From: Bacillota bacterium
Lineage (GTDB): Bacteria > Sysuimicrobiota > Sysuimicrobiia > Sysuimicrobiales > Segetimicrobiaceae
Assembly (NCBI GenBank): GCA_021324975.1
Contig: JAJPIA010000101.1
Coordinates: 13,924 to 77,923 of the forward strand
Direction: 5' to 3'
Length of the DNA stretch: 64,000 nucleotides
Part shown: piece by piece, positions 1-64,000 of the stretch
Numbering within the stretch: position 1 is the first letter of the stretch
Layout: every line of letters begins with the position of its first letter
Notes under the pieces: generated by a model
The model's database searches: none
What the model saw: only the letters and a program-made list of their open reading frames with translations
Told to the model about the DNA's origin: nothing
Program-made: the position numbers and the translations under genes

Positions 1-1366
1 TCCCGATATTGGCGCTCGAAAACAGCGCGTACAGCGTGTCGGGATCGTTGGCCCGCAGGAAGATCGTGCCGAGGTTGTCGGTGCAGTGGAAATTGTCCTC
101 CGTGCGCGGCCCAAACGCCTGGCTCTTGATCTTGGCATCGAACCCGAGCTCGAGCAACTGTGCCTGCACGGGCTCGACGTCGGGTAGGTCGCCGCCGCCG
201 AGGTTCAGCGAATTGATGACGATGCCGAGCGGTTTGCCATCCTTTTGCCGGATGTGGTTCGGCCCCATCTTCCACCCCGCGTCGTCCAACAGGGCGGCCG
301 CCCGCCGCGGGTCATATGGGTACGCGGAGCACGCGCTGGGATCGGGGAGCAGCACGTGACTGACCATGCCGCACGCCGTCGTACCGAGCCCGCGGTACAC
401 GGACGCGATGATCGCGCGGCGGTTGATGCCGTAGAGGAGCGCCCGGCGTACCCGCAGATCGTCAGTGGGAGGCCGGCGGACGTTGATCAGCCACAGGTAG
501 GCTGAGCCCGGGAACGGGCGGGTGTCCTCGACGAGGCGCGAATCTCTCCGCAGCTGCGTGAGGATGGAGCCCGACGTGCCGTACCCGAGCACATAGACCA
601 TCTCGGTCTCACCGGATGACAGCGTGATCGCCCGCGTCTCGGCCTCGGGCACGATCTTCCAGACGATCCGATCCAAGTAGGGCGCGCCCCGGTGATCGCT
701 CCACGGCGCCCGGCGATTGTACCCGGCGTTGCGCACGAACGTCACGTGGTCGTTCGTCACATACTCCGCGACCGTGAACGGCCCGCTCCCCACGGGCGCG
801 TGCTGCGTCTGCGCCGCGGTCTGCGCGGCCGTCGCCCTGGGCGACAGCATGGCGAGCGTCCCGCCCGCGACGTAGGACAAAAACGGCGCGTACGGCGCGT
901 TGAAGCGCACCTGCACGGTGTGGTCGTCGACCACGGTCGATCCAGCGTAGCCGACGAGGCTGGACAGCGAGCCGCCGGCCCGGAAGTTGGGGTTCACGAT
1001 CCGGTCGAGGTTCCACTTGACCGCGTCCGCGTTGAACGGCGTCCCGTCGGAGAACCGGACGTCCCGCCGCAGCACAAACGTGAACGTCTTGCCGTCGGGG
1101 GAGACGCGGTAGCTCGTCGCGAGCCAGGGGCTGAACGCGCCGTCGGGGCCCTGATACAGCAGGCTCTCGAAGACGTTGAGGCTGCCGAGAAGGTAGGTCG
1201 CCGCCGCCGCCGATGCGTGCGGATCGAGCATCGTCGGGTCCGCCTCGAGCCCGACGGTCAGCGTGCCGCCCGTGACCGGCGCCGCCAGGGCGCCTCCGCC
1301 GGCCGTCATCAGCAGCGCGATCGCCGCGGCCACGGCAGCCGCCGTCATGCCCCTGTCCCGCACCAT
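1..1366 (-). CDS. ABC transporter substrate-binding protein, family 5 (peptide/nickel type), 3' end beyond window
   Basis: Reverse-strand translation from the ATG at 1366 gives MVRDRGMTAAAVAAAIALLMTAGGGALAAPVTGGTLTVGLEADPTMLDPH..., a signal peptide followed by the typical SBP_bac_5 N-terminus. The frame stays open to position 1, which is why it is missing from the ORF track. The overlapping track ORFs 609..1472(-) and 692..1642(+) are Arg-rich noise. Confidence 0.85.
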   Translation of the reverse strand, partial: MVRDRGMTAAAVAAAIALLMTAGGGALAAPVTGGTLTVGLEADPTMLDPHASAAAATYLLGSLNVFESLLYQGPDGAFSPWLATSYRVSPDGKTFTFVLRRDVRFSDGTPFNADAVKWNLDRIVNPNFRAGGSLSSLVGYAGSTVVDDHTVQVRFNAPYAPFLSYVAGGTLAMLSPRATAAQTAAQTQHAPVGSGPFTVAEYVTNDHVTFVRNAGYNRRAPWSDHRGAPYLDRIVWKIVPEAETRAITLSSGETEMVYVLGYGTSGSILTQLRRDSRLVEDTRPFPGSAYLWLINVRRPPTDDLRVRRALLYGINRRAIIASVYRGLGTTACGMVSHVLLPDPSACSAYPYDPRRAAALLDDAGWKMGPNHIRQKDGKPLGIVINSLNLGGGDLPDVEPVQAQLLELGFDAKIKSQAFGPRTEDNFHCTDNLGTIFLRANDPDTLYALFSSANIG

Positions 1367-1434
1367 GTCGCCCTCCCGGGGGTCGCCCGCACCTGCTCGC
1401 GCGTGGGGACCACCCAGGAGTTCCGTCCTGGGCA

Positions 1435-1977
1435 TCAGCGGTCCTGGTGCTCCCGCGACGACTTCGCGGCAATGTGCTCGTCGAGCGGCAGCGGGAGCGG
1501 GCGCAAGGGGACCGGCGAGGACTGGACGATCGAGGTGGTCGTCTGCCCGTACGCCAGGAAGCGGTCGAGGATGGCGTCGAGCTCCTCGATCTTCGGAACG
1601 TGGAGCTTCAAGAGAAAGCAGTCCTCGCCGGTGATGCGGTGACACTCCACGACGTTGGGCGTGCGCTCGGCCAGCTCGGCAACTTTCGCCAGCTGACCCG
1701 GCGCCGGCCGGACGCGCACGTACGCCGTGAGCGCGAGCCCCAGCGCTCTCGGATCGACGTCCATCCGGTACCCGGCGATGATCTTCTCGTCCTCCAGACG
1801 CTTGACGCGCTCCGTGACCGCGGGCGCCGACATCTTCACGCGGCGCGCGAGCGCGGACATCCCGAGGCGGGGCTGGAGCTGCAATTCACGGAGCAGCCGA
1901 ACATTCGTGCCGTCCAGCAACGGATGTAGGTTATTGAAGGTCTGATAAGACGATGGACGTTGTCTTGAAGCCATCTC
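1435..1977 (-). CDS. Lrp/AsnC family transcriptional regulator
   Basis: The translation shows the AsnC-type HTH (LDGTNVRLLRELQLQPRLGMSALARRVKMSAPAVTERVKRLE) followed by a RAM ligand-binding domain. The track start is a GTG at 1983; the first ATG (MASRQ) is at 1977. Confidence 0.85.
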   Translation of the reverse strand, partial: EMASRQRPSSYQTFNNLHPLLDGTNVRLLRELQLQPRLGMSALARRVKMSAPAVTERVKRLEDEKIIAGYRMDVDPRALGLALTAYVRVRPAPGQLAKVAELAERTPNVVECHRITGEDCFLLKLHVPKIEELDAILDRFLAYGQTTTSIVQSSPVPLRPLPLPLDEHIAAKSSREHQDR

Positions 1978-2036
1978 GACCACCTCTCCTTGATCCTATC
2001 ATGGACATACGGTCGGGAGGTTGCAACCATGAGGGC

Positions 2037-2936
2037 ATGGACGCAACCGCACCCGCCGCCCGGCGGACAAACCTCCGGGAGCCGGCACCTGCGGATGTGG
2101 CCACGAGGCTGCCGCCCCACGCGTTCTTTGTCGTGAGCGCGGTGTTCCACTATCTCGGACCGTCGTTCGCCGTGCTGCTCATGAGCCGCGTCGGCGTCCT
2201 CGGCGTGGCGTGGCTGCGCATCGCGAGCGCGGCGGCCGTGTTCGCGATGTGGCGCAGGCCGTGGCGCATGATCCGCCATGTCGCGCCGGCGGAGCGGATC
2301 ACGATCGTCGCGCTCGGCGTGGTCCTCGCCGCGATGAACTCGGTCTTCTATGAGGCGATCGACCGGTTGCCGCTCGGCACGGTCGGCGCGATCGAGTTCT
2401 TGGGACCGATCGCCCTGGCCGCGGCCGGCATACGCACGGGGCGCAACATCGCGGCCCTGGCCCTCGCCGTGGCGGGCGTGTGTGTGCTCACGGACGTGCG
2501 CATCGCGGCGCAGCCGCTCGGCTATCTCTTCGCGTTCGCCAACTGCGCGCTGTTCGTGCTCTACGTCGTGCTCGGGCATCGCATCGCGGCGGCCGGCGGC
2601 ACCGCCGGCGTCGACCGGCTCGGCGCGGCGATGCTCGTGGCCGCGATCGCGGCCCTGCCGATCGGCATCCGGCAGGCCGTGCCGGCGTTCGCCAACCCGC
2701 TGCTCCTGGGCGCGGCGATCGGGGTCGGTATCTCGTCCTCGGTGATCCCGTACGTGTGCGACCAGTTGGCGATGGCCCGATTGCCGCGCGCGACGTTCGC
2801 GCTGATGCTCTCGCTCCTCCCGGCCACGGCGACCATCGTGGGCATCATCGTGCTCCGGCAGCTGCCCACGGCCGCCGAGCTCGGCGGCGTCGCGCTGGTC
2901 GTCGCGGGCGTCGCCGTGCACAAAGCCCCCGCGTAG
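2037..2936 (+). CDS. EamA/DMT family transporter
   Basis: About 10 predicted TM segments and duplicated EamA-like halves; divergent from the Lrp gene. The track start at 1953 would overlap the Lrp N-terminus, so I placed the start at the in-frame ATG at 2037 (MDATAP...). The start remains uncertain. Confidence 0.75.
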   Translation: MDATAPAARRTNLREPAPADVATRLPPHAFFVVSAVFHYLGPSFAVLLMSRVGVLGVAWLRIASAAAVFAMWRRPWRMIRHVAPAERITIVALGVVLAAMNSVFYEAIDRLPLGTVGAIEFLGPIALAAAGIRTGRNIAALALAVAGVCVLTDVRIAAQPLGYLFAFANCALFVLYVVLGHRIAAAGGTAGVDRLGAAMLVAAIAALPIGIRQAVPAFANPLLLGAAIGVGISSSVIPYVCDQLAMARLPRATFALMLSLLPATATIVGIIVLRQLPTAAELGGVALVVAGVAVHKAPA

Positions 2937-2981
2937 GCCTGCGCGGAGGAACCGCGCCCGCGCGGCGACGAACACGCAGGC

Positions 2982-3536
2982 ATGGCCGCGCGCTATGATC
3001 TGCTGCTCGCGGGGGGCACCGTGCTGGACCCCCGGGGAAGGCAGGCGGGCCGCCGCGGACGTGGCGTTCGCGGACGGCCGCGTCGCCGCCGTCGGCCCCG
3101 AACTTCGACCCGCCCACGCCGCCCAGACGGTCGACTGCTCGGGCCTCCTCATCGCTCCGGGCATGATCGACCTGCACGTTCATGTCTTCTATGGCGTCAG
3201 CCACTACGGCATCGAGCCCGATCCGCACTGCGTGGCCAAGGGTGTGACGACCGCGGTGGACGCGGGGTCGGCGGGCGCGGACACGTTTCCCGGGTTCCGC
3301 AAATACGTCATCGACGTCGCGGCCACCCGGCTGTTTGCGCGGCTCAACATCTCGTCCCAGGGCATGTTGAGCGGTGCGGTGGGGGAGCTGGACGATCTCC
3401 GCTATGCCAGCGTGCCCAAAGCCATCGCCACGATCGAGCAGCACCGCGACGTCATTCTCGGCGTGAAGGTGCGCCTGACGCGGCACCAGATCGTGAGCCG
3501 GGAGGCCGGGATGCGGCACAGCCGGAACGCCGGGAG
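2982..3536 (+). pseudogene. amidohydrolase (dihydroorotase-like metallo-hydrolase) N-terminal remnant, frameshifted and 3'-truncated
   Basis: Frame 0 gives MAARYDLLLAGGTVLDPRG, then from about 3045 the homology continues in frame +1 (AADVAFADGRVAAVGPEL...TVDCSGLLIAPGMIDLHVHVFYG...GVTTAVDAGSAGADTFPGFRKYVIDVAATRLFARLNIS...ILGVKVRLT). It stops after about 185 aa, roughly half a TIM-barrel amidohydrolase. Stops in all frames precede the next gene. Confidence 0.6.
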
Positions 3537-3542
3537 GTCCAC

Positions 3543-4949
3543 ATGTCGTTGGAGGCCGTGCACCGCTACATCGACGAGCACCGGGGGGAATCGCTCAACA
3601 TCCTCCGGGACCTGGTCGCGCGCCCCAGCGTGAGCGCGCAGGACAAGGGCGTCAAGGAGTGCGCGGCGCACCTCGCGGCGCTGCTCCGGCGCTTCGGCAT
3701 CGCCTCCGAGGTCATCCCGACGCCGACGCAGCCGGTCGTCTACGGCGAGATCGTCCGCGATCCCCGCAGCTACACGCTGTTGTGCTACGGGCACTACGAC
3801 GTCCAGCCCCCGGAGCCGCTGGACTTATGGGAGACGCCGCCGTTCGAGCCCACGATCCGCGACGGCCGGCTCTTTGGGCGGGGCGTCGGCGACAACAAGG
3901 GGCAGTTGCTGGCGCACGTGCTCGCGGCGCGCGCTTGGCTCGAGGCCGCGGGTGGTCCGCCCATCAACCTCAAGTTCGTGTTCGAGGGTGAAGAAGAGTC
4001 GGGCTCCCCCAGCCTCGGCGCGTTCGTCCGCGAGCACCGCGCGCGGCTCGCCGCCGACCTCGTGTACATCTCCGACGGCGGCCTGCACCCGTCCGGCGCG
4101 CCCGTGATCTCCCTCGGCAACCGCGGCATCCTGGGGATCACGCTCGTCGCCCAGGGCGCGGACCGCGACAATCATTCCGGCAACAAGGGCGGCGTGGCCC
4201 CGAACCCGGTGTTGATGCTCGTGCACCTCCTCGCGACGATCGTGGATCCCTCGGGGCGCGTGCTCATCGACGGCTTCTACGACCACGTGCGGCCGATCGG
4301 GCCCACGGAATCGGCGTTGCTGGCGACGCTCGACTACGACCCGGTCGCGTTCGGCGCGACGATGGGCCTCCCCACGCTGCCGATGGACGGCCCGACGTAC
4401 TGGAAACGCATCATGCTCGAGCCGTACTTCAACATCAACGGCTTCGCGAGCGGCTATACGGGGCCGGGGTCGAAGACGATCATCCCCTCGCGGGCCGAGT
4501 GCCGCATCGACATCCGCCTCGTCGCGGACCAGACGACGCGCGACATCCTCCACAAGGTCCGGCAGCACGTGGCCAAGATGGATCCCCGCGTGCAGGTGCT
4601 GGAGCGCGGCTTCGGCACCATGGAGGCCAGCCGCACGGCCCCGGACCACCCGGCCGTGCGCGTCATCGCGGAGGCGATTCGCGCCGTGCGGGGCGCCGCC
4701 CCATACATCAATCTCGCCAGCGGGGGCAGCCTGCCGAACGTCGTGTGGCCGCGCGACCTCGGCGCGGACCACCTCGGGGTGCCCTACGCCAACGCGGACG
4801 AGAACAACCACAGCCCGAACGAAAACCTCAGCCTGGAGCGATTCTACGACGGGATCCACGTGAGCGCCCAGGTCTTCGACGCGCTCGCGGAAGCAGCGGC
4901 GGCGGGCACTCTGCGGCGGCAGGGCGCCCGCGACGGGACGTCGAGGTGA
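3543..4949 (+). CDS. M20 family metallopeptidase (dipeptidase/DapE-ArgE-like)
   Basis: Motifs GHYDVQP, GRGVGDNKG and EGEEESGS match the M20 metal-binding and dimerisation regions. A GGGAGG RBS lies 5 nt upstream of the ATG at 3543. The track merges this with upstream junk as 2982..4949. Confidence 0.85.
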   Translation: MSLEAVHRYIDEHRGESLNILRDLVARPSVSAQDKGVKECAAHLAALLRRFGIASEVIPTPTQPVVYGEIVRDPRSYTLLCYGHYDVQPPEPLDLWETPPFEPTIRDGRLFGRGVGDNKGQLLAHVLAARAWLEAAGGPPINLKFVFEGEEESGSPSLGAFVREHRARLAADLVYISDGGLHPSGAPVISLGNRGILGITLVAQGADRDNHSGNKGGVAPNPVLMLVHLLATIVDPSGRVLIDGFYDHVRPIGPTESALLATLDYDPVAFGATMGLPTLPMDGPTYWKRIMLEPYFNINGFASGYTGPGSKTIIPSRAECRIDIRLVADQTTRDILHKVRQHVAKMDPRVQVLERGFGTMEASRTAPDHPAVRVIAEAIRAVRGAAPYINLASGGSLPNVVWPRDLGADHLGVPYANADENNHSPNENLSLERFYDGIHVSAQVFDALAEAAAAGTLRRQGARDGTSR

Positions 4950-4973
4950 GCCCGCGGCCGACGGCCCGGGTCC

Positions 4974-5081
4974 CTACCGGCGCGCGATGTGGGGATCCAG
5001 GATCTCGCGCACCCGGTCGCCGAGGAGATTGACGGCAAGAACCAGGACGAGCAGCGCGAGCCCCGGGATCGTGCTCACCCA
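4974..5081 (-). pseudogene. relic C-terminus of an ABC (Dpp/Opp-type) permease
   Basis: The last about 35 codons of track ORF 4974..6119(-) read VWVSTIPGLALLVLVLAVNLLGDRVREILDPHIARR, matching the conserved DppC/OppC C-terminus (compare the intact permease at 44575: [31 protein letters not shown]). No upstream body is present. Confidence 0.5.
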
Positions 5082-6280
5082 CACAACTGGCGCGTCCCGA
5101 TCATGCACACCTCTTCGGCCATCGCGCGGCCCGGCGCCACGCCGTGTACGATGATCCCGATCTCGTGCGCCGGCGTGCGCACGGGCTCCAGATCCCCCAT
5201 GACGCCGTTTCGGCCGAAGACCTGATAGTGCAGCTCGTAGCCGGCGCGGCCGAACCGCGCTTCGACGGCGCGGCGCGCCCATTCGATGACCCGGTCGATG
5301 TTGGCGATGGTGTAGGGATCGCGGACCCCCGCGATGCCAACGTAGCGCTCCCCGACCTTGCCGGCGCCCTCGAGCTTGACCTGCAGCTCGGCGGCAGGGC
5401 GCCACACGGGCCCCGTGATGCGCGTCGTGCGCGCGTCGAACTGCTCGTACCGGCAGTGCCGCATGTCGAGCTCGCCGCCGAGCGCGTACTCGGAGAAGGG
5501 CGTCGCACGCTCGTACATGGCGTGGGCGGCGACCGACGCGACGGTGCAGCGTTGGTCGGGATGCATCGCCGTCACCCTGACGTCGTCCTCGGAGATCTCG
5601 CCGATCACGCTCTCCTTGGCGCCGTACGGCTCGGCGCAGAACGAGGCGCACTCCAGCACCTTGCCGAGATAGTAGGCCAGCGCCTCCGGAAAGCCGGCGC
5701 GGATCGCCGGCCCCGCGCAGATCGCGAGGTCGCTGCTGCGGCCGCCGATGATGACCTGGGCGCCCATGTCGAGCAGCCTGTTGTACGGGTGGATGCCCGC
5801 CAGCGCGACGATCCGGTCCGTGCGCTCGAGATCCTCGACGGTCAGGTCGGCGCGGCCATTCAATCCCGCCACGCGCTCTCCCGCCTCGAGCCGCTCCTTC
5901 ACCAGCTCCTTGGAGACCTCCGAGTAGAAATACCCGAGGCGAAACGGCGCAAGGCGGTGGCGTGCCGCGATCTCCCGGATCATCTCCACGTAGAGGTCCA
6001 CGCGGCTGTTGGACCCCGTGTCGCCCGCCGAGCCGATGAGCATCGGCACGCCGAGCTTGCGGCACGCGAGCACAATGTGCTCCAGATCGTGACGCTGCCA
6101 CTCCTGCGGGCTCGCGCACGTGTCCGACCCCAGGGGGCCGGGCCCGATATCGTCGCTGCCGGAGTCCGAGACGATGAAGTCGGGCCGGGCCGCCACCCCG
6201 AGCTCGAAGCTCCCGGGTTGGAGCGGTGCAAACCCCAGGTGTCCGTTCGGCGCCAGAAAGCGCAGTGTCTTGCCCGTCAC
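5075..6280 (-). CDS. AtuA-like protein (DUF1446, acyclic terpene utilisation family)
   Basis: The N-terminus MTGKTLRFLAPNGHLGFAPLQP...IVSDSGSDDIGP and the overall length fit the AtuA/DUF1446 family. GTG start with a GGGAGG RBS upstream. Confidence 0.7.
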   Translation of the reverse strand: MTGKTLRFLAPNGHLGFAPLQPGSFELGVAARPDFIVSDSGSDDIGPGPLGSDTCASPQEWQRHDLEHIVLACRKLGVPMLIGSAGDTGSNSRVDLYVEMIREIAARHRLAPFRLGYFYSEVSKELVKERLEAGERVAGLNGRADLTVEDLERTDRIVALAGIHPYNRLLDMGAQVIIGGRSSDLAICAGPAIRAGFPEALAYYLGKVLECASFCAEPYGAKESVIGEISEDDVRVTAMHPDQRCTVASVAAHAMYERATPFSEYALGGELDMRHCRYEQFDARTTRITGPVWRPAAELQVKLEGAGKVGERYVGIAGVRDPYTIANIDRVIEWARRAVEARFGRAGYELHYQVFGRNGVMGDLEPVRTPAHEIGIIVHGVAPGRAMAEEVCMIGTRQLCG

Positions 6281-6293
6281 GCTCCGCCTCCCG

Positions 6294-7127
6294 TCACGGC
6301 GCGACGTGCGCCAGCCGCTCGATGTTGAACCTGTACCAGTCGCCGCGGTAGACGGCTCGGCGATACTCCAGCGGCTCGCCCCGCGCCGTCGAGACCAACG
6401 ACGTCACCTCGAACACCGCGGCCGGCCGGCCGAGCGCCAGCAACGCGCCTTCGTCCGCGGTCGCCAGGCGCGCCTCAAACGTTTGCTCCGCCCGCAGCTC
6501 GTGCACCCCGGCGCGCTCCGCGTAGGCGTCGCAGAACATGCGGGGCGAGGTTCCGGTCTCAACGGCGCGACAAAAATCATCCAGGGCGCCGGCCACCTTG
6601 GGGGCGGAGAAGTAGCTGCGATAGATCGCGAGCGGCTCGCCGTCGCCAAGGCCGAGGCATACCAAATGCACGAGCGTCGACGCCGGCGGGACGCCGAGCA
6701 GCCGGCTCAGCACGACATCACACGGCAGGAGCGTCCGGCTCACGATGCGGAGTCCCGGCGTGATGCCCTGCGCCGCGAGCGCCTCGCGAAACGCCGTGAC
6801 GCGGCCGAGCGGCTGCGTGATCGCGCCGTGCGATGCGACGAACGTGCCGCGTCCCTGGATCTTCTTGAGCAGGCCTGCCGCGGAAAGGTGCTCCAACGCT
6901 TGGCGCACGGTCGAGCGGCTCACGCCAAACTGCTCGGAGAGGTCCCGCTCAGACGGCAGGCGCCCCTCGGCCTCCCAATCACCCCTGCGCATGCGAACGG
7001 TGAGGGAGCTCAGCAGTTGGCGATAGAGCGGCGCCTCGCCAGCCCGCGTGGCGGCGCGTCCCTTCCGCCCGCGGCGTCCGTCCGGTGCACGTGTGACCCC
7101 AATCGATGCTTTGTTAGACTGGTCCAT
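6294..7127 (-). CDS. GntR family transcriptional regulator (HutC/UTRA subfamily)
   Basis: Winged HTH (LPSERDLSEQFGVSRSTVRQALEHLSAAGLLKKIQGRGTFV) plus a C-terminal UTRA-like domain. Confidence 0.85.
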   Translation of the reverse strand: MDQSNKASIGVTRAPDGRRGRKGRAATRAGEAPLYRQLLSSLTVRMRRGDWEAEGRLPSERDLSEQFGVSRSTVRQALEHLSAAGLLKKIQGRGTFVASHGAITQPLGRVTAFREALAAQGITPGLRIVSRTLLPCDVVLSRLLGVPPASTLVHLVCLGLGDGEPLAIYRSYFSAPKVAGALDDFCRAVETGTSPRMFCDAYAERAGVHELRAEQTFEARLATADEGALLALGRPAAVFEVTSLVSTARGEPLEYRRAVYRGDWYRFNIERLAHVAP

Positions 7128-7208
7128 ACCGATTTAGAATTGGTACGTACCACCCCACCGACACGTATTCCTGCCGTGTTGCCCGGGGCCTGAAAAATGG
7201 CCGGGGCG

Positions 7209-8648
7209 CTAGCGCACGGCGCCGGCCGCGGCCGCCCGCCGCAGCGGCGCGGGCAGGACGTCCTCGGGGATCGGGCAGCGATAGCCGCGGCCCGCGGTCC
7301 GCTCCTTGAGCTCCGCCTTCGCCCGGGCGAGCAGCCCGGGATCCCGGATCACGTCGAGGGCCGTCGCCGCCATCACCTTCGCCGCGTGCACCATGCCCTT
7401 GTGCGCCGCGGGCGCCATGCCCTGCGCCACGAGCTGCCACGAGTGCCCGGGCGTCCCCACCGCAAAGCACGCGCCCCACATCTGCACGGTGGGCACGATC
7501 CAGCTGACGTCGCCCACGTCCGTCGACCCGCCGAGCACCCGCGGCGTGGGATCGAGCGGCACCGGCGCGCCGTACAACACCGACTCCGCCGCTTCCGGGG
7601 TCCCGTTCGTTTCGACGGCGTGCGCGATGTCGTCAGGCGTCAGCGTTCCGCGGATGCGCTCGGCAAAGGCCATGTCCTCGGCGTCGAACGGGACCGGGCC
7701 GACGCGGGTGAGGTTGGCGTGCATCGCCGCGGCGAGCGTCATGTTCGGGACGATGTTCGAGCACGCCTTGTCGATCTCGTGCGTCGCTTCGGTCTCCGTC
7801 ATGAGCGCGGCGCCGTCGGCGATCTTGCGCACGCGCGCAAACAGGGCCCGGGCCTGCTCCACCTCCGGCGCCCGGATCAGATAGAGCACCTCCGCCCTGG
7901 GCTGCACCACGTTCGGCGAGATGCCGCCGGCGTCCGTGATCGAATAGTGCACGCGCGCGGCGGGCGGCATGTGCTCGCGCAGGAAGTTGACGCCGATGTT
8001 CATCAGCTCGACGGCGTCGAGCGCGCTGCGGCCGAGATGCGGCGCCCCGGCGGCATGCGATGCCCTCCCGGAGAACCGCCAGTACACCTGGAAGTTCGCG
8101 AGGGAGCTTCGCGACATCACCGCCGCGAAGCATCCGGGGTGCCACGACACCGCGGCGTCCAGGTCGTCGAACGCGCCGGCGCGGGCCATGAATGTCTTGC
8201 CGGAGCCGCCCTCCTCCGCGGGGCAGCCGTAGAAGCGCACCGTTGCCTTGAGGCCGGTGGCCATCAAGTAGTTGCGCAGCGCCACGGCGGCGAGCGCCGC
8301 CCCCGCGCCGAGGAGGTTGTGCCCGCAGCCGTGGCCGACGGCGCCGGGCGTCGACGTCCGGGGCTCCGCGACGCCGGCATCCTGGCTCAGCCCCGCCAAG
8401 CCGTCGTACTCGCCGAGGAGCGCGATCACCGGGCCGCCCCGGCCCGACTCCGCGACGAACGCGGTGTCGATGCCCGCGACGCTGCGGGTGATGCCGAAGC
8501 CTTCCTCCTCGAGCGCCGCGATGTGCGCGGCGACGGATTTGTGCTCGTTGAACCGCAACTCCGCGAGCCGCCAGATCTCGTCGGCGAGCGCGACAAAGGT
8601 GTCCCGCTTCGTGTCGACCTGCCGGGTGATGAGCTCGATGTCGGACAT
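7209..8648 (-). CDS. M20D family amidohydrolase (AbgB/hippurate-hydrolase-like)
   Basis: Motifs HGCGHNLLGAGAALAA and GCPAEEGGSGK are M20D signatures. The track ORF runs to 8825, but the upstream part is low-complexity; the ATG for MSDIELITRQ is at 8648. Confidence 0.85.
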   Translation of the reverse strand: MSDIELITRQVDTKRDTFVALADEIWRLAELRFNEHKSVAAHIAALEEEGFGITRSVAGIDTAFVAESGRGGPVIALLGEYDGLAGLSQDAGVAEPRTSTPGAVGHGCGHNLLGAGAALAAVALRNYLMATGLKATVRFYGCPAEEGGSGKTFMARAGAFDDLDAAVSWHPGCFAAVMSRSSLANFQVYWRFSGRASHAAGAPHLGRSALDAVELMNIGVNFLREHMPPAARVHYSITDAGGISPNVVQPRAEVLYLIRAPEVEQARALFARVRKIADGAALMTETEATHEIDKACSNIVPNMTLAAAMHANLTRVGPVPFDAEDMAFAERIRGTLTPDDIAHAVETNGTPEAAESVLYGAPVPLDPTPRVLGGSTDVGDVSWIVPTVQMWGACFAVGTPGHSWQLVAQGMAPAAHKGMVHAAKVMAATALDVIRDPGLLARAKAELKERTAGRGYRCPIPEDVLPAPLRRAAAAGAVR

Positions 8649-9000
8649 GTGCGGTCTCTCCCTCCCGAACCTGGTGTGGCATGTCCCTTCGCGACGCCGC
8701 CGCCGAAATCCGCCGCCCCGCGAAGGCACGTCGGAGCCTGGCGGCACGGATCGTCCCGTCGCCGATCCAGGACTACCTGATCGCCGCGTGGTACTGATGT
8801 TGCATGACATCACGTAGACGCGCACGAGGATCCAAGCGAGTCAGCGCGGGGACGAGAGGGCGCCGTGCGGCGCGGGGCCCGCGCGCCGGGGACCGCGAAC
8901 TCCGCGAGGTCATCCGGCTGCAGACACTCTCCGGCACCGCGCTCAAGGATGCCCGGATTCCGATCGCGGTCGAGCCGGCCGCGGTGTTTCACACGCTCCC

Positions 9001-10473
9001 GTGAACGATCCGCTCTTCGCTACGATCGGCGAGCTGCACGCCGGGCTGCGGCGCCGCCGCATCTCGTCGGTCGAGCTCACGCGGCTTGCGCTGGATCGCC
9101 TGTCCACGCTGGGCCCGCGGTACAACGCCGTGGCGCGCGTGCTCCCGGAGCACGCCCTCGAGGAGGCCCGAAACGCGGACCGGATGCTGCGGCGCGGGCG
9201 GACCACGAGCCCGCTCACGGGGATCCCGTACGGCGCCAAAGACCTCGTGGCGCTGCGCGGCGTGCCGACCACGTGGGGCGCCAAACCGTATGCGCGCCAG
9301 GTCTTCGACTACGACGCGGCCGTCATCGAGTCGCTCCGCCGGGCCGGCGCCGTCCTCGCGGCCAAGCTGGCCATGATCGAGCTCGCCGGCGGCGGCGGTT
9401 ACCGCTATCCGTCGGCGTCCCTCACCGGCCCCGCCCGCAATCCGTGGAACCCCGATCACTGGACCGGGGGTTCGTCGAGCGGGACGGGCGCCGCGGTGGG
9501 GGCCGGCATGGTCCCGTTTGGGATCGGCTCGGAGACCTCCGGCTCGATCCTCTCGCCGTCGTCCGGGTGCAACGTGACGGGGCTCAGGCCCACCTACGGG
9601 CTCGTCAGCCGCTACGGCGCGATGGCGTTGTCATGGACAATGGACAAGCTCGGGCCGATGTGCCGCAGCGCCGAGGACTGCGGCTTGGTGCTCGAGGCCA
9701 TCGCCGGACCGGACCCACGCGACCCCGGGTCGGCCGGCCGCACCTTCCGCATGAACCGGCGTCCGATCAGGCCGGGCGCGCTCCGCGTGGGGTACGCGCC
9801 GGTGGACTTCGAGGAGACCGCCCAGCCGTCGATCCGCGCCGCGCTCGCCGGCGCCCTCCGCGCGTTTCGCCGCCTCGGCGTCCGGCTGCGGCGGATGGAG
9901 CTCCCGCGCCTTCCGATCGATTCGGCCGCCCGGCTCATTATCCGCGCCGAAGGGTCCACGATCTTTCAGGATCTGATCGAAAGCGGGCGCGTCTACGAGC
10001 TCGCCGATCGCCGTCAGGCCGTCGGGTTGGTCGCGGGGCTCGAGGTGCCGGCGCGCGATTACCTCAATGCGATGCGGGTGCGCAGGCTGGTCCAGGAAGC
10101 CTGCGCGCAGCTCCTGCGCGAGGTCGACGTCATCGTGGCGCCCGCCCGGCCCGGTCCGTCCCCGCGGATCGACGAACCGATCGACCCGGAGTGGCGTCCC
10201 GCCCGTCCCAGGCACCGCGCCGCGGCCGGGGCGCGGGCGTTCCCGCCGGCGCGGGGGAACGCGGCGTTGACGGCCGCCGGCAACCTCGCGGGCCTCCCCG
10301 GCCTGTCGCTGCCGTGCGGATTCAGCGCGGATGGGCTGCCGGTGGCGGTGCAGCTCGTCGGCCGGCCGTTCGAGGACGCGACGGTGATCGATCTGGGGCG
10401 CGCGTTTCAAGGCGCCACGGACTGGCACCGACGCCAGCCGGCGATCCCGCCGGTGCGCGGGCGGAGCCGGTAG
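9001..10473 (+). CDS. amidase (amidase-signature family, GatA-like)
   Basis: Amidase-signature motifs GGSSSGTGAAVGAG and GSETSGSILSPSS with the Ser-cisSer-Lys core. GTG start. Confidence 0.9.
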   Translation: MNDPLFATIGELHAGLRRRRISSVELTRLALDRLSTLGPRYNAVARVLPEHALEEARNADRMLRRGRTTSPLTGIPYGAKDLVALRGVPTTWGAKPYARQVFDYDAAVIESLRRAGAVLAAKLAMIELAGGGGYRYPSASLTGPARNPWNPDHWTGGSSSGTGAAVGAGMVPFGIGSETSGSILSPSSGCNVTGLRPTYGLVSRYGAMALSWTMDKLGPMCRSAEDCGLVLEAIAGPDPRDPGSAGRTFRMNRRPIRPGALRVGYAPVDFEETAQPSIRAALAGALRAFRRLGVRLRRMELPRLPIDSAARLIIRAEGSTIFQDLIESGRVYELADRRQAVGLVAGLEVPARDYLNAMRVRRLVQEACAQLLREVDVIVAPARPGPSPRIDEPIDPEWRPARPRHRAAAGARAFPPARGNAALTAAGNLAGLPGLSLPCGFSADGLPVAVQLVGRPFEDATVIDLGRAFQGATDWHRRQPAIPPVRGRSR

Positions 10474-10513
10474 TGGCGGCCTCCTCGACCGGGGTGACGC
10501 GGGATACGTTCGC

Positions 10514-12259
10514 ATGACGCTGCTGGTGCACGAGCGGATCCCGAGGACGCTCGACCGGTTGCTCGAGCACCTGCGTGACGATGATCTGCGCGGCGCCCTG
10601 GTGCAAGCGTGGCTGTTCGAAGGTGCTCCGGCCCGCCGCGCCGCCGAGACCACGCTCAACGCGGCCGGAGTCCGCGCCCGCCTGCGGAGCGCCTACAAGC
10701 CGCTCGTACACTACTTCATGGAAGAGGTCAGGATCTCGGACCTGCGGCGAGCGAGGATCCGGTATCCCGTGCACGAGCTGGCGAGCCCGGAGCGGTTCCT
10801 CGTGGAGGCGTATCCCCTCGCGGCGATGCTGTCCGGCATCGACGCCCGCTTCATCCCGGCGGGACCCACGCTGAGCTATGGGGTCGAGCTCGAAGACCGG
10901 CACGGCGCCCTGACCACCAGCGATGTCCGGGTCCCCTGCCGCGTGGGTGACGACCATCTGGGCGAGCGCACGCTCGCGCCCTGCGGGTGGCTGCGCATCA
11001 CCGGTTCGCACAACGGGCGCCGCGACGTCGACGAACCGCTCGCGACCGAATACGAGGCCGTCTATCGCGCGGTCATCGCCGCCGTGCGCGCGTATCCCTG
11101 GCGCGAGCGCGAGCCGTATTTCGACCGCTTGGTGATCCAGGCCGCCATCCCGGATGCCGAGCAGCGGTTGCCCTACGGCGACGAATGCGCGAGCACATTC
11201 GAGGCCCTGCATGAGGATATTTACTTCTCGCTCCTCGAGCTGCTGCGGCGCCACGCGGGCCGCGCGCCGGACGAACGGGCCGGGCAGCCGGGACAGATCG
11301 TGCCCGACATCCGGCGCGCCGTGGACACGCCGGAAGTCCGCGTGGCGCTGGAGCCCGCCGGGGCGGACGAGGAACCGGGTCCCGCCGTCCCTCTCGAACG
11401 CGCCGATCACGCCCTGCCCCTCGCGCAGATCGCGGATGAGCTTGCGCGGCTCCCCGGGGAGCGATTCGCGGCAACGTCGCGACAGGGCCGGACGGTGGCA
11501 GGAATCTACCGCGCCGGGACGCGTCCGGCCATCCTGATCACCGCAGGCCAGCACGCCAATGAGACCTCGGGCGTCGTCGGCGCGCTGCGGGCGGCGCACC
11601 GCCTGGCCGCGGCGCCCGGCGCGCACTTCGCGTTGATCCCGCTGGAGAATCCCGACGGATACGCGCTGCACCGCCGGCTTTGCGCCGTGCATCCGCGGCA
11701 CATGCACCACGCGGCGCGATACACGGCGCTCGGGGACGACCTGGGGGCAAGGGCCCAGGAGCCCTGGTACGAGAAAGGCGCACGTCTCCAAGCGCAGCGG
11801 CTCGCGCGCCCGGCGCTGCATGTCAACCTCCACGGATATCCCGCCCACGAGTGGACGCGCCCGTTCTCCGGGTACCTCCCGCGCGGCTTCGAGCGGTGGA
11901 GCGTCCCCAAGGGGTTTTTCCTGATCGTCCGCTACCACCCGCACTGGGCCGATCGCGCCCGCGAGTTTCTGGCCCGGCTCACGCGCAGGCTCGCGGATGT
12001 CCCCGGCCTCACGCCGTTCAACCAAACCCAGCTCGCGACGTATCGGGCCCACGCGGGTGAGCCGGCGTTCCCGATCTACCATGACGTCCCGTGCGACATC
12101 ACGGAGGACGCGAACGCCGCGACGCCGCTCGTGCTCATCACGGAGTTCCCGGACGAGACGATCTACGGCGACGTGTTCGTCCTCGCGCACACCGTGCAGA
12201 TGGAGACGGTGCTCGCCGCCGAGGAGATCCACGCGGCCCTCGAGGGCGCGGGCGGCTGA
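10514..12259 (+). CDS. M14-like zinc carboxypeptidase / succinylglutamate desuccinylase-aspartoacylase superfamily protein with a long N-terminal domain of unknown function
   Basis: A central HxxE zinc motif (AILITAGQHANETSGVVGAL...IPLENPDGY) and a downstream His (NLHGYPAHEW). The roughly 320 aa N-terminal part has no motif I recognise. Confidence 0.6.
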   Translation: MTLLVHERIPRTLDRLLEHLRDDDLRGALVQAWLFEGAPARRAAETTLNAAGVRARLRSAYKPLVHYFMEEVRISDLRRARIRYPVHELASPERFLVEAYPLAAMLSGIDARFIPAGPTLSYGVELEDRHGALTTSDVRVPCRVGDDHLGERTLAPCGWLRITGSHNGRRDVDEPLATEYEAVYRAVIAAVRAYPWREREPYFDRLVIQAAIPDAEQRLPYGDECASTFEALHEDIYFSLLELLRRHAGRAPDERAGQPGQIVPDIRRAVDTPEVRVALEPAGADEEPGPAVPLERADHALPLAQIADELARLPGERFAATSRQGRTVAGIYRAGTRPAILITAGQHANETSGVVGALRAAHRLAAAPGAHFALIPLENPDGYALHRRLCAVHPRHMHHAARYTALGDDLGARAQEPWYEKGARLQAQRLARPALHVNLHGYPAHEWTRPFSGYLPRGFERWSVPKGFFLIVRYHPHWADRAREFLARLTRRLADVPGLTPFNQTQLATYRAHAGEPAFPIYHDVPCDITEDANAATPLVLITEFPDETIYGDVFVLAHTVQMETVLAAEEIHAALEGAGG

Positions 12260-12290
12260 CGGCGCGGTCCCGCCTCGGGGATCGTCGGCG

Positions 12291-12752
12291 CTAGGCGACC
12301 TGCACGATCATCTCGATCTCGACGGCGATGTCGAACGGCAGCGCCGCCATGCCGACGGCCGACCGGGCGTGGCGCCCGCGGTCGCCGAACACCTGGACGA
12401 GCAGGTCTGAGGCGCCGTTGATGACCTCGGGCTGCTGCAGAAAGTCCGGCGTGCTGTTGACCATGCCGAGGAGCTTGACCACGCGCTGCACGCGATCGAG
12501 GTCGCCGATCACCTCGCGCAGCGACGCGAGGCAGTTGAGCATCACGAGCCGCGCCGCCTCGTAGCCCTCGGTCACGGAAAAGTCCCGGCCCAACTTGCCG
12601 CGATACGTGAGCTTCCCGTCCTTGACGGGTCCGTGACCGGACACGAACACCAGGTCGCCGGCGCGCACCGCGCCGACGTAATTCGCGACCGGCGCGGGCG
12701 CCGCCGGTAGGACGAGGCCCATGACACTGAGCTTCTGCTCGATTTGGGACAC
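12291..12752 (-). CDS. RidA/YjgF family reactive-intermediate deaminase
   Basis: Typical RidA length and motifs (GDLVFVSGHGP...YEAARLVMLNCLASL...PFDIAVEIEMIV). Confidence 0.9.
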   Translation of the reverse strand: MSQIEQKLSVMGLVLPAAPAPVANYVGAVRAGDLVFVSGHGPVKDGKLTYRGKLGRDFSVTEGYEAARLVMLNCLASLREVIGDLDRVQRVVKLLGMVNSTPDFLQQPEVINGASDLLVQVFGDRGRHARSAVGMAALPFDIAVEIEMIVQVA

Positions 12753-12847
12753 GGGGAATCCTCCACGCGGGCCGTGTCGGTGGATCTATCGCGGCGGTTC
12801 ACGTTCCACGTGCCGCCGGCGCGTTCCTGGGGGATGCCGGCCGGCGC

Positions 12848-14293
12848 GTGGAGAACCGACCGATGCGGACCTTGCGCCATGCCCCGACCGGGGAGGAAGA
12901 ATCCGTGGACACGGACCTCTGCTTTCTGCCGGCCACCGCCCTCAGCGAACGGATCCGGCGGCGCGACGTCTCGCCGGTCGAGATCGTGACCGCCCTGCTC
13001 GAGCGCATCGACCGGTACAACGGCGTGCTCTTTAGCTACATCACGGTCTGCGCCGACGCCGCGCTCGCCGCGGCCCGCGAGGCGGAGCGCGAGATCACGG
13101 CCGGCCGCCGGCGCGGGCCGCTCCACGGGCTCCCGATCTCGCACAAGGACATCGTGTTCACGCGCGGCGTGCGGACGACATGCCATTCCCGGACGATGCT
13201 CGACGTCGTTCCCGACGCCGATGCCACCGTGGTGCGCCGCCCCGCCGAAGCCGGGATGATCCTCCTCGGGAAGACGAACACAACGGAGTTCGCGATCGGC
13301 ACGATGGACGTCTTTGGCACCTCGCGGACGCCTTGGAACCCGGCGTACTATTCGGGCGGGTCGAGCGGCGGCGCGGGCAGCTCGCTGGCCGCGGGGCTGG
13401 CCGTGGCCGCGACGGGCTCGGATACCGGCGGGTCGATCCGCATCCCCGGCGCCCTGTGCGGGATCGTCGGCCTCAAGCCGACGTACGGCCGGGTCAGCCG
13501 CCACGGGGTGTTTCCGCTCAGTTACAGCATGGACCACGTGGGGCCCATGTGCCGGACCGTCGGGGATTGCGCCCTCCTCCTGGGCGCGCTCGCGGGCCGC
13601 GATCCGCTCGACCCCACGTCGTCATCGCCCCCGGTGCCGGATTACGCGGCCGCCCTTGCGGGCGACATCCGAGGCCTGCGCCTCGGCGTGCCCCGGCAGC
13701 ACTTCTACGATCATCTCGATCCCGGGGTGGATCGCGCGGTGCGCGCGGCGCTGCGCCACCTCGAATCGCTCGGCGCCGTGCCGGAGCCGCTGGACCTCCC
13801 GCGGGCGTCCGAGGTCGGCGCCGTCGGGTGGGCTCTGCTGGCCGCGGAGGCGTTCGCGGCCCACGCCGCGCTGCTGCGCAAGCGCTCCGCGGACTACGGT
13901 GTCCGAGCGCGCCAGCGCATCGCGGGGGGCGCGTTTCTCACGGCGGCGGAATACCAGCAGGCGGCGCAGATCCGGGGGCTCTGGATGGGCGAGGTCGGCG
14001 CGGCGTTGCAACGCGTGGACGCCATCGTGACCCCGACGACGCCGTTTGCCGGCATCTCCGTCGAGGCGCAAAATAGCAAGCCGCCGGACACGACACGGAA
14101 CACCATCCCGTTCAACCTCACGGGCCACCCGGCCCTCACGCTACCCTGCGGCTTTACGGACGACGGCCTCCCCGTCGGACTGCAACTCATCGGGCGCGCG
14201 TTCGACGAGGCGATGCTGTTCCGGATCGGCGCCGCGTATGAGCACTCCACGGAGTGGCACACGCGACGTCCGGCATTGGAGGTGCGGGCGTGA
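12848..14293 (+). CDS. amidase (amidase-signature family)
   Basis: Motifs GGSSGGAGSSLAAG and GSDTGGSIRIPGALCG. The start is either the GTG at 12848 or the ATG at 12863. Confidence 0.9.
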   Translation: MENRPMRTLRHAPTGEEESVDTDLCFLPATALSERIRRRDVSPVEIVTALLERIDRYNGVLFSYITVCADAALAAAREAEREITAGRRRGPLHGLPISHKDIVFTRGVRTTCHSRTMLDVVPDADATVVRRPAEAGMILLGKTNTTEFAIGTMDVFGTSRTPWNPAYYSGGSSGGAGSSLAAGLAVAATGSDTGGSIRIPGALCGIVGLKPTYGRVSRHGVFPLSYSMDHVGPMCRTVGDCALLLGALAGRDPLDPTSSSPPVPDYAAALAGDIRGLRLGVPRQHFYDHLDPGVDRAVRAALRHLESLGAVPEPLDLPRASEVGAVGWALLAAEAFAAHAALLRKRSADYGVRARQRIAGGAFLTAAEYQQAAQIRGLWMGEVGAALQRVDAIVTPTTPFAGISVEAQNSKPPDTTRNTIPFNLTGHPALTLPCGFTDDGLPVGLQLIGRAFDEAMLFRIGAAYEHSTEWHTRRPALEVRA

Positions 14294-14472
14294 TCGCGCT
14301 TACCAAGGAGTGGCTCCGGGCCGAGGCTGCCTCCCACGGCCTCGCGTTGACGGAGACGGACGTCGACGCGATCTATGAGCGGCTCGTTGAAATCAAGACG
14401 GCGCTCACCGTCCAACGGCCCGAGGACACCGCGACGCTGGAGCCGCCGTACCGCTTCGCGCCGCCCGGCTGA
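14290..14472 (+). CDS. small GatC-like / AtzG-like (DUF4089-type) protein, putative amidase partner
   Basis: GTG start overlapping the amidase stop (GTGA). The about 60 aa product reads VIALTKEWLRAEAASHGLALTETDVDAIYERLVEIKTALTVQRPEDTATLEPPYRF, resembling the helical GatC N-terminal region. The track lists a longer version from 14254 that lies inside the amidase. Confidence 0.45.
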   Translation: MIALTKEWLRAEAASHGLALTETDVDAIYERLVEIKTALTVQRPEDTATLEPPYRFAPPG

Positions 14473-14475
14473 GCC

Positions 14476-14697
14476 ATGGGGCGCGCGCGGGGATTCACGC
14501 TCGTCGAGATGATGGTCGTGCTGGCGATCCTGGCGATCGTGGTGGCCGCCGGCTTGTACATCGCCGCGCGCCTGCGGCCCAGCAGGCCCGCGGCCGGGCA
14601 CGCGCTCGCCCGGCCGGGATCGATCGTCCCGCAGCCGACGACCTGGGCCGGCCCCGCCTGTCAGGAAGACGGGCGCCCGGCTGCCGCGATCACCTGA
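14476..14697 (+). CDS. prepilin-type N-terminal cleavage/methylation domain protein (type IV pilin-like)
   Basis: MGRARGFTLVEMMVVLAILAIVVAAGLYIAA is a canonical class-III signal with G/FTLxE and a hydrophobic helix. It overlaps the 3' end of the convergent lyase gene by 37 nt, and its context is odd. Confidence 0.4.
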   Translation: MGRARGFTLVEMMVVLAILAIVVAAGLYIAARLRPSRPAAGHALARPGSIVPQPTTWAGPACQEDGRPAAAIT

Positions 14698-16163
14698 TCG
14701 CACCGGCCCCGCAGCACGGCGCGGCTTGACTCGAGGCGCTCCCGGGCCGCGGCCAGCCACCGCTCCACGCCCGCCAGCCCGGCCGCGGCCGCGTCGAGCT
14801 CCGCGTCGATCGCCGTAGGGCCGGGACCGCCGATGCCCCGTCGCGCCGCCACGAACGCGCGCGCATCGAGAAGCGCCTGCAGCTCCGCGGTCGGGAACGC
14901 GAGCGGCCGTCCGAGCACGGTACCGCTCACATCCCGCATCAACGATTCCGTCCACATGCGCGGATCGGGCACGCGTTGCACCATCGCCGAGACGACGGCA
15001 TGCGCCTGCCGCTGTGATGTCCCGTGCCGGCGCACGATCGCGTCCATGAGCTCCGTCGCGGTCGCACCCGAAGCCACGACGTCGTCCGGCGGCACGCCGG
15101 GACCGATGGCCATCGATCCCAGTGCCAGGCCGAGGAGCTGCGCGGTGTCCGTGGCGTCGTCCAACGTGCGCCAGAGGTCCACCTGCAGCTCGGATGTCGC
15201 GCGGTTGTCGTCCTCGAACGGCGTCGCCGCGACCCCGGCCACCTGTCCGGCGAGCACGCCGGCCGCGCGCGCGGCGCGCGCGCGGAGGTGCTCGACGAAC
15301 ACGAGGTTGCGTTTCTGCGGCATCATGCTGCTCACTTGGACGAACCCGGGATCCAGCGTGACGACCGGCGGCGACCCAGCGGCCCACAGGTCGAGCGTGG
15401 CCAACATGCGACTCGCACCGGCGACGGCCACGCCACACGCGGCGAGCGTCGCGAGCGCGTAGTCGGCCCCGGCGACGGCATCGTACGTGTTCTCGACCAG
15501 CCCGTCGAACCCCATCAGCCGCGCCAGTTCGGTCCGGTCGAGCGGAAACGCGGTGCCGGCCAAGGCGCACGCGCCGAGCGGCGACCGGTTTACCTCTTCG
15601 TACGCGAGCCGGTAGCGGGCGAGGTCGCGGAGCACCGCATCGGCGTAGGCGGCGAGCACGTGGCCGACGGTCGTCGGCTGCGCGGGCCGGCCGTGGGTGC
15701 GCGCCACCACGAGCGTGTCGCGGCCGCCGCGGGCACACGATGCGGTCGCGCGGCCGAGCGCGACCGTAGCACCGACGACCATCAAGAGCCGGGTGCGCAC
15801 GACAACCCGGAAGGCCGCCGCGTCCAGGTCGTTCCGGCTCCGCGCGAGCTGCAGGTTCCCCGCGATGTCGGCACCGAGGCGATCGATCAGCGCGCGCTCG
15901 AGCGCGAAGTACACGTCCTCGACGTCGGGATCGTACTCGAGGGAAGCAGCCGGCACCGCATCCAGCGCATTCAACCCTTCGAGGAGGCGGGCCGCGTGCT
16001 CCGGCGAGAGCACGGCCGCGGAAGCGAGCGTCACCACGTGCGCGCGGCTCGCATCGATCAAGACCGGGTAGAGATCGACCTTCCACGCGTCGAAGATCGG
16101 CTTGAGGACCGTGGCGCGGTAGCGGTCTCTGAGGTCGTGGCGCCCCGCGTGTGCGTCGTCCAC
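14661..16163 (-). CDS. argininosuccinate lyase family protein (class I fumarase/aspartase lyase superfamily)
   Basis: Lyase-1 signature SSMMPQKRN; SRNDLDAAAFR and the N-terminal LYPVLIDASRAHVVTLAS resemble ArgH. The track ORF extends to 16322 through Arg-rich junk; I placed the start at the in-frame GTG at 16163 (VDDAHAG), giving 500 aa. Confidence 0.8.
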   Translation of the reverse strand: MDDAHAGRHDLRDRYRATVLKPIFDAWKVDLYPVLIDASRAHVVTLASAAVLSPEHAARLLEGLNALDAVPAASLEYDPDVEDVYFALERALIDRLGADIAGNLQLARSRNDLDAAAFRVVVRTRLLMVVGATVALGRATASCARGGRDTLVVARTHGRPAQPTTVGHVLAAYADAVLRDLARYRLAYEEVNRSPLGACALAGTAFPLDRTELARLMGFDGLVENTYDAVAGADYALATLAACGVAVAGASRMLATLDLWAAGSPPVVTLDPGFVQVSSMMPQKRNLVFVEHLRARAARAAGVLAGQVAGVAATPFEDDNRATSELQVDLWRTLDDATDTAQLLGLALGSMAIGPGVPPDDVVASGATATELMDAIVRRHGTSQRQAHAVVSAMVQRVPDPRMWTESLMRDVSGTVLGRPLAFPTAELQALLDARAFVAARRGIGGPGPTAIDAELDAAAAGLAGVERWLAAARERLESSRAVLRGRCDQVIAAAGRPSS

Positions 16164-16228
16164 GATGCGGCCTCCGTTTCCGCGCGCAAACGGCACCGGC
16201 TGCGCGGCCGGCGGCGGGCCGGTTGCGC

Positions 16229-17218
16229 CTACGGCAGGCTCTGCAGCACCTGCCAATCCACGTTGCCGCCGCTGAGCACGACGGCGACTCGGGCGTCGGG
16301 CTCGACGGGGAGACGCCCGCACAGGAGGGCGGCCAGCCCCGCGGCGCCGGCCGGTTCGACGACGAGCTTGGCGTACTCCAACACCGCCTTCATCGCCTCG
16401 CGGATCTCCGTGTCGGACACCAGGACGACCTCATCGACGAACCGCCGCACCGCGGCCAACGTCAGCTCCCCGGCCATCGGCGCTGTGAGACCGTCCGCGA
16501 TCGTGTCGATCGAGTGGAGCCGCGTGACGGCGTTGCGCCGGAGCGCGGTCCACAGCGTCGGTGCCCCCTCGGGCTCCACGCCGAACACGCGTGCCCCCGG
16601 CCGACTCGACTTGACGGCCGAGGCCACACCGGAGATCAAGCCCCCGCCGCCGATCGCGACAACGACCACGTCCACGTCCGGGAGATCCTCCACGATCTCG
16701 AGTCCCACCGTGCCCTGGCCGGCGATGATGTGCGGATCGTCGAACGGGTGCACGAGCGTGAGGTTGCGGGCGTCGCGCAGCTGATGCACCCGTTCAAACG
16801 CCTCGTGCATCGTGCCGCCGAGGACGACCTCGGCGCCGTAGGCCCGGCACGCCGCAACCTTGAGCAGGCTGGCGTGCGCCGGCATGACGACCGTCGCATG
16901 CAGCCCCTCCGTCGCCGCGCCGTACGCGAGGGCCTGGGCGTGGTTGCCGGCTGAGATCGTCACGAGGCCGCGGCGTTTGTCCTCGCCGGAGAGATGGCGG
17001 AGCTTGTTGAGCACGCCGCGCGGCTTGAACGATCCCGTCTTCTGAAGATTCTCGGCTTTGAAATAGAGGCGGACTGCCGCCCGTTCGCCCAGGATTCTCG
17101 AGCTCAACAGCGGCGTACGGTGGACGCGTCCCTGGATGACCTCTCGGGCCGCCAGGATGTCGTCCAGGGTGGGAAGTGTCGGGGTCAGCGCTGTTGCGAC
17201 GCCCGAAACGCCGCCCAC
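16229..17218 (-). CDS. threonine/serine dehydratase (PLP-dependent, fold-type II)
   Basis: PLP-lysine motif FKAENLQKTGSFKPRG, with GGGGLISG and the ISAGNHAQALA glycine loop. The track ORF 16229..18079 is a read-through artefact. A GTG at 17218 gives 329 aa and overlaps the upstream M20D gene by 34 nt. Confidence 0.85.
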   Translation of the reverse strand: MGGVSGVATALTPTLPTLDDILAAREVIQGRVHRTPLLSSRILGERAAVRLYFKAENLQKTGSFKPRGVLNKLRHLSGEDKRRGLVTISAGNHAQALAYGAATEGLHATVVMPAHASLLKVAACRAYGAEVVLGGTMHEAFERVHQLRDARNLTLVHPFDDPHIIAGQGTVGLEIVEDLPDVDVVVVAIGGGGLISGVASAVKSSRPGARVFGVEPEGAPTLWTALRRNAVTRLHSIDTIADGLTAPMAGELTLAAVRRFVDEVVLVSDTEIREAMKAVLEYAKLVVEPAGAAGLAALLCGRLPVEPDARVAVVLSGGNVDWQVLQSLP

Positions 17219-18366
17219 AGCTCGTCCGACGCGCCGGGGCGGTACATCACGTCGACCGCCGTCATGGCCAGCCCCTTGGCGGCATTGAGCATTGCGGCGT
17301 ACCCCCGCTCGGACCGCGCCGCCTCGCGAAACTCCGGCGTATGTCCCGCGGCGTCGTCCGTGATCGCCAGGTAGGGATGGATCGTCGGCGCGACCAGGCT
17401 GACGTTGCCGATGTCGGACGACCCGACGCCGCCGTGCTCCGGCGGCGCCTCGCCGCGGATGCCGAGCCGCGCCAGGTTGTCGCCGAAGTAGCGCGCGAGG
17501 ACGGGGTTGTTGTTGCGCTCCGCGTACACGAGCCCCTGCGCAAACTCCACCCGGGCGCCCGTGGCCGCGGCGGCGCCCTCGGCACACCCCTTGACTTTCG
17601 CCATCACGTCGACGAGCGCGGCACGCGTGTTGGCACGCACGATAAACTCGCCCTGCGCCAACGCCGGGACGACTTTGGGCGCGTCCCCGCCCTTTGTGAT
17701 GATCCCGTGGATCCGGACGTCGCTCGTGACGTGCTGCCGCAGCGCATCGATCGCGTGGTACGTGAGCAGTAGCGCGTTGAGCGCGTTGACGCCCTTCTCC
17801 GGCGCGGCGGCGGCGTGCGACGACTTGCCGTGGAACGTGATCGTGAGCCCCTGCGCGGCGAGCGCGCCCCGGACCCACCAGTTGTTGCGCGACGGGTGAA
17901 ACATCATCGCCGCGTCCACGCCCTCGAAGACGCCCTGCTCCACCATCGGGATCTTGCCGCCCGTGGTTTCCTCGGCCGGCGTGCCCAGCACGGTCAGCGT
18001 CCCGGGCAGCGTGGGAACCGCGCGGTGCAGCGCGACGGCCGCGCCGACGCTCGCCATGCAGATCAGGTTGTGGCCGCACGCGTGCCCGACGCCCGCGAGC
18101 GCGTCGTACTCGGCGATCAGCGCCACATGAGGTCGAGCGCGCTCGCCCTTGGTCGCCGCGCGAAATGCGGTCGCCATGCCGGCGATCGGCTGCGTCACCG
18201 CAAACCCGTGCTCCCGCAGCAACCCGGTGAGCCAGCGCGCCGCCTGGCGCTCCTGCAGCCCGACCTCGGGCGTCTCGTGGATCCGCGCGCTCAGGCCGAC
18301 GAAGGTCTCCCGCATCGCATCGACCTGGGCGCAGACGTTGTCCTTCAGCGCATCCACATCATGCAT
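17185..18366 (-). CDS. M20D family amidohydrolase
   Basis: Motifs HACGHNLICMASVGAAVAL and GTPAEETTGGK; 393 aa. Confidence 0.85.
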   Translation of the reverse strand: MHDVDALKDNVCAQVDAMRETFVGLSARIHETPEVGLQERQAARWLTGLLREHGFAVTQPIAGMATAFRAATKGERARPHVALIAEYDALAGVGHACGHNLICMASVGAAVALHRAVPTLPGTLTVLGTPAEETTGGKIPMVEQGVFEGVDAAMMFHPSRNNWWVRGALAAQGLTITFHGKSSHAAAAPEKGVNALNALLLTYHAIDALRQHVTSDVRIHGIITKGGDAPKVVPALAQGEFIVRANTRAALVDVMAKVKGCAEGAAAATGARVEFAQGLVYAERNNNPVLARYFGDNLARLGIRGEAPPEHGGVGSSDIGNVSLVAPTIHPYLAITDDAAGHTPEFREAARSERGYAAMLNAAKGLAMTAVDVMYRPGASDELWAAFRASQQR

Positions 18367-18448
18367 TACATCGCCACCTCGGGGGAGATCGCCGGATTAC
18401 GCATAGCCTTCTCCGGCGCCGCGACGCGCCCCTGTGGGATCCGGCCGC

Positions 18449-19195
18449 TCACATGCTGCGTCCGCCGGTCACCTCGATCACCGCGCCCGTGACGAAGCTC
18501 GCCATCTCGCTGGCGAGGAACAGCGCGACGGTCGCGACCTCCTCCGGACGCCCGTTCCGGGCGAGCGGCGTGTCCTTGGCGCGCTGGGCCATCGCTTCCT
18601 CGCCCATCGCGCGCGTCATCGGCGTGTCGATGAAGCCGGGCTGGATGGCGTTCGCCCGCACGCCGTACCGCGCGTACTCCCGCGCCGTCACCTTGGTGAG
18701 CGCGACGATCCCGGCCTTGGCCGACGCGTAGTTCGCCTGCCCGAAGTTGCCGATCTTCCCGGAAATCGAGGAGAGGTTGACGATCGCGCCCCGCCCGGCC
18801 TTGCGCATCCGCCCGCCGACGGCGCGGGTGCACAAAAAGGTGCCGCGGAGGTGCACGTTCAACACCAGGTCCCACTGCTCGTCGGTCATCTTCGCGATCG
18901 TGACGTCGCGAGTCAGCCCGGCGTTGTTCACGAGCACGTCGATCCGGCCAAACATCTCCTCGGCCGCGGCCACGCCGGCCTCCACCTGGCCGGCGTCCGA
19001 GACGTCCACCCGCGCCGCTCCCGCGCGCCGGCCGAGCGCCCGCACGGCCTCCACCGTCTCGCCTGCGCCGGCTTCGTTGACGTCGAAGACGAAGATGTCG
19101 CTGCCCTCCCGGGCGAACAGCAGCGCTACGGCCCGGCCGATCCCGGATCCCGCGCCCGTGATCAGCGAGACTCGATCGCGCAGCAACGGCTCCAC
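18449..19195 (-). CDS. SDR family oxidoreductase (FabG-like)
   Basis: TGAGSGIGRA Rossmann motif, NNAG, and the YASAKAG catalytic YxxxK. Confidence 0.9.
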   Translation of the reverse strand: MEPLLRDRVSLITGAGSGIGRAVALLFAREGSDIFVFDVNEAGAGETVEAVRALGRRAGAARVDVSDAGQVEAGVAAAEEMFGRIDVLVNNAGLTRDVTIAKMTDEQWDLVLNVHLRGTFLCTRAVGGRMRKAGRGAIVNLSSISGKIGNFGQANYASAKAGIVALTKVTAREYARYGVRANAIQPGFIDTPMTRAMGEEAMAQRAKDTPLARNGRPEEVATVALFLASEMASFVTGAVIEVTGGRSM

Positions 19196-19196
19196 G

Positions 19197-19649
19197 TCAT
19201 CCTCCCTTCGGCGAGCGCACCTTGATCAGGAGGGGCACGTTGCCCTCCTGCACCACGTCGCCGCGCTGATTGACGAGCTCGATGCGGCGCTCGATGAGCC
19301 CCCGGTCGCCCGCGGACGTCAGGCGCTTCCCCGTGATCTGCATCCGGACGTGGACGGTGTCGCCGATAAGCACCGGCCGCTTGAAGGACCACGTCAGCCC
19401 GGGAACCGCGATCGTCGTCTCGCCGAACAGGCCGAGGCGCACGACCAGCCCCATGCCGATCGCGATCCCGAGATTCCCGTGGGCGATTCGCTGCCCGAAC
19501 GGCATCGTCTTCGCAAACTCAGCGTCGGTGTGGATGGGATTCCAGTCGCTGGACAGCGACGCGAACGTGACGACGTCGGCTTCGGTGATCGTGCGGCCGG
19601 CGGTCTCAAAGACCTGTCCGACCTCGACGTCTTCGTAGTAGAGGCTCAC
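19197..19649 (-). CDS. MaoC-like (R)-specific enoyl-CoA hydratase / hot-dog dehydratase
   Basis: SSDWNPIHTD...AHGNL hot-dog hydratase motif; its stop is 1 nt before the SDR start. Confidence 0.85.
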   Translation of the reverse strand: MSLYYEDVEVGQVFETAGRTITEADVVTFASLSSDWNPIHTDAEFAKTMPFGQRIAHGNLGIAIGMGLVVRLGLFGETTIAVPGLTWSFKRPVLIGDTVHVRMQITGKRLTSAGDRGLIERRIELVNQRGDVVQEGNVPLLIKVRSPKGG

Positions 19650-20000
19650 CGGCGTCCCTCCGCTGATGCCCGCGCGATGTCCGCAACGCGGGCCGGCGTG
19701 CGACGATGCCCATGCAACGAGTCACCCGGCCCCGGCGATCCCGGCGATGCGGGGCCTTGTGCACGCGGTTGAATTAGGGTACGCTTCTCCCTTGGTAACG
19801 GGCCGGTCCTCCGCTGCGCGAGCGCCATTGCAGGCCGGCGGGATCAACGGCCGGCCACGGGCATAGTCCGTCCGCGCAGGACGCCACGGCGGGCACCGAA
19901 CGGAGAAATAGGCCTGCCCGCACGGGCGGCCGTGGGCCGAGCCACGCTCGAACGAGCGCCCCTACGCCGCGGCGCCGTAGACGCACGACGGAGGGGCGGC

Positions 20001-20996
20001 ATGGAGACCGGATCCACGATTGTCGGCCTGGGGCGGTACGCCCCGGAACGGACGCTCGCCAATCACGACCTGGCTCGTATGGTCGATACCACGGACGGGT
20101 GGATCCGGAGGCATACCGGGATCGAGGAGCGCCGGATCGCCGCCGCCCATGAAGCAAGCTCGGATCTCGCCTATGGCGCGGCCAGGGAGGCGCTCGAGGC
20201 GGCCGGCACCGGCCCGAGCGACGTGGACCTCATCATCGTCGGCACGGCCACGCCCGACATGCCGTTCCCCAACGTGTCGTGCCTGCTACAAGACCGCCTC
20301 GGCGCGCGCAGTATCGGCTGCCTGGACGTATCGTGCGCGTGCTCGAGCTTCGTGTACGGGTTGAGCGTCGCGCACGGCGCAATCGTTTCCGGCCAGGCCG
20401 ACACGGTGCTCGTCGTCGGCACAGACACGCTCTCCCGCATCACCAATTGGCGAGACCGGTCGACGTGCGTCCTGTTTGGGGACGCCGCAGGGGCGGCGGT
20501 GCTCCGACCCGCGAAGCCGGGGAGTGGATTCTTGTCGTTCGCGCTCGGAGGATCTGGCCAGGGACGGCATCACCTCCATCTCAAGGCGGGAGGCAGCCGG
20601 CACCCGGCCTCGCATGAGACGGTCGCGCGCGGCGAGCACTTCCTATGGATGAACGGGCCGGAGGTCTACAAGTTCGCGGTCCAAACGATGCCAAGGGCGG
20701 CCGCGGACGCGCTGCGGCGCGCCCGGCTCGCCCCCGACGACGTCGACTTCGTCATTCCGCATCAGGCGAACCTGCGGATCATTCACTCCGTCTCCGCCCG
20801 GCTGGGTGTGCCCATGGAGAAGTTTTTCGTGAACGTGCAGCGGTACGGCAACACGTCCGCGGCGTCGATCCCGGTGGCGCTCTACGAGGCGGTCGGCGCG
20901 GGGCGCGTGAGCCCGGGCGATGTCGGCGTTATGGTGGCCTTTGGCGCCGGCTACACGTGGGGCGCGTGCACGATCCGCTGGGGCGGCGCCGCCTAA
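20001..20996 (+). CDS. fabH: 3-oxoacyl-ACP synthase III
   Basis: METGSTIVGLGRYAPERTLANHDL..., the active-site Cys context CSSFVYGL, and HQANLRI/GNTSAASIP motifs. The ATG is at 20001; the track start at 19932 is upstream junk. Confidence 0.9.
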   Translation: METGSTIVGLGRYAPERTLANHDLARMVDTTDGWIRRHTGIEERRIAAAHEASSDLAYGAAREALEAAGTGPSDVDLIIVGTATPDMPFPNVSCLLQDRLGARSIGCLDVSCACSSFVYGLSVAHGAIVSGQADTVLVVGTDTLSRITNWRDRSTCVLFGDAAGAAVLRPAKPGSGFLSFALGGSGQGRHHLHLKAGGSRHPASHETVARGEHFLWMNGPEVYKFAVQTMPRAAADALRRARLAPDDVDFVIPHQANLRIIHSVSARLGVPMEKFFVNVQRYGNTSAASIPVALYEAVGAGRVSPGDVGVMVAFGAGYTWGACTIRWGGAA

Positions 20997-21200
20997 GCCG
21001 CAGCCGCGCGAACGGCTACTTCGGTCGGGATGTCGATCCGGGGTCCTTCGTGCGACGCGGTTTCCGACCATGCGGAGGCGCGCGAAGCGTGCAGGAGCGG
21101 CCTGCGGCCACCGGGAAAGCGACGAACGCAGGATCCTTCCGACGTCGAAGCAGCCCGGAGCGCAAACGTGACGACCCGCCGCTGTCAACGACACCTGCCG

Positions 21201-21671
21201 ATGTTCAGGGCATCCGCCATGGCGATGGGCGCCGCCATCGCGCTGCTCGTCGCCTCGCCCGCAGGTGCTGCCCCGTCGGGCCCGGCGAAGTGCACACTGA
21301 CGCCGTCCGACGCCGGCGATCCGGCGTACCGGCCAAACGCCCCGGTTCGTTCGTCCGTGGGCACGGGGTTCGTGTTGTCGGGGGTGGTGCGGTCCGGCAT
21401 CGACTGTAAGCCGATCCCCCGCGCGCGCGTCGAACTCTGGCTGCGGGGCCCCGATGGCCAGTACGATGACGCGCATCGGGCGACCGTGATCACGGACGCC
21501 GCCGGCAGATATCGCCTCCAGAGCAATTTCCCCGGAGGCGGCGATTACTTCCAACCGCACATTCACATCCGCGTCGCCGTCTCCGGCTTCCGCCCGCTCG
21601 TGACGGTCTTTCTACCGCACCCCGGCACCCGGGAAGGGACGATGGATCTCGTGCTCGAGCCGGAGATGTAG
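21201..21671 (+). CDS. small secreted intradiol-dioxygenase-like / carboxypeptidase-regulatory-like domain protein
   Basis: Signal peptide MFRASAMAMGAAIALLVASPAGAAP, then GTGFVLSGVVRSGIDCKPIPRARVELWLRGPDGQY...TDAAGRYRLQ. This is the beta-sandwich core seen in intradiol dioxygenase-like proteins, but the product is only about 156 aa. Confidence 0.55.
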   Translation: MFRASAMAMGAAIALLVASPAGAAPSGPAKCTLTPSDAGDPAYRPNAPVRSSVGTGFVLSGVVRSGIDCKPIPRARVELWLRGPDGQYDDAHRATVITDAAGRYRLQSNFPGGGDYFQPHIHIRVAVSGFRPLVTVFLPHPGTREGTMDLVLEPEM

Positions 21672-21824
21672 TGGCGAATCCTTACGACGCCGGCCGGCGC
21701 ACGCGGGCACTACATGTTCAATACAGCAGCGCAGCCGGCAGGGGCGAACTCTACCGGCTGCGCTTATTCGCTTGGTCGCGCGGTTCGTTGCGGATTGTCG
21801 TCAACATCCAGCCGTGCGATCTGC

Positions 21825-22013
21825 TTACTGTCCGCTGCCGTCGCCCTGCGCATTACCCCGGAAATAGTCCGGCGTCGAGCCTGCGCCACCGGCGGTTGCA
21901 CCGATGCTGACGACGCTATTGTCGGCCAACGCCGCGCCGGGCACCAGAGCCACAACCCCCACCAACACTAACCCAGCCAGTGCACCGGCGACGACCTTCC
22001 ACAACCGCTCCAT
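21825..22013 (-). CDS. small secreted/membrane-anchored Gly-rich peptide (62 aa), hypothetical
   Basis: MERLWKVVAGALAGLVLVGVVALVPGAALADNSVVSIGATAGGAGSTPDYFRGNAQGDGSGQ. A strong GGAGGTG RBS lies 7 nt upstream of the ATG at 22013. It is directly downstream of the DCC gene on the same strand. Confidence 0.45.
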   Translation of the reverse strand: MERLWKVVAGALAGLVLVGVVALVPGAALADNSVVSIGATAGGAGSTPDYFRGNAQGDGSGQ

Positions 22014-22236
22014 CGTGATCACCTCCCCTGAATTTTTGGTGCACGTACATCGTACTCGGCCACGGCCACCCCCACCTTGATCCTCGTCACACTCCCGCGT
22101 GATCTTGCTCACACAGATGACCAACGGGCGTCGAACCCGACGCAGGGGATCCTGCGCGGGCTCTTCGTCGCGATATTGTTCGTGACCGTCGCGACCGAGG
22201 ATATGCGCAGACTCGCGCCGCGGCCTGCGGAAGGGA

Positions 22237-22626
22237 TTACGTCAGAAAGCGGTGCTCTAGCTCCGGGGCAGGCACGCGACACGTCGCCGACTTCCCGAAC
22301 CATGCATAGCGATGACGTGCCACCCATCGATATACGGCATCTCGAATAGGCCGCGGAATGATGCGAAGGAACCCAATGAGCCGCCACGGCGGCGGGAGGC
22401 GCGCGCACACCTCAAGGATGGCCGCCGAATCAGTATAGACGCGACGACCCGCGACGACGACAATGCCCGCGAGGACGGGCGCGGGCAGGTGCAACTCCTC
22501 GAGTATCGCGCGCCCCCGCGCAGACTGCTGCGCGCCAAAGACAAACACCCCGAACCGATCGTGATCGATGACGAAGTTCACCCACGCATTGCAGAGGTTG
22601 CACACGCCGTCGAACAACACCACCAT
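22237..22626 (-). CDS. DCC-family thiol-disulfide oxidoreductase (DUF393)
   Basis: MVVLFDGVCNLCNAWVNFVIDHDRFGVFVF...QS..G..IL is the DUF393/DCC1 CxxC N-terminus. The start is ambiguous (ATGs at 22626, 22695 or 22731); I chose 22626, which has a GAGGG RBS. Confidence 0.8.
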   Translation of the reverse strand: MVVLFDGVCNLCNAWVNFVIDHDRFGVFVFGAQQSARGRAILEELHLPAPVLAGIVVVAGRRVYTDSAAILEVCARLPPPWRLIGFLRIIPRPIRDAVYRWVARHRYAWFGKSATCRVPAPELEHRFLT

Positions 22627-22696
22627 CGCACCCTCAGGAGGCGCTTGGATGCGGCCGGCTCGTCCGACCGAGCCCGGCGACTTCGCGTGACTCATG

Positions 22697-23509
22697 TTAA
22701 TGGACAAGCACCCCGCCGAATTTCTGCGCAAAATAATATACCGCTGGATACGTGGCCGTAAACGACCAGAAGAAGATGTTCAGCCCCATGCATAATCCAA
22801 TCGTGAAGTGAAACGCCGCCCCGGCTGCGAAAAACCCCAGCGCGACGCGCGGGTCGATCCAACAGACGACCGGGCCACAGCATTCATAACACAAGACACC
22901 CCAGCAGGCAGCGCGGGCCGCCCAACGGTGCCGCGAGAAAAATCTCGCCAGTGATGGCGCGCCATATGCGTGCGTATTCAAGATGCCGGCGATGGCCTTG
23001 CCGCTGCGCCACACCGGGGAGATCGCCTTCGCGACGCCCGAGGTGAGATAGGCGACGACGAGCTGGCCGGCCACGAACCCGAACACGATCGTCAGCATGC
23101 GGCTGGTCGGGTGCAGATAGTACACGAAGAGAGCGGCCAGCACAAGCAGCATCATCTGATCCGAGCCGTCCGTGCCGTACTGGTTTCGGAACAAGAACAA
23201 CATGTGCACGATCAGCATGATGCCGACAGCCACCACCATCCACGCGGAGGCAAGCCCGGAGAGCACCAGGAGCGCCGCCAACAGTTGCAGGCAGACCAGC
23301 ACAAGGATTCCCGGGCAGGACAGCAACACGTTCAGCAACGCGGCCCCGACGCCGCGTGCCGTCCACCGAGCATTGGTCGAGAGAACGCGCCAATCGTACA
23401 ATCCGGCCGGCGAGAACAAACGGCGGGCCACGAGGGTTTCCGCCGCCTGGATCGCGACGCCGATGGAGATGAGAACCTGCGTGGTGCGGAGCAGCGCCGC
23501 CGAGTCCAT
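22697..23509 (-). CDS. HTTM domain membrane protein (vitamin K-dependent gamma-carboxylase-like)
   Basis: Several TM segments and the conserved HTTM block FRNQYGTDGSDQMMLLVLAALF. ATG at 23509 (MDSAALL...); the track start at 23632 overlaps the upstream gene. Confidence 0.8.
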   Translation of the reverse strand: MDSAALLRTTQVLISIGVAIQAAETLVARRLFSPAGLYDWRVLSTNARWTARGVGAALLNVLLSCPGILVLVCLQLLAALLVLSGLASAWMVVAVGIMLIVHMLFLFRNQYGTDGSDQMMLLVLAALFVYYLHPTSRMLTIVFGFVAGQLVVAYLTSGVAKAISPVWRSGKAIAGILNTHAYGAPSLARFFSRHRWAARAACWGVLCYECCGPVVCWIDPRVALGFFAAGAAFHFTIGLCMGLNIFFWSFTATYPAVYYFAQKFGGVLVH

Positions 23510-23514
23510 TGTGT

Positions 23515-24039
23515 TCAGATGCGGTGGAAGCGGGACAGGAATACTACGTCGCACGCCCGCGCGGACCCGCGTCCGTAGGAACGGGCCACGGCAAACTGCG
23601 TGTACACGGCGGATGACGCATGCGGCTGGCACGTGACGAAATTCAGCAGGGCGAGGAATCCGGTGTCGATCAACATGAAGTCCGGATCCTCACGGTGGTA
23701 CGGAGCGGAGTGCCGTAGCTCGTTGCCGAGATCCGAAAGCCCTTTTTGGAAGCGCTTACGCGGGTTCCACAGCGATCGGAGCGGTCCCGGGTGAAACGGC
23801 ACCTCTCGCCAGCGCATGACGTCTCCACACGCCAGTTTGTCGCGGTACAGAAGATGGGTATCGGTCGTCGCGGGGTTCGGGGCAAAGAACGTCCACGCCG
23901 GTATCATCGCGAAGTCGTCGTACCGCTTGAGAGCCAGGACCCAGCCCTTCAAGCGGAACTGGTAGGCTATCGTTACGAGGAGCCAGACCGCGAACAAAAC
24001 GGCGGCAACTGCTTCGGTCCCGTCCGGGCGACCAAGCAC
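23515..24039 (-). CDS. hypothetical membrane-associated protein, upstream partner of the HTTM/DCC pair
   Basis: 174 aa with an N-terminal TM helix (AVAAVLFAVWLLVTIAYQF), no motif I recognise, and a stop 6 nt before the HTTM start. Codon usage is coherent with its lower-GC neighbours. Confidence 0.5.
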   Translation of the reverse strand: MLGRPDGTEAVAAVLFAVWLLVTIAYQFRLKGWVLALKRYDDFAMIPAWTFFAPNPATTDTHLLYRDKLACGDVMRWREVPFHPGPLRSLWNPRKRFQKGLSDLGNELRHSAPYHREDPDFMLIDTGFLALLNFVTCQPHASSAVYTQFAVARSYGRGSARACDVVFLSRFHRI

Positions 24040-24048
24040 GATCGCCCC

Positions 24049-24468
24049 TCACGACGACTGCGAGACCGAAGCCGCGCGGGCTTCGAGAAGCTCCTGCACC
24101 GACGCGTTCGGGTCAACGGGTTGAGTCCGGGGCCGCAGGCCGCGCTCGCCCGGAGTACAGGCCCGGACTTCGTTTCGACCTTGCGCGTACCGCGCAGCGT
24201 GTGCTTCGGCAATTTTGGCGTGTGCTTCGGCGCGGGCGGCGTGCTCGTGCGCCCGCTGGGCCATTCGTCTCGCTGCCACAGCGAGTTGCCGAGCTTCTTC
24301 GGCTTCTTCGGCCTCTTCGGCTTCCTGGGCGGCCTGACGGCGGTCTTGAGCGAGGACGTCCCCGACGGTCAGATACTCTTTCTCGGGCGGGAGCACCCCG
24401 GCAATGTCTCGCTCGGCGTTGGTCTCTCCCGTTGCACCGGGTGCGTTTGTTCCAGAAGGACTCGCCAT
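24049..24468 (-). CDS. hypothetical coiled-coil / low-complexity protein
   Basis: The ATG at 24468 (MASPSGTNAPG...) gives about 140 aa rich in Ala/Glu/Gln with an (EEA)n repeat. It may be spurious. Confidence 0.3.
   Translation of the reverse strand: MASPSGTNAPGATGETNAERDIAGVLPPEKEYLTVGDVLAQDRRQAAQEAEEAEEAEEARQLAVAARRMAQRAHEHAARAEAHAKIAEAHAARYAQGRNEVRACTPGERGLRPRTQPVDPNASVQELLEARAASVSQSS
24294..24325. repeat. short tandem hexanucleotide repeat (cttcggc-type), encoding EEAEEAEEAEEA on the minus strand
   Basis: Seen directly: cttcttcggcttcttcggcctcttcggcttcc. Confidence 0.6.
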
Positions 24469-24808
24469 GGCCGACCACCCCCAAGATTCTTGGATTCCGC
24501 TTGAACGCGCCGAGTAAGTACAGGGCCAGGAGAGTGCCGGAGGATAGGACGAAGAATCTATGGAATCACTGCGACGCATACGCCGGAATTCCGCGCTATC
24601 TGCGGCCGCAATCACGTAAATTGGGCCGTTAGTTCGACGTGAACATGGAATTCCTTCTGCGCCAACTCTCGACCATTTGCATCCGCTCTCGAGTGAGCGC
24701 GCGCACATTCCGGGCTCACACGTAGGTAACCACACCACTCATCCTCCAGAAATCGGATCAGCCTCATGCTAGGGCGCACGAACGGCTCGCGAACAGGCGC
24801 GTTGGGGG

Positions 24809-27221
24809 GTGAAGAGAATGGCGGCCGCGTGGTCGAGCAAATCCACGACTCCTGCTTGCCTGCAGACCGGTTTCGGCCGTTTCGGTGAAGCCCTTCCGTT
24901 GGACGGCCAGATCAGCTGCGGAGCCACGGCTATCACCATGTCGGTGCTGTGGCTCATCAAGAATCGCTTCACACAGCTTCGACCATCACCCCGGTCGGCC
25001 CACGTAGCCGAGGACCTGGTCCGTGTGTTCGACGGTCTCGCGTATGCGAACGTGGGAGGGCAGATTATCGCCGAAGACTGGTATCGATACGCCGTCGAGA
25101 CGTACCTTGCGTTGAAAGGAATAGGACGAGGCCGATTGGAGATCTGTCGCCGGGTCCCCGCACTCGAGTGGTTCGCGAAGATGAATCAAAATCAGACAGT
25201 CGTCAATTTCGCGGTCGGGTGGTATGGCTCTCCCAAGGATTCGGACACCTTCCAACGCCATGGTCAACACTGGCTCACGCTGCTCGACCAGGATCCCGAT
25301 AGCGGTGTCCTCACGGTCAACAACCCGATGCCGCGGACATTTCCCGGCACGGCCGCCCAAAACCCCCAACACCTCAGAGCGACGCCATTCGAGGGTAGGA
25401 CCAACCCGGCGCTTCCCCGCGAGGACTTCCTTCAAATTGCGACGGTTCGCGCGCACTCGCACGGCCGGCGAGCCGGCATTCTTGAGACGGGGTATGCGTG
25501 GACGATCCACGAGAGCGCGTTACCGTCAGCGGCCGGTTACACTCCTGACGCCTGCGAACTCGAAACGCTGCGCTACATCAACGGCGAGTTCGCCGACTTG
25601 GAGGTGATCGCCCCGCTGGAAGGACGCGGCGGCATCCTCAAATGGGGGCGAGGGAAGCTCATCCTGGCGAATACGAACACGACGACCGGAACCAATGAAA
25701 TTTACGAAGGACCGCTCGTAAGCATACACGCGTCCGAGACGCCCTTCGGCACCGGCACGATCAAGCTGTTCGGCGGCGGAGGCTTGGTGCTCAGCCCCAG
25801 GAACGGAGCCGGGGCGGGCGTGACGTCGCGTGTGGCCGGAGCGCCGCAGGGTGGCGTGGCATTTGGGGGCGGCAACAGCGTAGAGTTCGACCGCAATGGG
25901 CATGCGTCGCTCACGGTCACGTTGGGTGGATGGACGGACGGCAACACGGCGAATCTCACGCGATCGCACAGGGGGACGCTACGCGTCATCCCGGGCTCTG
26001 GGGTAGAGTCGCTTGGTCACGACGAGCGGTTGCTCGTCGCCGGCGAAGGTCGCAATCTGCCGCCCGTCACAAACGGCATGGTGGCGCCGTATGTCGTCGC
26101 GCAGGATCGGGATGGCTCGGGTGCGTTCCTACGCTACACCAAGAGGGATGGGTTCGTCTCTGCGACGATGTCGTCGTCTTCGACGATGCCGATCGACGAC
26201 TCAACCGACGACACCATCTACCATGTAGAAAGCGACCAGACCATCGCCGCCGGCAGAGAAGCGAAGGCGTACGCGATGTGCCTTGATCCTCACCGCGTTG
26301 TCCGTGTGGCGGGCGATGCCGCGCTCCGGATCGGCAACGACAGGCGGTCTCCCGTGGCCGGGGTCATTCTCAACGGCGGGACGATTGCCGGCGGGACCTT
26401 GTCATTTGAGGATCGCGAGGGCCTGATTTATAGCGGTCAGCGTGGTCCGGCCGCTGCGAGGATCACGAGCGACATCTCGGGCTGCCGGGGGATCACGTTC
26501 TTCGGGCCCGGCGAGATCAGGCTGGACGGGGCGAACTGGTATCGCGGCGGCACCGAGATCCATTCAGGCTGGGTCGTCGTGGAGAACACAACCGGCACGG
26601 GGCTGGGGAGTGACGACGTCCTGGTCCGGACCGGCGGAACCCTGGTCATTCACGCCGGGGCCCGTGTCGCGGGCAAGGTGAGCCTTGAACGGGGCTCACA
26701 CCTCATCCTCAAAGGCGGCGCAATCGGGGGGTCTCGACATTAAGTATTCTGGCCACTCGGACAAGGGCGGCATCCTGAAGGGCTTCGGCAATGTTGTCGG
26801 GGCCTCGGAAGTGTCGGGAACGATCCGCGCCGGACGGACGATCGGGACCCTCACGTTCGAAGACCGGGTCTTGTTCGCCACGACCTCATTTTACTGGACA
26901 CTGGTCAGGCTCGACGACGCCGACGCGCACGCGGGTGTGTACTGGAATGCCCTCAGGTTTCGTGGCCCGGCGAAGCTCGGCGCCGAGGGAGACGGCTTTT
27001 TCGTGCTGCTGCATTTTCAGGACGTTCCCGATCCCGACAGCAGCCATCCGTTCTGGCGCCGAGAGCACCGGTGGCTGCTGGCTCAATTCGACGCCAGCCC
27101 GTACGAGTGGTTGGTGAATTCTCCCCGCGGGAATTTCGTGTTCGCGCACGGAACGTTTCGCGTCGAACCTGAGGGTGACCACCGAGCCTATCTCGTGTAC
27201 AAGCCGGCGCCTGCACACTAG
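24809..27221 (+). pseudogene. large protein with N-terminal C39-like papain-fold cysteine-peptidase domain and C-terminal autotransporter-associated beta-strand (PATR-like) repeats; reading frame broken at a G6 tract
   Basis: The N-terminus has QISCGATAITMSVLWL (Cys) and HGQHWLTLLD (His), as in C39-like peptidases. The C-terminal half carries Gly/Thr-rich beta-repeats (GTIKLFGGGGLVL, GGTLSFEDREGLIYSG, TGGTLVIHAGARVAGKVSL). The ORF ends at 26743, but a -1 change in GGGGGG (26726-26731) joins it in-frame to ORF 26685..27221 (...GGAIGG|LDIKYSGHSDKGGILKG...). Confidence 0.6.
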
Positions 27222-29893
27222 AGAGCCCGCACAGCCTGGCCGCCCGACCAGTCGGCCTCGGCGAGCGCGTACCTCACGGCCTGTTCGAGCGTCATCGCGC
27301 GCCCCTCGGCAATCCGTGCGGTCGCCGCGTCATCGCCAAGCGCTGAGCGCAGTCCCCGGAGGACGTCGCCGACGTTCGCGTTGACCCTGCTGACCGGCAG
27401 GCGCAGACCGAACGCCTTGAGTCCCGCCTCCGCGGCGCCGAGAAGGCGCGCGGCACGCTCGGCCTGTCCCCGCGCGGCCTCAAGCAAACCGATATCTTCG
27501 AGGCCGGCAATCATCCCCATCCTGTGTTTGACCTCCCGCCAGATTGCGAGCGCGTCCCTGTGCAGCTGCCAGGCGGTGTCGTAAGCGCCCTCACGAAGGG
27601 CCACCACGCCGAGGTTACCGGTAACGTATCCGACGAGCCATTTGTTGCCGGTTTCGCGGCATAGCATCAGGCTCTCCGTGTAAAATGTGCGCGCCGCGGC
27701 CAGGCGCCCCTCGGCGGCCGCCAGATAACCGAGGCTGTTCAGCACTCGGGCCAGATCGTTCTTATCGTCCGCCGCCGCAAACAGACGCCGCGCCTCATTG
27801 AGGAACGCGGCCGCCCGCCCAAAATCGCGCCGCCAAAATGCCAGTCTGCCAAGCCCGTGCAGGGCGTCGGCCGCACCAAGACCGTCCTCGAGCGATCGGG
27901 CGATGGCCAACGCCTGCTCCAACGCCGCCTGCGCTGCGGCAGCATCCGCGAGGACGGTGGCCGAGTAACCGATGTACCGGAGCGCGCGGGCTTTGAGAAG
28001 CGGTGGCGATTCCCCCGTCCGGAGGGCGATCGCGAGCCGCTCTCGCGCCTCGCGATGATGGCCGCGCACGTACCAGAACCACCACAACGCACAGGCCAGC
28101 CGGAGGCCCGGTTCGGCCTCTGCGGACGCGGCGCACCAGTGCAGCGCGCCCCGAAAGTTATCATGCTCGGCTTCAAGCCGGTCCAACCACGCTACCTGCG
28201 CCGGCCCGCGAATTTCCGGCTCCGCCTGCTCCGCCAGCGCCAAGTACCAGTCTCGGTGGCGTCGCAGAACGTCCACGGCCTCCTGAGACTGCTGCAGCTT
28301 ATCGTGGCCGTATTGGCGTATACTCTCGAGGAGCCGGTACCAGCCGCATCCCTCACGTTCGTCGAACAGCACGAGCGACTTGTCCACGAGGCGCGTCAGC
28401 AGTTCGAGAACGTCGTCTTCTTCCAGACCGCCTCCGCCGCAGATCTGCTCGGTCGCTTCCAGCGTGAAATCTCCGGCGAACACGGAAAGCCGCCGAAACA
28501 GGATGCGCTCACGTTCCGATAAGAGGTCATGGCTCCAATTCAGCATTGCCCGCAGTGTTTGGTGTCGTGGGAGCCCCGTCCGGCTGCTGCTTGTGAGCAG
28601 TCGAAAGCGATCGTCCAACCTCGTCGCGATCGAGTCGACCGACAGGACCTTGACCTGCGCCGCCGCCAGCTCGATCGCGAGAGGAATCCCGTCCAGACGG
28701 CAGGCCACCTGCGCGACCGCGGGCGCACTGCTGCTCGTCAAGCGAAATCCCGGCCGGCTCAGCGCCGCCCGCTCGACGAACAGGCGCACGGCTTCATACC
28801 CCAGCAACTCCTCGACCGGCGGTAGGGCCTGGAGATTGGGAGCCGACAGCGACGGAACACGCCAGACGACCTCGCCCGACACGCCCAACGGTTCGCGGCT
28901 CGTCGCGACAATCCGCAGCCCGGCGCAGGCGCCCAGCAGGACCGCGGCCAGTTGCGCGGCCCCGGCGAGCAGATGCTCGCAATTGTCGAGGATGAGGAGC
29001 AGCGACTTGGGATGCAGCGCGTCAACCAGCGTATCGGTCAACGAGCGGCGCGGTTGCTCGGGTATGCTGAGCGCCGACGCGACCTCCTTCGCGATCAAAT
29101 TTGCGTCCGACAATGCGGCCAGCTCGATCAGCCACGCGCCGTCAGGGTAGCGGCTCACGAGTTCGGAGGCAACTCGGAGTGCGAGTCTCGTCTTGCCGAC
29201 CCCCGCGCTGCCCGTCAACGTGACCATGGCCGTCTCCGATAACGACCGCTTGAGCTCCGCGACCTCCCGCTCACGTCCAATGAAGCTCGTCAGCTGGCGA
29301 GGGAGGTTGTTGAGGAGGGCGTCCAGCGACCGGAGAGGTGGAAACACAGGCATCAAGTCCGAGCCCGTCACCTGAAACAGTCGTTCAGCGCGGGCCAGGT
29401 CTCTGAGCCGGTGAGCGCCGAGGTCGCGCACGCCCAGCCCTCGGGGCAGATCCGTCTCCACGAGCGCGTGAGTCGCCGCCGACAGCAGAATCTGTCCTCC
29501 ATGGGCGGCATCGCAGATCCGGGCAGCCCGGTGCACGTCCATGCCCTCATACCCGGTCTCGGTCATCACGGGCTCTCCCGTGTGCAGCCCCATCCGCACT
29601 CTGACGATCGCCTGCTCCGGCCAGGTATGAGCCGAGAGTGCCCGCTGGGCCGCCACGGCGGCCGCCACCGCGTCGCGCGCGCGTGAGAATGCGACGAAGA
29701 ATGCGTCTCCCTCGGTACTGATCTCACGTCCGTGCCACTCTTTGAACGCGGCCCGCAGCAACCGATGGTGGTCGGTCACGACGCTGACGTAGCGATCGCC
29801 AAGATCCTCGAGTAATCGCGTGGACCCCTCGATGTCGGTGAAGAGAAGGGTAACGGTTCCAGCCGGCACACGAGTCATCGGCGGCCTCCCCAC
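27218..29893 (-). CDS. class III adenylate/guanylate cyclase domain fused to STAND/AAA+ NTPase and TPR repeats
   Basis: N-terminal cyclase homology domain (VTLLFTDIEGSTRL...GDAFFVAFS...RMGLHTGE), a Walker A motif (GSAGVGKTRLAL), and a long C-terminal TPR/helical repeat region; 891 aa. No C-terminal LuxR HTH is detected. Confidence 0.85.
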   Translation of the reverse strand: MGRPPMTRVPAGTVTLLFTDIEGSTRLLEDLGDRYVSVVTDHHRLLRAAFKEWHGREISTEGDAFFVAFSRARDAVAAAVAAQRALSAHTWPEQAIVRVRMGLHTGEPVMTETGYEGMDVHRAARICDAAHGGQILLSAATHALVETDLPRGLGVRDLGAHRLRDLARAERLFQVTGSDLMPVFPPLRSLDALLNNLPRQLTSFIGREREVAELKRSLSETAMVTLTGSAGVGKTRLALRVASELVSRYPDGAWLIELAALSDANLIAKEVASALSIPEQPRRSLTDTLVDALHPKSLLLILDNCEHLLAGAAQLAAVLLGACAGLRIVATSREPLGVSGEVVWRVPSLSAPNLQALPPVEELLGYEAVRLFVERAALSRPGFRLTSSSAPAVAQVACRLDGIPLAIELAAAQVKVLSVDSIATRLDDRFRLLTSSSRTGLPRHQTLRAMLNWSHDLLSERERILFRRLSVFAGDFTLEATEQICGGGGLEEDDVLELLTRLVDKSLVLFDEREGCGWYRLLESIRQYGHDKLQQSQEAVDVLRRHRDWYLALAEQAEPEIRGPAQVAWLDRLEAEHDNFRGALHWCAASAEAEPGLRLACALWWFWYVRGHHREARERLAIALRTGESPPLLKARALRYIGYSATVLADAAAAQAALEQALAIARSLEDGLGAADALHGLGRLAFWRRDFGRAAAFLNEARRLFAAADDKNDLARVLNSLGYLAAAEGRLAAARTFYTESLMLCRETGNKWLVGYVTGNLGVVALREGAYDTAWQLHRDALAIWREVKHRMGMIAGLEDIGLLEAARGQAERAARLLGAAEAGLKAFGLRLPVSRVNANVGDVLRGLRSALGDDAATARIAEGRAMTLEQAVRYALAEADWSGGQAVRAL

Positions 29894-29957
29894 CGCTCAC
29901 GACGCACGGCCGCGCCAATCCAAGACTGTCCCGTCGTGAGTCGATCCTATTGGGTAG

Positions 29958-30653
29958 TCACTCGTTCACCGACCGCGGTAGACGCCGGCGCAATTCGCCC
30001 GGCTTGAGCACGGCCACGACGCCGCGGCGGCATTGCACCAACCCTTCGTCGGCCAGCAGTCGAAGCCACCTGTTGACGCTCTCACGCGTTCCCCCCACCA
30101 CTTCCGCGAGCTCCTCCTGAGTCAGCTGGGGTGGGCCCAAGGTGCCGTCCGGCCCGCGCCGCTCGCCTGCCTCGGCCAGCGTCAGGAGCACCTTGGTCAA
30201 GCGCGTGGGACCGTCCAAGAACACCGCGTCGTGCAGGAGGTCCGTCGTCCGCCGCAGGCGGCGACTCAAGGCAGCGAGGAGGGCCGCGGCGGTATCCGGA
30301 TGGCGCCGTAAAAATGTGAGAAAGTGCTCGCGCTCCAGCGCAAAGAACTTTGATGGCGCCCGTGCGGTCGCCGTGGCCGATCGCTCGCCACCGTCGAGGA
30401 GGGCGAGTTCGCCGAAGAACCCACCCGGGCCGAGTAGTGCCAGGATGATCTCCCGGCCCTCGGGAGACATAATGGTCAGCTTGACTTCGCCGGAGTGAAT
30501 CAAGTACAGAGTTGCTCCGGGGTCTCCTTCCGAGAAGACGACGGCGCCCTTCCGGTAGGTGCGAGGCCGAAACAGCTGGGCGAGGGCGTCGGATTCCGCC
30601 GTCGATAGTCCGGCAAAGAGTGGGGTCTGCGCGAGAATGCGCTCGACGGACAT
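29958..30653 (-). CDS. Crp/Fnr family transcriptional regulator (cNMP-binding + HTH)
   Basis: cNMP-binding beta-barrel motif (GEVKLTIMSPEGREIILALLGPGGFFGELAL) and a C-terminal HTH (TQEELAEVVGGTRESVNRWL). Confidence 0.9.
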   Translation of the reverse strand: MSVERILAQTPLFAGLSTAESDALAQLFRPRTYRKGAVVFSEGDPGATLYLIHSGEVKLTIMSPEGREIILALLGPGGFFGELALLDGGERSATATARAPSKFFALEREHFLTFLRRHPDTAAALLAALSRRLRRTTDLLHDAVFLDGPTRLTKVLLTLAEAGERRGPDGTLGPPQLTQEELAEVVGGTRESVNRWLRLLADEGLVQCRRGVVAVLKPGELRRRLPRSVNE

Positions 30654-30779
30654 ATCCCCCTCTAGCCCGCATGGCTTATCGCCAATTATACACTAGGCCT
30701 GGGAACTAGGCCTGGGACATCGGCGCCGCCGGTCTGTATCGGTATCGCGTCGGGGCCAACATGCGCGGGCCGCGGATGC

Positions 30780-31970
30780 CTACCCGATCACCCGCCGGTT
30801 CCGAAGGTCCGCGATCGCCGCGGCATCATAGTCGAGCTCCGCGAGGATCGCGTCCGTGTGTTGCCCCACCCCCGGGGGCGGGTCCAGCCGCGCCGCGCGC
30901 TTACCGTCAATCCGGAAGGGCTGGTCCACAAGCTTGAGGTCCGGAATCACGGGGTGGGGCACCGGCGGAAACATGGCGAGCGCGGTCACCTGCGGGTCGC
31001 GGGTCACCTGATCGAGCTTCCGGACGCAGCTGCACGGCACCTCGTGGGCGGAGAGGATCTCCTCCCACTCCGCTGCGGATCGCATGAGAAACCTGGCCTC
31101 GAGAATCTCGTGGAGCTCTTCCCGGTGCGCCACGCGGTCGGCGTTGGTGCGGAAGCGGGAATCTTCCGGCAACTCGGGCAGGTCGAGCACACCGCACAGC
31201 CGCACGAAGATCACGTTGTTGCCTGCGGCCAGCTGCAGGTATCCTTCGCGGGTGGCAAACGCCTCGTAAGGTGCGATCATCGACGCGCTCGTGCCGACCG
31301 GACCCGGCACCCGGCCGGTGGCGAAGTAGCCGATCAAGTGGTATCCGACCCAAGCGACGCCGGTCTCGAGCAGGCTGCTGTCGATCCTGGCACCGCGTCC
31401 GGTCCGCTCCCGCGCGTACAGCGCCCCGACCACAGCGAGTCCGCACCACATGCCCGTGCCGGTGTCGATGATCGACGGCCCGGTGCGGAGCGGCCGTCCA
31501 CCGGGTTCTCCCGTCAGGCTCATGATGCCTGAGTAGGCCTGCACCACGGGGTCGTACCCCGGCCGGTCCCGCAGTGGTCCCGTGGAGCCAAACCCGTTGA
31601 TCGAGCAGTAGACGATGCGGGAATTATCGCGGGAGACGCGCGCATAGTCCAGCCCGCGCTTCGCGAGGCTCCCGTGCCGGAAGCTTTCCACCAGCACATC
31701 CGCGCGGAGTGCCAGCCGCCGCACAATGGCCTGCCCATCGGGATGGTCGAGATCCACGGCGAGGCTGCGCTTGTTGCGGTTGAAGCTCAGAAACGACGTG
31801 CTGATCCCCTGCCACTGGGGCGGGCGCCACTCTCTCGTGTCGTCGCCCGCGCCGGGGCGTTCGACCTTGACCACGTCGGCGCCCAGGTCCCCGAGAATCT
31901 GCGTGCAGCACGGCCCCGCGAAGTTGCGCGTGAGGTCGAGGACGCGGATCCCGTCGAGGATGCCGGCCAC
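30780..31970 (-). CDS. family III CoA-transferase (CaiB/BaiF)
   Basis: GIRVLDLTRNFAGPCCTQILGDLGADVVKVE is the canonical N-terminus; 396 aa. Confidence 0.9.
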   Translation of the reverse strand: MAGILDGIRVLDLTRNFAGPCCTQILGDLGADVVKVERPGAGDDTREWRPPQWQGISTSFLSFNRNKRSLAVDLDHPDGQAIVRRLALRADVLVESFRHGSLAKRGLDYARVSRDNSRIVYCSINGFGSTGPLRDRPGYDPVVQAYSGIMSLTGEPGGRPLRTGPSIIDTGTGMWCGLAVVGALYARERTGRGARIDSSLLETGVAWVGYHLIGYFATGRVPGPVGTSASMIAPYEAFATREGYLQLAAGNNVIFVRLCGVLDLPELPEDSRFRTNADRVAHREELHEILEARFLMRSAAEWEEILSAHEVPCSCVRKLDQVTRDPQVTALAMFPPVPHPVIPDLKLVDQPFRIDGKRAARLDPPPGVGQHTDAILAELDYDAAAIADLRNRRVIG

Positions 31971-31977
31971 GGCCCGC

Positions 31978-32481
31978 CTACTCCGTACCCTCGGGGCGCG
32001 GGCGCAGGCGGCGCGGCGAATGCCCCCGCTTGTACACCATGATCGTGCGCTCGTACTCGATCACGACGGTGCCGTCCTGCTTGTAACCTCGCGTGCGGAA
32101 CCGCACGATGCCCACGGCCGGCCGCGAGCGCGATTCCCGCATCTCGAGGACCTCGCTCTCGGCGTACAGCGTGTCCCCCACGAAGACCGGGGCCGGCAGC
32201 TGCACCTTGTCCCAGCCCAGGTTGGCGAAGGCGTTTTCGCTGATGTCGATGACCGACATCCCGGTCACGAGCGCCAGCGTGAAGGCGCTGTTGACGAGCG
32301 GCCTCCCAAACTCCGTTTGGGCGGCGAACGCGTAGTCGAAGTGCGCGGGGTTGGTATTGAGCGTCAGGTTGGTGAACCAGACGTTGTCGGCGTCGGTGAC
32401 CGTCCGGCCGTAGGGATGCTCGTAGACGTCGCCGACGCGAAAGTCCTCATAGTACCGTCCCTGCGCCTGCACGCGTGTCAT
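31978..32481 (-). CDS. MaoC-like hydratase (hot-dog fold; mesaconyl/itaconyl-CoA hydratase-like)
   Basis: YEDFRVGDVYEHPYGRTVTDADNVWFTNLTLNTNPAHFD motif. ATG at 32481 (MTRVQ); the track start at 32535 is upstream. Confidence 0.8.
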   Translation of the reverse strand: MTRVQAQGRYYEDFRVGDVYEHPYGRTVTDADNVWFTNLTLNTNPAHFDYAFAAQTEFGRPLVNSAFTLALVTGMSVIDISENAFANLGWDKVQLPAPVFVGDTLYAESEVLEMRESRSRPAVGIVRFRTRGYKQDGTVVIEYERTIMVYKRGHSPRRLRPRPEGTE

Positions 32482-32550
32482 GGCCGCCCTCCACTCAGCC
32501 GCGGTCTCCGCGCCCGGCGATCCGCCGCGAGCCACGCCGCCCGGCGCGCA

Positions 32551-33717
32551 TCAATACGATCGCGGCAGGCCCAACACATGCTGCCCGAGGTACGCCAGCA
32601 CGAGATTGTTGCTCACCGGGGCCACCGCGTACAACCGGGTTTCGCGGAACTTCCGCTCGACGTCGTACTCCGCGGCGAACCCATACCCGCCGTGGGTGTC
32701 CAGACAGGCATTCCCCGCCTCCCACGCCGCGTCCGCGGCCAGCAGCTTGGCCATGTTGGCCTCGGCGCCGCACCGCTTGCCCTGGTCGAACAAGGCGGCC
32801 GCGTGGAACCGCATCAGATCGGCGGCCTCGAGGTGCGCGTACGCGAGGGCAAGCGGGAATTGCACGCCCTGGTTCGCCCCGATCGGCTTCCCAAACACGA
32901 CCCGTTCCGCGGCGTACCGGGTGGCGCGCTCGATGAACCAGCGCCCGTCCCCGATCGATTCCGCCGCGATGAGGATCCGCTCCGCGTTCCACCCGTCGAT
33001 GATATAGCGAAATCCCATGCCCTCCTGCCCGATGAGGTTGTCGGCCGGCACCTCGAGATCGCTGATGAACAGCTCCGTCGTGTGATGGTTGAGCATGGTC
33101 CGGATTGGCTTGATCTGGATGGCGCCGCGCGCCACGGCTTCCCGGAGATCGACCATGAACACCGAAAGACCGCGCGTCTTGTCCTGCGTCTCATCATAGG
33201 GCGTGGTCCGCGCGAGCAGCAGCATGAGGTCGGAGTGCTCCGCGCGCGAGATGAAGACTTTTTGCCCGTTCACGACGTACCGATCGCCGCGCCGGACCGC
33301 CATGGTCTGGATCCGGGTCGTCTCGGACCCCGCCCCGGGCTCCGTCACGCCGAACGCCTGCAGGCGCACCTCGCCCGACGCGATCGCCGGCAACCACCGG
33401 CGCTTCTGCACCTCGCTGCCGTGGCGCAGGAGCGTGCCCATGATGTACATCTGCGCGTGGCACGCCGCGGCGTTGCCCCCCGACCGGTTGATCTCTTCCA
33501 GGATCAACGATGCCTCGGTCACGCCGAGCCCGGTCCCACCGTACTCCTCCGGGATGAGCGCGACGAGCCAGCCGCCGGCCGACAGATCCCGGGTGAACGC
33601 ATCGGGGTAGGCGCCGGTCTCGTCGAGCCCCCGCCAGTACGCGTCCGGATACTTCGCGCAGAGGCCCCGCACGGCGTCGCGAATGAGGCGCTGGTTGTCG
33701 GTCAAGTCGATCGGCAT
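32551..33717 (-). CDS. acyl-CoA dehydrogenase
   Basis: ACAD N-terminal, middle and C-terminal domain motifs (FGVTEPGAGSE, GQKVFIS, YAAERVVFGKPIGANQGVQF...E). ATG at 33717 (MPIDLTD). Confidence 0.9.
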   Translation of the reverse strand: MPIDLTDNQRLIRDAVRGLCAKYPDAYWRGLDETGAYPDAFTRDLSAGGWLVALIPEEYGGTGLGVTEASLILEEINRSGGNAAACHAQMYIMGTLLRHGSEVQKRRWLPAIASGEVRLQAFGVTEPGAGSETTRIQTMAVRRGDRYVVNGQKVFISRAEHSDLMLLLARTTPYDETQDKTRGLSVFMVDLREAVARGAIQIKPIRTMLNHHTTELFISDLEVPADNLIGQEGMGFRYIIDGWNAERILIAAESIGDGRWFIERATRYAAERVVFGKPIGANQGVQFPLALAYAHLEAADLMRFHAAALFDQGKRCGAEANMAKLLAADAAWEAGNACLDTHGGYGFAAEYDVERKFRETRLYAVAPVSNNLVLAYLGQHVLGLPRSY

Positions 33718-33802
33718 GCACCCCTCCGACGCAGCGGCGCGCCGCCGCGCGCCACCCGGTTCAGCCTGCACCGGCGTCCGCGGCGCGCCTGCGCGGGACC
33801 TG

Positions 33803-34879
33803 TCACGGGAGCGCCGCGTCGATCTCCTTCGCGTACGCGGTGGCTTCCGCGATGTTGTGCCAGCCGAGGTCGCGCTTGCCGTCCTCGACCTGCTCGATCA
33901 TCGACACGATCTTCGCGTTGAGCGGGACCGCCACGCCGTACCGGGCCGCGTGTGTGCAGACCGTGAGATGCGCCGCCTCGCTCTTCCGCCTGCGGTAGAC
34001 CAGGTCCCAGTGGATGCCGCTCGCCTTTTTGACGTACTTGTAGCCGCCGGGTCCGTCCCCGATCTGATGGCCGCCCAGGTGCTCCACGAGACGGTCGTAG
34101 ACGGCGAGCAGGCGCGCGGTGTCGGCGGGCGTTGCCGGATGGTAGAGCGCCGGGTCGAACCACCCGTCGGCGTGCAGCCGCACGCCCGCGGCATCGGAGA
34201 CGAGCATCGCCTCGCGCACCGCCGCGCCCCCGAGGCGCTGCACATCCTTGTTGCCCAGCACCGCGACGACCGTGTCGTTCACGAGCGCCGTGACCACGAT
34301 CTGCGAATTATAGACGTGCTTCGTCCACAACCGGCCGACGATGTCGGTGAGCAGTTCGCATTTGTTGGGGCCGATACCGAGCAACCGGGCCGCTTCGCGG
34401 ACTCGCGGCGTCAGGCTGCCGTCGAGCTCGCCGACGTAGACGGTCCCCTCGTGCACGGCCTCCAGCACGCCGGGGTCCAGGTACGCACCGCCATAGTCGG
34501 GCAGTGCCCCCATCGTGCGCTCCCGGCCCACGATGCCGGCGATCGTGTCTTCGTTCATGCCGTTCTGGAGCGAGACCACGCACGCGGAGGGCGCAAGATG
34601 CGGCGCGATGGCCCGCACGGCCGCGTCCGTCGCCTGCGACTTGCAGGCCAGAAAGACGAGGCCGTCGAGCGGCTCGGGGATCTCCGCCGGCGTGCAGGCC
34701 CGCTGCGCCGGGACGGACATCGGCCCATACACGCCGTTGACCGAAATGCCCCGTTCGCGAATTGCGGCGACGTGCTCCGCGTTCTGGTCGACAAAGAGCA
34801 CATCCTCGCCGGCCCGGGCCATGTAGAATCCGGCCAGCCCTCCGATGGCCCCGCTTCCGACGACCGCAATCCGCGCCAT
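33803..34879 (-). CDS. 2-dehydropantoate 2-reductase family (ApbA/PanE) oxidoreductase
   Basis: MARIAVVGSGAIGGLAGFYMA Rossmann N-terminus with a KPR-like C-terminal domain. ATG at 34879; the track ORF extends further upstream. Confidence 0.8.
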   Translation of the reverse strand: MARIAVVGSGAIGGLAGFYMARAGEDVLFVDQNAEHVAAIRERGISVNGVYGPMSVPAQRACTPAEIPEPLDGLVFLACKSQATDAAVRAIAPHLAPSACVVSLQNGMNEDTIAGIVGRERTMGALPDYGGAYLDPGVLEAVHEGTVYVGELDGSLTPRVREAARLLGIGPNKCELLTDIVGRLWTKHVYNSQIVVTALVNDTVVAVLGNKDVQRLGGAAVREAMLVSDAAGVRLHADGWFDPALYHPATPADTARLLAVYDRLVEHLGGHQIGDGPGGYKYVKKASGIHWDLVYRRRKSEAAHLTVCTHAARYGVAVPLNAKIVSMIEQVEDGKRDLGWHNIAEATAYAKEIDAALP

Positions 34880-35381
34880 CTCCGCCTCCTCGAGGCGGCG
34901 CGCCGCGGCGCGCCGCTCAATTGAACTCATAGGTCTTCGCCGTGGGCCGCGGCCCCACCCGCGCCACAGGGCACGGACGCGTGCGTGCGACGCCGCCCAC
35001 AGCGCCGATCGGCCGCTTGCCATCACACGCGTCGCCGGTCAGGCGCGCTCGCGCGGAATGCGGAACGTCGTCCTCAAGTCCCTCTATTGTGGTCGCTTTC
35101 AATAACGAGGTCGTCCGGCCGCGGGAAGGCGGTCCGGCCGCTGCACCATAGGGGTTTCGAAGTCGTTGCTCGCCGCGCCGCCGTTTGCTGCCGGGCGCGC
35201 CTTGCGGCGGGGGACTTTAGGAACGTCGCGTGGTACATACGGGTTCAGGCGCAAGCCCGCGGGCCGTCCGCGGGGCGCGCTTTCGTGTCGACCCGGTTGG
35301 CCCGGACGCATGAGCACGCGGCAGCGGCAAGCGATCCACGGTGGGACTCCCCCGCGCTCACAACACTGACGGAGGCGGCGC

Positions 35382-36230
35382 ATGTCAGAGCAGTTGGTAT
35401 GGCAACGGCTATCCGACGAACTGCAGCGGCTCGTCGCGGAGTTTCCCGGCGCGGCCGGAGCCTGCGTGCGCGATCTCGTGACCGGCGCGCAGACTGCCGT
35501 GCACGAGCGGGAGGTGTTCCCTACGGCGTCGAGCATCAAGATTCACATCCTCGCCCATCTCATGCAGCGCGCGGAGGCGGGGGCCATCGACGTCCGCCGC
35601 AAGGTGGCGATCCACCGCGACCTGCATGCGGCAGGTAGCGGCGTGCTCACCTATCTCGACGACCCAGAGGAGTTGACCGTACGGAACGTCGCGGTGCTGA
35701 TGATCATCGTCTCCGACAACACCGCGACGAACCTGTGCATCGACTGGGCGACCATCGATGGCACGAACGCGATGCTGCGGGGGCTCGGCCTGTCGCAGAC
35801 GACGCTGCGCCGGAAGATGCAGGACTACGCAGCCATCCGGCGCGGCGACGAGAACGTGGCCAGCCCGCTGGAGATGGTGGAGTTCCTCGAGATCCTGTAC
35901 CGAGGCGAGCGGCTCAGCCCGTTTGTGTGCGAGCAGACCCTGGCGATCCTCAAAAAGCCGAAGCACGGCTACCTGGCCCCGGGCCTCCCGCAGGACGTCG
36001 TGATCGCCAATAAGCCCGGCGGGATGGAGCGGGTGCGGTGCGACGCCGCGATCGTCTACCAGGAGCGGCGGCCCTATGCGATCTGCGTGATGACAAAGTA
36101 CGGGCCCGTGGACCGCACCGTCTCCGAACAATTCATTGCCCGCGCGGCGCGCACGGTCCACGGCTACCTCGCCACGTTGGACGTCACGAACGCGTACGGC
36201 CTGGGCGTACCGCCTGCGCCGCCCGGCTGA
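35382..36230 (+). CDS. class A beta-lactamase-like serine hydrolase
   Basis: SxxK (ASSIK), SDN (VSDNTA) and a KTG-like KPGG motif in class-A spacing; no obvious signal peptide. Confidence 0.75.
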   Translation: MSEQLVWQRLSDELQRLVAEFPGAAGACVRDLVTGAQTAVHEREVFPTASSIKIHILAHLMQRAEAGAIDVRRKVAIHRDLHAAGSGVLTYLDDPEELTVRNVAVLMIIVSDNTATNLCIDWATIDGTNAMLRGLGLSQTTLRRKMQDYAAIRRGDENVASPLEMVEFLEILYRGERLSPFVCEQTLAILKKPKHGYLAPGLPQDVVIANKPGGMERVRCDAAIVYQERRPYAICVMTKYGPVDRTVSEQFIARAARTVHGYLATLDVTNAYGLGVPPAPPG

Positions 36231-36320
36231 GACCGGTTCAAACCCCTGCGCGCGGGGGGCCGGTCGCTCGGCAAGGAGTATCCGTAGAACTGCGCTCCAC
36301 CTGGTGGAGGAGGGCTGCTG

Positions 36321-37601
36321 GTGGCGGGACCCACGAGCATTATCAAGGCGGGGTTGCTGATCGACGGGCGCGGCGGGCCGCCGCAGCGCGACATGGCGGT
36401 CATCGTCGAGGGCAACCGCATCACGGACGTACGCCCGGCCGCCACGCTCGAGCCGGTGGGCGATCGCATCGTGGTGTACGATCACCCGGCGTGCACACTC
36501 CTGCCAGGGCTCATCGATGCGCACGACCACATCGCACACTTGGGGCTGGACCTCCGGCGGCGCATGAACACCGCGCCCAGCCTGGCTGTATTGCAAACGG
36601 GCCGGTGGGCGACGGAGACGCTGCTGGCGGGCATCACCACGTTTCGCGATGCCGCCGGCGCGGATCTCGGCCTCAAGATGGCGATCGACCAAGGCGTCAT
36701 CCCGGGGCCGCGGATGTTCTTGAGCCTCGTGATCATCACGCAGACGGGCGGTCACGGCGACCTGACCCAGCCGTGCGGCTTGGCTTCCGACTTCCCGCAC
36801 CTGCCCGGCATCCCGGACGGCATCGCCGACGGCCCGGACGAGTGCCGGAAAAAGGTGCGCGAGGTCATCCGGCTGGGCGCCGACTGGATCAAGATTGCCA
36901 CCACGGGCGGCGTGGGCTCCCCCCGCGGGGGGCCGTCGACCCGGCAGTTCACGCTGGAGGAGCTCCGGGCGATGGTGGACGAGGCGCACGCGGCCGGTAA
37001 AGGCGTGATGGTGCATGCGCACGGCGGCGACGGGATCAAGATCTGCCTGGAGGCGGGGGTGGACTCGATCGAGCACGCGGCCGTCGCCGAGGAAGCGGAC
37101 ATCGAGCGCATGGCCCGGCTCGGCATCTGGCTCGTCCCGACGCTGAGCGTCACGGCCAGGATGAAGGAGCGCCTCGACGCGGATCCGCAGTCGTTGCCCT
37201 GGTACACCGCCGCGAAGCTGCCGACCGTGCTGCAGACCCAGCGGCGCAACTTTCGCCACGCGCTGGAGTGCGGCGTCAAGATCGCGATGGGGACGGACGC
37301 CGGCGCGCTCGGGCACGCGGAGAACGCCCGGGAGCTCGTCTACATGACCGACAGCGGCATGACGCCGATGCAGTCGATCGTGGCGTCCACGAGCATGGCG
37401 GCCAAGCTGCTCGGCATGGGGGACGTGCTCGGCGCCGTCGCCCCCGGGATGCTCGCGGACCTCATCCTGGTTGACGGGGATCCGCTCGCCGACATCCGCG
37501 TCGTGGCGGACCCGCAGCGTATCAAGCTCGTGATGAAGGACGGGGTCCTGTATAAAGCACCGGCATCCCTGCGGGCCGGGGCGCTGACGGGGAGGGCATA
37601 G
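36321..37601 (+). CDS. amidohydrolase family metallo-hydrolase (imidazolonepropionase/prolidase-like)
   Basis: HxH metal-binding motif LIDAHDHIAH, then HAHG and IEHA motifs, and an N-terminal composite beta-domain. Confidence 0.85.
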   Translation: MAGPTSIIKAGLLIDGRGGPPQRDMAVIVEGNRITDVRPAATLEPVGDRIVVYDHPACTLLPGLIDAHDHIAHLGLDLRRRMNTAPSLAVLQTGRWATETLLAGITTFRDAAGADLGLKMAIDQGVIPGPRMFLSLVIITQTGGHGDLTQPCGLASDFPHLPGIPDGIADGPDECRKKVREVIRLGADWIKIATTGGVGSPRGGPSTRQFTLEELRAMVDEAHAAGKGVMVHAHGGDGIKICLEAGVDSIEHAAVAEEADIERMARLGIWLVPTLSVTARMKERLDADPQSLPWYTAAKLPTVLQTQRRNFRHALECGVKIAMGTDAGALGHAENARELVYMTDSGMTPMQSIVASTSMAAKLLGMGDVLGAVAPGMLADLILVDGDPLADIRVVADPQRIKLVMKDGVLYKAPASLRAGALTGRA

Positions 37602-37602
37602 C

Positions 37603-38469
37603 ATGCGCAAGTGGAGCCTCGCGCTCATGAGCTATAAGGAGATTGCCGCGATCCCGAAGGCGCGATCCGTCCTGCTCCTGCCGATCGGCTGCGTCGAACA
37701 GCACGGTCCGGCCGGCTTCACCGGCGCGGACACCATCCTCGCAGAGTACGTGTGCCGGCACACTGCCGAAGCGCTGGAGCACGTCTACGTCGCGCCGCCC
37801 CTGTGGTTCGGGTACACGCCCTATACCGCATTCCCCGGCACGGTCACGCTCCGGCTCGAGACGCTGCGCGCGGTGATCCAGGACGTCCTCGATGGATACT
37901 TCTCTCACGGCTTTCGCCATTTTGTCCTCGTCAACAACCACGGCCCGAACGAGGCTGCGATCGAGCCGGTCGCGAGAGAGATGCAGCAGCGGCACGGACT
38001 GATCCTCAGCATCCTCTACCCGTGGCAGCTCGCCTACCACGTCGCGCGTGACATCACGCCCGATGCCGACCAGGTGTACGGGCACGGGGGCGAGCCGACG
38101 ATCTCGGTCATGATGGCGCTGGCGCCCGAGGCCGTCACCCGGGACGGACATCCTGAGCGCCGCGGGTACGTGCCGAGCGACGGTCCCATCGCGGTCACCT
38201 CCTACCGTGGCGCAAGATTCCAGGGATTTGAGGTGGGGCTGTTCAGCGACGTGACGACGGTGCTTCCGAGCGGCGCCAGCGGGGAGTGGACGGTCGCCTC
38301 CGAGCAGCGCGGGCGGCAGATCCTGGAGCGCCTGGTCGCGTACGCCCGCGAGTTCGTGCCGGCGTACCTGCGCCTGAGTCAGGAAGCGCAGCGGCGGCAC
38401 GGTTCGGCTGAGAAGGCAACGGGCGCACCGGGGCGCGGCCGGGGGAGATTGCCGCCTGTGATCGAATGA
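37603..38469 (+). CDS. creatininase (creatinine amidohydrolase) family protein
   Basis: Motifs LLPIGCVEQHGP, VNNHGPN and GHGGE. Confidence 0.85.
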   Translation: MRKWSLALMSYKEIAAIPKARSVLLLPIGCVEQHGPAGFTGADTILAEYVCRHTAEALEHVYVAPPLWFGYTPYTAFPGTVTLRLETLRAVIQDVLDGYFSHGFRHFVLVNNHGPNEAAIEPVAREMQQRHGLILSILYPWQLAYHVARDITPDADQVYGHGGEPTISVMMALAPEAVTRDGHPERRGYVPSDGPIAVTSYRGARFQGFEVGLFSDVTTVLPSGASGEWTVASEQRGRQILERLVAYAREFVPAYLRLSQEAQRRHGSAEKATGAPGRGRGRLPPVIE

Positions 38470-38539
38470 CCACGTAGCGGGAACCGGGCCGCGCACAAGG
38501 GAGACGCCGGATCTGCCGCGCCGTACGAGGAGGTGGGCA

Positions 38540-39352
38540 TTGCCAAAGCACCGGCTGGACGAGATGTCCTGGAAAGAGGCCGAGGAGGCGTTCAAGCGGT
38601 CGGACACGGTTGTCATGGCGGTGGGCACACTCCACTCCCACGGCCCCACGCCGATCGGGATCGACACGAGCTCGGTTGCGCGGATCGCGGACGAGGTGGG
38701 CAAGCGCACCGGCCTCGTTACGCTGCCGCCCATGCCCTACGGTGAGAACGACAAGATGGCGCTCTATCCCGGGTCGATCACCATCAGCCCCGACGTGATC
38801 GAAGGCGTGTATACCGACATCTGTGAGAGCCTCTGCCGGAACGGCGTGCGCAAGGTGATCTTTCTCAACGGCCACGGCGGGAATCGCGAACCCCTGACCC
38901 GCACCGGCCGCAACGTACGGGAGCTCGGCATGCTCATCGCCGTCCTGGAGTGGTGGAACATCGGCAAAAAGATCGCGCCGAACGCCTTCCCGGAAGGCAC
39001 CCATATCTGGGAGCTCGCCGTGGCCTTGGCCGTCGGCGGGACAGAGGTCGCGGACGTGCGCTCCGGCGGCTACAAAGGCGAGTGGGGCGCCAACCCGCCG
39101 CTGCGGCCCCTCTTCGGGGACAAGATCAAACCGCTCGGCTTCAGCAATTTCGAATACCGCGGCGCGCCCGTGATCATCCCCGTGGATTCCTGGGACGTGG
39201 ACGTGGAGAGCCCGCCCGAGATCGACAAGGCGTCCCTCGAGGCGCTCAGGCGCCGTGGCGAGGAGTCGATCGAACGCATCGTCGAGCACATCGTCGCGTT
39301 CGTCCGGGACTTCGAGAAGCTGGATCCGGCGAAAGCGCTGCGGGCCGACTAG
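38540..39352 (+). CDS. creatininase family protein (paralog)
   Basis: AVGTLHSHGP and FLNGHGGN motifs; a divergent tandem paralog of the previous gene. Confidence 0.8.
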   Translation: MPKHRLDEMSWKEAEEAFKRSDTVVMAVGTLHSHGPTPIGIDTSSVARIADEVGKRTGLVTLPPMPYGENDKMALYPGSITISPDVIEGVYTDICESLCRNGVRKVIFLNGHGGNREPLTRTGRNVRELGMLIAVLEWWNIGKKIAPNAFPEGTHIWELAVALAVGGTEVADVRSGGYKGEWGANPPLRPLFGDKIKPLGFSNFEYRGAPVIIPVDSWDVDVESPPEIDKASLEALRRRGEESIERIVEHIVAFVRDFEKLDPAKALRAD

Positions 39353-39394
39353 CGGCGGCCTCGGCAGCGGGCCCGCGGGGAGGATCGGCCCTAC

Positions 39395-40882
39395 GTGCCT
39401 CGGCGCGGCGGCAGCAGGCGAACGTCCACCCACGGTCACCGGCAGGTTGCGGCCGGGCCAGACGCGGCGACCACTGCGTACCCGCTCACGTTCGACCGGG
39501 GCTCGTTGCGCCTGGACGCGCCGGAGTCCGCCAGGGTCCCGGCGTACCTCGTCTGGGATTCAAGAGTTCAGGCATGGCGCACCGAGGCGTTTCGGCACTT
39601 TCGCCTCAAGGAAGACGCCGCTGCATACCACATCGACGTCGCGGACGAGGCCGAGCAGTTCTTCCCCTGCCCCTCGCTCACCGTCACCTTGCCGCCCCTC
39701 AGGCCGGATCAAGAGGCCGCGATCAGCGCGTGGGAACGCGCGGGGTGCCGTGGGGTTGTGGTCAAGCCAACCGGCACCGGCAAGACAGAGATCGCCCTCG
39801 CGATCGCGGCCAGACACCGATGCTCGACGCTCGTGGTCGCACCGCTACGTGATTTGATGTACCAGTGGCAACGGCGAATCAAACACAGCCTCGGCGTCGA
39901 CGCGGGCGTGCTGGGCGATGGGCGGCGCGAGATCTGGCCGATTACCGTCACCACGTATGACAGCGCCTGGATCCACATGAAGACGATCGGAAACCGGTAC
40001 CGGCTGATCGTGTACGACGAGGCCCACCATCTACCTGGGCAAACGCTTCACGAGAGCGCCCTTGACTGCCTGGCGCCGTTGCGCCTCGGTCTTACGGCAA
40101 CGCCGGAGCGTGCGGATGGCAGAGACCGCCTGCTGGATACCCTCATCGGGCCGTGCGTGTACGAAGAGCGCATCCGCGACGCCCGCGGGCGAACCGTGGC
40201 CGGGTACTCGATCGTTCGTGTGCCCATCTACCTCACCGAGTCCGAACAGGCGGAATACGACCGATTGTCGAGACGGATCCGCGGATATGTGGCAAAGCGT
40301 CGCCGTGAGGGCGGACGCTTTGACTGGAAAGAGGATATCGCCAAGTTGTCGCGGACCGACCCAGAGGCGAAGGACGTCATGCAATGCTACCACCGCAAAC
40401 TCGCGCTGGCGCACCGGTCCGCCGAGAAGCTGCGCGTGATGGAGGATATCTTCCGCCTGCACCCCGCCGAGCAGTGCGTCATATTCACGGCGTCGAATCG
40501 CATGGCGCTGGATGTATCCGTGAGGTTCCTCATTCCGGCGCTGACGGCCCACTCGGACAAGCGCGAGCGAAACGCGATCCTGGACCTTTTCGCGCAGGGA
40601 AAGATTCGGGCCCTCGCTGCCTGCGAAGTTCTCAACGAGGGGTGGGACGCCCCCGGGGTCAAGATCGGGGTCGTCCTCGGCGGCGAGAAGGGGACGCGGG
40701 AGGCGACCCAGCGGCTGGGCCGCCTTCTGCGGAAGTTTGGCGACCGCGCGGCCAGGTTGTACGAAGTCATCGTCGAGGAGACGTCCGACCAGCGCCGAGC
40801 GCGGCAGCGTACCAGGACCGATGCTTACCAAGGCGCACCGCGTCTATCACTGGGACAGGCTCAGCAACTCGATCTTCTCTGA
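39395..40882 (+). CDS. SF2 DEAD/DEAH-box helicase, XPB/Ssl2-like
   Basis: Walker A VVKPTGTGKTEIAL, DEAH (LIVYDEAHHL), TATPER, helicase C-terminal motifs, and an N-terminal region compatible with a damage-recognition domain. Confidence 0.8.
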   Translation: MPRRGGSRRTSTHGHRQVAAGPDAATTAYPLTFDRGSLRLDAPESARVPAYLVWDSRVQAWRTEAFRHFRLKEDAAAYHIDVADEAEQFFPCPSLTVTLPPLRPDQEAAISAWERAGCRGVVVKPTGTGKTEIALAIAARHRCSTLVVAPLRDLMYQWQRRIKHSLGVDAGVLGDGRREIWPITVTTYDSAWIHMKTIGNRYRLIVYDEAHHLPGQTLHESALDCLAPLRLGLTATPERADGRDRLLDTLIGPCVYEERIRDARGRTVAGYSIVRVPIYLTESEQAEYDRLSRRIRGYVAKRRREGGRFDWKEDIAKLSRTDPEAKDVMQCYHRKLALAHRSAEKLRVMEDIFRLHPAEQCVIFTASNRMALDVSVRFLIPALTAHSDKRERNAILDLFAQGKIRALAACEVLNEGWDAPGVKIGVVLGGEKGTREATQRLGRLLRKFGDRAARLYEVIVEETSDQRRARQRTRTDAYQGAPRLSLGQAQQLDLL

Positions 40883-42026
40883 CCGGTTGGAGGAGGACTG
40901 CGTCCCGCTCCTCGCACGGGGCATCGCCGTGTACCGCGCCCGCATCGGAGACCGGCTCGGGCTGGTACGCAATGCGGCGCGCACGGTCCTCCAGGGACTC
41001 CGCCCAGATCGAATCGAGGCGGCGATCGACCTCCTCGACGAGGTCGCAACCTACGAGTGGCCGCGGGGCGGGCGCCAGGGCGACGAGAGGGTCAAGATCT
41101 TCGCGGCCGCCGCGGACGCCCATCCGCTCCTCGATCCAGAATCCCGGGGAGCCATACTGGGACCGGCGCTTGGCGAATCGGTCTTCCCCGACGGCGGGCT
41201 CACGGCGCGCCTCTACGCCGATTATCCGGAGTTTCATCGACTGACGGCGTTTCCGGAAACCTACTCCGCGGCGGATCTGCGCGATGACTACGACCTGGCG
41301 CAGGCTCAGGCGCTTCTCTACGACGCCACCGCCGTCGAGGTCGATGCCGGGGCCGATCTGAAGCATATCGTCCAGTACGCGCGGCTCTCGCGTCTGCTCC
41401 ATCGCCTCGAGCGACTCGCCGACGGCCGGTATCGGCTGTCGTTCGACGGGCCGAACTCCGTCCTCCGCCGAACGCACGCCTATGGAGTCGATTTCGCGAA
41501 ATTTCTGGCGGCCCTCGTCCAGGCGCGCGACTGGCAGATCACGGCCAGGGTCGCGATCCACGCACGCGCGCGGCCGGCGCTGTACCGGCTCTCGTCCAAG
41601 GACGGCCTGCGGTCGCGGCTGGCGCCGCCCTCGCTCTTCGATTCGGACCTCGAGGAAAAGTTCGCCGAGAAGTTCGGCGCCGTCCGCAATGACTGGCGCC
41701 TCGGCCGAGAGACGATGCTGCTGGAAGCGGGGACGTCACTCCTCGTGCCGGACTTTTCCTTCCGCCACGCGGACGGGACAGAGGTCGCGATGGAGATCGT
41801 CGGGTATTGGACGCCGGAGTATCTCGCGAGGAAATTCCGCAAATTGGCGGTGATCCACGGCGTCAATCTAATCGTGGCCGTACGCCGTCAGTGGGCGCTT
41901 GCGGCCGGCGACCCGCCTCCGTGGGTGCTGCCGTTCAAGACCGCCATTCTGCTGAAGGACCTGATGCCGCGTCTTGAGGCATTTCGGCGACAAGCGCCAC
42001 GCCTCGGGCGCCCTCGAGGGGATTGA
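40821..42026 (+). CDS. DUF790 family protein (Bax1-like nuclease partner of XPB-type helicases)
   Basis: ATG at 40821 (MLTKAHRVYHWDRL...); about 400 aa. Positional conservation with the helicase and a 62-nt overlap with it. Family assignment is from memory. Confidence 0.65.
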   Translation: MLTKAHRVYHWDRLSNSIFSDRLEEDCVPLLARGIAVYRARIGDRLGLVRNAARTVLQGLRPDRIEAAIDLLDEVATYEWPRGGRQGDERVKIFAAAADAHPLLDPESRGAILGPALGESVFPDGGLTARLYADYPEFHRLTAFPETYSAADLRDDYDLAQAQALLYDATAVEVDAGADLKHIVQYARLSRLLHRLERLADGRYRLSFDGPNSVLRRTHAYGVDFAKFLAALVQARDWQITARVAIHARARPALYRLSSKDGLRSRLAPPSLFDSDLEEKFAEKFGAVRNDWRLGRETMLLEAGTSLLVPDFSFRHADGTEVAMEIVGYWTPEYLARKFRKLAVIHGVNLIVAVRRQWALAAGDPPPWVLPFKTAILLKDLMPRLEAFRRQAPRLGRPRGD

Positions 42027-42082
42027 GCACCTTCAGGCCGGGGAACGCACGAACCCCTGGCCGCTCGTGCACAGCGTTCAAC

Positions 42083-42778
42083 TCAGGTCTCCGTCGGCAT
42101 GTGCAGGTACATCGACTGCAGCGCGATGCGCCCCGGCCCCGTGAAGCGGTTCCAGCACAGGCTGCCGGCGCTCGCGAAGAGGCCGGTCGAGATCTTCTGG
42201 AAGAGCGTCTGCATCTGCACGGTGCGGTCCTTGTAGATCCAGCCGCCGGGCTCGATGTCGATCTGCTCGCGGGCGCCGAGCGTCAGCGTGAAGACGTTGC
42301 CGTAGCCGTGCAGCCAGAGAATCCCATCCGAGCGGGTGCACGTAAAGGTGTCGATAAAGAAGCCCGTTCCGCCGAGCAGGATATTCGCCACGCCTTTGAC
42401 GCGGTTGAACGTATAGTCCAGGGGATCGGTGGCGGCGAGGAACTGATGCTCGCGGACGTCGACCGCCTCCCCCGGCTTCATGTGGAGCGCGAAGACGTGC
42501 CCCGCCCCATCCCGGCTGAACGCGATGCGGCCCGCGCCCTGCGTCTGGGTGACGAACACGGGCATCCCGGAGAGGACCCGCCGCACCGCGCCCCGGAGCG
42601 GCTTGATCGCAATAGCGACGGACGGGTCCTTCCACAAGAGAATATGGTGCTCGAAGTACACCGGGACGGTCCCGAGCTCGACGTGCAGCACGGGCACCAG
42701 CTCGCCTTCGATGTGGTACGTGACGCCGCCGTAGGTCTCGTCCCGCGCCTGGGTCGGAAGCAGCGACGGTACCGGCAT
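42083..42778 (-). CDS. AIM24/DUF124 (TIGR00266) family protein
   Basis: GGVTYHIEGELVPVLHVELG...FEHHILLW...GTGFFIDTF motifs. ATG at 42778 with a GGGGGGTG RBS. Confidence 0.8.
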   Translation of the reverse strand: MPVPSLLPTQARDETYGGVTYHIEGELVPVLHVELGTVPVYFEHHILLWKDPSVAIAIKPLRGAVRRVLSGMPVFVTQTQGAGRIAFSRDGAGHVFALHMKPGEAVDVREHQFLAATDPLDYTFNRVKGVANILLGGTGFFIDTFTCTRSDGILWLHGYGNVFTLTLGAREQIDIEPGGWIYKDRTVQMQTLFQKISTGLFASAGSLCWNRFTGPGRIALQSMYLHMPTET

Positions 42779-42931
42779 GTCGGACACCCCCCATGAGCAT
42801 CGGTTGATCGCACAGTCTTATGGCCATGTTGGCGCACGTATAGACCAAGCCGCGCGGGCGCACAGGCGGTGCAGGGCCGCGGGTACGACCCGGGCCACAC
42901 CGGGAAAAATGACGGTATCAATCGGGCTTCG

Positions 42932-43714
42932 ATGGCCCGGCACGGAGTGATCGAGACGAGATCGACGGGTGTGCATCGCGTGCTGGCCGCCGCCATCGTG
43001 ATCGCCGCCGTGGCGTCCGCATGGAGCGGGCTCGCGCCGAGGCCGGCAGCGGCGCTGCCCGTGGCCGACACCGGCGTGCTCCGGCCGGTGTTCGCCCGCC
43101 TGCTCGGACACCCATCCGTCCTGCGCATCGACGCGGTGCCCGATTTGTACCGGGGCGGCTACGCCCGCATCAGCGTCTATGCGGAGAACGCCAGCGTCGA
43201 CCGGATCCGGATCGACCAAACCTGGATCCGCCTCACCGGCGCGAGCCTCGATCCAAGCAAGCTCCGGCACGGCGCGCTGCGCGTCCTCAGCCTGCGGGGC
43301 AGCGCCGTGTACACGCGCGTCAGCCGCGCGAACGTGGAAGACTATCTGGACCGCCTGGGGCTGGCGAAGCACATCAAAGTGACGGGCGCGGGACAGTCGA
43401 TCATCGTCCAGGGCACCGTCTCCCGGCAAGGCGTGGATCTGCCGCTCCGGCTGCAGGGCGTCTTTGCCGTGAAGGACACGCCGGAGCTGTTCTTCCATAT
43501 CGAGCGGATCACCGTGAACTCGATGCCCGTGCCCACCCTGCAGATCGATCAGCTCGAGCGCCGGTTCAACCCCGTGCTTGACTTTCGGAAGTGGCCGGTG
43601 CAGTTTCCGATCCGGGTGTTCCGCGCAACGGCCGACGGCTTTGTGCTGAGCAGTCTGACCGACGCGACGTCGCTGTGCGATGGGTGTGGCAGCACCGCGC
43701 CCCGGGGGCTGTGA
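42932..43714 (+). CDS. hypothetical secreted protein
   Basis: Signal-like HRVLAAAIVIAAVASAWSGLA and a beta-rich body. The start is uncertain (ATG at 42932 or GTG at 42971). Confidence 0.45.
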   Translation: MARHGVIETRSTGVHRVLAAAIVIAAVASAWSGLAPRPAAALPVADTGVLRPVFARLLGHPSVLRIDAVPDLYRGGYARISVYAENASVDRIRIDQTWIRLTGASLDPSKLRHGALRVLSLRGSAVYTRVSRANVEDYLDRLGLAKHIKVTGAGQSIIVQGTVSRQGVDLPLRLQGVFAVKDTPELFFHIERITVNSMPVPTLQIDQLERRFNPVLDFRKWPVQFPIRVFRATADGFVLSSLTDATSLCDGCGSTAPRGL

Positions 43715-43718
43715 GGCG

Positions 43719-44534
43719 TCAGGCCTCGCCGATCTGCCCGTAATAGGCGTCCACGCTCGGCCCCTGCACGGCCAGTTTGCCCGCGGAGTACCCCCCATCC
43801 ACGCAGAGCACCTGGCCGGTGATAAACCGCGCGCGGTCGGAGGCAAAGAACAGCACCGCGTCGGCGATCTCGTCGGGCGTGGCGAGCCGGCCGAGCGGCA
43901 CCTGCGCGATGAACGCCCGCTGGTACTCGGGCGTCTGGGTCGACTGCGAGATGCCGCCGATATCCGTCAGGCCGGGAGACACCACGTTGACCGTCACCCC
44001 GTGGCGGCCCATTTCCATCGCGAGCACGCGCGCGAGCTGAATCTCTCCGGCTTTCGAGGCCGCGTGCGGACCGCCCCGCACGCGCGCGTTGTTCCCGGAC
44101 GTCGACCCGATCAGGACGATCCGCCCGCCCTGTCCCTGCGCAATCAGCCGCCGCCCCACGGCCCGGCTCAGCACAAACGCGCCCCGCAGCTGCACGTCGA
44201 GCTGCAGATCCCATTCCTCGTCGGTCAGATCCACGATCTCCTTGTGCACGCCCACGCCGGCGCCGTGCACGAGGATGTCGATCCGCCCGCACTCCGCGAC
44301 CGCGCGGTCGACCATCGCATCGACCTGGGCGCTCCGGCGGACGTCCGTGCGCACGAACCGCACGTCGCAGCCCCGCCCCACGAGCTCCCGGACACGCGCC
44401 TGCGCCCGCGCCTCATCGATGTCGGCGATCACGGCCCGCGCGCCCTCCTCGGCGAGCCGCTGCAGGATGACGCTCGAGATGCCCTGCGCCGCCCCGGATA
44501 CGATGGCCACCTTGCCGGCGAACGTTTCGCCCAT
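43719..44534 (-). CDS. SDR family oxidoreductase
   Basis: GKVAIVSGAAQGIS, HGAG, and a catalytic-tetrad region ASKAG. Confidence 0.9.
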   Translation of the reverse strand: MGETFAGKVAIVSGAAQGISSVILQRLAEEGARAVIADIDEARAQARVRELVGRGCDVRFVRTDVRRSAQVDAMVDRAVAECGRIDILVHGAGVGVHKEIVDLTDEEWDLQLDVQLRGAFVLSRAVGRRLIAQGQGGRIVLIGSTSGNNARVRGGPHAASKAGEIQLARVLAMEMGRHGVTVNVVSPGLTDIGGISQSTQTPEYQRAFIAQVPLGRLATPDEIADAVLFFASDRARFITGQVLCVDGGYSAGKLAVQGPSVDAYYGQIGEA

Positions 44535-44574
44535 TGCCGCCTCCCGGTAGAGGACTCGGGCCGCTATCCGGCCG

Positions 44575-45444
44575 CTACAGTTTCAAGCGCGGGTCGAGGG
44601 CGTCCCGCAGACCGTCCCCGAACAGATTGATCGCGAGCACGATCGTGACGATGGCGAGGCCCGGGAACGTGGACAGCCACCACGCCGTGCTCATGAACGA
44701 CCGCCCCTCGCTCAGCATGGCGCCCCAGTCCGGCGTGGGCGGCCGGATGCCGAGCCCGAGGAAGCTGAGCGCGGCGCCCGAGATGATCGCCCCCGGGATG
44801 CCGAGCGTCACGAGCACGATGACCGGCGCCAGCACGTTCGGCAGGACATGGCGGTAGATGATGCGCACGTCGCCGCACCCGGCGACGCGCGCGGCCTCCA
44901 CGTACTGCAGCTCCCGCACCGCGAGCGCGGAGCCGCGCACGACCCGGATGAACACCGGCATCCCGGAGATGCCGACCGCCACCATCGCGCTGCCGAGATT
45001 GGGGCCGAGCACGGCGATGATGACGAGGGCCAGCAGAATCCCCGGAAAGGCCAGCATGACGTCCACGACGCGCATGATGGTCATGTCGACGTTGCCGCCG
45101 TAGTATCCGGACAGCAGCCCGAGGATCGACCCCCCCGCGACGGAGATCGCGACGGCGACAAAGCCCATCGCGACCGAGACGCGCGCGCCGTAGATGATCC
45201 GGCTCAAGATGTCGCGGCCGAACTGATCCGTGCCGAGCCAGTGGTGGGCGCCCGGCGGCTCCAACGACTCGGAGACATTGAGGCCGATCGGATTGCCGGG
45301 GGCGAGCCGCGGCGCCGCCGCGGCCACCGCCACGATCAGCACAAACACGAGCCCGCCGGCCGCCGCGCCGCGGTTCTGCAGGAGCCGTGCCGCGGCATCG
45401 TGCCAGAGGCCGCGCGGTCGCCGGGCCGGACGGGTCGCCGTCAT
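44575..45444 (-). CDS. ABC transporter permease (DppC/OppC type)
   Basis: Six TM segments, the EAA loop and the C-terminus NLFGDGLRDALDPRLKL. ATG at 45444 with a 4-nt overlap with the upstream permease. Confidence 0.85.
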   Translation of the reverse strand: MTATRPARRPRGLWHDAAARLLQNRGAAAGGLVFVLIVAVAAAAPRLAPGNPIGLNVSESLEPPGAHHWLGTDQFGRDILSRIIYGARVSVAMGFVAVAISVAGGSILGLLSGYYGGNVDMTIMRVVDVMLAFPGILLALVIIAVLGPNLGSAMVAVGISGMPVFIRVVRGSALAVRELQYVEAARVAGCGDVRIIYRHVLPNVLAPVIVLVTLGIPGAIISGAALSFLGLGIRPPTPDWGAMLSEGRSFMSTAWWLSTFPGLAIVTIVLAINLFGDGLRDALDPRLKL

Positions 45445-46364
45445 TCGAAGCGGATCCTCGGGTCGATGAAGGCGTAGGAGAGGTCGACGAGCAGGTTCAT
45501 CGCGACGTAAATGAGCGCCAGGACCAAGATGACGCCCTGCACGGTCGGCAGGTCCTTGTTCTGGATGGAGTCGACGACCAGCTTGCCCAGGCCCGGCCGG
45601 GCGAAGATCGTCTCGGTAAGCACCGCCCCGCTCAAGAGCCCCCCAAACTGCAGCCCCATCGCGGTGATCACGGGGATCACCGCGTTCGGGAGCGCGTGCC
45701 GGAACACGACGATGGCGCCGCGGAGGCCCTTGGCCCGCGCAGTCGTGAGGTAGTCGAGCCGCAGCACCTCCAGCATGCTGGAGCGCATGAGCCGCGCGAG
45801 CGTGGCCGCCGACAGCAGGGCCAGGGACACCGCCGGCAGCACCAGCCCGCGCAGCCCGGGCTCGCTCGTCGCCGGCAGCCAGCCCAGCCGGAGCGAGAAC
45901 AGCATGATCAAGAGGAGCGCCAGCCAGAACACCGGGACCGATACGCCGAACAGGGCCACGACCATCGAAAGCGTGTCCACGGCCGTGCTCCGGTGCAGGG
46001 CGGAGACGAGGCCCAGGCCGAACCCCAGGACCACTGCAATGACCATCGCGGCGATAGCGAGTTCGAGGGTGTTGGGGAATCGCGTGGCGATCTCGACGGC
46101 GACCGGCCGGCTCGTCTGGAGCGACCGTCCGAGGTCGCCGTGCAGCGCGTGCCACGCGAAGTCCGCGTACTGGACGTACATCGGGCGGTCGAGTCCCATG
46201 ACGTGCCGGATCTGCGCGAGCCGCTCCGGCGACGCCGTCTGCTCGCCGATGTAGATGGACGCGGGGTCACCGGGGATGAGGAAGAGCATCAAGAACACGA
46301 CCATCGACGTCAGCACGACCGTCGGAACGGCGAGCAGGACCCGGCGGCGGACGTAGGTCAGCAT
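45441..46364 (-). CDS. ABC transporter permease (DppB/OppB type)
   Basis: MLTYVRRRVLLAVPTVVLTSMVVFLMLFLIPGDP is the canonical DppB N-terminus. Confidence 0.9.
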   Translation of the reverse strand: MLTYVRRRVLLAVPTVVLTSMVVFLMLFLIPGDPASIYIGEQTASPERLAQIRHVMGLDRPMYVQYADFAWHALHGDLGRSLQTSRPVAVEIATRFPNTLELAIAAMVIAVVLGFGLGLVSALHRSTAVDTLSMVVALFGVSVPVFWLALLLIMLFSLRLGWLPATSEPGLRGLVLPAVSLALLSAATLARLMRSSMLEVLRLDYLTTARAKGLRGAIVVFRHALPNAVIPVITAMGLQFGGLLSGAVLTETIFARPGLGKLVVDSIQNKDLPTVQGVILVLALIYVAMNLLVDLSYAFIDPRIRFE

Positions 46365-46481
46365 GCCTGTCCCACCGTCATCAGGGACTCATGGCGCGTG
46401 CTCGCGTGGCGGAGCGCCCGGCGGCGTGGGGGCCCGGCCATCCGGCCGGGCCCCCACGCGCGCGTCTTGTCCCCGCGCGCC

Positions 46482-48107
46482 TTACCCCTTCTTAAGAGAC
46501 GCACCGTGGAAGAAAACGTTCGTTGCCGACCAGTCGAGCACCACGCCGTCGAGGCGGTTCTTCTGATAGGCGAAGAGATTAAGCGGGTCGGCGTACCCGA
46601 TCATCACGGACTCCCGCAGCGTCTTCATCTGGATCTGGGAGTAGAGTTGTTTGCGCTTCGCGAGATCCGTGGTGGCGGCCGCCTGGTCGATCAGCTTGTC
46701 CATCTCGGCGTTCTTGTAGCGGTTCCGGTTCGTCCCGCCGTCGGCGTTCTTGGAGTACAGCAGGATGCGCACGACGTCGGGATCCGTGTCGGGCTCCCAC
46801 CAGAACTGCAGGTTGTGCTGGCCGACGCGCACCGCCGAGAAATAGCCGCCCTGGGACAGGCCGTGGAGGTTGATCTTGATCCCGATCTGCGCGTACATGC
46901 TCTGGAGAAACGTCGCCATGGCCGTGAAGTCGGAGTTGTCGGCGCGGTAGTAGAGCTCGAGCGCGAGGTCCTGTCCGCCCTTCTGGCGCACGCCCCCGGA
47001 ACCCATCTTCCAGCCGGCCTCGTCCAGCACGGCCCCGGCCTGCTTGGGATCGTACCGGTAGACATTGCGCGTGGCGGGATCGTACCCGAACGTCGACGCC
47101 GTGAGGATGCTGCTGGCCGGCTTGAACACGCCCTGCCACACCGCCTTGATCATCGCGGTCTTGTCGATGCCCCACTGCAGCGCCTGCCGGACGCGGACGT
47201 CGTCGGTCGGCGGCTTCGTGACGTTGATCATCATCGTCCAGCCCGAGCCCGTCATGAGGCCCTGGAGCAACTGCAGGTTCGGGTCCCGCTGGACGTTCTG
47301 GTACTCCTGGGTCGGCACGTCCTGCATGATTTGGACCTCGCCGGACTTGAGCGCGGCGAGCCGGGTCGACGACTCCGGGATGATGCGGTACGTGATCGCA
47401 TCGAGGTACGCCGGTCCCCGGGTCTTGAAGATCGACGGCGCCCATCGATAGTCCGGGTTGCGGACCATGCGCACCGCGCTGTCGGTCGTGTAGGAATCGA
47501 ACTTGAACGGGCCCGTGCCAACGGGGTGCGTGCCGAAGTCCTTGCCGTACTTCTTGACCGCGTCCGGCGACACGGGCGCGAGCAGCGATTGCGCCACGGA
47601 GCTCAGAAACGGGGCGTACGGGTCCTTGAACTTGACCACCACCGTGTACGGATCGACGACCGTGCTGCTGTCGTACGGCCCGATCGCCGAGAACGCCGAC
47701 TGCGACTTCAAGCTGGGATCCACGATGCGGTCGAACGTGAACTTGACCGCCTCGGCCGTGAACGCGGTGCCGTCGTGGAACTTCACGTCGCGCCGGAGGT
47801 GGAAGGTGTACTGGGTGGCGTCCGCGTTGACCTCCCATCGCTCGGCCAGGCCGGGCACGAACGTCCCGGCCTTGGACTCCCAGACGAGCGGGTCGAAGAT
47901 ATGGTAGGCCATGCGCGCCACGTCGGAAAACGTCGTGATGTTGGGATCCAGCGTGTCGAACTTGTTGGTGAGGCCATAGAACAGCTCCCCGCCCTGGGCG
48001 CCCGCCGCCCGGGCGCGGCCGCTTGTGCCGGCGACCCCGCCAAACCCCATCGCGAGGCCGGCCGCGGCCGCGCGCACGAACGACCGCCGCGACATCCGGG
48101 CCGGCAT
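46482..48107 (-). CDS. ABC transporter substrate-binding protein, family 5, Tat-signal
   Basis: MPARMSRRSFVRAAAAGLAMGF twin-arginine signal followed by an SBP_bac_5 body. The track ORF 46482..49211 is a read-through artefact. Confidence 0.85.
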   Translation of the reverse strand: MPARMSRRSFVRAAAAGLAMGFGGVAGTSGRARAAGAQGGELFYGLTNKFDTLDPNITTFSDVARMAYHIFDPLVWESKAGTFVPGLAERWEVNADATQYTFHLRRDVKFHDGTAFTAEAVKFTFDRIVDPSLKSQSAFSAIGPYDSSTVVDPYTVVVKFKDPYAPFLSSVAQSLLAPVSPDAVKKYGKDFGTHPVGTGPFKFDSYTTDSAVRMVRNPDYRWAPSIFKTRGPAYLDAITYRIIPESSTRLAALKSGEVQIMQDVPTQEYQNVQRDPNLQLLQGLMTGSGWTMMINVTKPPTDDVRVRQALQWGIDKTAMIKAVWQGVFKPASSILTASTFGYDPATRNVYRYDPKQAGAVLDEAGWKMGSGGVRQKGGQDLALELYYRADNSDFTAMATFLQSMYAQIGIKINLHGLSQGGYFSAVRVGQHNLQFWWEPDTDPDVVRILLYSKNADGGTNRNRYKNAEMDKLIDQAAATTDLAKRKQLYSQIQMKTLRESVMIGYADPLNLFAYQKNRLDGVVLDWSATNVFFHGASLKKG

Positions 48108-48275
48108 GTCGCAGCGCCGGGGCTCCTCCTCAGATCGACCGGTGCGCATTGTCATCTGCCCCACCCTCCCCGTCGTTCTTCCGCGATCTCGCGACCGCGC
48201 CGGCGCACGCCCGCCCGGCCGGAACTCTCGCCGTTCTCTTCGAATAAAGAGGGGCGATGTCCTCGGAGGTGCCCT

Positions 48276-49397
48276 ATGCGGAACTCGGTGCTTCGAATCG
48301 GCGTGCTGGGAGCGGGCAACTGGGCGCGCGCCGCGCATGTTCCCGGGTGGCGGCGCGATCCGCGCGCCGAGGTCGCCGTGATCTGCGACCCGGAGGTGGC
48401 GCGCGCCCGGGACCTCGCGGCGCAGTTCGCGATCCCCGAAGCGGCGGCGGACTGGCAGGGCGTCGTCGGCCGTTCGGACCTCGATGTGATCGACATCGCG
48501 ACGCCGTCCCACACCCATCTGGAGCTGGCGCGGGCGGCAATCGAGGCGGGGAAGCACGTCCTGTGTGAAAAGCCGGTCGCCTACGACTTCCGGCAGACCC
48601 GCGACCTGGCCGCGCTCGCCCGCCGGCGGGGTCTCAAGACAAAGCTCGGCTTTACGTTCCGATACAGCCCCGGCGTCCTGTACGCCAGGTCCCTGCTGGA
48701 CGAGGGCTTTGCCGGCCGGCCGTTCGTGTTCAACGGATACGAGCAGAATTCGCAGTGGCTCGACCCCGCGGTGCCGCTCCGTCAGGTCGATCACACCGCG
48801 GATCAGACGGCGCTCAGGACGTCGTCGCTCGAAGGGTACGGCGCGCCGATCATCGACATCGGGCACTGGTGGGTCGGCGCGGACTACACCCGCGTGGTCG
48901 GCACGATGCGCAACTTCATCTCCGAGCGCGTCGTGCGCGCGACCGGCCGCATGATGCGGATGAACATCGACGACGGCGACATCTTCATCGGGGAGTACGC
49001 CAACGGCGCCATCGGCTCGATCCAGACCAGCTACGTCACGATCGGCAACTACCCCGGCGTGGAGGCGCGGCTCTACGGTGAGCGGGGCGCCGTCATCTGC
49101 CGGCTGGTGGAGGAGGCCGGCGTCGCGGAGACGATCAGGACCGCGACGCCGGACGCGGTCGAGTTCAACGTGCTGGAGATCCCGCAGCGATTCTACCCGC
49201 CGGGCGGCCACCCGCGCGAGTCGTGGCGCTCGCTGTTCTATGCCAACCTCATCCGGGACTTCATCGACGAGATCCGCGCCGGCGGGGCGCGCAACCAGGG
49301 CAACTTCGAGGACGGCGCGTGGGTTCAGGAAGTGATCAACGCGGTCGAGCGCTCGTACCGCGAGGCCCGGTGGGTCTCGCTGCCGCTCGAGGCCTGA
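48276..49397 (+). CDS. Gfo/Idh/MocA family oxidoreductase
   Basis: LRIGVLGAGNWARAAHVPGW Rossmann N-terminus plus EKP (CEKPVA). A GGAGGTG RBS lies upstream of the ATG at 48276. Confidence 0.85.
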   Translation: MRNSVLRIGVLGAGNWARAAHVPGWRRDPRAEVAVICDPEVARARDLAAQFAIPEAAADWQGVVGRSDLDVIDIATPSHTHLELARAAIEAGKHVLCEKPVAYDFRQTRDLAALARRRGLKTKLGFTFRYSPGVLYARSLLDEGFAGRPFVFNGYEQNSQWLDPAVPLRQVDHTADQTALRTSSLEGYGAPIIDIGHWWVGADYTRVVGTMRNFISERVVRATGRMMRMNIDDGDIFIGEYANGAIGSIQTSYVTIGNYPGVEARLYGERGAVICRLVEEAGVAETIRTATPDAVEFNVLEIPQRFYPPGGHPRESWRSLFYANLIRDFIDEIRAGGARNQGNFEDGAWVQEVINAVERSYREARWVSLPLEA

Positions 49398-49401
49398 GCC
49401 G

Positions 49402-51135
49402 GTGCCGGCCGCCGCGTTCGCCTCGTGGCTCGACCGCTTTCTGAGCGCCCACTACCGGTATCATCCTGTCAACGCCACGTTCATCGGCGTGCATGGGTAC
49501 GACGACCGGCTCCCCGACTACTCGGCGGCCGGCGTGGACGAGGCGGCGTCCGCGGCGGACGCACTGCTGCGGGGGCTGCGCGCGCTCCCGGAGGAGCCGC
49601 TCGGGAACGCCGAGGCGATCGACCGCCGCCTCGCCGTGGGCGTGCTCGCGATCGAGCGCTGGGAGCGGGAGTCCGCGCATTTTCACCGCGGCAACCCGTG
49701 CGTGTACACGGGCGAGGCCGTCTTCGGCGTGATCGGCCTCATGCTCAGGCCGTTTCGTCCGCTCAACGAGCGGCTCGAGTGCGCCACGGCGAGGCTCTCC
49801 GCGATCCCAGCGTTCCTCGAGCAGGGACGCCGCAACGTCCGTGAGGCGCCGTCCGCGTGGATCGACCGTGCGCTTCACGAGTGCGCCGGCGCCCGCTTTC
49901 TGCTGGTCGACGGGATCGATCTCTGGATCCGCGACGCGGGGATCGCGGCGCCGGCCCTGCGCCGGGCCGCCGAACATGCGACGGAGGCGTTCGCTGCGTT
50001 CCAGCACTACCTCGAAACGGACCTCCGCGCGCATGCGAGCGAGCAATACGCGTGCGGTCCCGACGCGCTCGCGCTGCTCCTCCGCTGGGGGCACTGTCTC
50101 GACCGGAGCGCGGACGAAATCGCGGCGTACGCCGAAGAGCAGATCGCCGCCCGCGAGCGCGCCCTGGCCGGCGGCGCCGCCGCGCTCGGCGCACCATCGC
50201 CCCAGGCAGCACTGGCGCGGCTGCTCGACCGCCACCCGTCCGGGGACGCGTACTACGCCCGCTTTGGCGTGATGTGGCGCGACGCCCGCGACGCCGCCCT
50301 GGCGCGGGACCTGGTGACGTGGCCGGAGTACCCGATCCGGTACGTGCCGCAGCCGCGTTGGGCGCGCGCCGCGGCGCCGTACCTCTACTTCATTCCGTAT
50401 CGCTCACCGGCGCCGTTCGACGCGGTCCCGATCGTAGAGTACCACGTCGCGCCGGTCGAGCCTGCGATGCCGGAGGCCGAGCAACTCCCGCGGCTGCGCG
50501 CCGCGAACGACAGCGTCATCAAGCTGAACCACGTGATCCATCACGGCGGGCTCGGCCATCACGTCCAGAACTGGTACGCGTACCGGGCGGCGTCGCGGAT
50601 CGGCCAGATCGCCGCCGTCGACTGCGCCTCGCGCATCGCGATGCTTGCCGGCGGCACCATGGCCGAAGGGTGGGCCTGCTACGCCACCGACCTGATGGAT
50701 GAGGTCGGGTTTCTCGACCCGCTGGAGCAGCTCGCGCACCGTCACGCGCGGCTCCGGCACGCCGTCCGGGCGCTCGTGGACGTCCGCCTGCACCAAGGCG
50801 CGCTCACCCTGGACCAGGCGATCGCCTGGTATCGGGACCGCGTGGGTCTGTCACCCGACGCCGCGCGCGCCGAGGCGGTGAAGAACAGCCTGTTCCCGGG
50901 AGCGGCGCTGATGTACCTCGTTGGCACGGACATGATTCACGCACTCCGCGGCGAGCTGTCCCGTGCGCCGGGCTTCACGCTTCGGGCGTTCCACGACCGG
51001 CTCCTCTCGCACGGCTCGGTGCCCGTCGCGCTCGCCCGGGCCCACATGCTGCGGGCGGACGGCGCCGGCAACGTGGCGCCCGGGGCGGGACCCGCGGGTC
51101 CCGCGGTCAGTAGTGCGCGCCTCCGTCCGTCGTGA
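49402..51135 (+). CDS. DUF885 family protein
   Basis: Length and the conserved region VIHHGGLGHHVQNWYAY...EGWACYATDLMDE fit the DUF885 (M32-like) family as I remember it. GTG start. Confidence 0.65.
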   Translation: MPAAAFASWLDRFLSAHYRYHPVNATFIGVHGYDDRLPDYSAAGVDEAASAADALLRGLRALPEEPLGNAEAIDRRLAVGVLAIERWERESAHFHRGNPCVYTGEAVFGVIGLMLRPFRPLNERLECATARLSAIPAFLEQGRRNVREAPSAWIDRALHECAGARFLLVDGIDLWIRDAGIAAPALRRAAEHATEAFAAFQHYLETDLRAHASEQYACGPDALALLLRWGHCLDRSADEIAAYAEEQIAARERALAGGAAALGAPSPQAALARLLDRHPSGDAYYARFGVMWRDARDAALARDLVTWPEYPIRYVPQPRWARAAAPYLYFIPYRSPAPFDAVPIVEYHVAPVEPAMPEAEQLPRLRAANDSVIKLNHVIHHGGLGHHVQNWYAYRAASRIGQIAAVDCASRIAMLAGGTMAEGWACYATDLMDEVGFLDPLEQLAHRHARLRHAVRALVDVRLHQGALTLDQAIAWYRDRVGLSPDAARAEAVKNSLFPGAALMYLVGTDMIHALRGELSRAPGFTLRAFHDRLLSHGSVPVALARAHMLRADGAGNVAPGAGPAGPAVSSARLRPS

Positions 51136-52123
51136 TCTTGCCCGCCAAGATCCGGTACGCCACGGCCTGATACACGATCACGAGCGCAACGCCCGGTAGC
51201 AACCAGGAGGCGGCGGCGACGAGCCCCGCCGTCGACGCCGCCGAGTTGACGATCGTCAGGCCCCGCTCAGGGAACGGATGGGACGGCAGGAGGTACGGGT
51301 ACACGCCGATCGCGGTGGCCGCGAGCAGTGCCGCGATCAGGCCCGCGGACGCGACAAACGCCGTTCCGTGGCGCCGGCGCCCGTGCGCCCGGAACATGGC
51401 CACCACGCACCAGCCGCCGGCCAGCGGCACCACGGCCCAAATCGGATGCGCGCCGTAGTTCGCGAGGATGCCGGGGCGGAGCGCGAACGTGGCGATCGTC
51501 AGGACGACGACGAGCATGGCGACGATGCCCCACAGCCGTCCCGCCGCGCGGTGCACGCGCTCGTGCAGCGCGCCGTCGGTCCTGAGGCACAGGTAGTACG
51601 CGCCGTGCAGCATCAGGAGCGCCAGGCTGAACACGCCCATCAGCAGCGCGTAGGGGTTGAGCAGCGACTCGAGCAGTCCCTGGAACCACCCCTGCGAGTC
51701 GATCGCCACGCCGCTCACGATATTGCCGACGGCAACGCCGTAGAGCACGGTGAGGAGCAGGCTGCTGACGGAGAACACGACGTCCCACGCGCCCTGCCAC
51801 ATGGGGTCCGCGATGTGATGGCGAAACTCCAGCGCGATCCCGCGGCCGGCCAGCAGCCACAGCACCAGCATGAAGGGCAGATAGAAGCCGCTGAACCCGA
51901 CGGCGAACGCGCGCGGGAACGCCAGCAGCGCGCCGACGCCGACGCCGAGGAGCCAGACCTCGTTCGCGTCCCAGACCGGACCGATGGCGTTGAGGACCGC
52001 GCGCCGCTCGGCGTCGTTGCGGGCGACCGCCAGGTGGATCGCGCCCACGCCGAGGTCGAAGCCGTCGAGCACCGCGTAGGCCACGACCATCCCCGCCAGG
52101 ACGACAAACCAAAACGTCGCCAT
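51107..52123 (-). CDS. cydB: cytochrome bd ubiquinol oxidase subunit II
   Basis: MATFWFVVLAGMVVAYAVLDGFDLGVG is the canonical CydB start; the ATG overlaps the cydA stop (ATGA). The track shows it inside a 605-aa junk-extended ORF. Confidence 0.85.
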   Translation of the reverse strand: MATFWFVVLAGMVVAYAVLDGFDLGVGAIHLAVARNDAERRAVLNAIGPVWDANEVWLLGVGVGALLAFPRAFAVGFSGFYLPFMLVLWLLAGRGIALEFRHHIADPMWQGAWDVVFSVSSLLLTVLYGVAVGNIVSGVAIDSQGWFQGLLESLLNPYALLMGVFSLALLMLHGAYYLCLRTDGALHERVHRAAGRLWGIVAMLVVVLTIATFALRPGILANYGAHPIWAVVPLAGGWCVVAMFRAHGRRRHGTAFVASAGLIAALLAATAIGVYPYLLPSHPFPERGLTIVNSAASTAGLVAAASWLLPGVALVIVYQAVAYRILAGKITTDGGAHY

Positions 52124-53460
52124 CAGCACCCGGCCTCCGGCCGTGGCTCGGTGGGCCCGCGAAGCACCATCAACATCGCGAGAAACACGGCCAGCACACC
52201 GAGCAGCGCGTACAGCCCCGCAAATCCGAGCACCGTGAAGATCGTCTCGCCCGCCTCCACGTTCGGGGAGGCGCCCGCGGCCGTCCGGAGCAGGCCGTAC
52301 ACCAGCCACGGCTGCCGGCCGACCTCCGTGACCACCCACCCCGCCTCGTTGGCGATGTAGGGAAACGGCAGCAGCAGCAGCAGGATCCAAAGAAACCACC
52401 GGCTGGCAAACAGGACGCCGCGCCACCACAGGGCCGCGCCGAGGAGCAAGGCCGCGATCAACAACGTGCCGAGCCCGACCATGATGTGATAGGCGTAGTA
52501 CGTGAGCTGTACCAGCGGCCAGGTGTCCTGCGGGTAGTCGTTGAGGCCCCGGACCTCCGCGCGGAAATTGCCGTACGCGAGATAGCTCAGCGCGTCCGGG
52601 ACGAGCACGGGGTCGAGCAGGCGGCGTTGGGTGGTCGACGGCATCCCGATGATGGCCAGCGGCGCACCGTAGCGGGTCTCGAACAAGCCTTCCATGGCGG
52701 CGAGCTTTACGGGCTGGTAGGCGGTGATGTTGCGGCTGTTCATGTCGCCCGTCGGGAAGAGCTGCGTCAGCGCCGCCACGGCGCCGACGCCGACCCCAAG
52801 CCCCACGGAGAGTCGCCCGAACTCGAGATGATGGCCGGCGAGCAGATAGTAGGCGCCGATGGAGGCCATCACCACCGCGGCCGAGAGCACCGCGCCGTTC
52901 AGGACGTGCGCGTACTGCCACCACAAGAAGGGGTTGCCGAGCAGTGCTCCGAGGCTCGTCATCTGGACGGTGCCGTCAGGTGCGATCTGGTAGCCCACGG
53001 GATGCTGCATCCACGCGTTGGTGGCGGTGACGAAGAGTCCGGAGAGCCACGCGCCGGCGGCCACGAGCACCGCGGCCGTCCAGTGGACCCGGGGGGAGAC
53101 GCGCCCCTCCCCGAACAGCAGGATCCCGAGAAATGTCGACTCCAGGAAGAACGAGAAGACGGCCTCGAGCCCCAGCGTCTGCCCGATGACCCCGCCGGCA
53201 AAGACCGAAAACTGCGCCCAGTTCGTCCCGAACTGGAACTCCATCGGGATCCCGGTGACGACGCCCACCGCGAAGTTGAGCGCAAAAATGCGTGTCCAGA
53301 ACCGCGCCGCGACGGCATACCGCTCATCGCCGCGGCGGAGATGCAGCGTCTTGAGGACGACGATCAACGGCGCGAGCCCCATCGTCAGGATCGGGAAGAG
53401 GTAGTGGAACATGATGGTGAAGGCAAACTGGATGCGATCCGCGATGACGGTGTCGGTCAT
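52123..53460 (-). CDS. cydA: cytochrome bd ubiquinol oxidase subunit I
   Basis: MTDTVIADRIQFAFTIMFHYLFPILTMGL and Q-loop motifs. Confidence 0.9.
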   Translation of the reverse strand: MTDTVIADRIQFAFTIMFHYLFPILTMGLAPLIVVLKTLHLRRGDERYAVAARFWTRIFALNFAVGVVTGIPMEFQFGTNWAQFSVFAGGVIGQTLGLEAVFSFFLESTFLGILLFGEGRVSPRVHWTAAVLVAAGAWLSGLFVTATNAWMQHPVGYQIAPDGTVQMTSLGALLGNPFLWWQYAHVLNGAVLSAAVVMASIGAYYLLAGHHLEFGRLSVGLGVGVGAVAALTQLFPTGDMNSRNITAYQPVKLAAMEGLFETRYGAPLAIIGMPSTTQRRLLDPVLVPDALSYLAYGNFRAEVRGLNDYPQDTWPLVQLTYYAYHIMVGLGTLLIAALLLGAALWWRGVLFASRWFLWILLLLLPFPYIANEAGWVVTEVGRQPWLVYGLLRTAAGASPNVEAGETIFTVLGFAGLYALLGVLAVFLAMLMVLRGPTEPRPEAGC

Positions 53461-53579
53461 GGGATCCCCCGGACGCCGGGCTCGGCCGCACCGGCTTTCG
53501 ACGACGCCCAGAACGATACCCCCGCGCCGGCACCGACGTCCTGGGCGGACGCGCGGCGTGGGCGGATTGAGCTCGGCGC

Positions 53580-54968
53580 CTACAGCGCCTTGACGATCTC
53601 CTCGGTCATCTTCTTCGCGTCGCCGAAGAGCATCATCGTGTTGGGCTTGTAGAAGAGCCCGTTGTCGATGCCCGCGTACCCGGGCGCCAGGGACCGCTTG
53701 ACGAAGAGCACGGTCTTGGCGCGATCCACGTCCAGGATCGGCATCCCGTAGATCGGGCTCGAGGGGTCGTCCCGCGCCGCCGGATTGGTAATGTCATTCG
53801 CCCCGATCACGTACGCCACGTCCGTCGCCTGAAACTCGGAGTCGATCTGTTCGAGCGCGAACACCTCGTCGTACGGCACGTTGGCCTCCGCCAGCAGCAC
53901 GTTCATGTGCCCCGGCATGCGCCCCGCGACGGGATGAATGGCGTAGGCGACGTGGACGCCGCGGCGCTTCAGGGCTTCCGCCATGTCGCGGACCGCGTGC
54001 TGCGCCTGGGCCACCGCCATGCCGTAGCCCGGGACGATGATCACGGAGGACGCGTTTTTGAGGATGAACGCGGCGTCCTCCGCGGACCCGGCCGTGACGG
54101 CCCGGTCCGCGGCGCGCACCGCCTGCGCCGCCGCCTCTCCGCCAAACCCGCCGAGGATGACGCTCAGAAACGAGCGGTTCATGGCACGGCACATGATGTA
54201 GCTCAGGATCGCGCCCGACGAGCCCACCAGCGCGCCCGTGACGATGAGCGCGGAGTTCTCGAGCGTGAAGCCGATGCCGGCCGCCGCCCATCCGGAGTAG
54301 CTGTTCAGCATGGAGATGACGACCGGCATGTCGGCTCCGCCGATGGGCGCCACGAGCGTGACGCCGAGCACCAGCGCCAACAGCGTCACCACCCAGAAAA
54401 CGTCGGTCGACGGCGTGTGCACGAAGGTGCCGAGGAGCAGGACGATGATCGCGCCGATTACGACGTTGAGGGCATGCTGGCCCCGAAACACGACCGGATC
54501 GCCTGAGATGATGCCCTGGAGACGCGTGAAGGCGACGATCGAACCCGTGAACGTCACGGCCCCGATGACGACGCCGAGCGACATCTCGACGCGGCTCGGC
54601 GTCCGAATCTGTCCCAGGGCATCGACGATGCCGTAGGCGGCGGGGTGATAAAACGCCGCGGCCGCGACGAGCACCGCCGCCAGGCCCACGAGACTGTGGA
54701 ACGCCGCAACGAGCTGCGGCATCGCGGCCATCTTGATGCGAAACGCGATGACGAGGCCCGCGGCGCCGCCGGCGGCGATCGCGAGCGCCATCTCACCGTA
54801 CGCCGCGGTCCGCGCGCCGAGCACCGTCGTCAGGATGGCGACGGCCATGCCGATGATCCCGAAGACGTTGCCCAGCCGCGCCGACTCCGGGTTCGACAGC
54901 CCGCGAAGCGCGAGGATGAACAGGACGGCGGAGGTCAGATAGAGGAGGGCCGCGAGGTTGGCCGGCAT
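53580..54968 (-). CDS. pntB: NAD(P) transhydrogenase subunit beta
   Basis: TM N-terminal half plus the C-terminal NADP(H)-binding domain (IIVPGYGMAVAQAQH...GANDITNPAA). Confidence 0.9.
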   Translation of the reverse strand: MPANLAALLYLTSAVLFILALRGLSNPESARLGNVFGIIGMAVAILTTVLGARTAAYGEMALAIAAGGAAGLVIAFRIKMAAMPQLVAAFHSLVGLAAVLVAAAAFYHPAAYGIVDALGQIRTPSRVEMSLGVVIGAVTFTGSIVAFTRLQGIISGDPVVFRGQHALNVVIGAIIVLLLGTFVHTPSTDVFWVVTLLALVLGVTLVAPIGGADMPVVISMLNSYSGWAAAGIGFTLENSALIVTGALVGSSGAILSYIMCRAMNRSFLSVILGGFGGEAAAQAVRAADRAVTAGSAEDAAFILKNASSVIIVPGYGMAVAQAQHAVRDMAEALKRRGVHVAYAIHPVAGRMPGHMNVLLAEANVPYDEVFALEQIDSEFQATDVAYVIGANDITNPAARDDPSSPIYGMPILDVDRAKTVLFVKRSLAPGYAGIDNGLFYKPNTMMLFGDAKKMTEEIVKAL

Positions 54969-54980
54969 CGACCCGCGGCG

Positions 54981-55277
54981 CTAGGGCTTGCGCTTGCGGA
55001 ACATCACCAGCATTCGCTGGGTGACGGCGAAGCCGCCGAAGATGTTGACCGCGACGAGCGCCGTTGCCACCAGCCCGAGAATCTTGGATTGCGTCATCGC
55101 GGCCGGCGCCGCGGCGATCAACGCCCCCACGATGATGACCGAGGAGATCGCGTTGGTGACCGACATCAACGGCGTGTGGAGCGCGGGGGTCACGCTCCAG
55201 ACCACGTAATAACCGACGAACACGGCGAGCACGAAGATCGAGAGCTGGAAGACGAGGGGATCAACGGCCCCCTGCAC
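54981..55277 (-). CDS. NAD(P) transhydrogenase subunit alpha part 2 (membrane)
   Basis: 98 aa with three TM helices, lying between pntAA and pntB. Confidence 0.85.
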   Translation of the reverse strand: MQGAVDPLVFQLSIFVLAVFVGYYVVWSVTPALHTPLMSVTNAISSVIIVGALIAAAPAAMTQSKILGLVATALVAVNIFGGFAVTQRMLVMFRKRKP

Positions 55278-56439
55278 GGCTCAGCTCCTTCTCGCCCGTA
55301 AATGACGGATGCACCACGGCGCCGTCCCTGGTCAGGAGGGTTGCCCGGACCACCTCGTCCGTGGTATCGATCCGGATCTGCCCCGTCTCCTTATCCACCA
55401 GGGGCGTGAGAAAGTGCAGCAGGTTCCTCGCGTACAGCGACGAGGCGTCCGTCGCGACGCGGCTCGGCCAGTTCGTGTACCCGATGATCGTCACGCCGTG
55501 GGCCTCGACGACCTCGTCGGGTTTCGAGAGCATGCAGTTGCCGCCCGTTTCCACGGCGAGGTCCACGACCACCGCGCCCGGCCGCATCTCCGCCACCATT
55601 TCCTCGGTCAACAGCACGGGCGCCCGGAGGCCGGGCACCTGAGCGGCCGTGACCACGACGTCGGTGCTCCGGAGCACCTCGCGAACCAGCGCCGCCTGCT
55701 TGCGCTGAAACTCGGCGCTCATCTCGCGCGCATACCCCGCCGCGGTCTCGGCGGAGCGCGCTTCCTCGTCGTCGACCATCAAAAATCGCGCCCCCAGACT
55801 CTCCACCTGTTCCTTCGTCGCGGGCCGGACGTCCGTGGCGGACACGATCGCCCCCAGCCGCCGCGCGGTCGCAATCGCCTGCAGGCCGGCGACCCCCGCG
55901 CCCATGACGAGCACGCGGGCCGGTACCAACGTGCCGGCCGCGGTCATCATCATGGGGAACGCCCGGCCGAGCGCGGCGGCACCGGTCAGCATCGCCTTGT
56001 AGCCGGCGAGATTGGCCTGCGAGGACAGCGCGTCCATCGCCTGCGTCCGCGTGATCCGCGGTAGCAGCTCGAGCGCGAACGCCGTCAGCCGGCGCGCCGC
56101 ATAGGCGCTGAGCGCCTGCGGGTCCTGATACGGCGCGAGCAAACCGATGAGCACGGTGCCTTCCCGCAGCAGCGCGAGATCATCCGGTGTCCCCCCACTC
56201 CCACGCAGCGGCGGCCGCACCCGGAGGACGACGTCCGCGGGGCTCACGGCGGCCTCGGGTCCGTCGGCGAGGGTAGCCCCCGCGTCGCGGTAGTCGCCGT
56301 CGGGAAAGCACGCCCCCGCACCCGCTCCGGTCTCGACAATCACCTGGTGCCCCGCGGCCGCGAGCTTTTTCACGGTGTCGGGTGATGCCGCCACCCGGCG
56401 CTCGCCGCCGGTTCGCTCTCTTGGAACCCCAATCCTCAC
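55261..56439 (-). CDS. NAD(P) transhydrogenase subunit alpha part 1 (AlaDH/PNT domain)
   Basis: MRIGVPRERTGGERRVA followed by the NAD-binding VLVMGAGVAGLQA motif. GTG start. Confidence 0.9.
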   Translation of the reverse strand: MRIGVPRERTGGERRVAASPDTVKKLAAAGHQVIVETGAGAGACFPDGDYRDAGATLADGPEAAVSPADVVLRVRPPLRGSGGTPDDLALLREGTVLIGLLAPYQDPQALSAYAARRLTAFALELLPRITRTQAMDALSSQANLAGYKAMLTGAAALGRAFPMMMTAAGTLVPARVLVMGAGVAGLQAIATARRLGAIVSATDVRPATKEQVESLGARFLMVDDEEARSAETAAGYAREMSAEFQRKQAALVREVLRSTDVVVTAAQVPGLRAPVLLTEEMVAEMRPGAVVVDLAVETGGNCMLSKPDEVVEAHGVTIIGYTNWPSRVATDASSLYARNLLHFLTPLVDKETGQIRIDTTDEVVRATLLTRDGAVVHPSFTGEKELSRAGGR

Positions 56440-56722
56440 CGCTCAGATCCTCCCGCCCGATGCGCGCTCGCATTCGGCGCCCACATCCGCCATCGGGCTC
56501 CCGTCCCGTGGGCCCGCACACTCTACGTCATGCCACTCCGAACCGTTCCACAGGACATGCCTCAGACGGCCGCGCTGGCGTTCGGGGCTCGCATCGCGGG
56601 GACGGAACGACGCCCGGCGCTGCCGCCGGGACCATCTTCATCTTACCGCACGCCCCATCACTCTGCAAACCCATGCAGTACAAGGCTTTCCGCGCGTCAG
56701 GACGCGCCCTCGTCCCCGCGCC

Positions 56723-57751
56723 TCAGAGCCCGAGCAACCCCTCGGCGTTCCCGCCGAGGATGGCCGCCCTGTCCGCCTCGGACACCGGCAGCGCGCGAAG
56801 ACTCTCGACCATCTTCGAGAGGCTGCCGATCTGATGAGGATAGTCGCTCCCGGCGAGCACATGGCCGGGACCGGCGAAGTCGACGGCCAGGCGCAGCGCG
56901 TTGACGTCGAAGTTGACGGTGTCGTACCAGCACTGCGTCTTCAGGTACTCGCTCGGCGGCTTGCGAATGTGCTCGCGGCACTCCCGGAACGCCTCGTACC
57001 CGCGATCCAGACGCTCGGCGAGATACGGCAGGGCACCGCCGAGATGGCTCAACACCCAGCGGATCCGGGGGAACCGCTCGAGCACGCCCGCGAAGATGAG
57101 GTGCGCCGCCGCGAGCGTCGTGTCGAACAGAAACCCCACGAGCGGCATGAGCCAGTACCCGGTCATCGCCTCCACGCCGACCGGCGAGGTGGGATGGATA
57201 TGCAGAATCGCGCCGCGGTCGTTCGCCGCCTCGTACAGGGGCCAGAAGCGGCGTTCCGCGAGCGCCACGCCGTTGACGTTGCTGAACAGCATCGCGCCGC
57301 GCAGGCCGAGCTCCCCGAGACACCGCTCCAGCTCGCGGACGGACGCCGCGGGATCGTTGAGCGGCAGCGTCGCCAGGACGCTGAAACGACGCCCACGCTC
57401 GGCGGCCACCGCGGCGAACGCATCGTTCACGAGCGCCGCGAGCGCCACGGCGCGCTCCGGCCGCTCGACGTGCGTCCCGGGGGTGGTCAGGCTCAGGACC
57501 TGCCGGTCGATCCCGTGCCGGATCAACACCTCCTCCCGGTACGCGATGTCGCGGTGGCCCCGCACGGCGATGTTGTAGTCGCCGGGGTAGTGGAGCAGCG
57601 GATTGCCGTCCTGATCGTACGTGACCCGGACGTTGCCGGGATCCTTGGCCAGCGCCTCCAGATACGCGGGCGGGTAGAAGTGGTCGTGCATGTCGACGAT
57701 CGGCACGGGTATCCCTCCCTCACGAGCGCCTGCGACCTGTGCGTGCTTCAA
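56723..57751 (-). CDS. amidohydrolase-2 family (ACMSD-like metal-dependent hydrolase/decarboxylase, PF04909-type)
   Basis: IVDMHDHFYPP, HLGGALPY and SDYPH motifs. Confidence 0.8.
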   Translation of the reverse strand: MKHAQVAGAREGGIPVPIVDMHDHFYPPAYLEALAKDPGNVRVTYDQDGNPLLHYPGDYNIAVRGHRDIAYREEVLIRHGIDRQVLSLTTPGTHVERPERAVALAALVNDAFAAVAAERGRRFSVLATLPLNDPAASVRELERCLGELGLRGAMLFSNVNGVALAERRFWPLYEAANDRGAILHIHPTSPVGVEAMTGYWLMPLVGFLFDTTLAAAHLIFAGVLERFPRIRWVLSHLGGALPYLAERLDRGYEAFRECREHIRKPPSEYLKTQCWYDTVNFDVNALRLAVDFAGPGHVLAGSDYPHQIGSLSKMVESLRALPVSEADRAAILGGNAEGLLGL

Positions 57752-57805
57752 TTGCCCGGGCTTCCAGGTCGGTTCTCACACGGCGACCCGCGTACCGCGG
57801 GCCCG

Positions 57806-58651
57806 CTACCGCGACGCCAGGTCCGCGATACGCTTCGCCGACCGGTACACCGGTACATCGATCATCTTACCGTCCACCTCGCAGACCCCGCCGGCGGCGC
57901 GCTCGTAGGCGTCGACGACGCGGCGGGCCGCCGCCACCTCATCCGGGGACGGTGTGAACACACGGAGGATCGGCCCCACCTGCCGGGGATGCACCGCCAG
58001 CTTGGCCGTGTACCCCAGCGCTTTGCTCCGCCGGGTCTCCTCGATCAACGCGGCGTCGTCGGCGTCGCGCAACCCGGGATAGGGAACGTCCCAGGCGACG
58101 ATGCCCGCCCCCGCCGCGGCGCGCACGACCTGGGCGCGGTGGGGGAGCATCGGCTCCCACGCGAGCTCGGCGCCGAGGTCGGCCGCGAGATCCATGGCGC
58201 CAAAAGCGAGCGCGGCGACCCCCGGCGCGCCGGCGATCTGCTCCGCGTAGCGCAGGCCACGCGCCGTCTCGACGAACGGCACGAGCGGCGCGAGCGCGCG
58301 CCCGAGCACGCGCGCGAGCAGGCATAGTTCCGCAGGGTGTTCGGACTTCGGCACCAGGATGGCGTCGGGCCGCCCGCCGCTCGCGACGAGCGCGGAGACG
58401 TCGTTGAACCCGGCCACCGTGCCCAGGCAGTTGATACGCAGGCAGCGCAGGAACCCGCCGTCCCCCGAAACGGTGCGCAGGTACTGCAATACGAGGGCCC
58501 GCGCTTCGTCCTTCCGGCCGGCGGCGACGGCGTCCTCGAGGTCGAGGATCTGGCCGTCCGCGCCAGTGGACTGCGCCTTGGCAAAGCGATCGGGGCGGTC
58601 GCCGGGCGTAAAGAGCAAGGTCCTCACCGTGCGGAGGTCGGCGCGCGGCAT
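57806..58651 (-). CDS. HpcH/HpaI aldolase / citrate-lyase beta (CitE) family CoA-ester lyase
   Basis: RTLLFTPGDRPDRFAKA...DLEDAV motif typical of CitE and malyl-/citramalyl-CoA lyases. Confidence 0.85.
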   Translation of the reverse strand: MPRADLRTVRTLLFTPGDRPDRFAKAQSTGADGQILDLEDAVAAGRKDEARALVLQYLRTVSGDGGFLRCLRINCLGTVAGFNDVSALVASGGRPDAILVPKSEHPAELCLLARVLGRALAPLVPFVETARGLRYAEQIAGAPGVAALAFGAMDLAADLGAELAWEPMLPHRAQVVRAAAGAGIVAWDVPYPGLRDADDAALIEETRRSKALGYTAKLAVHPRQVGPILRVFTPSPDEVAAARRVVDAYERAAGGVCEVDGKMIDVPVYRSAKRIADLASR

Positions 58652-58706
58652 CGCCGAGGAGTTCGTGACGGGGTTGTGAACCGCCTCCCCTACGGTGTCA
58701 GCGGGG

Positions 58707-60344
58707 CTACTTGAAAATCGAGTACTCGATCTCCTTCGCCGTGATGAACTCGAGGAGCGCGGGGGTGCCGTCCTGCGTCGTTCGCACCGCCCGCCGGATC
58801 GCGGGCACGATCTGCGACGGTTCGGTCACGCGCTCGCCGTAGCCTCCCAAGGCCTGCGCCAGCGCGGCGTAGTTGCCGGAAATGTCGGTGCTCCGGTACT
58901 TCTCGGTGGCGACTTTCATGATCGGCAGCTCGATGGCCATGCTGAAGTTGTTGAGGAGCACGGACAAGATCGGGAGCCGCTCGCGCACCGCCGTCTCGAA
59001 GTCCATTCCGGTGAATCCGATCGCGGCATCGCCCCAGACGTTGATGCAGAGTTTCTCCGGGGCCAGGAGCTTGGCCCCCATGGCCAAGCCGAGGCCGTAG
59101 CCCAGCTGGGTCGTCTTGCCCCATCCCACGTACGACAACGGTGTCTCCGCGGTCCAAAACGGCGACAGCTGGTCGCGGGGGCTGCCGGCGTCGTGCGTGA
59201 TGACCGTATTGGGCACGTCGACGGTGTGCAGCAGATCCCAGATGACCCGGTAGGGCGATAGCGGCACCTCATCGGACCGGAGTTTCGGCATCCACCGCTC
59301 CATCCACCGCGCGCGGACGGCCGCGATCTCACCGGCCGTGGCGACGGCCTGCTCGCGGCGGGGCGCCGGGACGCGTTCCTTGACCGCGGCGAGCACGGCC
59401 TCGAGCGTCACGCCCGCGTCCCCCAGCAGCACGTGGTCCGCGTCCACGTCCTTGTTCACGTCGGCGGGGTCCAGGGTCGCGTGGATGATCACCTTGCCGG
59501 GCGGCATGGCCACGCCGTAGTTCGTGGTGGCGAAGCTGCAGCCGATCCCAAAAATCACGTCGGCGTTTTGGAGAAACTGATGCACCGGCTGCGGCACCGA
59601 CCGCCCGCCCGAGCCCAAGGAGAGCGGGTGCGTCTCCGGAAACGCGCTCTTGCCCTGGAGGCTCGTCGTCACCGGGGCGCCGAGCCACTCCGCCAGGGTG
59701 CGCAGCGAGTCCCACGCGCGCGCATAGTGCACGCCCTGCCCGGCATAGATCACCGGCCGCGCCGCCTCGGCGAGCACGCCGGCCACCGTGTCGACGGCAC
59801 GCGGATCAGGCGCGGTGCGTGCGGAGCTGACGGGCCGGTAGCGCAGGGACTCGGGGAGCTCCTCCTCCAGCACGTCCGTGGGAAACTCCACGAGCACCGG
59901 CCGCGGCCGGCCCATGCGCACCTGGGTAAACGCCCGCCGCATCGCCGCCGGAGCCTCGCGGGCGAGGAGGACCTGCTCCGAGGATTTGGTGACGTAGCGG
60001 TAGGCAAGAGCCGCGTTGAAGTTCGGGGGCACGTTCGTGAGGCGCCGTGGATAGCCGGCGGGCAACACGACGATCGGCACCGAGTCGCCGTACGCCTGGG
60101 CCACGCCGCCAAACGAGTTTTCCGCCCCGGGACCATGCTGCATCGCGAAGACGCCGATCGTCTGCCCCGAGGACAGCCGGCTCACGGCGTCCGCCATGTG
60201 CAACCCGGTCCGCTCCTGCCGGACGATGATGGTGCGCACGTCCGCCGCCGCGGCCGCTTCGATGATGGGATTGACCGGGTACCCGATCAGAAACGCCACG
60301 CCTTCGCGCTTGAGGATCTGCGCCACCGCCGCCGCCACGTTCAT
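58707..60344 (-). CDS. thiamine-diphosphate-dependent enzyme (acetolactate-synthase/oxalyl-CoA-decarboxylase/2-hydroxyacyl-CoA-lyase superfamily)
   Basis: Pyr, central and PP domains in order, including the ThDP-binding GDAAIGFTGMDFETAVR...NN motif; 545 aa. Confidence 0.85.
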   Translation of the reverse strand: MNVAAAVAQILKREGVAFLIGYPVNPIIEAAAAADVRTIIVRQERTGLHMADAVSRLSSGQTIGVFAMQHGPGAENSFGGVAQAYGDSVPIVVLPAGYPRRLTNVPPNFNAALAYRYVTKSSEQVLLAREAPAAMRRAFTQVRMGRPRPVLVEFPTDVLEEELPESLRYRPVSSARTAPDPRAVDTVAGVLAEAARPVIYAGQGVHYARAWDSLRTLAEWLGAPVTTSLQGKSAFPETHPLSLGSGGRSVPQPVHQFLQNADVIFGIGCSFATTNYGVAMPPGKVIIHATLDPADVNKDVDADHVLLGDAGVTLEAVLAAVKERVPAPRREQAVATAGEIAAVRARWMERWMPKLRSDEVPLSPYRVIWDLLHTVDVPNTVITHDAGSPRDQLSPFWTAETPLSYVGWGKTTQLGYGLGLAMGAKLLAPEKLCINVWGDAAIGFTGMDFETAVRERLPILSVLLNNFSMAIELPIMKVATEKYRSTDISGNYAALAQALGGYGERVTEPSQIVPAIRRAVRTTQDGTPALLEFITAKEIEYSIFK

Positions 60345-60347
60345 CCG

Positions 60348-62045
60348 TCACCGCCTCAGTTCGGCGAAGTCGTCCTCCCAAAACTCCCGCTCGCCCCGCC
60401 GGTTCGCGGCCCGCAGCTCCAGCTCGCGTGCGCGCAGCTCGACCCGCCGGATCTTTCCCGAGATGGTCTTGGGCAGGTTGCCGAATTCCAGCCGCCGGAT
60501 GCGCTTGTACGGCGCAAGACGCTCCCGCGCAAACTGAAAGATCGCCAGGGCCGTCCCCTCGCCGGGCTCCACGCCGGCTTTGAGCGTCACGTAGGCCTTG
60601 GGCACGCTCATGCGGGTGGCGTCCGGGCTCGGTACGACCGCCGCCTCCGCGACCGCCGCGTGCTCGATGAGTGCGCTCTCAAGCTCAAACGGGCTGATGC
60701 GGTAATCCGAGCTCTTGAACACATCGTCGGCGCGGCCGACGTACCAGAGATAGCCGTCGCCGTCGCGGGCCGCCACATCGCCGGTCTCGTAGTAGTCCCC
60801 CTCCAGCGCGGCCTGCGGCCCGCCGTGCTCCTGAAAGTATCCGTGCATGACGCCGACCGGCCGCGGGCGTAGGTGCACCGAGACCTGTCCCTCGTCGGCG
60901 GCCCGGCCGCCGGCGTCGAGGAGCGCGATACGATACCCCGGCAGCGGCCGCCCCATCGAGCCGCTCTTGACGGGCTGGCCGGGCGTGTTGCCGATAAGCG
61001 CGGTCGTCTCGGTCTGCCCGTATCCGTCCCGCACGGTCAGGTTCCACGCGGCACGCACGCGCTCGATCACCTCAGGATTCAACGGTTCGCCGGCGCTTGC
61101 AACGGAGGTGAGGCGAATCGCATGGGCCCTCAGGTCTTCCAGGATGAGCATCCGCCAGACCGTGGGTGGCGCGCAGAGCGACGTGACGCCGGCGCGCACG
61201 ACGGCGCCGAGGATCTGCCTGGCGTCGAAGCGCGGCTGATTGTAGACGAAGATCGTGGCACCGGCGTTCCATGGGGCGAACAAGCAGCTCCAGGCATGCT
61301 TGGCCCAGCCGGGCGAGCTGATGTTGTAGTGGACGTCCTGCTCGCCGAGACCGAGCCAGTACATCGTCGACAGATGCCCGACCGGGTAGCTCCGATGCGT
61401 GTGCACGACCATCTTCGGCTTGGCGGTGGTGCCCGAGGTGAAGTACAGGAGGAGCGGATCGTCGGCGTGCGTGACGCCGTCGGGACTGAAGCGCAGCGGC
61501 GCCTCGCCGGCGCCGTCGTAGGGCACCCAGCCCCGCGCCGGTGCGCCGACCGCGATCCGTGTGTGCGACCCCCCGAGGTCGCCGAGCCGCTCCGCAATCC
61601 CCCCATCGACGATCAGGTGGCGGAGCGCGCCCCGAGAGATCCGGTCCTGCACGTCGGCCCGGTTGAGAAGCGTGGCCGCCGGACTCAGCACCGCGCCGAG
61701 CTTCATCGCGCCGAGCGTGAGTTCCCACAGCGGCGCGACGTTTCCCAACATCAGCAGGATGCGGTCGCCGCGGCGTACGCCGAGACGCCGCAGGAAGTTC
61801 GCGGCACGGTTAGACCGTTCGTGCAGATCGGCAAACGTGAGGACGTCATCGGCGCCCGAGTCGGACGCGATCCGCAGCGCGGCACGCCGGTTGCCGGCGG
61901 CATACGCATCGAAGTAATCGAGGGCCCAGTTAAACTCTGCCGTCGCGGGAGGAACGAACCCCTGGTACGCCGCTTCGTAATCGTTCCGCCGCGCGATCAG
62001 AAAATCGCGGGCCTGCCGAAACGCGGTGCCGGCGCTCTCCGGCAT
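60348..62045 (-). CDS. AMP-binding acyl-CoA synthetase
   Basis: FTSGTTAKPK, YGQTET and the GKIRR C-terminal lysine motif. Confidence 0.9.
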   Translation of the reverse strand: MPESAGTAFRQARDFLIARRNDYEAAYQGFVPPATAEFNWALDYFDAYAAGNRRAALRIASDSGADDVLTFADLHERSNRAANFLRRLGVRRGDRILLMLGNVAPLWELTLGAMKLGAVLSPAATLLNRADVQDRISRGALRHLIVDGGIAERLGDLGGSHTRIAVGAPARGWVPYDGAGEAPLRFSPDGVTHADDPLLLYFTSGTTAKPKMVVHTHRSYPVGHLSTMYWLGLGEQDVHYNISSPGWAKHAWSCLFAPWNAGATIFVYNQPRFDARQILGAVVRAGVTSLCAPPTVWRMLILEDLRAHAIRLTSVASAGEPLNPEVIERVRAAWNLTVRDGYGQTETTALIGNTPGQPVKSGSMGRPLPGYRIALLDAGGRAADEGQVSVHLRPRPVGVMHGYFQEHGGPQAALEGDYYETGDVAARDGDGYLWYVGRADDVFKSSDYRISPFELESALIEHAAVAEAAVVPSPDATRMSVPKAYVTLKAGVEPGEGTALAIFQFARERLAPYKRIRRLEFGNLPKTISGKIRRVELRARELELRAANRRGEREFWEDDFAELRR

Positions 62046-62193
62046 GTCGCACCTCCCGAGCGTCCCGGGTCCTGGTGGCGGACGGCGATGCCGGGACGGT
62101 CTGGACGCGAGTCGCTCTTCCGACCAACGCCCGATTTCTCCTCCAGCACCATCCCGCGACCCGCCGCCGAGCGCGCCGCCGTGCTGCGCGGGC

Positions 62194-63393
62194 TCAGCCG
62201 TGGGGGTCGCGGAGGTGGCGGGTGACGCCCGCCATGATCGGGATCGTGGCCAGGATGGTGCCGCCGCCCAGGAAAAACGCGGCCTCGATGCCGGACATCG
62301 TGATCAGGACGCCCAAGACGACGGGGCTCGTGATCGAGGCGATGCGCTGAACGCCCTGCCGGATACCGAAGGCAACGCCCCAAAAGTGTGACGCGACGGC
62401 CTCGACCATGAGGCTCATGCTCAAGGGCTGCGTGACGCCGAGGCTCGCCCCGATGAGACCCGAGAGCACGACGAGCGCCCAGAATCGATGAAACAGCGGG
62501 ATCGCTCCGATCGCGAGCGCCACGAGCGCGGTCGCGCCGAGGAGCAGGCGGCGATATCCGAGCCGCTCCACGCCGCGCGACAACACCGAGCGCACCAGCA
62601 TCGAGCTCAGGCTGACCGCGGCGACGACGATCCCGATCAGCACCGTCGAGAGTCCTACCTTGTGGAGGTAGATCGGATAGAACGACTGCTGGAGCTGCTG
62701 CGCCCAGACCATCATGAACGAGATGAACAGCACGCCGGGAACGCCCCGTTGCCCGACGATCGCGCCCACGAGCCGGTGCGCGGTGGCAAAGGAGACGTGG
62801 CGCGAGGTCGCGCGCGGGACGTGCATCGACACGGTGGACCAGAACGACGGCAGCATCAGAATCCATACGAGCGCGAACGCGGCCCGATACCCGAAGCGGC
62901 CGACGACGGCCCCGCCGAGAATCGGCCCGATCACGGCGCCGGCGGAGTTCCAGAACGAATAGTAGCCGTAGTTGCGCACGCGCGTCGCCGGAGTACTGGC
63001 CGCGGCCACGATCGCCTGCGGGGCGACGGCGAAGCCGATGTTGGCGACGGCCATGAGCGTGTACGCGACGGCGACGGCCCACACCGTCTGCACCGTGGTG
63101 AGGAGCGCGCCCGCGAGGGCGAACAAGAGGACTGAGGCCTGCGCGACGGGCACGGGTCCGCGCTCGTCCGAGAGCGCGCCGGCATGGAGCGACACGAGCA
63201 GCGGCAGGACGCCGGAGCACCCGATGATGATGCCGATCGTCGTGATGGCCGTGCCCTGCGAGACCAGGTACAGGGGGATAAATGGCGCCGCCACGTACCA
63301 CGCGGCGTTCGACAGAATCTGAAGCGCGTTGTTTGCCCACAGGAGCGCGCGCGGATCCGCGACCGCGCTGCCGCCCTCGCGCCGGAGCAGCAT
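62194..63393 (-). CDS. MFS transporter
   Basis: About 12 TM helices; the start is taken at the second ATG (MLLRREGG). Confidence 0.8.
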   Translation of the reverse strand: MLLRREGGSAVADPRALLWANNALQILSNAAWYVAAPFIPLYLVSQGTAITTIGIIIGCSGVLPLLVSLHAGALSDERGPVPVAQASVLLFALAGALLTTVQTVWAVAVAYTLMAVANIGFAVAPQAIVAAASTPATRVRNYGYYSFWNSAGAVIGPILGGAVVGRFGYRAAFALVWILMLPSFWSTVSMHVPRATSRHVSFATAHRLVGAIVGQRGVPGVLFISFMMVWAQQLQQSFYPIYLHKVGLSTVLIGIVVAAVSLSSMLVRSVLSRGVERLGYRRLLLGATALVALAIGAIPLFHRFWALVVLSGLIGASLGVTQPLSMSLMVEAVASHFWGVAFGIRQGVQRIASITSPVVLGVLITMSGIEAAFFLGGGTILATIPIMAGVTRHLRDPHG

Positions 63394-63556
63394 GGCCCCG
63401 GCGTCCTGAATCCGCAATTCCGGCTTCGGGCCTCCCGGCGATCGGCGTACTGGTCCATAATGATTCGCCGTCGGCCCCCGCGGAACCTCGGCCGGCGCGC
63501 AACGGCACCGCGCCGGTGGACGGCGCGGTGCCCACCGATTACCTAGCGCTACGCAC

Positions 63557-64000
63557 TTAGCTTTGCGGCGCCTCCGCGGTGAAATCCAGCTCGAGCTGCG
63601 CCTTGTTCTCGGCCTTGAGCATGCCGAGGATCGACGGCGGGTCGAATCCGAAGTCCGTCATCTGGATGGTCGTCTGCAGTTTCCCGGTCAGCGTGTTGCC
63701 GGACAACTTGACCGTGCCCGCAAACGTCACGGGCTTGGTGACGTCGCGGACCCGGAGCGTCCCCGGGATCTCGACCGGCGCGTCCTGCCCGTCCCGGTAG
63801 GTTGCGGGGAGCCCGTGGATCGCGGTCGGGGTAAACACCGCGGTCGGGTACTTCGTGGACTCCAACCAGTGATCTCGGATCGCCTGATCGCGCCGCCGCT
63901 TGTCCGACTGAAACGTGCTGATGTTCACTGTGACCGGCCCGATGCGGCTGTTCGAGGGGTGCGCGCGGTCGACATACGCCTCGCCCTGCACGTCGTGCGT
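63557..64000 (-). CDS. YceI family protein, N-terminus beyond window end
   Basis: YceI-like beta-barrel motifs (FGFDPPSILGMLKAENKAQLELDF); the reading frame is still open at the window edge. Confidence 0.7.
   Translation of the reverse strand, partial: THDVQGEAYVDRAHPSNSRIGPVTVNISTFQSDKRRRDQAIRDHWLESTKYPTAVFTPTAIHGLPATYRDGQDAPVEIPGTLRVRDVTKPVTFAGTVKLSGNTLTGKLQTTIQMTDFGFDPPSILGMLKAENKAQLELDFTAEAPQS

Follow-up and report, generated by a model that had tools for sequence, protein, structure and literature searches.

The window, the 64-kb stretch of DNA analysed here, carries on its + strand a gene (24818..27221) whose reading frame is broken at a run of six G residues (26726..26731, + strand). 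As it stands, the first open reading frame, ORF1 (24818..26743, + strand), encodes 638 native residues followed by Ser-Arg-His and a stop, its end reading ...KGGAIGG SRH*. The second, ORF2 (26685..27221, + strand; 178 aa from a TTG at 26685), lies in the +1 frame relative to ORF1, (26685-24809) mod 3 being 1, and is homologous to the family described below only from 26732 onward. Both the GGGGGG at 26726-26731 and the stop three codons past it had been reported in the initial annotation and are borne out by the sequence. Translation of ORF1 is more likely to start at the ATG at 24818 than at a GTG at 24809, which would give 644 aa; in public assemblies, gene callers gave ORF1 versions of 601 and 641 aa. 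A second GGGGGG (24804..24809, + strand) lies 9 nt upstream of the ATG in the context GGGGGGTGA and, to judge from its sequence, is probably part of the ribosome-binding site. The last 4 nt of ORF2 overlap a convergent regulator gene (27218..29878) of the adenylate-cyclase/STAND-ATPase/TPR type. On the other side, a DCC1-like protein and three unannotated proteins are encoded on the opposite strand. No functional link was found in the neighbouring genes on either side, and Rfam and tRNA scans of the window gave no matches.

When one G is deleted from the run, the two frames join into an uninterrupted one that codes for 800 aa if read from the ATG and for 803 aa if read from the upstream GTG, in agreement with the initial estimate of about 800 aa. 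The site then reads ATC GGG GGT CTC (Ile-Gly-Gly-Leu) and the junction ...KGGAIGGLDIKYSGHSDKGGILKGFGNVVG... The fusion had been described as seamless, and this holds: five full-length homologues and an orthologue from Candidatus Binatia align with the repaired protein end to end across the break, and the frame is uninterrupted in all close homologues. Up to about 26750 the third-position GC signal follows the ORF1 frame, and beyond that point it follows the ORF2 frame. The break falls in a conserved motif, L-x-L-x-G-G-[TA]-[IV]-x-G, the extra G lying within its Gly-Gly codons. Orthologues have no tract at this site, where P0002 reads ATC GGT GGG ATC and the Candidatus Binatia locus L004 reads GGC GAC. 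With a three-sequence alignment as the query only one genome locus was found, in Candidatus Binatia.

The repaired gene encodes a papain-like protease, a beta-helix of PATR repeats and a C-terminal cap. The N-terminal domain (24818..25522, + strand, about residues 1-235) is a predicted papain-fold (clan CA) cysteine peptidase. Its candidate catalytic residues, Gln16 (24863-24865), Cys34 (24917-24919), His151 (25268-25270) and Asn169 (25322-25324; all + strand), are the sole polar residues invariant in an alignment of 49 family sequences and occur in the papain order. In the structure model this domain is papain-like, its nucleophile placed at the N-terminal end of the central helix, and the predicted fold matches those of IdeS and staphopain. 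A first model built from 6 sequences had left the domain unresolved (pLDDT <50), which the 49-sequence alignment cured. The label proposed initially, C39-like, was largely right as far as the papain fold is concerned, and its connection with Pfam Peptidase_C39_2 (PF13529) is a loose one. The window N-domain does not match this profile even at E <= 10, and the family consensus reaches 23.1 bits (E 1.2e-4, profile positions 12-142 of 143) against a gathering threshold of 24 bits. Matches occur in 6 of the 49 family members, the best with an E value of 3.7e-5, and no curated family matched the window protein at its own threshold. Strict C39 peptidases form the N-terminal domain of ABC exporters and cleave double-glycine leaders. 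We rejected a bacteriocin-leader peptidase of this strict kind, since here the domain is joined to a beta-helix, with no ABC transporter domain anywhere in the protein.

The right-handed beta-helix (25550..26918, + strand, about residues 245-700) spans the frameshift. In an AlphaFold2 model of the repaired protein (pLDDT 90.3, pTM 0.91), pLDDT exceeds 90 on both sides of the junction and one continuous helix is predicted to run across it, the break being placed inside a continuous strand (628-641) and not between domains. The family-homologous part of ORF2 supplies the last helix rungs (motif GGILxGxG...G.LTF) and the cap, a predicted beta-sandwich of about 100 residues. The autotransporter-type repeats named in the initial annotation are confirmed, with the PATR profile matching 45 of the 49 members and the window protein scoring 25.2 bits against a cut-off of 27. 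Structural matches are to autotransporter passengers, and the C-terminal fragment of the IcsA passenger and the autochaperone region are among the structural and sequence matches of the family. ORF1 keeps the whole protease domain and 85% of the helix, and the truncated protein might have residual function.

The architecture is that of a recurrent family, often provided with a predicted signal peptide and a PEP-CTERM anchor. It had first been considered an unusual combination, a description that does not fit its recurrence in about 50 clusters at 50% identity, in which every full-length homologue reads through the site uninterrupted. A signal peptide is found in about two-thirds of the relatives, and PEP-CTERM in 29 of 49 as well as in the family consensus. 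The window protein and P0002 do not have the signal peptide; the former begins MAAAWSSKSTTP..., where the mature N-terminus of its relatives lies, and no signal-peptide coding sequence occurs upstream of the gene in any frame. It ends ...YKPAPAH* with no PEP-CTERM anchor, and the tail is likewise absent from its clade, composed of the window protein, P0002, P0003 and L004. For this particular copy, the presumption of a surface protein is therefore not supported. No autotransporter beta-barrel domain was matched in any of the 49 members, and only about 100 residues, modelled as the small beta-sandwich, follow the helix. Other decay products of the family include genes broken into two or three pieces and a deletion remnant with a complete ORF of 279 aa. 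A word-indexed protein search with either the C-terminal module or the N-domain alignment as query returned too few matches for a census of truncation points, and nothing relevant was found in the literature on the sample accessions or on PATR, PEP-CTERM and cysteine protease.

The run at 26726-26731 is the longest homopolymer within the gene, all others being of 5 nt or less. In the window as a whole (69% GC), 18 G or C runs of at least 6 nt were observed, where first-order Markov shuffles gave 52 +/- 6; the longest run present is a C7. The G6 run in itself is statistically ordinary for the window. A scan of the window for homopolymer-associated frame breaks returned only ordinary gene junctions or putative shadow frames.

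A stretch of 13.8 kb that contains the G6 run recurs with 100% identity in a Logan assembly of SRR5579871 and in JGI 3300027826, and ORF1 and ORF2 were also called on contigs of 145.9 and 179.6 kb. The identical G6 is thus present in at least four assemblies (contigs of 24.7, 84.9, 145.9 and 179.6 kb), which may stem from one site or from overlapping read sets and are not fully independent. This comparison covers assembled contigs, and minority G5 or G7 variants may exist among the reads. Because the sequence is identical in all of these, the G6 is very probably real and not an artefact. Among 5.8 billion protein clusters, none with 90% identity or more was an intact allele. Peptide patterns gave no match in a metagenome collection, nor did a DNA pattern allowing 4-8 bases for the G run, a result that is uninformative on G5 or G7. 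One further record, P0009, was considered as a second ORF2 allele from an independent population and was rejected; it differs only in how the TTG start is rendered, as L in one record and as M in the other.

Our preferred reading, to which we give a probability of about 0.6, is that a real and recent insertion of one nucleotide (G5 to G6) has produced a young pseudogene or loss-of-function allele through an ordinary frameshift and not through an evolved switch. The frameshift ends translation after residue 638 and three foreign residues, which costs the protein about 160 residues comprising the final rungs of the helix and the cap. ORF2 nevertheless shows no decay: it keeps every residue that is invariant across the family in the alignment of the C-terminal module, and the ratio of ORF2 to ORF1 identity with homologues is 0.83-1.02 compared with 0.81-0.98 between intact genes. 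The lesion therefore appears to be young. According to this scheme, one G inserted into the Gly-Gly codons of the conserved motif would have broken a gene of ~800 residues, and the truncated product, without its C-terminal rungs and cap, would most likely be unstable or non-functional. This expectation derives from the family's matches to the C-terminal region of the IcsA passenger and from the autochaperone role of that part of the passenger, which in classical autotransporters nucleates and stabilises the beta-helix. The resulting loss-of-function allele would have become fixed in the sampled population. G6 would simply be the most slippage-prone spot in the gene, and reversion by slippage would take place only at ordinary mutation rates.

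An undecayed ORF2 would equally fit continued selection on ORF2, whether through recoding, a split gene or frequent reversion. One alternative is a slipped-strand phase switch or hot-spot contingency locus, in which gain or loss of a G would toggle the gene from a full-length state to a truncated or "off" one and back, with the window caught in the "off" state, and in which the Gly-Gly codons at this motif would tend toward G runs in GC-rich genomes. We regard this as unlikely, but it draws on several observations besides the undecayed ORF2 and the position of the break exactly in the longest homopolymer of the gene. Four to five other metagenomic members of the family have a break no more than about 10 codons from this Gly-rich motif: L007 carries an indel in a G run (AAGGGGGAACG) at or near it that recurs in two sequencing runs, L006 shows GG to G at the conserved Gly, P0121 ends ...GGTAAGG and is followed by an ORF overlapping it by 4 nt, L009 is broken about 10 codons downstream, and P0161 is an ORF2-like fragment. 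By our own count and arithmetic, five of 16 frameshift-like ORF ends fall within 12 of 840 profile positions, against an expectation of about 0.2. States of both +1 and -1 are represented, in line with changes in tract length, and runs of 5-7 G lie near the position in 4 of 7 family loci.

Against such a switch, known poly-G/C contingency tracts are typically of 8 nt or more, well above G6, and the tract is absent from the closest orthologues. Runs of this size are depleted in the window (18 vs 52) and not enriched, all assemblies have G6, and no intact allele is on record. The suggestion of a classical contingency locus, made when the run was first noticed, is not upheld on these counts. L006 and L009 both come from one ENA assembly series (sample ERZ25039496), whose sister assembly ERZ25039467 (L010) has a split sulfatase, suggesting error-prone long-read contigs, and the several frameshifts per gene in L007 and in the P0121 contig resemble decay or sequencing error. 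Against the preferred reading, a purely random-lesion model does not predict breaks of 4-5 other members near one motif. A further reading, which we consider unlikely, is that proteins of the family naturally and repeatedly break at GG[TA][IV]xG at the helix/cap junction, where GC-rich Gly-Gly codons would form short G runs. This would act as an evolvable "off" or release switch of low grade, by which cap and anchor would be lost and the protease kept. Independent +1 and -1 indels may then have arisen in different soil lineages (window, L006, L007, L009, P0121, P0161).

It is quite improbable that the extra G is a consensus artefact of sequencing or assembly and that the organism has an intact G5 gene. 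Homopolymers are classic sites of indel errors, the perfect preservation of ORF2 would be explained at once, and the assemblies that carry the window sequence may share reads; other public assemblies of the family also break in similar G-rich contexts, some together with other obvious frameshifts. G6 was, however, recovered by different assemblers and projects on the four contigs listed above. Record names suggest JGI/SRA short-read data, in which a run of 6 nt seldom acquires a consensus indel, and no gene of the window is obviously broken by any of the other 17 runs of at least 6 nt.

We give very little credence to the possibility that recoding of the G6 template, either by +1 ribosomal frameshifting or by transcriptional slippage, still yields the full-length protein. 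On GGG-GGG-U, the P-site Gly-tRNA would slip during the pause over the rare codon UCU in the A site, and reading would resume at the abundant CUC. A +1 slip on the run would restore exactly the ancestral ...IGGLDIK; in neighbouring genes UCU is the rarest Ser codon (1.4 per 1000) and CUC the commonest Leu codon (45 per 1000), the G run itself is Shine-Dalgarno-like, and ORF2 is undecayed. But the frameshift is common to no homologue and nothing is conserved as a recoding signal. Out-of-frame codons are rare by default in a GC3-rich gene, and a hungry-codon context is therefore expected by chance. RNA structure is not significant (z = -0.98), no Rfam frameshift element is present, and G6 is short for transcriptional slippage. 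A prfB-like shift at the UAA stop (CAU-UAA) was rejected since, in homologues, the codons after the run follow the ORF2 frame (LDI) and not SRH, the equivalent positions being IAV, VEV and LII, with alternating hydrophobic residues. Equally hard to credit is a functional split, with the protease plus helix and the cap module made as two separately translated polypeptides acting jointly or independently: the TTG start at 26685 is preceded by AAGGTGA, the homologous split in L006 shows the GTGA overlap of stop and start that coupled genes typically have, breaks are found repeatedly at one module boundary and ORF2 is undecayed, but the break here lies within a continuous helix strand, ORF2 would have no export signal and its first 16 residues would be out of frame, a split is shared by no diverged pair of sequences, there is no sign of selection on the split state, and more than 50 relatives are single polypeptides.

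With a young inactivating frameshift as the preferred reading, the locus would be a routine homopolymer frameshift, fittingly annotated as a disrupted gene and not as the two hypothetical proteins of the public gene calls. The analysis also brings about 50 or more clusters at 50% identity together as one coherent, uncharacterised family, with a putative Gln/Cys/His/Asn papain-type site on a barrel-less, autotransporter-like beta-helix, often apparently PEP-CTERM-sorted. It would represent the cysteine-protease counterpart, in environmental bacteria, of the serine-protease autotransporters. If the clustering of breaks is real, it would point to a mutational hot spot or to a tolerated truncation point shaping the secreted-protease repertoire; if technical, it marks a sequence context causing systematic assembly indels. 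Should the motif be a genuine recurrent break point, such a switch would exist outside the host-adapted pathogens in which contingency loci are known.

Among clan CA peptidases, the N-terminal domain was compared with IdeS/Mac-1 (C66), the staphopains (C47), Peptidase_C39_2, the phytochelatin-synthase-like Alr0975 (C83) and AvrRpt2 (C70). Protease-carrying autotransporters, such as the SPATEs Hbp, EspP and Pet, the subtilase autotransporters Ssp and fusolisin, and IgA1 protease, have a serine protease head in place of the predicted papain-fold cysteine peptidase. They also have a C-terminal 12-stranded beta-barrel translocator, whereas the helix of the window family ends in the ~100-residue beta-sandwich cap, behind which 29 of 49 relatives carry a PEP-CTERM anchor. 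Another comparison is with the autotransporter-associated beta strand repeat proteins that bear PEP-CTERM in Verrucomicrobiota and other soil bacteria; they have the PATR helix and the C-terminal cap module in common with the window family, and the relatives P0006 (Chthoniobacterales), P0010 and P0160 (Horticoccus luteus) are given names of this type by their sources. The window clade differs from them in having no PEP-CTERM tail. With the poly-G/C contingency loci of Neisseria, Haemophilus, Campylobacter and Helicobacter, the locus has in common a G run in the coding sequence of a protein that is secreted or surface-exposed in the family at large, where a one-base change shifts the frame. Unlike in those loci, the run is only of 6 nt, is not conserved in orthologues, is not over-represented and shows no length polymorphism among assemblies. 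Those loci belong to host-adapted bacteria, while the organism of the window is an uncultured environmental bacterium.

The gene at 24818-27221 (+ strand) is split by a run of six G residues at 26726-26731, its longest homopolymer. The upstream part, ORF1, extends on the + strand from GTG 24809 or ATG 24818 to 26743 and ends in ...AAA GGC GGC GCA ATC GGG GGG TCT CGA CAT TAA. ORF2 (26685-27221, + strand) lies in the +1 frame relative to ORF1. Deletion of one G generates a single open frame, 803 aa from the GTG or 800 aa from the ATG, in which ...KGGAIGG is followed directly by LDIKYSGH.... Third-position GC (GC3) is highest in the ORF1 frame until ~26750 and in the ORF2 frame beyond, so the coding signal switches frame exactly at the G6 site. 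This confirms the initial annotation in its claim that the run divides one gene whose frames are fused by removing one G. ATG 24818, located 9 nt 3′ of a Shine-Dalgarno-like GGGGGGTGA, appears the more likely start. A second GGGGGG, at 24804-24809, lies directly 5′ of the start region, overlaps GTG 24809 and precedes ATG 24818 by 9 nt; it is probably a ribosome-binding site, and a change in its length would alter spacing and leave the frame unaffected. The gene has a GC content of 63% and a GC3 of 0.76, compared to a mean GC3 of 0.87 in the other high-GC3 ORFs of the window and a window GC of 69%, an atypical composition which may reflect horizontal acquisition or low expression.

When the fused protein was searched against 5.8 billion protein clusters, the hits were ORF1 itself plus five homologues of full length: P0002 (806 aa, 55% identical) and P0003 to P0006 (33–42%). 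All five are uninterrupted and align end to end across the G6 site. A genome scan also identified an intact orthologue, 44% identical and with a signal peptide, in a Candidatus Binatia MAG. In an alignment of 49 family sequences no member other than P0039 is interrupted. At the DNA level, the closest orthologue reads ATC GGT GGG ATC at the homologous site and the Binatia locus ATC GGC GAC. Since neither carries a G tract, the simplest history is expansion of a G5 (ATC GGG GGT CTC) to G6.

The 13.8 kb surrounding the gene, G6 included, recur at 100% identity on a 24.7-kb contig of the SRR5579871 Logan assembly and an 84.9-kb contig of JGI 3300027826; two further contigs, of 145.9 kb and 179.6 kb, also carry these ORF1 and ORF2 products. 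What looked like a second ORF2 variant was rejected as a separate allele, since it differs solely in the notation of the TTG start. Among the 5.8 billion protein clusters there is no record of an intact allele at ≥90% identity. Two metagenome scans, one with peptide patterns and one with a DNA pattern allowing 4–8 bases at the G run, gave no match. The proteins of neighbouring genes are singletons at 90% identity, so that the organism is known from this sampling only. The additional G is very probably genuine and has become fixed in the population sampled, with the proviso that the assemblies carrying G6 may not be independent.

Among the readings of the split, the pseudogene alternative of the initial annotation is the best fit: the lesion would be a recent single-G insertion at the point of a conserved papain-like-protease/PATR gene that is most prone to slippage. 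An alternative is recoding, in which the ancestral peptide would be restored by a +1 slip on GGG-GGG-U. In frame, the run is followed by UCU, a rare codon (1.4 per 1000), and in the +1 frame by CUC, a common one (45 per 1000), but out-of-frame codons are rare by default in a GC3-rich gene, the shift is absent from all homologues, the RNA folding around it is unexceptional (z = −0.98) and there is no Rfam match. A shift at the stop codon is excluded, as homologues are already in the ORF2 frame for the three residues that come after the run. A functional split into two polypeptides is unlikely because the break would fall within a strand (628–641) of a continuous helix in the predicted structure. 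The classical phase switch of the initial annotation is not supported, since the tract is short, is not conserved in orthologues and shows no polymorphism among assemblies, and G/C runs of ≥6 are not enriched in the window (18 observed versus 52 ± 6 after first-order Markov shuffling, with a C7 as the longest in the window), a G6 run being unremarkable for DNA of this composition.

An AlphaFold2 model of the fused protein, built from the 49-sequence alignment, has a mean pLDDT of 90.3 and a pTM of 0.91; close to the junction, a loop (644–647) is its sole weak segment. The N-terminal domain (residues about 1–235) includes Gln16, Cys34, His151 and Asn169, the only polar residues invariant in all 49 sequences; they occur in papain order, and Cys34 opens helix 33–48 in the model. 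Peptidase_C39_2 matches six of the 49 members (best E 3.7e-5), the family consensus, at 23.1 bits, falls short of the cut-off of 24, and the domain of the window protein itself has no match. The invariant residues and these marginal scores identify a clan-CA papain-fold peptidase, so that the earlier domain reading was largely right, although its "C39-like" label holds only as a remote link to that Pfam family; a C39 leader peptidase was rejected. The last ~100 residues fold into a small beta-sandwich cap in which the motifs W-N-x-L and F-W-x3-H-x-W are conserved, and no autotransporter barrel was found in any of the 49 sequences.

When 1.84 billion representatives were searched exhaustively with a profile, about 50 further full-length proteins of the same architecture were retrieved. 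The combination of protease and beta-helix, initially considered unusual, is thus a recurrent family architecture and no oddity of the window locus. About two-thirds of relatives carry an N-terminal signal peptide and 29 of the 49 a C-terminal PEP-CTERM; the window protein and P0002 belong to a subgroup with neither. The alignment resolves into two subtypes: the larger, about two-thirds, has a Sec signal peptide, in most cases together with a PEP-CTERM anchor, while about 15 members, including the window protein and P0002, begin at the mature N-terminus (MW.DP...), several with an Arg/Gln-rich C-terminal tail in place of PEP-CTERM. The frameshift itself is of low novelty, the uncharacterised family of moderate novelty.

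Four small genes (22237-24738, − strand) lie upstream and divergent, encoding a DCC1-like thiol-disulfide oxidoreductase, a 270-aa multi-pass membrane protein, and proteins of 174 and 229 aa without a family match. The block is kept in all assemblies of the organism and has no evident connection with the protease gene. A convergent gene (27218-29878, − strand) for an 886-aa regulator (adenylate/guanylate-cyclase, STAND/AAA ATPase, TPR, HTH) has a 4-nt overlap with the 3′ end of ORF2 and is followed by one for a Crp-family cNMP-binding regulator (29958-30653).

Several fragments from the profile search end or begin at the Gly-rich motif homologous to window position 26726. In P0039 (L006:5920-6030), ORF1 ends in ...LAGGTVAAP; the next ORF, of 198 aa, is in the −1 frame, and its start overlaps the ORF1 stop in a GTGA. 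The lesion is best read from the sequence as GG to G in the conserved Gly codon. P0069 (L007:1300-1420 and 2360-2470) is a three-piece gene whose second break, in AAGGGGGAACG at K-G-G-T-I, was found in two sequencing runs. P0121 (JGI 3300047160), read from the protein record, ends in ...GGTAAGG and the next ORF overlaps by 4 nt. P0078 (L009:2561-5010) is broken about 10 codons downstream of the motif and again near its N-terminus, and P0161 (JGI 3300043313) is a fragment resembling ORF2, preceded by a foreign leader of 11 residues. By our own count, which includes the defining case, five of 16 frameshift-like ORF ends fall within 12 of 840 profile positions, versus ~0.2 expected. Directions are mixed (+1 and −1), and four or five breaks lie no more than about 10 codons from the equivalent of position 26726. 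Conserved Gly-Gly codons near the motif form G5–G7 runs in four of seven loci, which probably explains part of the clustering, whether mutational or technical. Several of the sources, moreover, have an error-prone or decayed appearance. L006 and L009 belong to a single ENA assembly series; on a contig of a sister assembly, which carries the intact homologue P0005, a sulfatase (L010:1125-2523) is split into overlapping ORFs of 157 and 313 aa, suggesting indel errors in this series (ERZ250394xx, "contig_N" names), which bears on the weight to be given to the L006 and L009 breaks. The L007 and P0121 contigs show several breaks per gene. P0099 (JGI 3300067032, 2.6-kb contig) is a complete 279-aa ORF in which the first ~86 protease-domain residues are fused to the C-terminal module, deleting profile positions ~98–640, with the right-hand boundary adjoining the same motif; it is either an assembly chimera or a decay remnant, and as the latter would represent decay of the family in nature. 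The recurrent breaks could be biology or artefact, and any biological claim depends on a read- and census-level check.

As to the age of the window lesion, ORF2 keeps all residues invariant in the C-terminal module, and the ratio of its identity with homologues to the corresponding value for ORF1 (0.83–1.02) is the same as between intact genes (0.81–0.98), which suggests that the lesion is young or that ORF2 is still under selection. ORF1 retains the protease and about 85% of the helix but lacks the cap and the last rungs (motif GGILxGxG...G.LTF). The C-terminal segment of the passenger serves, in classical autotransporters, as an autochaperone for the helix, and the matches obtained include the IcsA passenger C-terminal fragment and autochaperone region; by analogy, the truncated ORF1 product is probably unstable.

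Follow-up and report, generated by a model that had tools for sequence, protein, structure and literature searches.

A cyclase-STAND-TPR protein shares a low-GC island with a Crp-type receptor and a tandem CRP-box promoter

A 9-kb island within the window (the whole 64,000-nucleotide stretch of DNA analysed, from a bacterium of the Sysuimicrobiota) encodes a protein in which a class III nucleotide cyclase homology domain is fused to a STAND nucleotide-binding domain and a TPR array. A CRP-type receptor for cyclic nucleotides (Crp) is encoded beside it, and a promoter with two CRP boxes lies ahead of a small secreted-peptide gene in the same island (crp 29958-30653, cyclase 27218-29878, boxes 22076-22113). 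The cyclase, Crp and the two-box target promoter are proposed to form a local circuit, with a probability of about 0.55, and this circuit is a further case of already known kinds of system. An earlier note, made from the sequence alone, left the choice between a second-messenger signalling module and a defence-type sensor. The former is favoured because crp and the cyclase gene are probably co-transcribed, Crp has the pocket and recognition helix of such receptors, the two genes cluster in two other lineages and the tandem-box promoter is conserved; the latter found no support. The features are listed in Table 1.

Table 1. Positions of the features in the window
Feature	Position	Strand	Details
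62-aa secreted-peptide gene	21825..22013	-	source contig gene call; RBS GGGGAGG
-10-like TACGAT box	22049..22054	-	21 nt past the proximal CRP box; TAnGAT/TACCAT column in promoter alignment
Tandem CRP boxes	22076..22113	-	TGTGAGCAAGATCACG (22113-22098) and TGTGACGAGGATCAAG (22091-22076)
Probable operon	22237..24738	-	four genes; source contig gene calls
PATR/autotransporter-repeat protein gene	24809..27221	+	convergent with cyclase gene; weak PATR match
Cyclase-STAND-TPR gene	27218..29893	-	longest ORF 891 aa from GTG 29893; likely start ATG 29878, 886 aa
TPR sensor array	27263..28279	-	residues 539-877, then conserved family C-terminal cap; no HTH
Helical arm and winged-helix domain	28289..28816	-	residues 360-535, including GIPLAIE (GxP); AlphaFold2, Foldseek
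STAND nucleotide-binding domain	28859..29284	-	residues 204-345; Walker A GSAGVGKT, Walker B LLLILDNCEH, TSR sensor motif
Class III cyclase homology domain	29366..29863	-	residues 11-176; alignment to Ma1120 and trypanosome cyclases, Foldseek
crp	29958..30653	-	231-aa CRP-type cNMP receptor/transcription factor; Pfam, alignment to M. tuberculosis CRP
Putative crp promoter	30685..30717	-	TATAAT and 13-nt repeat; read from sequence, function inferred

The product length of 891 aa given in the earlier note is that of the longest open reading frame, but the protein probably begins at the internal ATG, which the source gene caller also takes and which is served by the RBS GGGGAGG; the GTG at 29893 overlaps this RBS. 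The order of cyclase, Walker A NTPase and TPR array read by the note was borne out by the Pfam scan, an AlphaFold2 model and Foldseek. Guanylate_cyc (PF00211) matches residues 11-146 with 46.4 bits (cut-off 21.9), AAA_22 and NB-ARC match residues 204-334 (NB-ARC with 25.6 bits, cut-off 23.5) and TPR_12 matches from residue 635 on, while a precomputed annotation assigns PF25872 (HTH_77) to the helical arm and winged-helix domain. The AlphaFold2 model (mean pLDDT 90.4, pTM 0.72) is divided into a cyclase domain (residues 14-176), a P-loop NOD (208-345), a helical arm with winged helix (360-535) and TPR helices (539-877). The gathering score for PF00211 together with the fold places the first domain among the class III cyclases; on the target structures the Foldseek TM score is 0.92 for the Ma1120 cyclase domain and 0.86-0.94 for those of Ma1120 and Rv1900c. 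The second region has the Walker A, Walker B, sensor Arg and GxP motifs and the winged helix of STAND NTPases of the NB-ARC/AP-ATPase type. The motifs GSAGVGKT, LLLILDNCEH, TSR and GIPLAIE are invariant in relatives, as are residues G228, G231, G233, K234, T235, D303, E306 and T331 among 110 of them.

The top Foldseek match of the protein is the solved STAND-TPR protein 6mfv (E 3e-14), and the Apaf-1, CED-4 and plant NLR NB-ARC modules are matched as well. The layout of NOD, helical arm, winged helix and TPR sensor is common to 6mfv, MalT and the window protein. MalT is described as working by an inducer-driven ADP/ATP switch and multimerisation (PMC4381067); its effector is a DNA-binding domain whereas that of the window protein is a cyclase. 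The same NOD-TPR module occurs in PknK-type kinases and in AfsR/BTAD and LuxR-family regulators. Over residues 190-794 the protein shows 38-41% identity to the products of actinobacterial plasmid genes that carry the annotation protein kinase/PknK, BTAD regulator or LuxR regulator, and the NCBIfam AfsR model matches residues 196-829. The N-terminal output of these proteins is a kinase or DNA-binding domain, in contrast to the cyclase of the window protein.

There is nothing unusual about the window protein within its family of cytoplasmic sensor cyclases, which is very large. Its first 340 residues (cyclase and NOD) match 17,041 cluster representatives (clustered at 50% identity) from many phyla at E<=1e-30; the family has at least 8000 matches, with more than 120 clusters at 47-58% full-length identity. 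At least 586 family loci are found in species-representative genomes of many phyla, including Chloroflexota, Armatimonadota, Actinomycetota, Proteobacteria, Myxococcota and Gemmatimonadota. Paralogues abound in the family, and 20 of 80 cyclase loci hold tandem paralogous copies.

The Mycobacterium tuberculosis cyclase-ATPase-LuxR proteins Rv0386, Rv1358 and Rv2488c belong to the same family and share the fusion of a cyclase domain to a STAND-type ATPase, but they carry a C-terminal GerE/LuxR helix-turn-helix (HTH), whereas the window protein ends at its TPR cap. Over residues 4-606 the window protein is 41% identical to the product of a Mycobacterium plasmid gene that bears the annotation LuxR family regulator. 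A canonical C-terminal LuxR/GerE HTH, which according to the earlier note would, together with a conserved housekeeping context in relatives, place the protein with the Rv0386-type regulators, was looked for and is absent. Thus, the reading of a protein without a LuxR-type tail held: Pfam has no GerE match to it at E<=0.1, and both the AlphaFold2 model and the alignment of relatives end it at the TPR cap. The C-terminus coincides with that of 104 of 110 relatives. Three of the 110 (P0070, P0088 and P0113, with roughly 53-54% identity to the window protein) have a LuxR tail, an extra 71-76 aa with a canonical LuxR HTH. The statement that such proteins usually carry an HTH fails for the close relatives, as GerE is found in only 4 of 120. 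Since the LuxR HTH is lacking, any transcriptional output would need a receptor apart from the protein itself, such as the one encoded by the adjacent gene. To our knowledge, the cyclase-STAND-TPR proteins without an HTH, which are the majority, have been assigned neither a ligand nor a product nor a downstream receptor, and we know of no member of this subgroup on which any experiment has been done.

In the alignment the metal-binding residues D20 and D63 and the transition-state residue R125 are kept. The D20 position is Asp in 120 of 121 family sequences, the D63 position is Asp in 115 and Glu in 5, and the R125 position is Arg in 119. The canonical Asn and substrate pair (Lys/Asp for ATP; Glu plus Cys/Ser/Gly for GTP) are not present. 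S59 occupies the substrate-specifying Lys position (mostly Asp in the family), G114 the substrate-specifying Asp position and H121 that of the transition-state Asn. Both activity and product are uncertain because three of the six canonical catalytic positions (S59, G114 and H121) are non-canonical. These replacements, and a Pfam score that is moderate at 46 bits, would suit a domain that is not a cyclase but a nucleotide-binding or dimerisation module, or one that catalyses another reaction, giving the protein an output other than a cyclic nucleotide (cNMP). Such a domain is unlikely, as the two metal-binding Asp residues and the Arg are near-invariant, and His121, kept by 117 of 121 family members, points to an active site under selection. 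The fold resembles that of active cyclases (TM 0.9), and Rv1900c is reportedly an active cyclase with His at the Asn position. Ma1120, the best solved cyclase match, is active with Ala at that position (PMC4215837). Proteins of the Rv0386 type have non-canonical substrate residues in the N-terminal cyclase domain, as does the window protein, and Rv0386 is an active cyclase that adds to the cAMP found in infected macrophages (PMC3466318).

The assignment of the neighbouring gene to the cNMP-binding Crp family was confirmed by Pfam (cNMP_binding 92.7 bits, HTH_Crp_2 47.2 bits). Its best solved relative is M. tuberculosis CRP (Rv3676), which matches over the full length (E 2e-39) with an identity that is moderate only (estimated from the alignment). 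Crp has the phosphate-binding cassette FGE...R[ST]A and the recognition helix of CRP-type receptors. The pocket motif FGEL...RS (FGELALLDGGERSATA) is the same in M. tuberculosis CRP, and the helix TRESVNR (R-E-x-x-x-R) aligns to it with RESVNR in place of RETVNK. With 103 bits, Crp falls short of the 266-bit cut-off of NCBIfam NF008732 and is not the E. coli CRP equivalog, but it is a member of the family nonetheless. Unlike M. tuberculosis CRP, its clade is defined by a link to small secreted-peptide genes.

Crp had been described as lying 64 nt downstream of the cyclase gene. The adjacency on one strand stands, but both genes are on the minus strand, so that crp is 5' (upstream) of the cyclase gene, and the gap measured from the likely ATG is 79 nt. 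No terminator was found in this gap, and the two genes are probably co-transcribed, judging from its length and the lack of a terminator. A perfect TATAAT (30690-30685), the end of which is 31 nt upstream of the crp ATG, may serve as the crp promoter and is directly preceded by two tandem direct copies of the 13-nt repeat TCCCAGGCCTAGT (30717-30692). A PWM scan found no CRP boxes upstream of crp or in the crp-cyclase gap, and the absence of a box ahead of the pair counts against the local circuit.

The island (21672-30779) has a GC content of 0.646 compared with 0.709 and 0.689 in its flanks, in agreement with the low-GC island seen in the earlier note. The cyclase and crp genes share its lower GC3 (0.77-0.79), while nearly all flanking genes have values of 0.81-0.93. 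Neither tRNA genes nor notable flanking direct or inverted repeats nor mobile-element boundaries were found at its borders. The PATR gene is split into ORFs of 644 and 178 aa by a frameshift at the G-run 26726-26731. Its counterpart in L081, the locus of the nearest relative of the cyclase, is a single gene of 808 aa, to which the two ORFs align by tblastn at 49% and 47% identity over contiguous segments. The operon comprises an ORF of 229 aa whose coding signal is weak and the genes for a membrane-anchored protein of 174 aa, a multi-pass membrane protein of 270 aa and a DCC1-like thiol-disulfide oxidoreductase (Pfam E 2e-30). The 174- and 270-aa genes directly follow the cyclase gene in the related locus L083, with 58.6% and 61.5% identity.

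The peptide gene and the tandem boxes lie at the far end of the island from crp. The boxes are of the TGTGA-N6-TCACA type and their centres are 22 bp apart. Seven promoters were aligned, all from the loci of Crp orthologues (the window, L086, L088 twice, L090 twice and L092), and all seven have tandem boxes at a fixed register before a TAnGAT-type box. The proximal box keeps the same register in 7/7, and the distal box is a full GTG-N8-CAC palindrome in 6/7, the L090 158-aa promoter having CAT; the 14-nt core of the window distal box is identical in L086. If transcription starts about 7 nt past TACGAT, the two boxes would be centred near -41.5 and -63.5. The PWM was built from sites that it then scores, with the second L090 pair outside the training set. 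Tandem box pairs were absent from 977 kb of control, unrelated cyclase loci, and the PWM found no boxes upstream of the cyclases in L094 and L095. The generic CRP consensus (TGTGA-N6-TCACA, up to 2 mismatches) has 10 matches over the window compared with 11.4 expected and is thus not enriched. The two best intergenic matches to it became meaningful only through comparison with the Crp-orthologue loci.

The 62-aa peptide has a signal peptide ending ALA|DN and a mature part that ends GNAQGD. It is homologous to peptides encoded beside Crp orthologues (48% identity to L088_64b). Crp orthologues are nearly always found beside a two-CRP-box promoter driving a small secreted-peptide gene. The hydrophobic segments of these peptides end in AxA cleavage sites, as with secretion signals, and their mature sequences vary among the loci. 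From this arrangement, the 62-aa peptide gene is the likely target of the window Crp. The tandem-box promoter in L090 may drive the cyclase gene too.

Crp pairing is not general to the cyclase family. Only 4 of 80 cyclase homologue loci have a cNMP-binding neighbour, which counts against the local circuit and against the dedicated pairing proposed in the earlier note. Crp is missing beside the three nearest relatives of the cyclase (56-58% identity) and beside those of the other Crp-linked cyclases. When tested as a clade, the three Crp-linked cyclases did not form one, and they are not closest to one another. Seen from the receptor, part of the claim stands. Crp orthologues (63-75% identity to the window Crp) were compared in seven distinct contexts, from loci that are few and phylogenetically related, and three of the seven hold a cyclase-STAND-TPR gene within about 3.5 kb, each in a different arrangement. 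Besides the window these are L086/L098 (Crp identity 74%) and L090 (68%), and the combination of cyclase, Crp and tandem-box promoter recurs in L086 and L090. The remaining four contexts have no cyclase within 10 kb. Identical Crp and peptides are found in L086 and L087, of which the former has the cyclase and the latter lacks it. A metagenome scan for Crp relatives yielded only three short contigs, which replicate L086 and L088. The source samples appear to be soil metagenomes.

A less likely reading is that there is no dedicated coupling: the many paralogous sensor cyclases would feed a common cNMP pool or another receptor, Crp would be the resident regulator of the peptide genes in its lineage, answering to any cyclase that happens to be active, and the two would be mere neighbours in a variable island. 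The rarity of cNMP-binding neighbours, the Crp-free nearest relatives, the scatter of the Crp-linked cyclases, the L086/L087 comparison and the tandem copies of a highly paralogous family all suit such independence. Against it, three of seven contexts is well above expectation if one family copy occurs per 100-500 kb (a rough, assumed density), and in the window a terminator-free gap of 79 nt lies between the two genes, which share the lower GC3 of the island.

In the proposed local circuit, the protein would act in the cytoplasm as a class III nucleotide cyclase of the receptor type, with the TPR array as sensor and the NB-ARC-type NTPase as the STAND switch. Class III cyclases are functional only as dimers. 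If the protein behaves like other STAND proteins, a ligand would trigger nucleotide exchange and oligomerisation, and the N-terminal cyclase domains would thereby be united. The product would be a cyclic purine nucleotide, cAMP being more likely than cGMP with the specificity uncertain. Crp would bind this product and activate the two-box promoter at the other end of the island, leading to synthesis of the 62-aa secreted peptide. A closed loop, in which the peptide (or a processed, re-imported form) is the ligand of the TPR array and raises cNMP so that Crp induces more peptide, is compatible with the recurrent clustering of Crp, peptide and cyclase-STAND-TPR genes, the variable mature peptides and the L090 promoter, but it is improbable.

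The cyaD1 locus of Sinorhizobium meliloti likewise combines in one place a class III cyclase, the Crp-like, cNMP-dependent regulator Clr and its target gene smc02178, which has a Crp-type box and no assigned function (PMC4222275). Unlike the window cyclase, which is a cytosolic STAND-TPR protein, CyaD1 is a CHASE2 receptor cyclase of the membrane. One class I box precedes the Clr target, as opposed to the two boxes of the window promoter, one at a class II-like and one at a class I-like distance. The two loci are not orthologous in sequence.

The architecture of the window protein is also that of Avs (AVAST) proteins, in which a STAND NTPase is joined to a C-terminal TPR-like sensor and an N-terminal effector. 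A defence system could be imagined in which the TPR array senses a phage protein as in Avs, the cyclase answers with an alarm nucleotide as in Pycsar and Crp induces small hydrophobic peptides that damage the membrane; the low-GC, strain-variable island and the hydrophobic N-terminus of the target peptides would fit. Such a defence role is very unlikely. PADLOC yields nothing significant for the cyclase: PycC reaches E 0.012 with 13 bits, the best matches are a TPR model of the generic kind (E 6e-5) and noise. None of the eight other island ORFs tested matched a defence model. Avs effectors are nuclease, protease, SIR2 or TIR domains whereas that of the window protein is a signalling enzyme, and no PADLOC Avs model matches it. 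Its sensor is conserved rather than diversified, with consensus-like TPRs and a mean column identity of 51% over 110 relatives. No defence genes recur in 80 cyclase neighbourhoods, where clustering recovered only tandem paralogues, a scattered ABC transporter and spurious Arg/Ser-rich antisense ORFs. The lack of mobile-element boundaries and tRNA genes at the island and the secretion-signal-like AxA sites of the peptides also speak against a role in defence. Pycsar systems, like the window, pair a cyclase with a cNMP-binding-domain protein, and Crp matches the PADLOC PycTIR and TIR-effector models (E 1e-10 to 1e-11). These matches cover the generic cNMP-binding domain only (residues 21-140). 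The Pycsar receptor ends in a toxic TIR/TM effector, whereas Crp ends in a CRP-type, DNA-binding HTH with a conserved promoter target, and the match of the cyclase to PycC is not significant.

On present evidence, the cyclase-STAND-TPR architecture drops off the list of candidate Avs-like defence systems. These proteins are among the most abundant multidomain sensor cyclases of soil bacteria, with thousands of clusters. The window locus together with L086 and L090 provides a compact test bed with one cyclase, one CRP-type receptor and one two-box promoter at textbook distances. If the coupling is true, the promoter would give a signal by which to identify the TPR ligand and the nucleotide product. 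If the peptide loop is true, uncultured soil bacteria would have a quorum-sensing-like circuit that is relayed by a cyclic nucleotide.

The low-GC island of the window may encode a signaling chain in which a cyclase-STAND-TPR protein, a CRP-type regulator (Crp), and a secreted-peptide gene act in sequence. The cyclase would be a cytosolic receptor whose TPR array senses a ligand; by analogy with MalT, Apaf-1, and other STAND proteins, its NB-ARC-type NTPase would switch and oligomerize. Oligomerization would activate the cyclase domains, which to our knowledge act as dimers only. The Crp, probably cotranscribed with the cyclase, would read the cyclic nucleotide and activate the tandem-box promoter of the secreted-peptide gene in the same island. 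From domains, motifs, promoter conservation, and clustering, each of them observed, we infer the links of this chain, which as a whole has a probability of about 0.55. The Sinorhizobium meliloti locus cyaD1-clr-smc02178 is a known precedent for a locus of this kind (PMC4222275). That the secreted peptide is itself the TPR ligand, forming a peptide-sensing loop, is very doubtful.

In Pfam, residues 11 to 146 of the cyclase protein match a class III cyclase domain (46.4 bits against a cut-off of 21.9), residues 202 to 334 match P-loop STAND families (AAA_22, NB-ARC, AAA_16, nSTAND1, and NACHT), and the part from residue 635 on matches TPR_12; GerE/LuxR has no match. The AlphaFold2 model, for which 110 relatives served as input, is confident (mean pLDDT 90.4, pTM 0.72). 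Its top Foldseek match is 6mfv, a solved STAND-TPR protein, followed by the cyclase domains of Ma1120 and Rv1900c (TM of about 0.9 on the target) and then by the NB-ARC modules of Apaf-1, CED-4, and plant NLRs. All three analyses agree with the cyclase, Walker A NTPase, and TPR layout that the earlier note read from the 891-aa product. The NTPase motifs GSAGVGKT, LLLILDNCEH, TSR, and GIPLAIE are intact and invariant among relatives. The reported lack of a LuxR-type tail also holds, as the C-terminal end of the protein is the end point of 104 of the 110 relatives. A LuxR HTH is unmistakable in the extra 71 to 76 residues of 3 of the 110, and with a LuxR tail in 4 of 120 close relatives, an HTH is an exception among these rather than usual, as had been supposed. 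HaaT is a TPR protein of cyclophane RiPP clusters; the match of the C-terminal TPR region of the cyclase to its NCBIfam model (118 bits, E = 4e-34; far short of the cut-off of 1125 bits) probably stems from a common STAND-TPR scaffold and not from any connection with RiPPs. The island genes scanned include no radical SAM gene.

The cyclase-STAND-TPR architecture is very common. A word-indexed search with the cyclase protein matched at least 8000 proteins, and among the matches listed more than 120 clusters, many of them annotated "predicted ATPase/class 3 adenylate cyclase", align with it over its full length at 47 to 58% identity. When a single genome was scanned for each species, at least 586 loci of the family emerged, in Chloroflexota, Armatimonadota, Actinomycetota, Proteobacteria, Myxococcota, Gemmatimonadota, Verrucomicrobiota, and other phyla. 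An exhaustive HMMER search with residues 1 to 340 (cyclase domain and STAND nucleotide-binding domain, NOD) found 17,041 representatives of 50%-identity clusters at E <= 1e-30; nearly all of the best 150 have both domains matched contiguously. On actinobacterial plasmids the NOD-TPR module also stands behind Ser/Thr kinase (PknK-type), BTAD/AfsR, and LuxR domains, and cyclase residues 4 to 606 align at 41% identity with a gene on a Mycobacterium plasmid whose annotation is LuxR family regulator. Tandem paralogs occur in 20 of 80 loci of cyclase homologs (L040 and 19 others among L001-L080), and one neighbor, a variant of 1405 aa, has two cyclase domains ahead of the NTPase. The Mycobacterium tuberculosis Rv0386 group belongs to the same broad family as the window cyclase; Rv0386 is an active cyclase with noncanonical substrate residues and a role in macrophage cAMP (PMC3466318).

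The cyclase domain was aligned with Ma1120 and trypanosome cyclases, and residues were counted over 121 family members. Metal-binding D20 and D63 and transition-state R125 are kept and are near-invariant among the 121. His121 lies at the canonical Asn position, where 117 of the 121 have His; Rv1900c, which reportedly has His there as well, is said to be active. Ma1120 has Ala at this position, yet is active (PMC4215837). Ser59 and Gly114 occupy the substrate-specifying Lys and Asp positions, where the family mostly has Asp and Gly; the sequence alone does not specify the nucleotide product. Conservation of this noncanonical residue set argues for a functional active site rather than a decayed one, and a noncyclase role for the domain is an unlikely alternative to cyclic nucleotide synthesis.

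Crp (231 aa) matches cNMP_binding (92.7 bits) and HTH_Crp_2 (47.2 bits) in Pfam. In its recognition helix, RESVNR, the three residues through which CRP contacts bases are retained, and the alignment with M. tuberculosis CRP spans the entire protein, which fits the boxes of CRP type found at the peptide promoters. The two genes lie on the same strand with crp upstream of the cyclase, not downstream by 64 nt as the earlier note had it. The GTG at 29893 overlaps a GGGGAGG ribosome-binding site belonging to the ATG at 29878, which is also the start in the gene calls of the source contig (JGI soil metagenome), and the product is likely 886 aa with a crp-cyclase gap of 79 nt. That contig carries the exact Crp, and the gene calls were confirmed there. 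Upstream of crp, a 13-nt tandem direct repeat directly precedes a perfect TATAAT, a sequence seldom encountered at a GC content of about 70%; there is no CRP box in this stretch, and the repeat may serve as the operator of a different regulator.

Viewed from the cyclase side, pairing with Crp is not conserved. A cNMP-binding ORF is present in the flanks of only 4 of the 80 cyclase loci, directly upstream in one, and the closest cyclase relatives, L081 (58%), L083 (57%), and L082 (56%), all lack Crp. What lies upstream of the cyclase in L081 and L083 instead is the gene for a conserved 64-aa protein and one resembling F420H2-dependent quinone reductases. The 64-aa protein (MAWYRCSCG...) is encoded immediately upstream of the cyclase, with 73% identity between these two loci, and has no counterpart in the window; in L083 a single CRP-like palindrome lies about 80 nt upstream of its gene.

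Viewed from the Crp side, the pairing recurs. Crp orthologs (63 to 75% identity) were examined in their contigs, where their genes are usually divergent from one or two adjoining small genes (59 to 80 aa). These encode proteins with a signal peptide whose terminal AxA precedes acidic residues. Their homolog in the window is the 62-aa peptide gene, located at the end of the island away from crp. The promoter before the small genes is conserved: a CRP-type palindrome, Y-GTGA-N6-ATCAC, 6 to 7 bases, a second box, GTGAY-N5-RTCAAC, 21 bases, and a -10-like TAnGAT/TACCAT box. If transcription starts about 7 nt past the -10-like box, as predicted for the window near 22042, the centers of the two CRP boxes would lie at -41.5 and -63.5, distances that are classical for class II and class I CRP sites. 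With a PWM from these sites, an additional tandem pair, outside its training set, was found in L090 before a 158-aa secreted repeat protein; no tandem pair turned up in unrelated cyclase loci totaling 977 kb. The 158-aa protein consists of five DKDRGDVFAYDTVPGIGTPVLQ repeats and has a DRGDMTSY motif in common with an 80-aa peptide adjoining the L092 Crp; GNAQGD ends both the window peptide and peptide L088_64b. A short acidic Gly-Asp motif may be common to these peptides.

Three of seven distinct Crp-ortholog contexts have a cyclase-STAND-TPR gene in the same cluster. The three arrangements differ (see table), and these cyclases are not each other's closest relatives. Contigs L086 and L087, from different samples, agree in an identical Crp and in the peptide genes, at 99.9% DNA identity. 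Their sequences part about 280 nt before the point where the cyclase starts, and what follows is the cyclase in L086 but a gene for a short-chain dehydrogenase in L087, which is either strain-level cyclase gain or loss or an assembly chimera. The linkage is thus recurrent but labile, and the few, related loci allow no sound P-value for it. The main rival explanation, that the adjacency of crp and cyclase has no dedicated meaning, is possible but less probable than the signaling chain.

Coordinates of features in the window and in related contigs
Feature	Position	Strand	Remark
Low-GC island	21672-30779		
Hairpin	21728-21764		14-bp arms, 9-nt loop
Peptide gene	21825-22013		62 aa
Distal CRP box TGTGAGCAAGATCACG	22113-22098		14-nt core identical to L086, surroundings diverged
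Membrane protein genes (174 aa, 270 aa; in the window with the DCC1-like gene)	22237-24039; L083 4039-5377	- (window)	
9-nt unit GCTTCTTCG	24293-24328		About four tandem copies
PATR/autotransporter-repeat gene	24809-27221	+	
Run of six G	26726-26731		Frameshift in PATR gene
Cyclase gene	27218-29893	-	ORF of 891 aa
HaaT match	27239-28042		Residues 618-885
Cyclase domain	Residues 14-176		AlphaFold2 model
NOD	Residues 208-345		AlphaFold2 model
Helical arm and winged helix	Residues 360-535		AlphaFold2 model
TPR helices	Residues 539-877		AlphaFold2 model
crp gene	29958-30653	-	
TATAAT and repeat TCCCAGGCCTAGT x2	30685-30717	-	Upstream of crp
64-aa protein gene	L081 716-910; L083 568-762		
CRP-like palindrome TGTGAGCCGGTTCACA	L083 473-488		
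Second tandem-box promoter and 158-aa secreted protein gene	L090 3687-4264		
80-aa peptide gene	L092 5682-5924		
Tandem paralogs	L040 2-4216		
Divergence point	L086 8991; L087 1156		
Window arrangement			crp, then cyclase, codirectional
L086/L098 arrangement			Crp divergent from two peptide genes, then cyclase
L090 arrangement			Crp divergent from small gene, SLH protein, cyclase, small gene, then second tandem-box promoter

The low-GC island is real (GC of 0.646 against about 0.70 in the flanks), as the earlier note had observed, and its reduced third-position GC is common to the cyclase and crp genes. The PATR gene converges on the cyclase gene, and a frameshift at its run of six G divides it into ORFs of 644 and 178 aa; in L081, the nearest relative, it is a single gene of 808 aa. 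The split is present in both source contigs (L084 from JGI and L085 from Logan), assemblies that may share one sample, and may reflect genuine pseudogenization or a tract subject to phase variation. In L083, genes for a 174-aa and a 270-aa membrane protein directly follow the cyclase, and the window has both (59% and 62% identity, respectively), followed by a DCC1-like thiol-disulfide oxidoreductase. The first is membrane anchored and the second, which by eye looks HTTM-like, is multipass; neither has a Pfam family. The downstream genes common to the window and L081/L083 thus make the island partly conserved synteny with the cyclase rather than a foreign neighbor. Between the PATR and 174-aa genes, a 9-nt tandem repeat lies in a weakly coding 229-aa ORF region, and a hairpin about 60 nt past the stop of the peptide gene is a possible terminator.

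The STAND-TPR layout had also suggested a defense-type sensor, a role that now appears highly improbable. PADLOC gave nothing significant for the cyclase (the best matches are to a generic TPR model and, with an E value of 0.012, to PycC), the matches of Crp to PycTIR-type models are confined to the cNMP-binding domain and its C terminus is an HTH, and none of eight other island ORFs tested matches a defense model. When all ORFs within 6 kb of the gene were clustered for the 80 homolog loci, no defense genes emerged and the tandem paralogs were the sole recurrent neighbor. Moreover, the sensor region is well conserved, and no tRNA genes or boundary repeats marking a mobile element were found at the island.

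The cyclase protein, the Crp, and the cyclase-Crp-target locus are each of a known type, and the architecture is very abundant. What is modestly new is a defined Crp clade that a tandem-box promoter connects with genes for small secreted peptides, together with the repeated clustering of that clade with HTH-less STAND cyclases. These two findings provide a testable read-out for an uncharacterized family.

Follow-up and report, generated by a model that had tools for sequence, protein, structure and literature searches.

A bacterial XPB-Bax1 gene pair with a conserved 62-nt dual-coding overlap and a candidate sliding clamp-binding motif at the XPB C-terminus

The window, a 64,000-nucleotide stretch of DNA from a bacterium of Rokubacteria/Methylomirabilota type, carries two overlapping genes on its + strand, which a sequence-only reading had taken for an XPB-like SF2 helicase and a DUF790-type (Bax1-like) partner. 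Two creatininase-family genes lie upstream and a convergent AIM24-family gene lies downstream, the same neighbours that this reading had described. The helicase ORF (39395-40882, + strand) opens with GTG, encodes 495 aa and ends in a TGA stop at 40880-40882; the identical protein was found in public assemblies. A later start was rejected, as the sole in-frame alternative is a TTG at codon 38, within the damage-recognition domain (DRD). Neither Rfam nor tRNA scanning of the window gave a hit, and a promoter/terminator scan of 37000-43500 revealed neither a promoter-like site nor a + strand terminator. The features of the helicase gene are as follows.

39379..39384, + strand: possible ribosome-binding site GGAGGA, read from the sequence, 10 nt 5' of the helicase GTG
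39395..40882, + strand: archaeal-type XPB helicase gene (Pfam XPB_DRD, ResIII/DEAD and Helicase_C; PDB matches)
39485..39652, + strand: DRD, aa 31-86 (Pfam PF18458)
39773..39787, + strand: helicase motif I (Walker A) GTGKT, aa 127-131, invariant in 24 homologues
40016..40027, + strand: helicase motif II DEAH, aa 208-211 (sequence and homologue alignment)
40109..40117, + strand: XPB 'RED' motif equivalent R-A-D, aa 239-241, aligned with StXPB R205-D206-D207
40265..40393, + strand: thumb-like (ThM) insertion, approximately aa 291-333 (ungapped, high-confidence alignment with StXPB 258-299)
40709..40723, + strand: helicase motif VI QRLGR, aa 439-443 (sequence and homologue alignment)

Motifs I, II, III and VI, all of which had been noted in the sequence-only reading, begin at residues 127, 208, 234 (motif III, TAT) and 439. 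A search for the XPB damage-recognition domain, proposed as a check on the identity of the helicase, matched PF18458 over its whole length (profile positions 1-57 of 57) at 2.6e-09 and 37.2 bits, against a cut-off of 26. Comparison with PDB sequences favoured XPB over any other SF2 subfamily, in agreement with the original assignment: the best and near-full-length matches were the archaeal XPBs, namely StXPB (5tnu, 9.4e-85, query 41-472) and AfXPB (2fwr, 6.9e-75, query 30-474, with the alignment starting at AfXPB residue 26), and they were followed only distantly by eukaryotic XPB (about 1e-11) and RadD (9e-8). The Pfam ResIII match covers just the generic N-terminal SF2 domain. The top NCBIfam match was repair_heli_XPB at 148.5 bits, which is under the equivalog cut-off of 610. 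In the R-A-D triplet, Ala replaces the central acidic residue of the StXPB R-D-D; bacterial relatives carry R-[S/A/Y/Q]-D, and in the clade D241 is invariant and R239 at least 90% conserved. At the tip of the ThM, F309 is at least 90% conserved and W311 invariant in the clade, and the StXPB wedge residue F278 aligns with K312. Judged by these alignments, the helicase is an archaeal-type XPB with a predicted DRD, two RecA domains, an RxD motif and a thumb insertion.

The second ORF runs from an ATG at 40821 to a stop at 42024-42026 and encodes 401 aa; this exact protein is annotated in public assemblies. A longer version starting at TTG 40737 was rejected, because 120 of 120 homologues begin MLT... 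at the ATG. Its features are given below.

40821..42026, + strand: Bax1-type (DUF790) endonuclease gene, 401 aa (Pfam, NCBIfam, Bax1 structures)
41220..41222, + strand: Bax1 D134, aligned with AfBax1 D133 of the N-terminal second active site / XPB interface
41652..41657, + strand: Bax1 E278-E279, first acidic motif (FDSxxEExF) of the PD-(D/E)xK / VRR-Nuc-like nuclease domain; AfBax1 E275 corresponds to E279
41751..41753, + strand: Bax1 D311 (PDF motif), corresponding to AfBax1 D305 / SsBax1 D301, invariant in 27-29 diverse members
41793..41795, + strand: Bax1 E325 (EIVGYWT motif), corresponding to AfBax1 E318, invariant in 27-29 diverse members

The DUF790 assignment was borne out by a profile search (PF05626, 2e-72, 244.6 bits against a cut-off of 28.8, with residues 14-382 on profile positions 12-384 of 387). 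The NCBIfam EndNBax1 models matched at about 1e-27 with 97 and 95 bits, below their cut-offs of 500, and the solved Bax1 structures matched at 5e-22 to 2e-18. On these scores the protein reads as a distant family member and not as an ortholog-level match to characterised archaeal Bax1. Conservation of the nuclease residues, the other point flagged for checking, was seen at every position: AfBax1 E275, D305 and E318 align with E279, D311 and E325. The adjacent E278 is at least 90% conserved across 27-29 diverse DUF790 proteins, and D134 is invariant in the same set. The position of AfBax1 E135, the partner of D133, is occupied by Pro136, followed by E137. Archaeal Bax1 has a further domain at its C-terminus (Af residues 400-468) that is absent here, since the window protein stops at aa 401, just past the nuclease domain; this extra domain is limited to family members of about 510 aa. 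Crystallised StBax1 deltaC retains XPB and DNA binding, which indicates that the domain is dispensable for core function.

Relatives of bax1 were detected in at least 578 species-level genomes of the bacterial and archaeal collection that was scanned, and the best 80 were all bacterial. The relatives seen in the analysis belong to Rokubacteria/Methylomirabilota, Sysuimicrobiota, Planctomycetota, Myxococcota, Acidobacteriota, Deinococcus and haloarchaea. In the window and in nearly all related loci with upstream sequence, bax1 lies directly downstream of the XPB gene. We clustered the ORFs of the 80 loci all against all, setting aside spurious antisense and alternative-frame ORFs inside XPB and Bax1, and no third gene recurred in more than 6 of the 80. 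XPB and Bax1 thus form an autonomous module, in which just these two genes travel together.

The two frames share 62 nt, exactly as had been proposed from the position of the bax1 ATG within the 3' end of the helicase gene (40821-40882). Three features occupy this segment.

40821..40882, + strand: 62-nt dual-coding overlap, with one frame giving XPB aa 476-495 and the stop and the other giving Bax1 aa 1-21
40829..40879, + strand: clade-specific XPB C-terminal extension, aa 479-495, QGAPRLSLGQAQQLDLL, past the family-wide ...RRRxxDAY end
40865..40879, + strand: candidate beta sliding-clamp-binding motif QLDLL, aa 491-495, at the extreme C-terminus (fit to the canonical motif; putative function)

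All 29 distinct related loci that carry the two genes, from a clade made up of Rokubacteria/Methylomirabilota and Sysuimicrobiota, had an overlap of exactly 62 nt. Elsewhere it was 14 nt (haloarchaea and Deinococcus) or 35 nt (Planctomycetota and similar bacteria), and in overlaps of all three lengths the ATG is embedded in XPB codons D/N-A. Homology of the window XPB to archaeal XPB ends at aa 472-474, the archaeal XPB structures lack the extension, and 120 XPBs from other clades stop at DAY or shortly after. The extension is conserved in 120 clade members and comprises 17 residues, which are small, polar and basic ahead of a closing pentapeptide. This pentapeptide fits the canonical clamp motif, Q-aliphatic-x-[L/M]-[F/L], of which QLDLF is the strongest or optimal consensus peptide and which is noted at the C-termini of Pol II and Pol IV (PMC11139829). 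The pattern was present at the extreme C-terminus in 119 of the 120 homologues (QLDLF in 59, QLDLL in 48), with Q and the fourth-position L invariant, L, I or V at position 2 (one G), D at position 3 (one G) and F or L at position 5. The window protein ends in L and not, as relatives most often do, in F; a motif ending in L binds slightly less well than one ending in F, and the variation among the XPB endings follows the tolerance profile given in the same review (PMC11139829). An independent second origin of the motif was seen neither in clade B, Deinococcus or haloarchaea nor among 120 other XPBs. One further tail, ...ESALLF in the XPB of locus L090, was rejected as an idiosyncratic read-through; 120 relatives of the L090 helicase end at ...DAY or ...RRHR and lack the motif. 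An AlphaFold2 model of XPB, built from a 24-sequence alignment in which all members were at least 70% identical, was too poor to inform on the tail (pLDDT 47.5, pTM 0.32).

This could be an ordinary XPB-Bax1 pair, whose overlap arose as the by-product of a lost stop at high GC and whose QLDL[FL] ending is coincidental, does not bind the clamp and has been conserved only through the nucleotides that it shares with the Bax1 N-terminus and its translation-initiation region. A GC content of 68% leaves few stop codons and makes read-through tails common, the motif is restricted to one clade, and a five-residue pattern, here noticed after the fact, can match by chance. Moreover, the whole family conserves the Bax1 N-terminus (MLT..., ...DRL), which forms DNA-contacting beta-hairpins in the archaeal complex and partly forces the conservation in the XPB frame. 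However, wobble positions of the Bax1 frame, where changes would be synonymous for Bax1, were suppressed threefold (entropy of 0.39 within the overlap versus 1.19 downstream, p=1.8e-6). Those of the XPB frame were likewise constrained (0.47 within the overlap versus 1.15 upstream, p=1.5e-5). Near a start codon, the demands of initiating translation can also limit synonymous variation. Among changes within the overlap that altered a single frame, 15 affected Bax1 only and 6 XPB only. The codon usage of bax1 also speaks against coincidence. Of the 29 loci, 24 have TCT, the rarest Ser codon in the rest of the gene (3.8%), at Bax1 codon 19, and all 29 have it at codon 20; TCT-TCT-GAC is read in the XPB frame as ..C-TTC-TGA, that is Phe followed by the stop. 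The last XPB residue is F or L only; I and V, to which other Ser codons would lead, do not occur. In addition, this clade alone has Ser in place of the Pro in the Bax1 'PDRL' motif, a residue at least 90% conserved in the family, and by codon arithmetic a Pro codon at that position would end XPB in S, P, T or A. The use of the rarest Ser codon and the loss of a near-invariant Pro in Bax1 therefore point to an XPB ending that has been kept. None of approximately 2380 other ORFs in the 80 loci ended with the motif. Weighing these data, we consider the ordinary pair a rather doubtful explanation.

Purifying selection on both frames of the overlap is demonstrated by these alignments. By the same comparisons the overlap appears not to be incidental, its conservation lying far beyond chance, and the clamp-type motif of XPB appears to be conserved under selection of its own. 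In some Planctomycetota loci the two genes have been pulled apart and both the XPB tail and the Bax1 N-terminus were retained, and so both products evidently matter. We therefore read the 62-nt overlap, which had been taken as a sign of coupling, as a conserved dual-coding segment that appears to give XPB a new C-terminal motif. That ending is probably a tether to the bacterial sliding clamp.

The interpretation that we favour, with a little more than even confidence, is that the locus encodes a bacterial version of the archaeal XPB-Bax1 helicase-nuclease pair whose XPB tail docks on DnaN clamps. By homology with the solved archaeal complexes, XPB would bind distorted or forked duplex, translocate 3'-5' and open a bubble; the N-terminal domain of Bax1 would sit on the XPB thumb/HD2, and its E-D-E metal site would nick one arm. 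In the clade, the XPB frame runs 62 nt into bax1, placing its extra codons out of frame over Bax1 residues 1-21, and the same 15 nt would therefore encode both a clamp-docking peptide and part of the DNA-contacting Bax1 N-terminus. The tail would then dock the helicase-nuclease onto DnaN clamps on DNA, at replication forks, gaps and primer ends, by a C-terminal clamp motif as in actinobacterial NucS/EndoMS or Pol II/Pol IV. E. coli RecBCD is reported to interact with the clamp. Whether a functional clamp motif was in fact gained by overprinting, as the XPB frame extended from 14 to 35 to 62 nt into bax1, and wired XPB-Bax1 to the bacterial replisome, is a proposition that we regard as evenly poised. 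A 'repair' role for the pair is an extrapolation, as archaeal XPB-Bax1 has no established in-vivo role.

We also considered an anti-phage or anti-plasmid defence system, in which a helicase and a PD-(D/E)xK nuclease would degrade foreign DNA. The helicase matched the PADLOC PbeA models (3e-46) and the NCBIfam Dnd restriction helicase; however, these matches span only the generic SF2 core, the best full-length match is XPB, and Bax1 had no PADLOC match. The pair does move among unrelated genomic contexts: it resides on megaplasmids in Deinococcus and haloarchaea, a toxin-antitoxin pair is inserted within it in some Planctomycetota, and the GC3 of XPB and bax1 (0.80) is lower than that of the neighbouring genes. 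In the window the neighbours are nevertheless metabolic, recurrent defence genes were not seen nearby, viral contigs and phage genomes held no copies of the pair, and some of its relatives adjoin the repair genes for spore-photoproduct lyase or RecQ. A clamp-binding tail would also better suit genome maintenance, and we regard a defence function as improbable. That the overlap serves chiefly to control expression, by coupling translation, by fixing the XPB:Bax1 stoichiometry or by a programmed +1 frameshift to an XPB-Bax1 fusion, is less probable still: despite the universally embedded ATG, the 1:1 heterodimer in which archaeal XPB and Bax1 act, and purine-rich Arg/Lys codons just upstream that could be a ribosome-binding site, coupling needs only a short ancestral overlap and so leaves the 27-nt extension and the amino-acid constraints on the XPB terminus unexplained, separated gene pairs persist in nature, and the frameshift fusion was rejected as reading the overlap showed no slippery sequence and as XPB and Bax1 are annotated separately everywhere. 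Coupled expression of XPB and bax1 as such is plausible.

Structural and biochemical work on XPB-Bax1 has been confined to archaea. According to a 2012 paper on mycobacterial XPB, the complex had not been identified in bacteria, and in a 2026 review Bax1 still figures as an archaeal partner. Among the papers that we searched and read, none reported an XPB-family helicase with a C-terminal clamp-binding motif. What is new here is a variant of the XPB tail on a known helicase-nuclease module. A conserved and selected candidate clamp tail offers a hypothesis on where XPB-Bax1 works; if it is correct, the pair would act at clamp-marked sites (forks, gaps and nicks), and this would be the first concrete clue to its in-vivo context. 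The locus is also a clean natural case of overprinting, in which a short linear motif was created inside the coding sequence of another gene, and the cost to Bax1 is visible as a rare codon and a lost conserved proline. Cultured Deinococcus carries the XPB-Bax1 pair on plasmids.

Among the closest known systems are XPB2-Bax1 of Sulfurisphaera tokodaii and XPB-Bax1 of Archaeoglobus fulgidus (PDB 6P4F/6P4O/6P4W/6P66; DuPrez 2020, He 2020). The window pair shares with them the same two families in the same gene order, a short DRD, a full ThM and all SF2 motifs in XPB, the NTD/CRD/nuclease region, E-D-E residues and invariant D134 at the XPB interface in Bax1, and a bax1 start codon embedded in the last XPB codons. 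It differs in its bacterial host, in an overlap of 62 nt instead of about 14 nt, in a Bax1 of 401 aa (468-500 aa in archaea) that lacks the C-terminal domain of about 70-100 aa, in the R-A-D form of the RED motif and Pro at the Af E135 position, and in the 17-aa XPB extension ending in a bacterial clamp-type motif. The XPB of Mycobacterium tuberculosis (Rv0861c; Balasingham 2012, Biswas 2009) is also a bacterial XPB-family helicase with SF2 motifs, with 3'-5' polarity and a RED motif. However, it is eukaryote-like: its N-terminal domain is long, it lacks a DRD, its ThM is greatly reduced or absent, and no Bax1 partner of it is known, whereas the window XPB is of archaeal type and paired with Bax1. 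Plasmid P1 of Deinococcus gobiensis carries the same pair in the same order (DGO_RS15715/15720), annotated merely as 'DEAD/DEAH box helicase family protein' and 'DUF790 family protein', but with a 14-nt overlap and an XPB tail (...WEDVNAPH) without the clamp motif. The clamp-binding polymerases also present a Q-aliphatic-x-L-[F/L] pentapeptide at a free C-terminus after a linker, although they are polymerases whereas the window protein is an XPB-family helicase. The mismatch endonuclease EndoMS/NucS belongs to an unrelated family, has no helicase partner and does not carry its clamp motif in an overlapping gene. It is, however, an archaeal-origin repair enzyme acquired by bacteria that binds the clamp via its extreme C-terminus, where the archaeal enzyme has a PIP motif and that of Actinobacteria a clamp motif of five residues ending in L-F, and this interaction is needed for its activity. 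EndoMS/NucS is the best precedent for the clamp-tail mechanism proposed here.

The helicase gene and the gene behind it lie on the same strand and share 62 nt, as follows:

39395-40882, + strand: XPB helicase gene, GTG start, 495 aa
40821-42026, + strand: bax1 (DUF790) gene, ATG at 40821, stop ending at 42026, 401 aa
40821-40882, + strand: XPB/bax1 overlap, 62 nt
10 nt 5' of the XPB GTG, + strand: GGAGGA, read from the sequence

A longer form of bax1 starting at TTG 40737 was discarded, because MLT... at the ATG opens 120 of the 120 closest homologues. For XPB, the sole alternative start is a TTG within the first domain. Public assemblies carry exactly the same 401-aa and 495-aa protein calls, and public records label the pair just 'DEAD/DEAH box helicase' and 'DUF790 family protein'. 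On the same strand 5' of XPB are a beta-lactamase-like gene, an amidohydrolase and two creatininase-family genes, while an AIM24-family gene lies convergently 3' of bax1; the sequence-only reading had described the ORFs, their coordinates, the 62-nt overlap and the creatininase and AIM24 neighbors accurately. GC3 is 0.80 in XPB and bax1 versus 0.86-0.92 in the flanking genes, and this compositional difference hints at past transfer or weaker codon bias.

We then considered the identity of the two proteins. All of helicase motifs I, II, III and VI were found in the first, along with Pfam matches to XPB_DRD, the damage-recognition domain (aa 31-86, 37.2 bits against a cut-off of 26 bits), to ResIII/DEAD and to Helicase_C. 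Among solved structures, the matches were led by Sulfurisphaera tokodaii XPBII (StXPB; E 9.4e-85, query 41-472) and Archaeoglobus fulgidus XPB (AfXPB; E 6.9e-75, query 30-474), whereas eukaryotic XPB structures matched at just ~1e-11 and the remaining SF2 helicases more weakly. Since StXPB and AfXPB are so far ahead, the ResIII match is that of a generic N-terminal SF2 module, and assignment to a different SF2 subfamily did not arise. The thumb (ThM) insertion aligned without gaps to StXPB 258-299. The RED-motif position is R239-A240-D241, compared with R-D-D in StXPB and R-[S/A/Y/Q]-D in bacterial relatives. By these comparisons the helicase is classed with the archaeal type of XPB, unlike the XPB of M. 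tuberculosis, for which cited work describes a long N-terminal domain of eukaryote-like type and the absence of a thumb.

The second protein matched DUF790 at 2e-72 (244.6 bits) and solved Bax1 chains at 5e-22 to 2e-18; the NCBIfam Bax1 models matched at ~1e-27, far under their equivalog cut-offs. The nuclease site of A. fulgidus Bax1 (AfBax1) has been assigned to the acidic residues E275, D305 and E318, which aligned with E279 (E278 being adjacent), D311 and E325 here. D311 and E325 did not vary among the 27-29 diverse family members aligned, and neither did D134, the equivalent of AfBax1 D133, which belongs to the XPB interface and a second active site; the position of its partner, AfBax1 E135, is occupied by Pro. 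The C-terminal domain of archaeal Bax1 is absent from this protein. The earlier proposal of an XPB-like helicase with a Bax1-like partner is borne out by XPB_DRD, the archaeal XPB structures, DUF790 and the Bax1 acids together, and we regard the identity of the pair as practically certain.

Homologues with organism names belong to Candidatus Rokubacteria/Methylomirabilota. DUF790 accounts for 1902 of the 50%-identity clusters in a library of 1.84 billion representative proteins, and bax1 relatives were found in at least 578 genomes when each species was represented by a single one. Loci were compared in the best 80 of these, which split into two groups. Clade A, that of the window (Bax1 identity 55-73%), comprises Rokubacteria, Methylomirabilia and Ca. 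Sysuimicrobiota and also MAGs labelled Armatimonadota, Binatia or Firmicutes. Clade B (35-43%) is drawn from Planctomycetota, Myxococcota, Acidobacteriota, Omnitrophota and Anaerolineales. The pair also occurs on Deinococcus megaplasmids and haloarchaeal plasmids; a search of phage genomes and viral contigs did not find it, and PADLOC defence models gave no match for Bax1. When all ORFs of the 80 loci were clustered, XPB and Bax1 were the only recurrent families, with any third family in at most 6 loci, and the creatininase/AIM24/SDR context of the window was common only to its two closest relatives. Because there is no recurrent third family, XPB-Bax1 is a two-gene module complete in itself.

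Several individual loci had features of their own. Directly 5' of the pair on plasmid P1 of D. gobiensis I-0 (locus L091, 2099-5858) lies a spore-photoproduct-lyase family gene, and a 142-aa ORF without known family overlaps the DUF790 end by 4 nt; the genus is radiation-resistant, and the setting is one of UV repair. Six Planctomycetota-type loci (L058 4952-6772 and five further members of clade B) have another repair gene, RecQ (RQC and HRDC domains), ~1.9 kb 3' of bax1; in four loci (L082 5266-7695 and three others) a SWIM and SNF2 helicase lies 3' of bax1. In a natural fusion (P0246, 957 aa) the whole DUF790/Bax1 domain (aa 2-397) comes first and an SF2 helicase with ResIII and Helicase_C but no DRD follows at the C-terminus, which reverses the order of the XPB-Bax1 operon. 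In a relative whose XPB is 79% identical (L003 7979-8575; L004 746-1342), a 198-aa ORF without Pfam match ends 8 nt 5' of the XPB start and has no counterpart in the window. Two contigs of the Rokubacteria MAG CAVXVV01 (L014 and L015) each carry the pair with identical tails, reflecting either module duplication or strain heterogeneity within the bin.

Elsewhere in the window, GC drops to 0.62-0.66 at 22000-30700 versus ~0.70. This stretch, possibly a foreign or signalling island, contains:

22697-23632 and 23515-24039, - strand: two ORFs without any Pfam match
24809-26743, + strand: 644-aa ORF with a weak PATR repeat match only
27218-29893, - strand: 891-aa adenylate/guanylate cyclase, STAND NTPase and TPR protein
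29958-30653, - strand: Crp-family cNMP-binding regulator adjoining the cyclase protein

The 909-aa ORF at 46482-49211 (- strand) has an SBP_bac_5 domain limited to aa 450-821; it is probably over-extended, as is typical in high-GC DNA, with the real start several hundred codons downstream.

The length of the overlap between XPB and bax1 was compared across groups. It was exactly 62 nt in every clade-A locus with both genes (29 distinct sequences), exactly 35 nt in most clade-B loci, and 14 nt in Deinococcus, a haloarchaeal plasmid and one further distant clade. In all overlap classes the bax1 ATG sits inside XPB codons for D/N-A (GAT GCT or AAT GCT). The XPB stop of clade B falls within the Bax1 Y-K/R codons, where TAT AAG is read by XPB as GTA TAA; the clade-A codons at this point are Y-H (TAT CAC), and XPB reads through to a TGA from the Bax1 S-D codons (TCT GAC). 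Since XPBs of other archaeal and bacterial clades (sample of 120) end at or just past ...RRRxxDAY, the series of 14, 35 and 62 nt is most simply read as growth of the XPB frame into bax1 by successive stop-codon losses.

XPB codon positions 1, 2 and 3 correspond to Bax1 positions 3, 1 and 2, which allowed variability to be compared in both frames. Across the 29 clade-A sequences, mean entropy at Bax1 third positions was 0.39 bits in the overlap versus 1.19 downstream (Mann-Whitney p=1.8e-6), and at XPB third positions 0.47 versus 1.15 upstream (p=1.5e-5). The same drop was seen in clade B (p about 1e-4). Substitutions altering one product only numbered 15 for Bax1 and 6 for XPB. The two genes have been pulled 26-1424 nt apart in nine loci of clade B, where the XPB tail and the N-terminus of Bax1 are both kept. 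Three of these nine, from three Planctomycetota genomes, carry an MNT (nucleotidyltransferase)/HEPN toxin-antitoxin pair inserted exactly between XPB and bax1, and their XPB tail is SDAYERTxHRRDL:

L049, 5225-6001: MNT/HEPN insertion
L051, 1844-2617: MNT/HEPN insertion
L058, 1183-1953: MNT/HEPN insertion

Part of the constraint on the overlap is due to the Bax1 N-terminus, with translation initiation possibly adding to it, and translation of the two genes may be coupled, as the sequence-only reading suggested for their expression. We hold with high confidence that the overlap is dual-coding, with both frames under purifying selection. This conserved dual-coding segment is the main point of the overlap and was missed by the sequence-only reading.

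Beyond DAY, clade-A XPBs continue as Q-x-A-x-R-L-S-L-G-Q-A-x-Q-L-D-L-[F/L]-stop, which in the window gives:

XPB tail peptide with Q491 and L495: RLSLGQAQQLDLL

The last five residues of 120 XPBs were QLDLF (59), QLDLL (48, including the window), QIDL[LF] (8), QVDL[FL] (3), QLGLF (1) and QGDLF (1). A 2024 review of the bacterial sliding clamp (DnaN) gives the canonical clamp-binding motif as Q-aliphatic-x-[L/M]-[F/L] and Dalrymple's consensus as QL[S/D]LF, with QLDLF as the strongest-binding consensus peptide; the Gln and the final two hydrophobics weigh most, other aliphatics are allowed at position 2, position 3 is free with a slight Asp preference, and a final Leu, as in the window, is rated slightly weaker than Phe (PMC11139829). 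The tails agree with this motif position by position in 119 of 120 cases, and none of ~2380 other ORFs (at least 100 aa) in the 80 loci has the same ending.

The choice of nucleotides reveals preservation of the XPB frame, because TCT, the rarest serine codon in the remainder of bax1 (3.8%; TCG and TCC dominate), is kept at Bax1 codon 19 in 24 of 29 loci and at codon 20 in all 29. In the XPB frame TCT-TCT-GAC reads ..C-TTC-TGA, that is, Phe and stop; TCC at codon 19 gives Leu, and the preferred TCG would give Val, which was never seen. Moreover, the proline of Bax1 PDRL, at least 90% conserved family-wide, is serine in clade A only. By codon arithmetic CCN at this position would make XPB end in S, P, T or A, so keeping the XPB C-terminus hydrophobic comes at a visible cost to Bax1.

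The clamp motif was recognized after the fact rather than predicted beforehand, and a search of other XPB clades for a second independent origin found it in one clade only. A distant XPB (L090 3-764) with a 30-aa read-through tail, ...DDLQQESALLF, was rejected as a second clamp-type tail; the extension is absent from its 120 closest relatives and is probably an isolated event. The predicted XPB structure had a pLDDT of 47.5, too low to read the tail conformation. The chance that the tail functions in clamp binding is put at even or slightly better.

By homology to archaeal structures, HD1 and HD2 of XPB would grip a duplex that is distorted or forked, the thumb would act as a wedge, and ATP-driven 3'-5' translocation would open a bubble. 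Bax1, held in a complex via its N-terminal domain on the thumb/HD2, would incise one arm with its E-D-E site. The clade-specific tail is proposed to dock XPB, and Bax1 along with it, on DnaN clamps, which would steer the machine to forks, gaps or nicks. While the XPB-Bax1 pair itself is known, with Bax1 described from archaea only in the XPB-Bax1 literature searched, the C-terminal extension, overprinted, under selection and ending in a canonical clamp motif, is new here. Through it, an enigmatic repair machine of archaeal type could be linked to the clamp of the bacterial replisome in a way that is specific and cheap to test. E. coli RecBCD is likewise reported to interact with the clamp. The closest precedent for a clamp-docked archaeal-type repair enzyme is NucS/EndoMS, a repair nuclease of archaeal origin: its archaeal form binds PCNA via a C-terminal PIP motif, and the actinobacterial form binds DnaN via a C-terminal five-residue motif, an interaction required for its activity.
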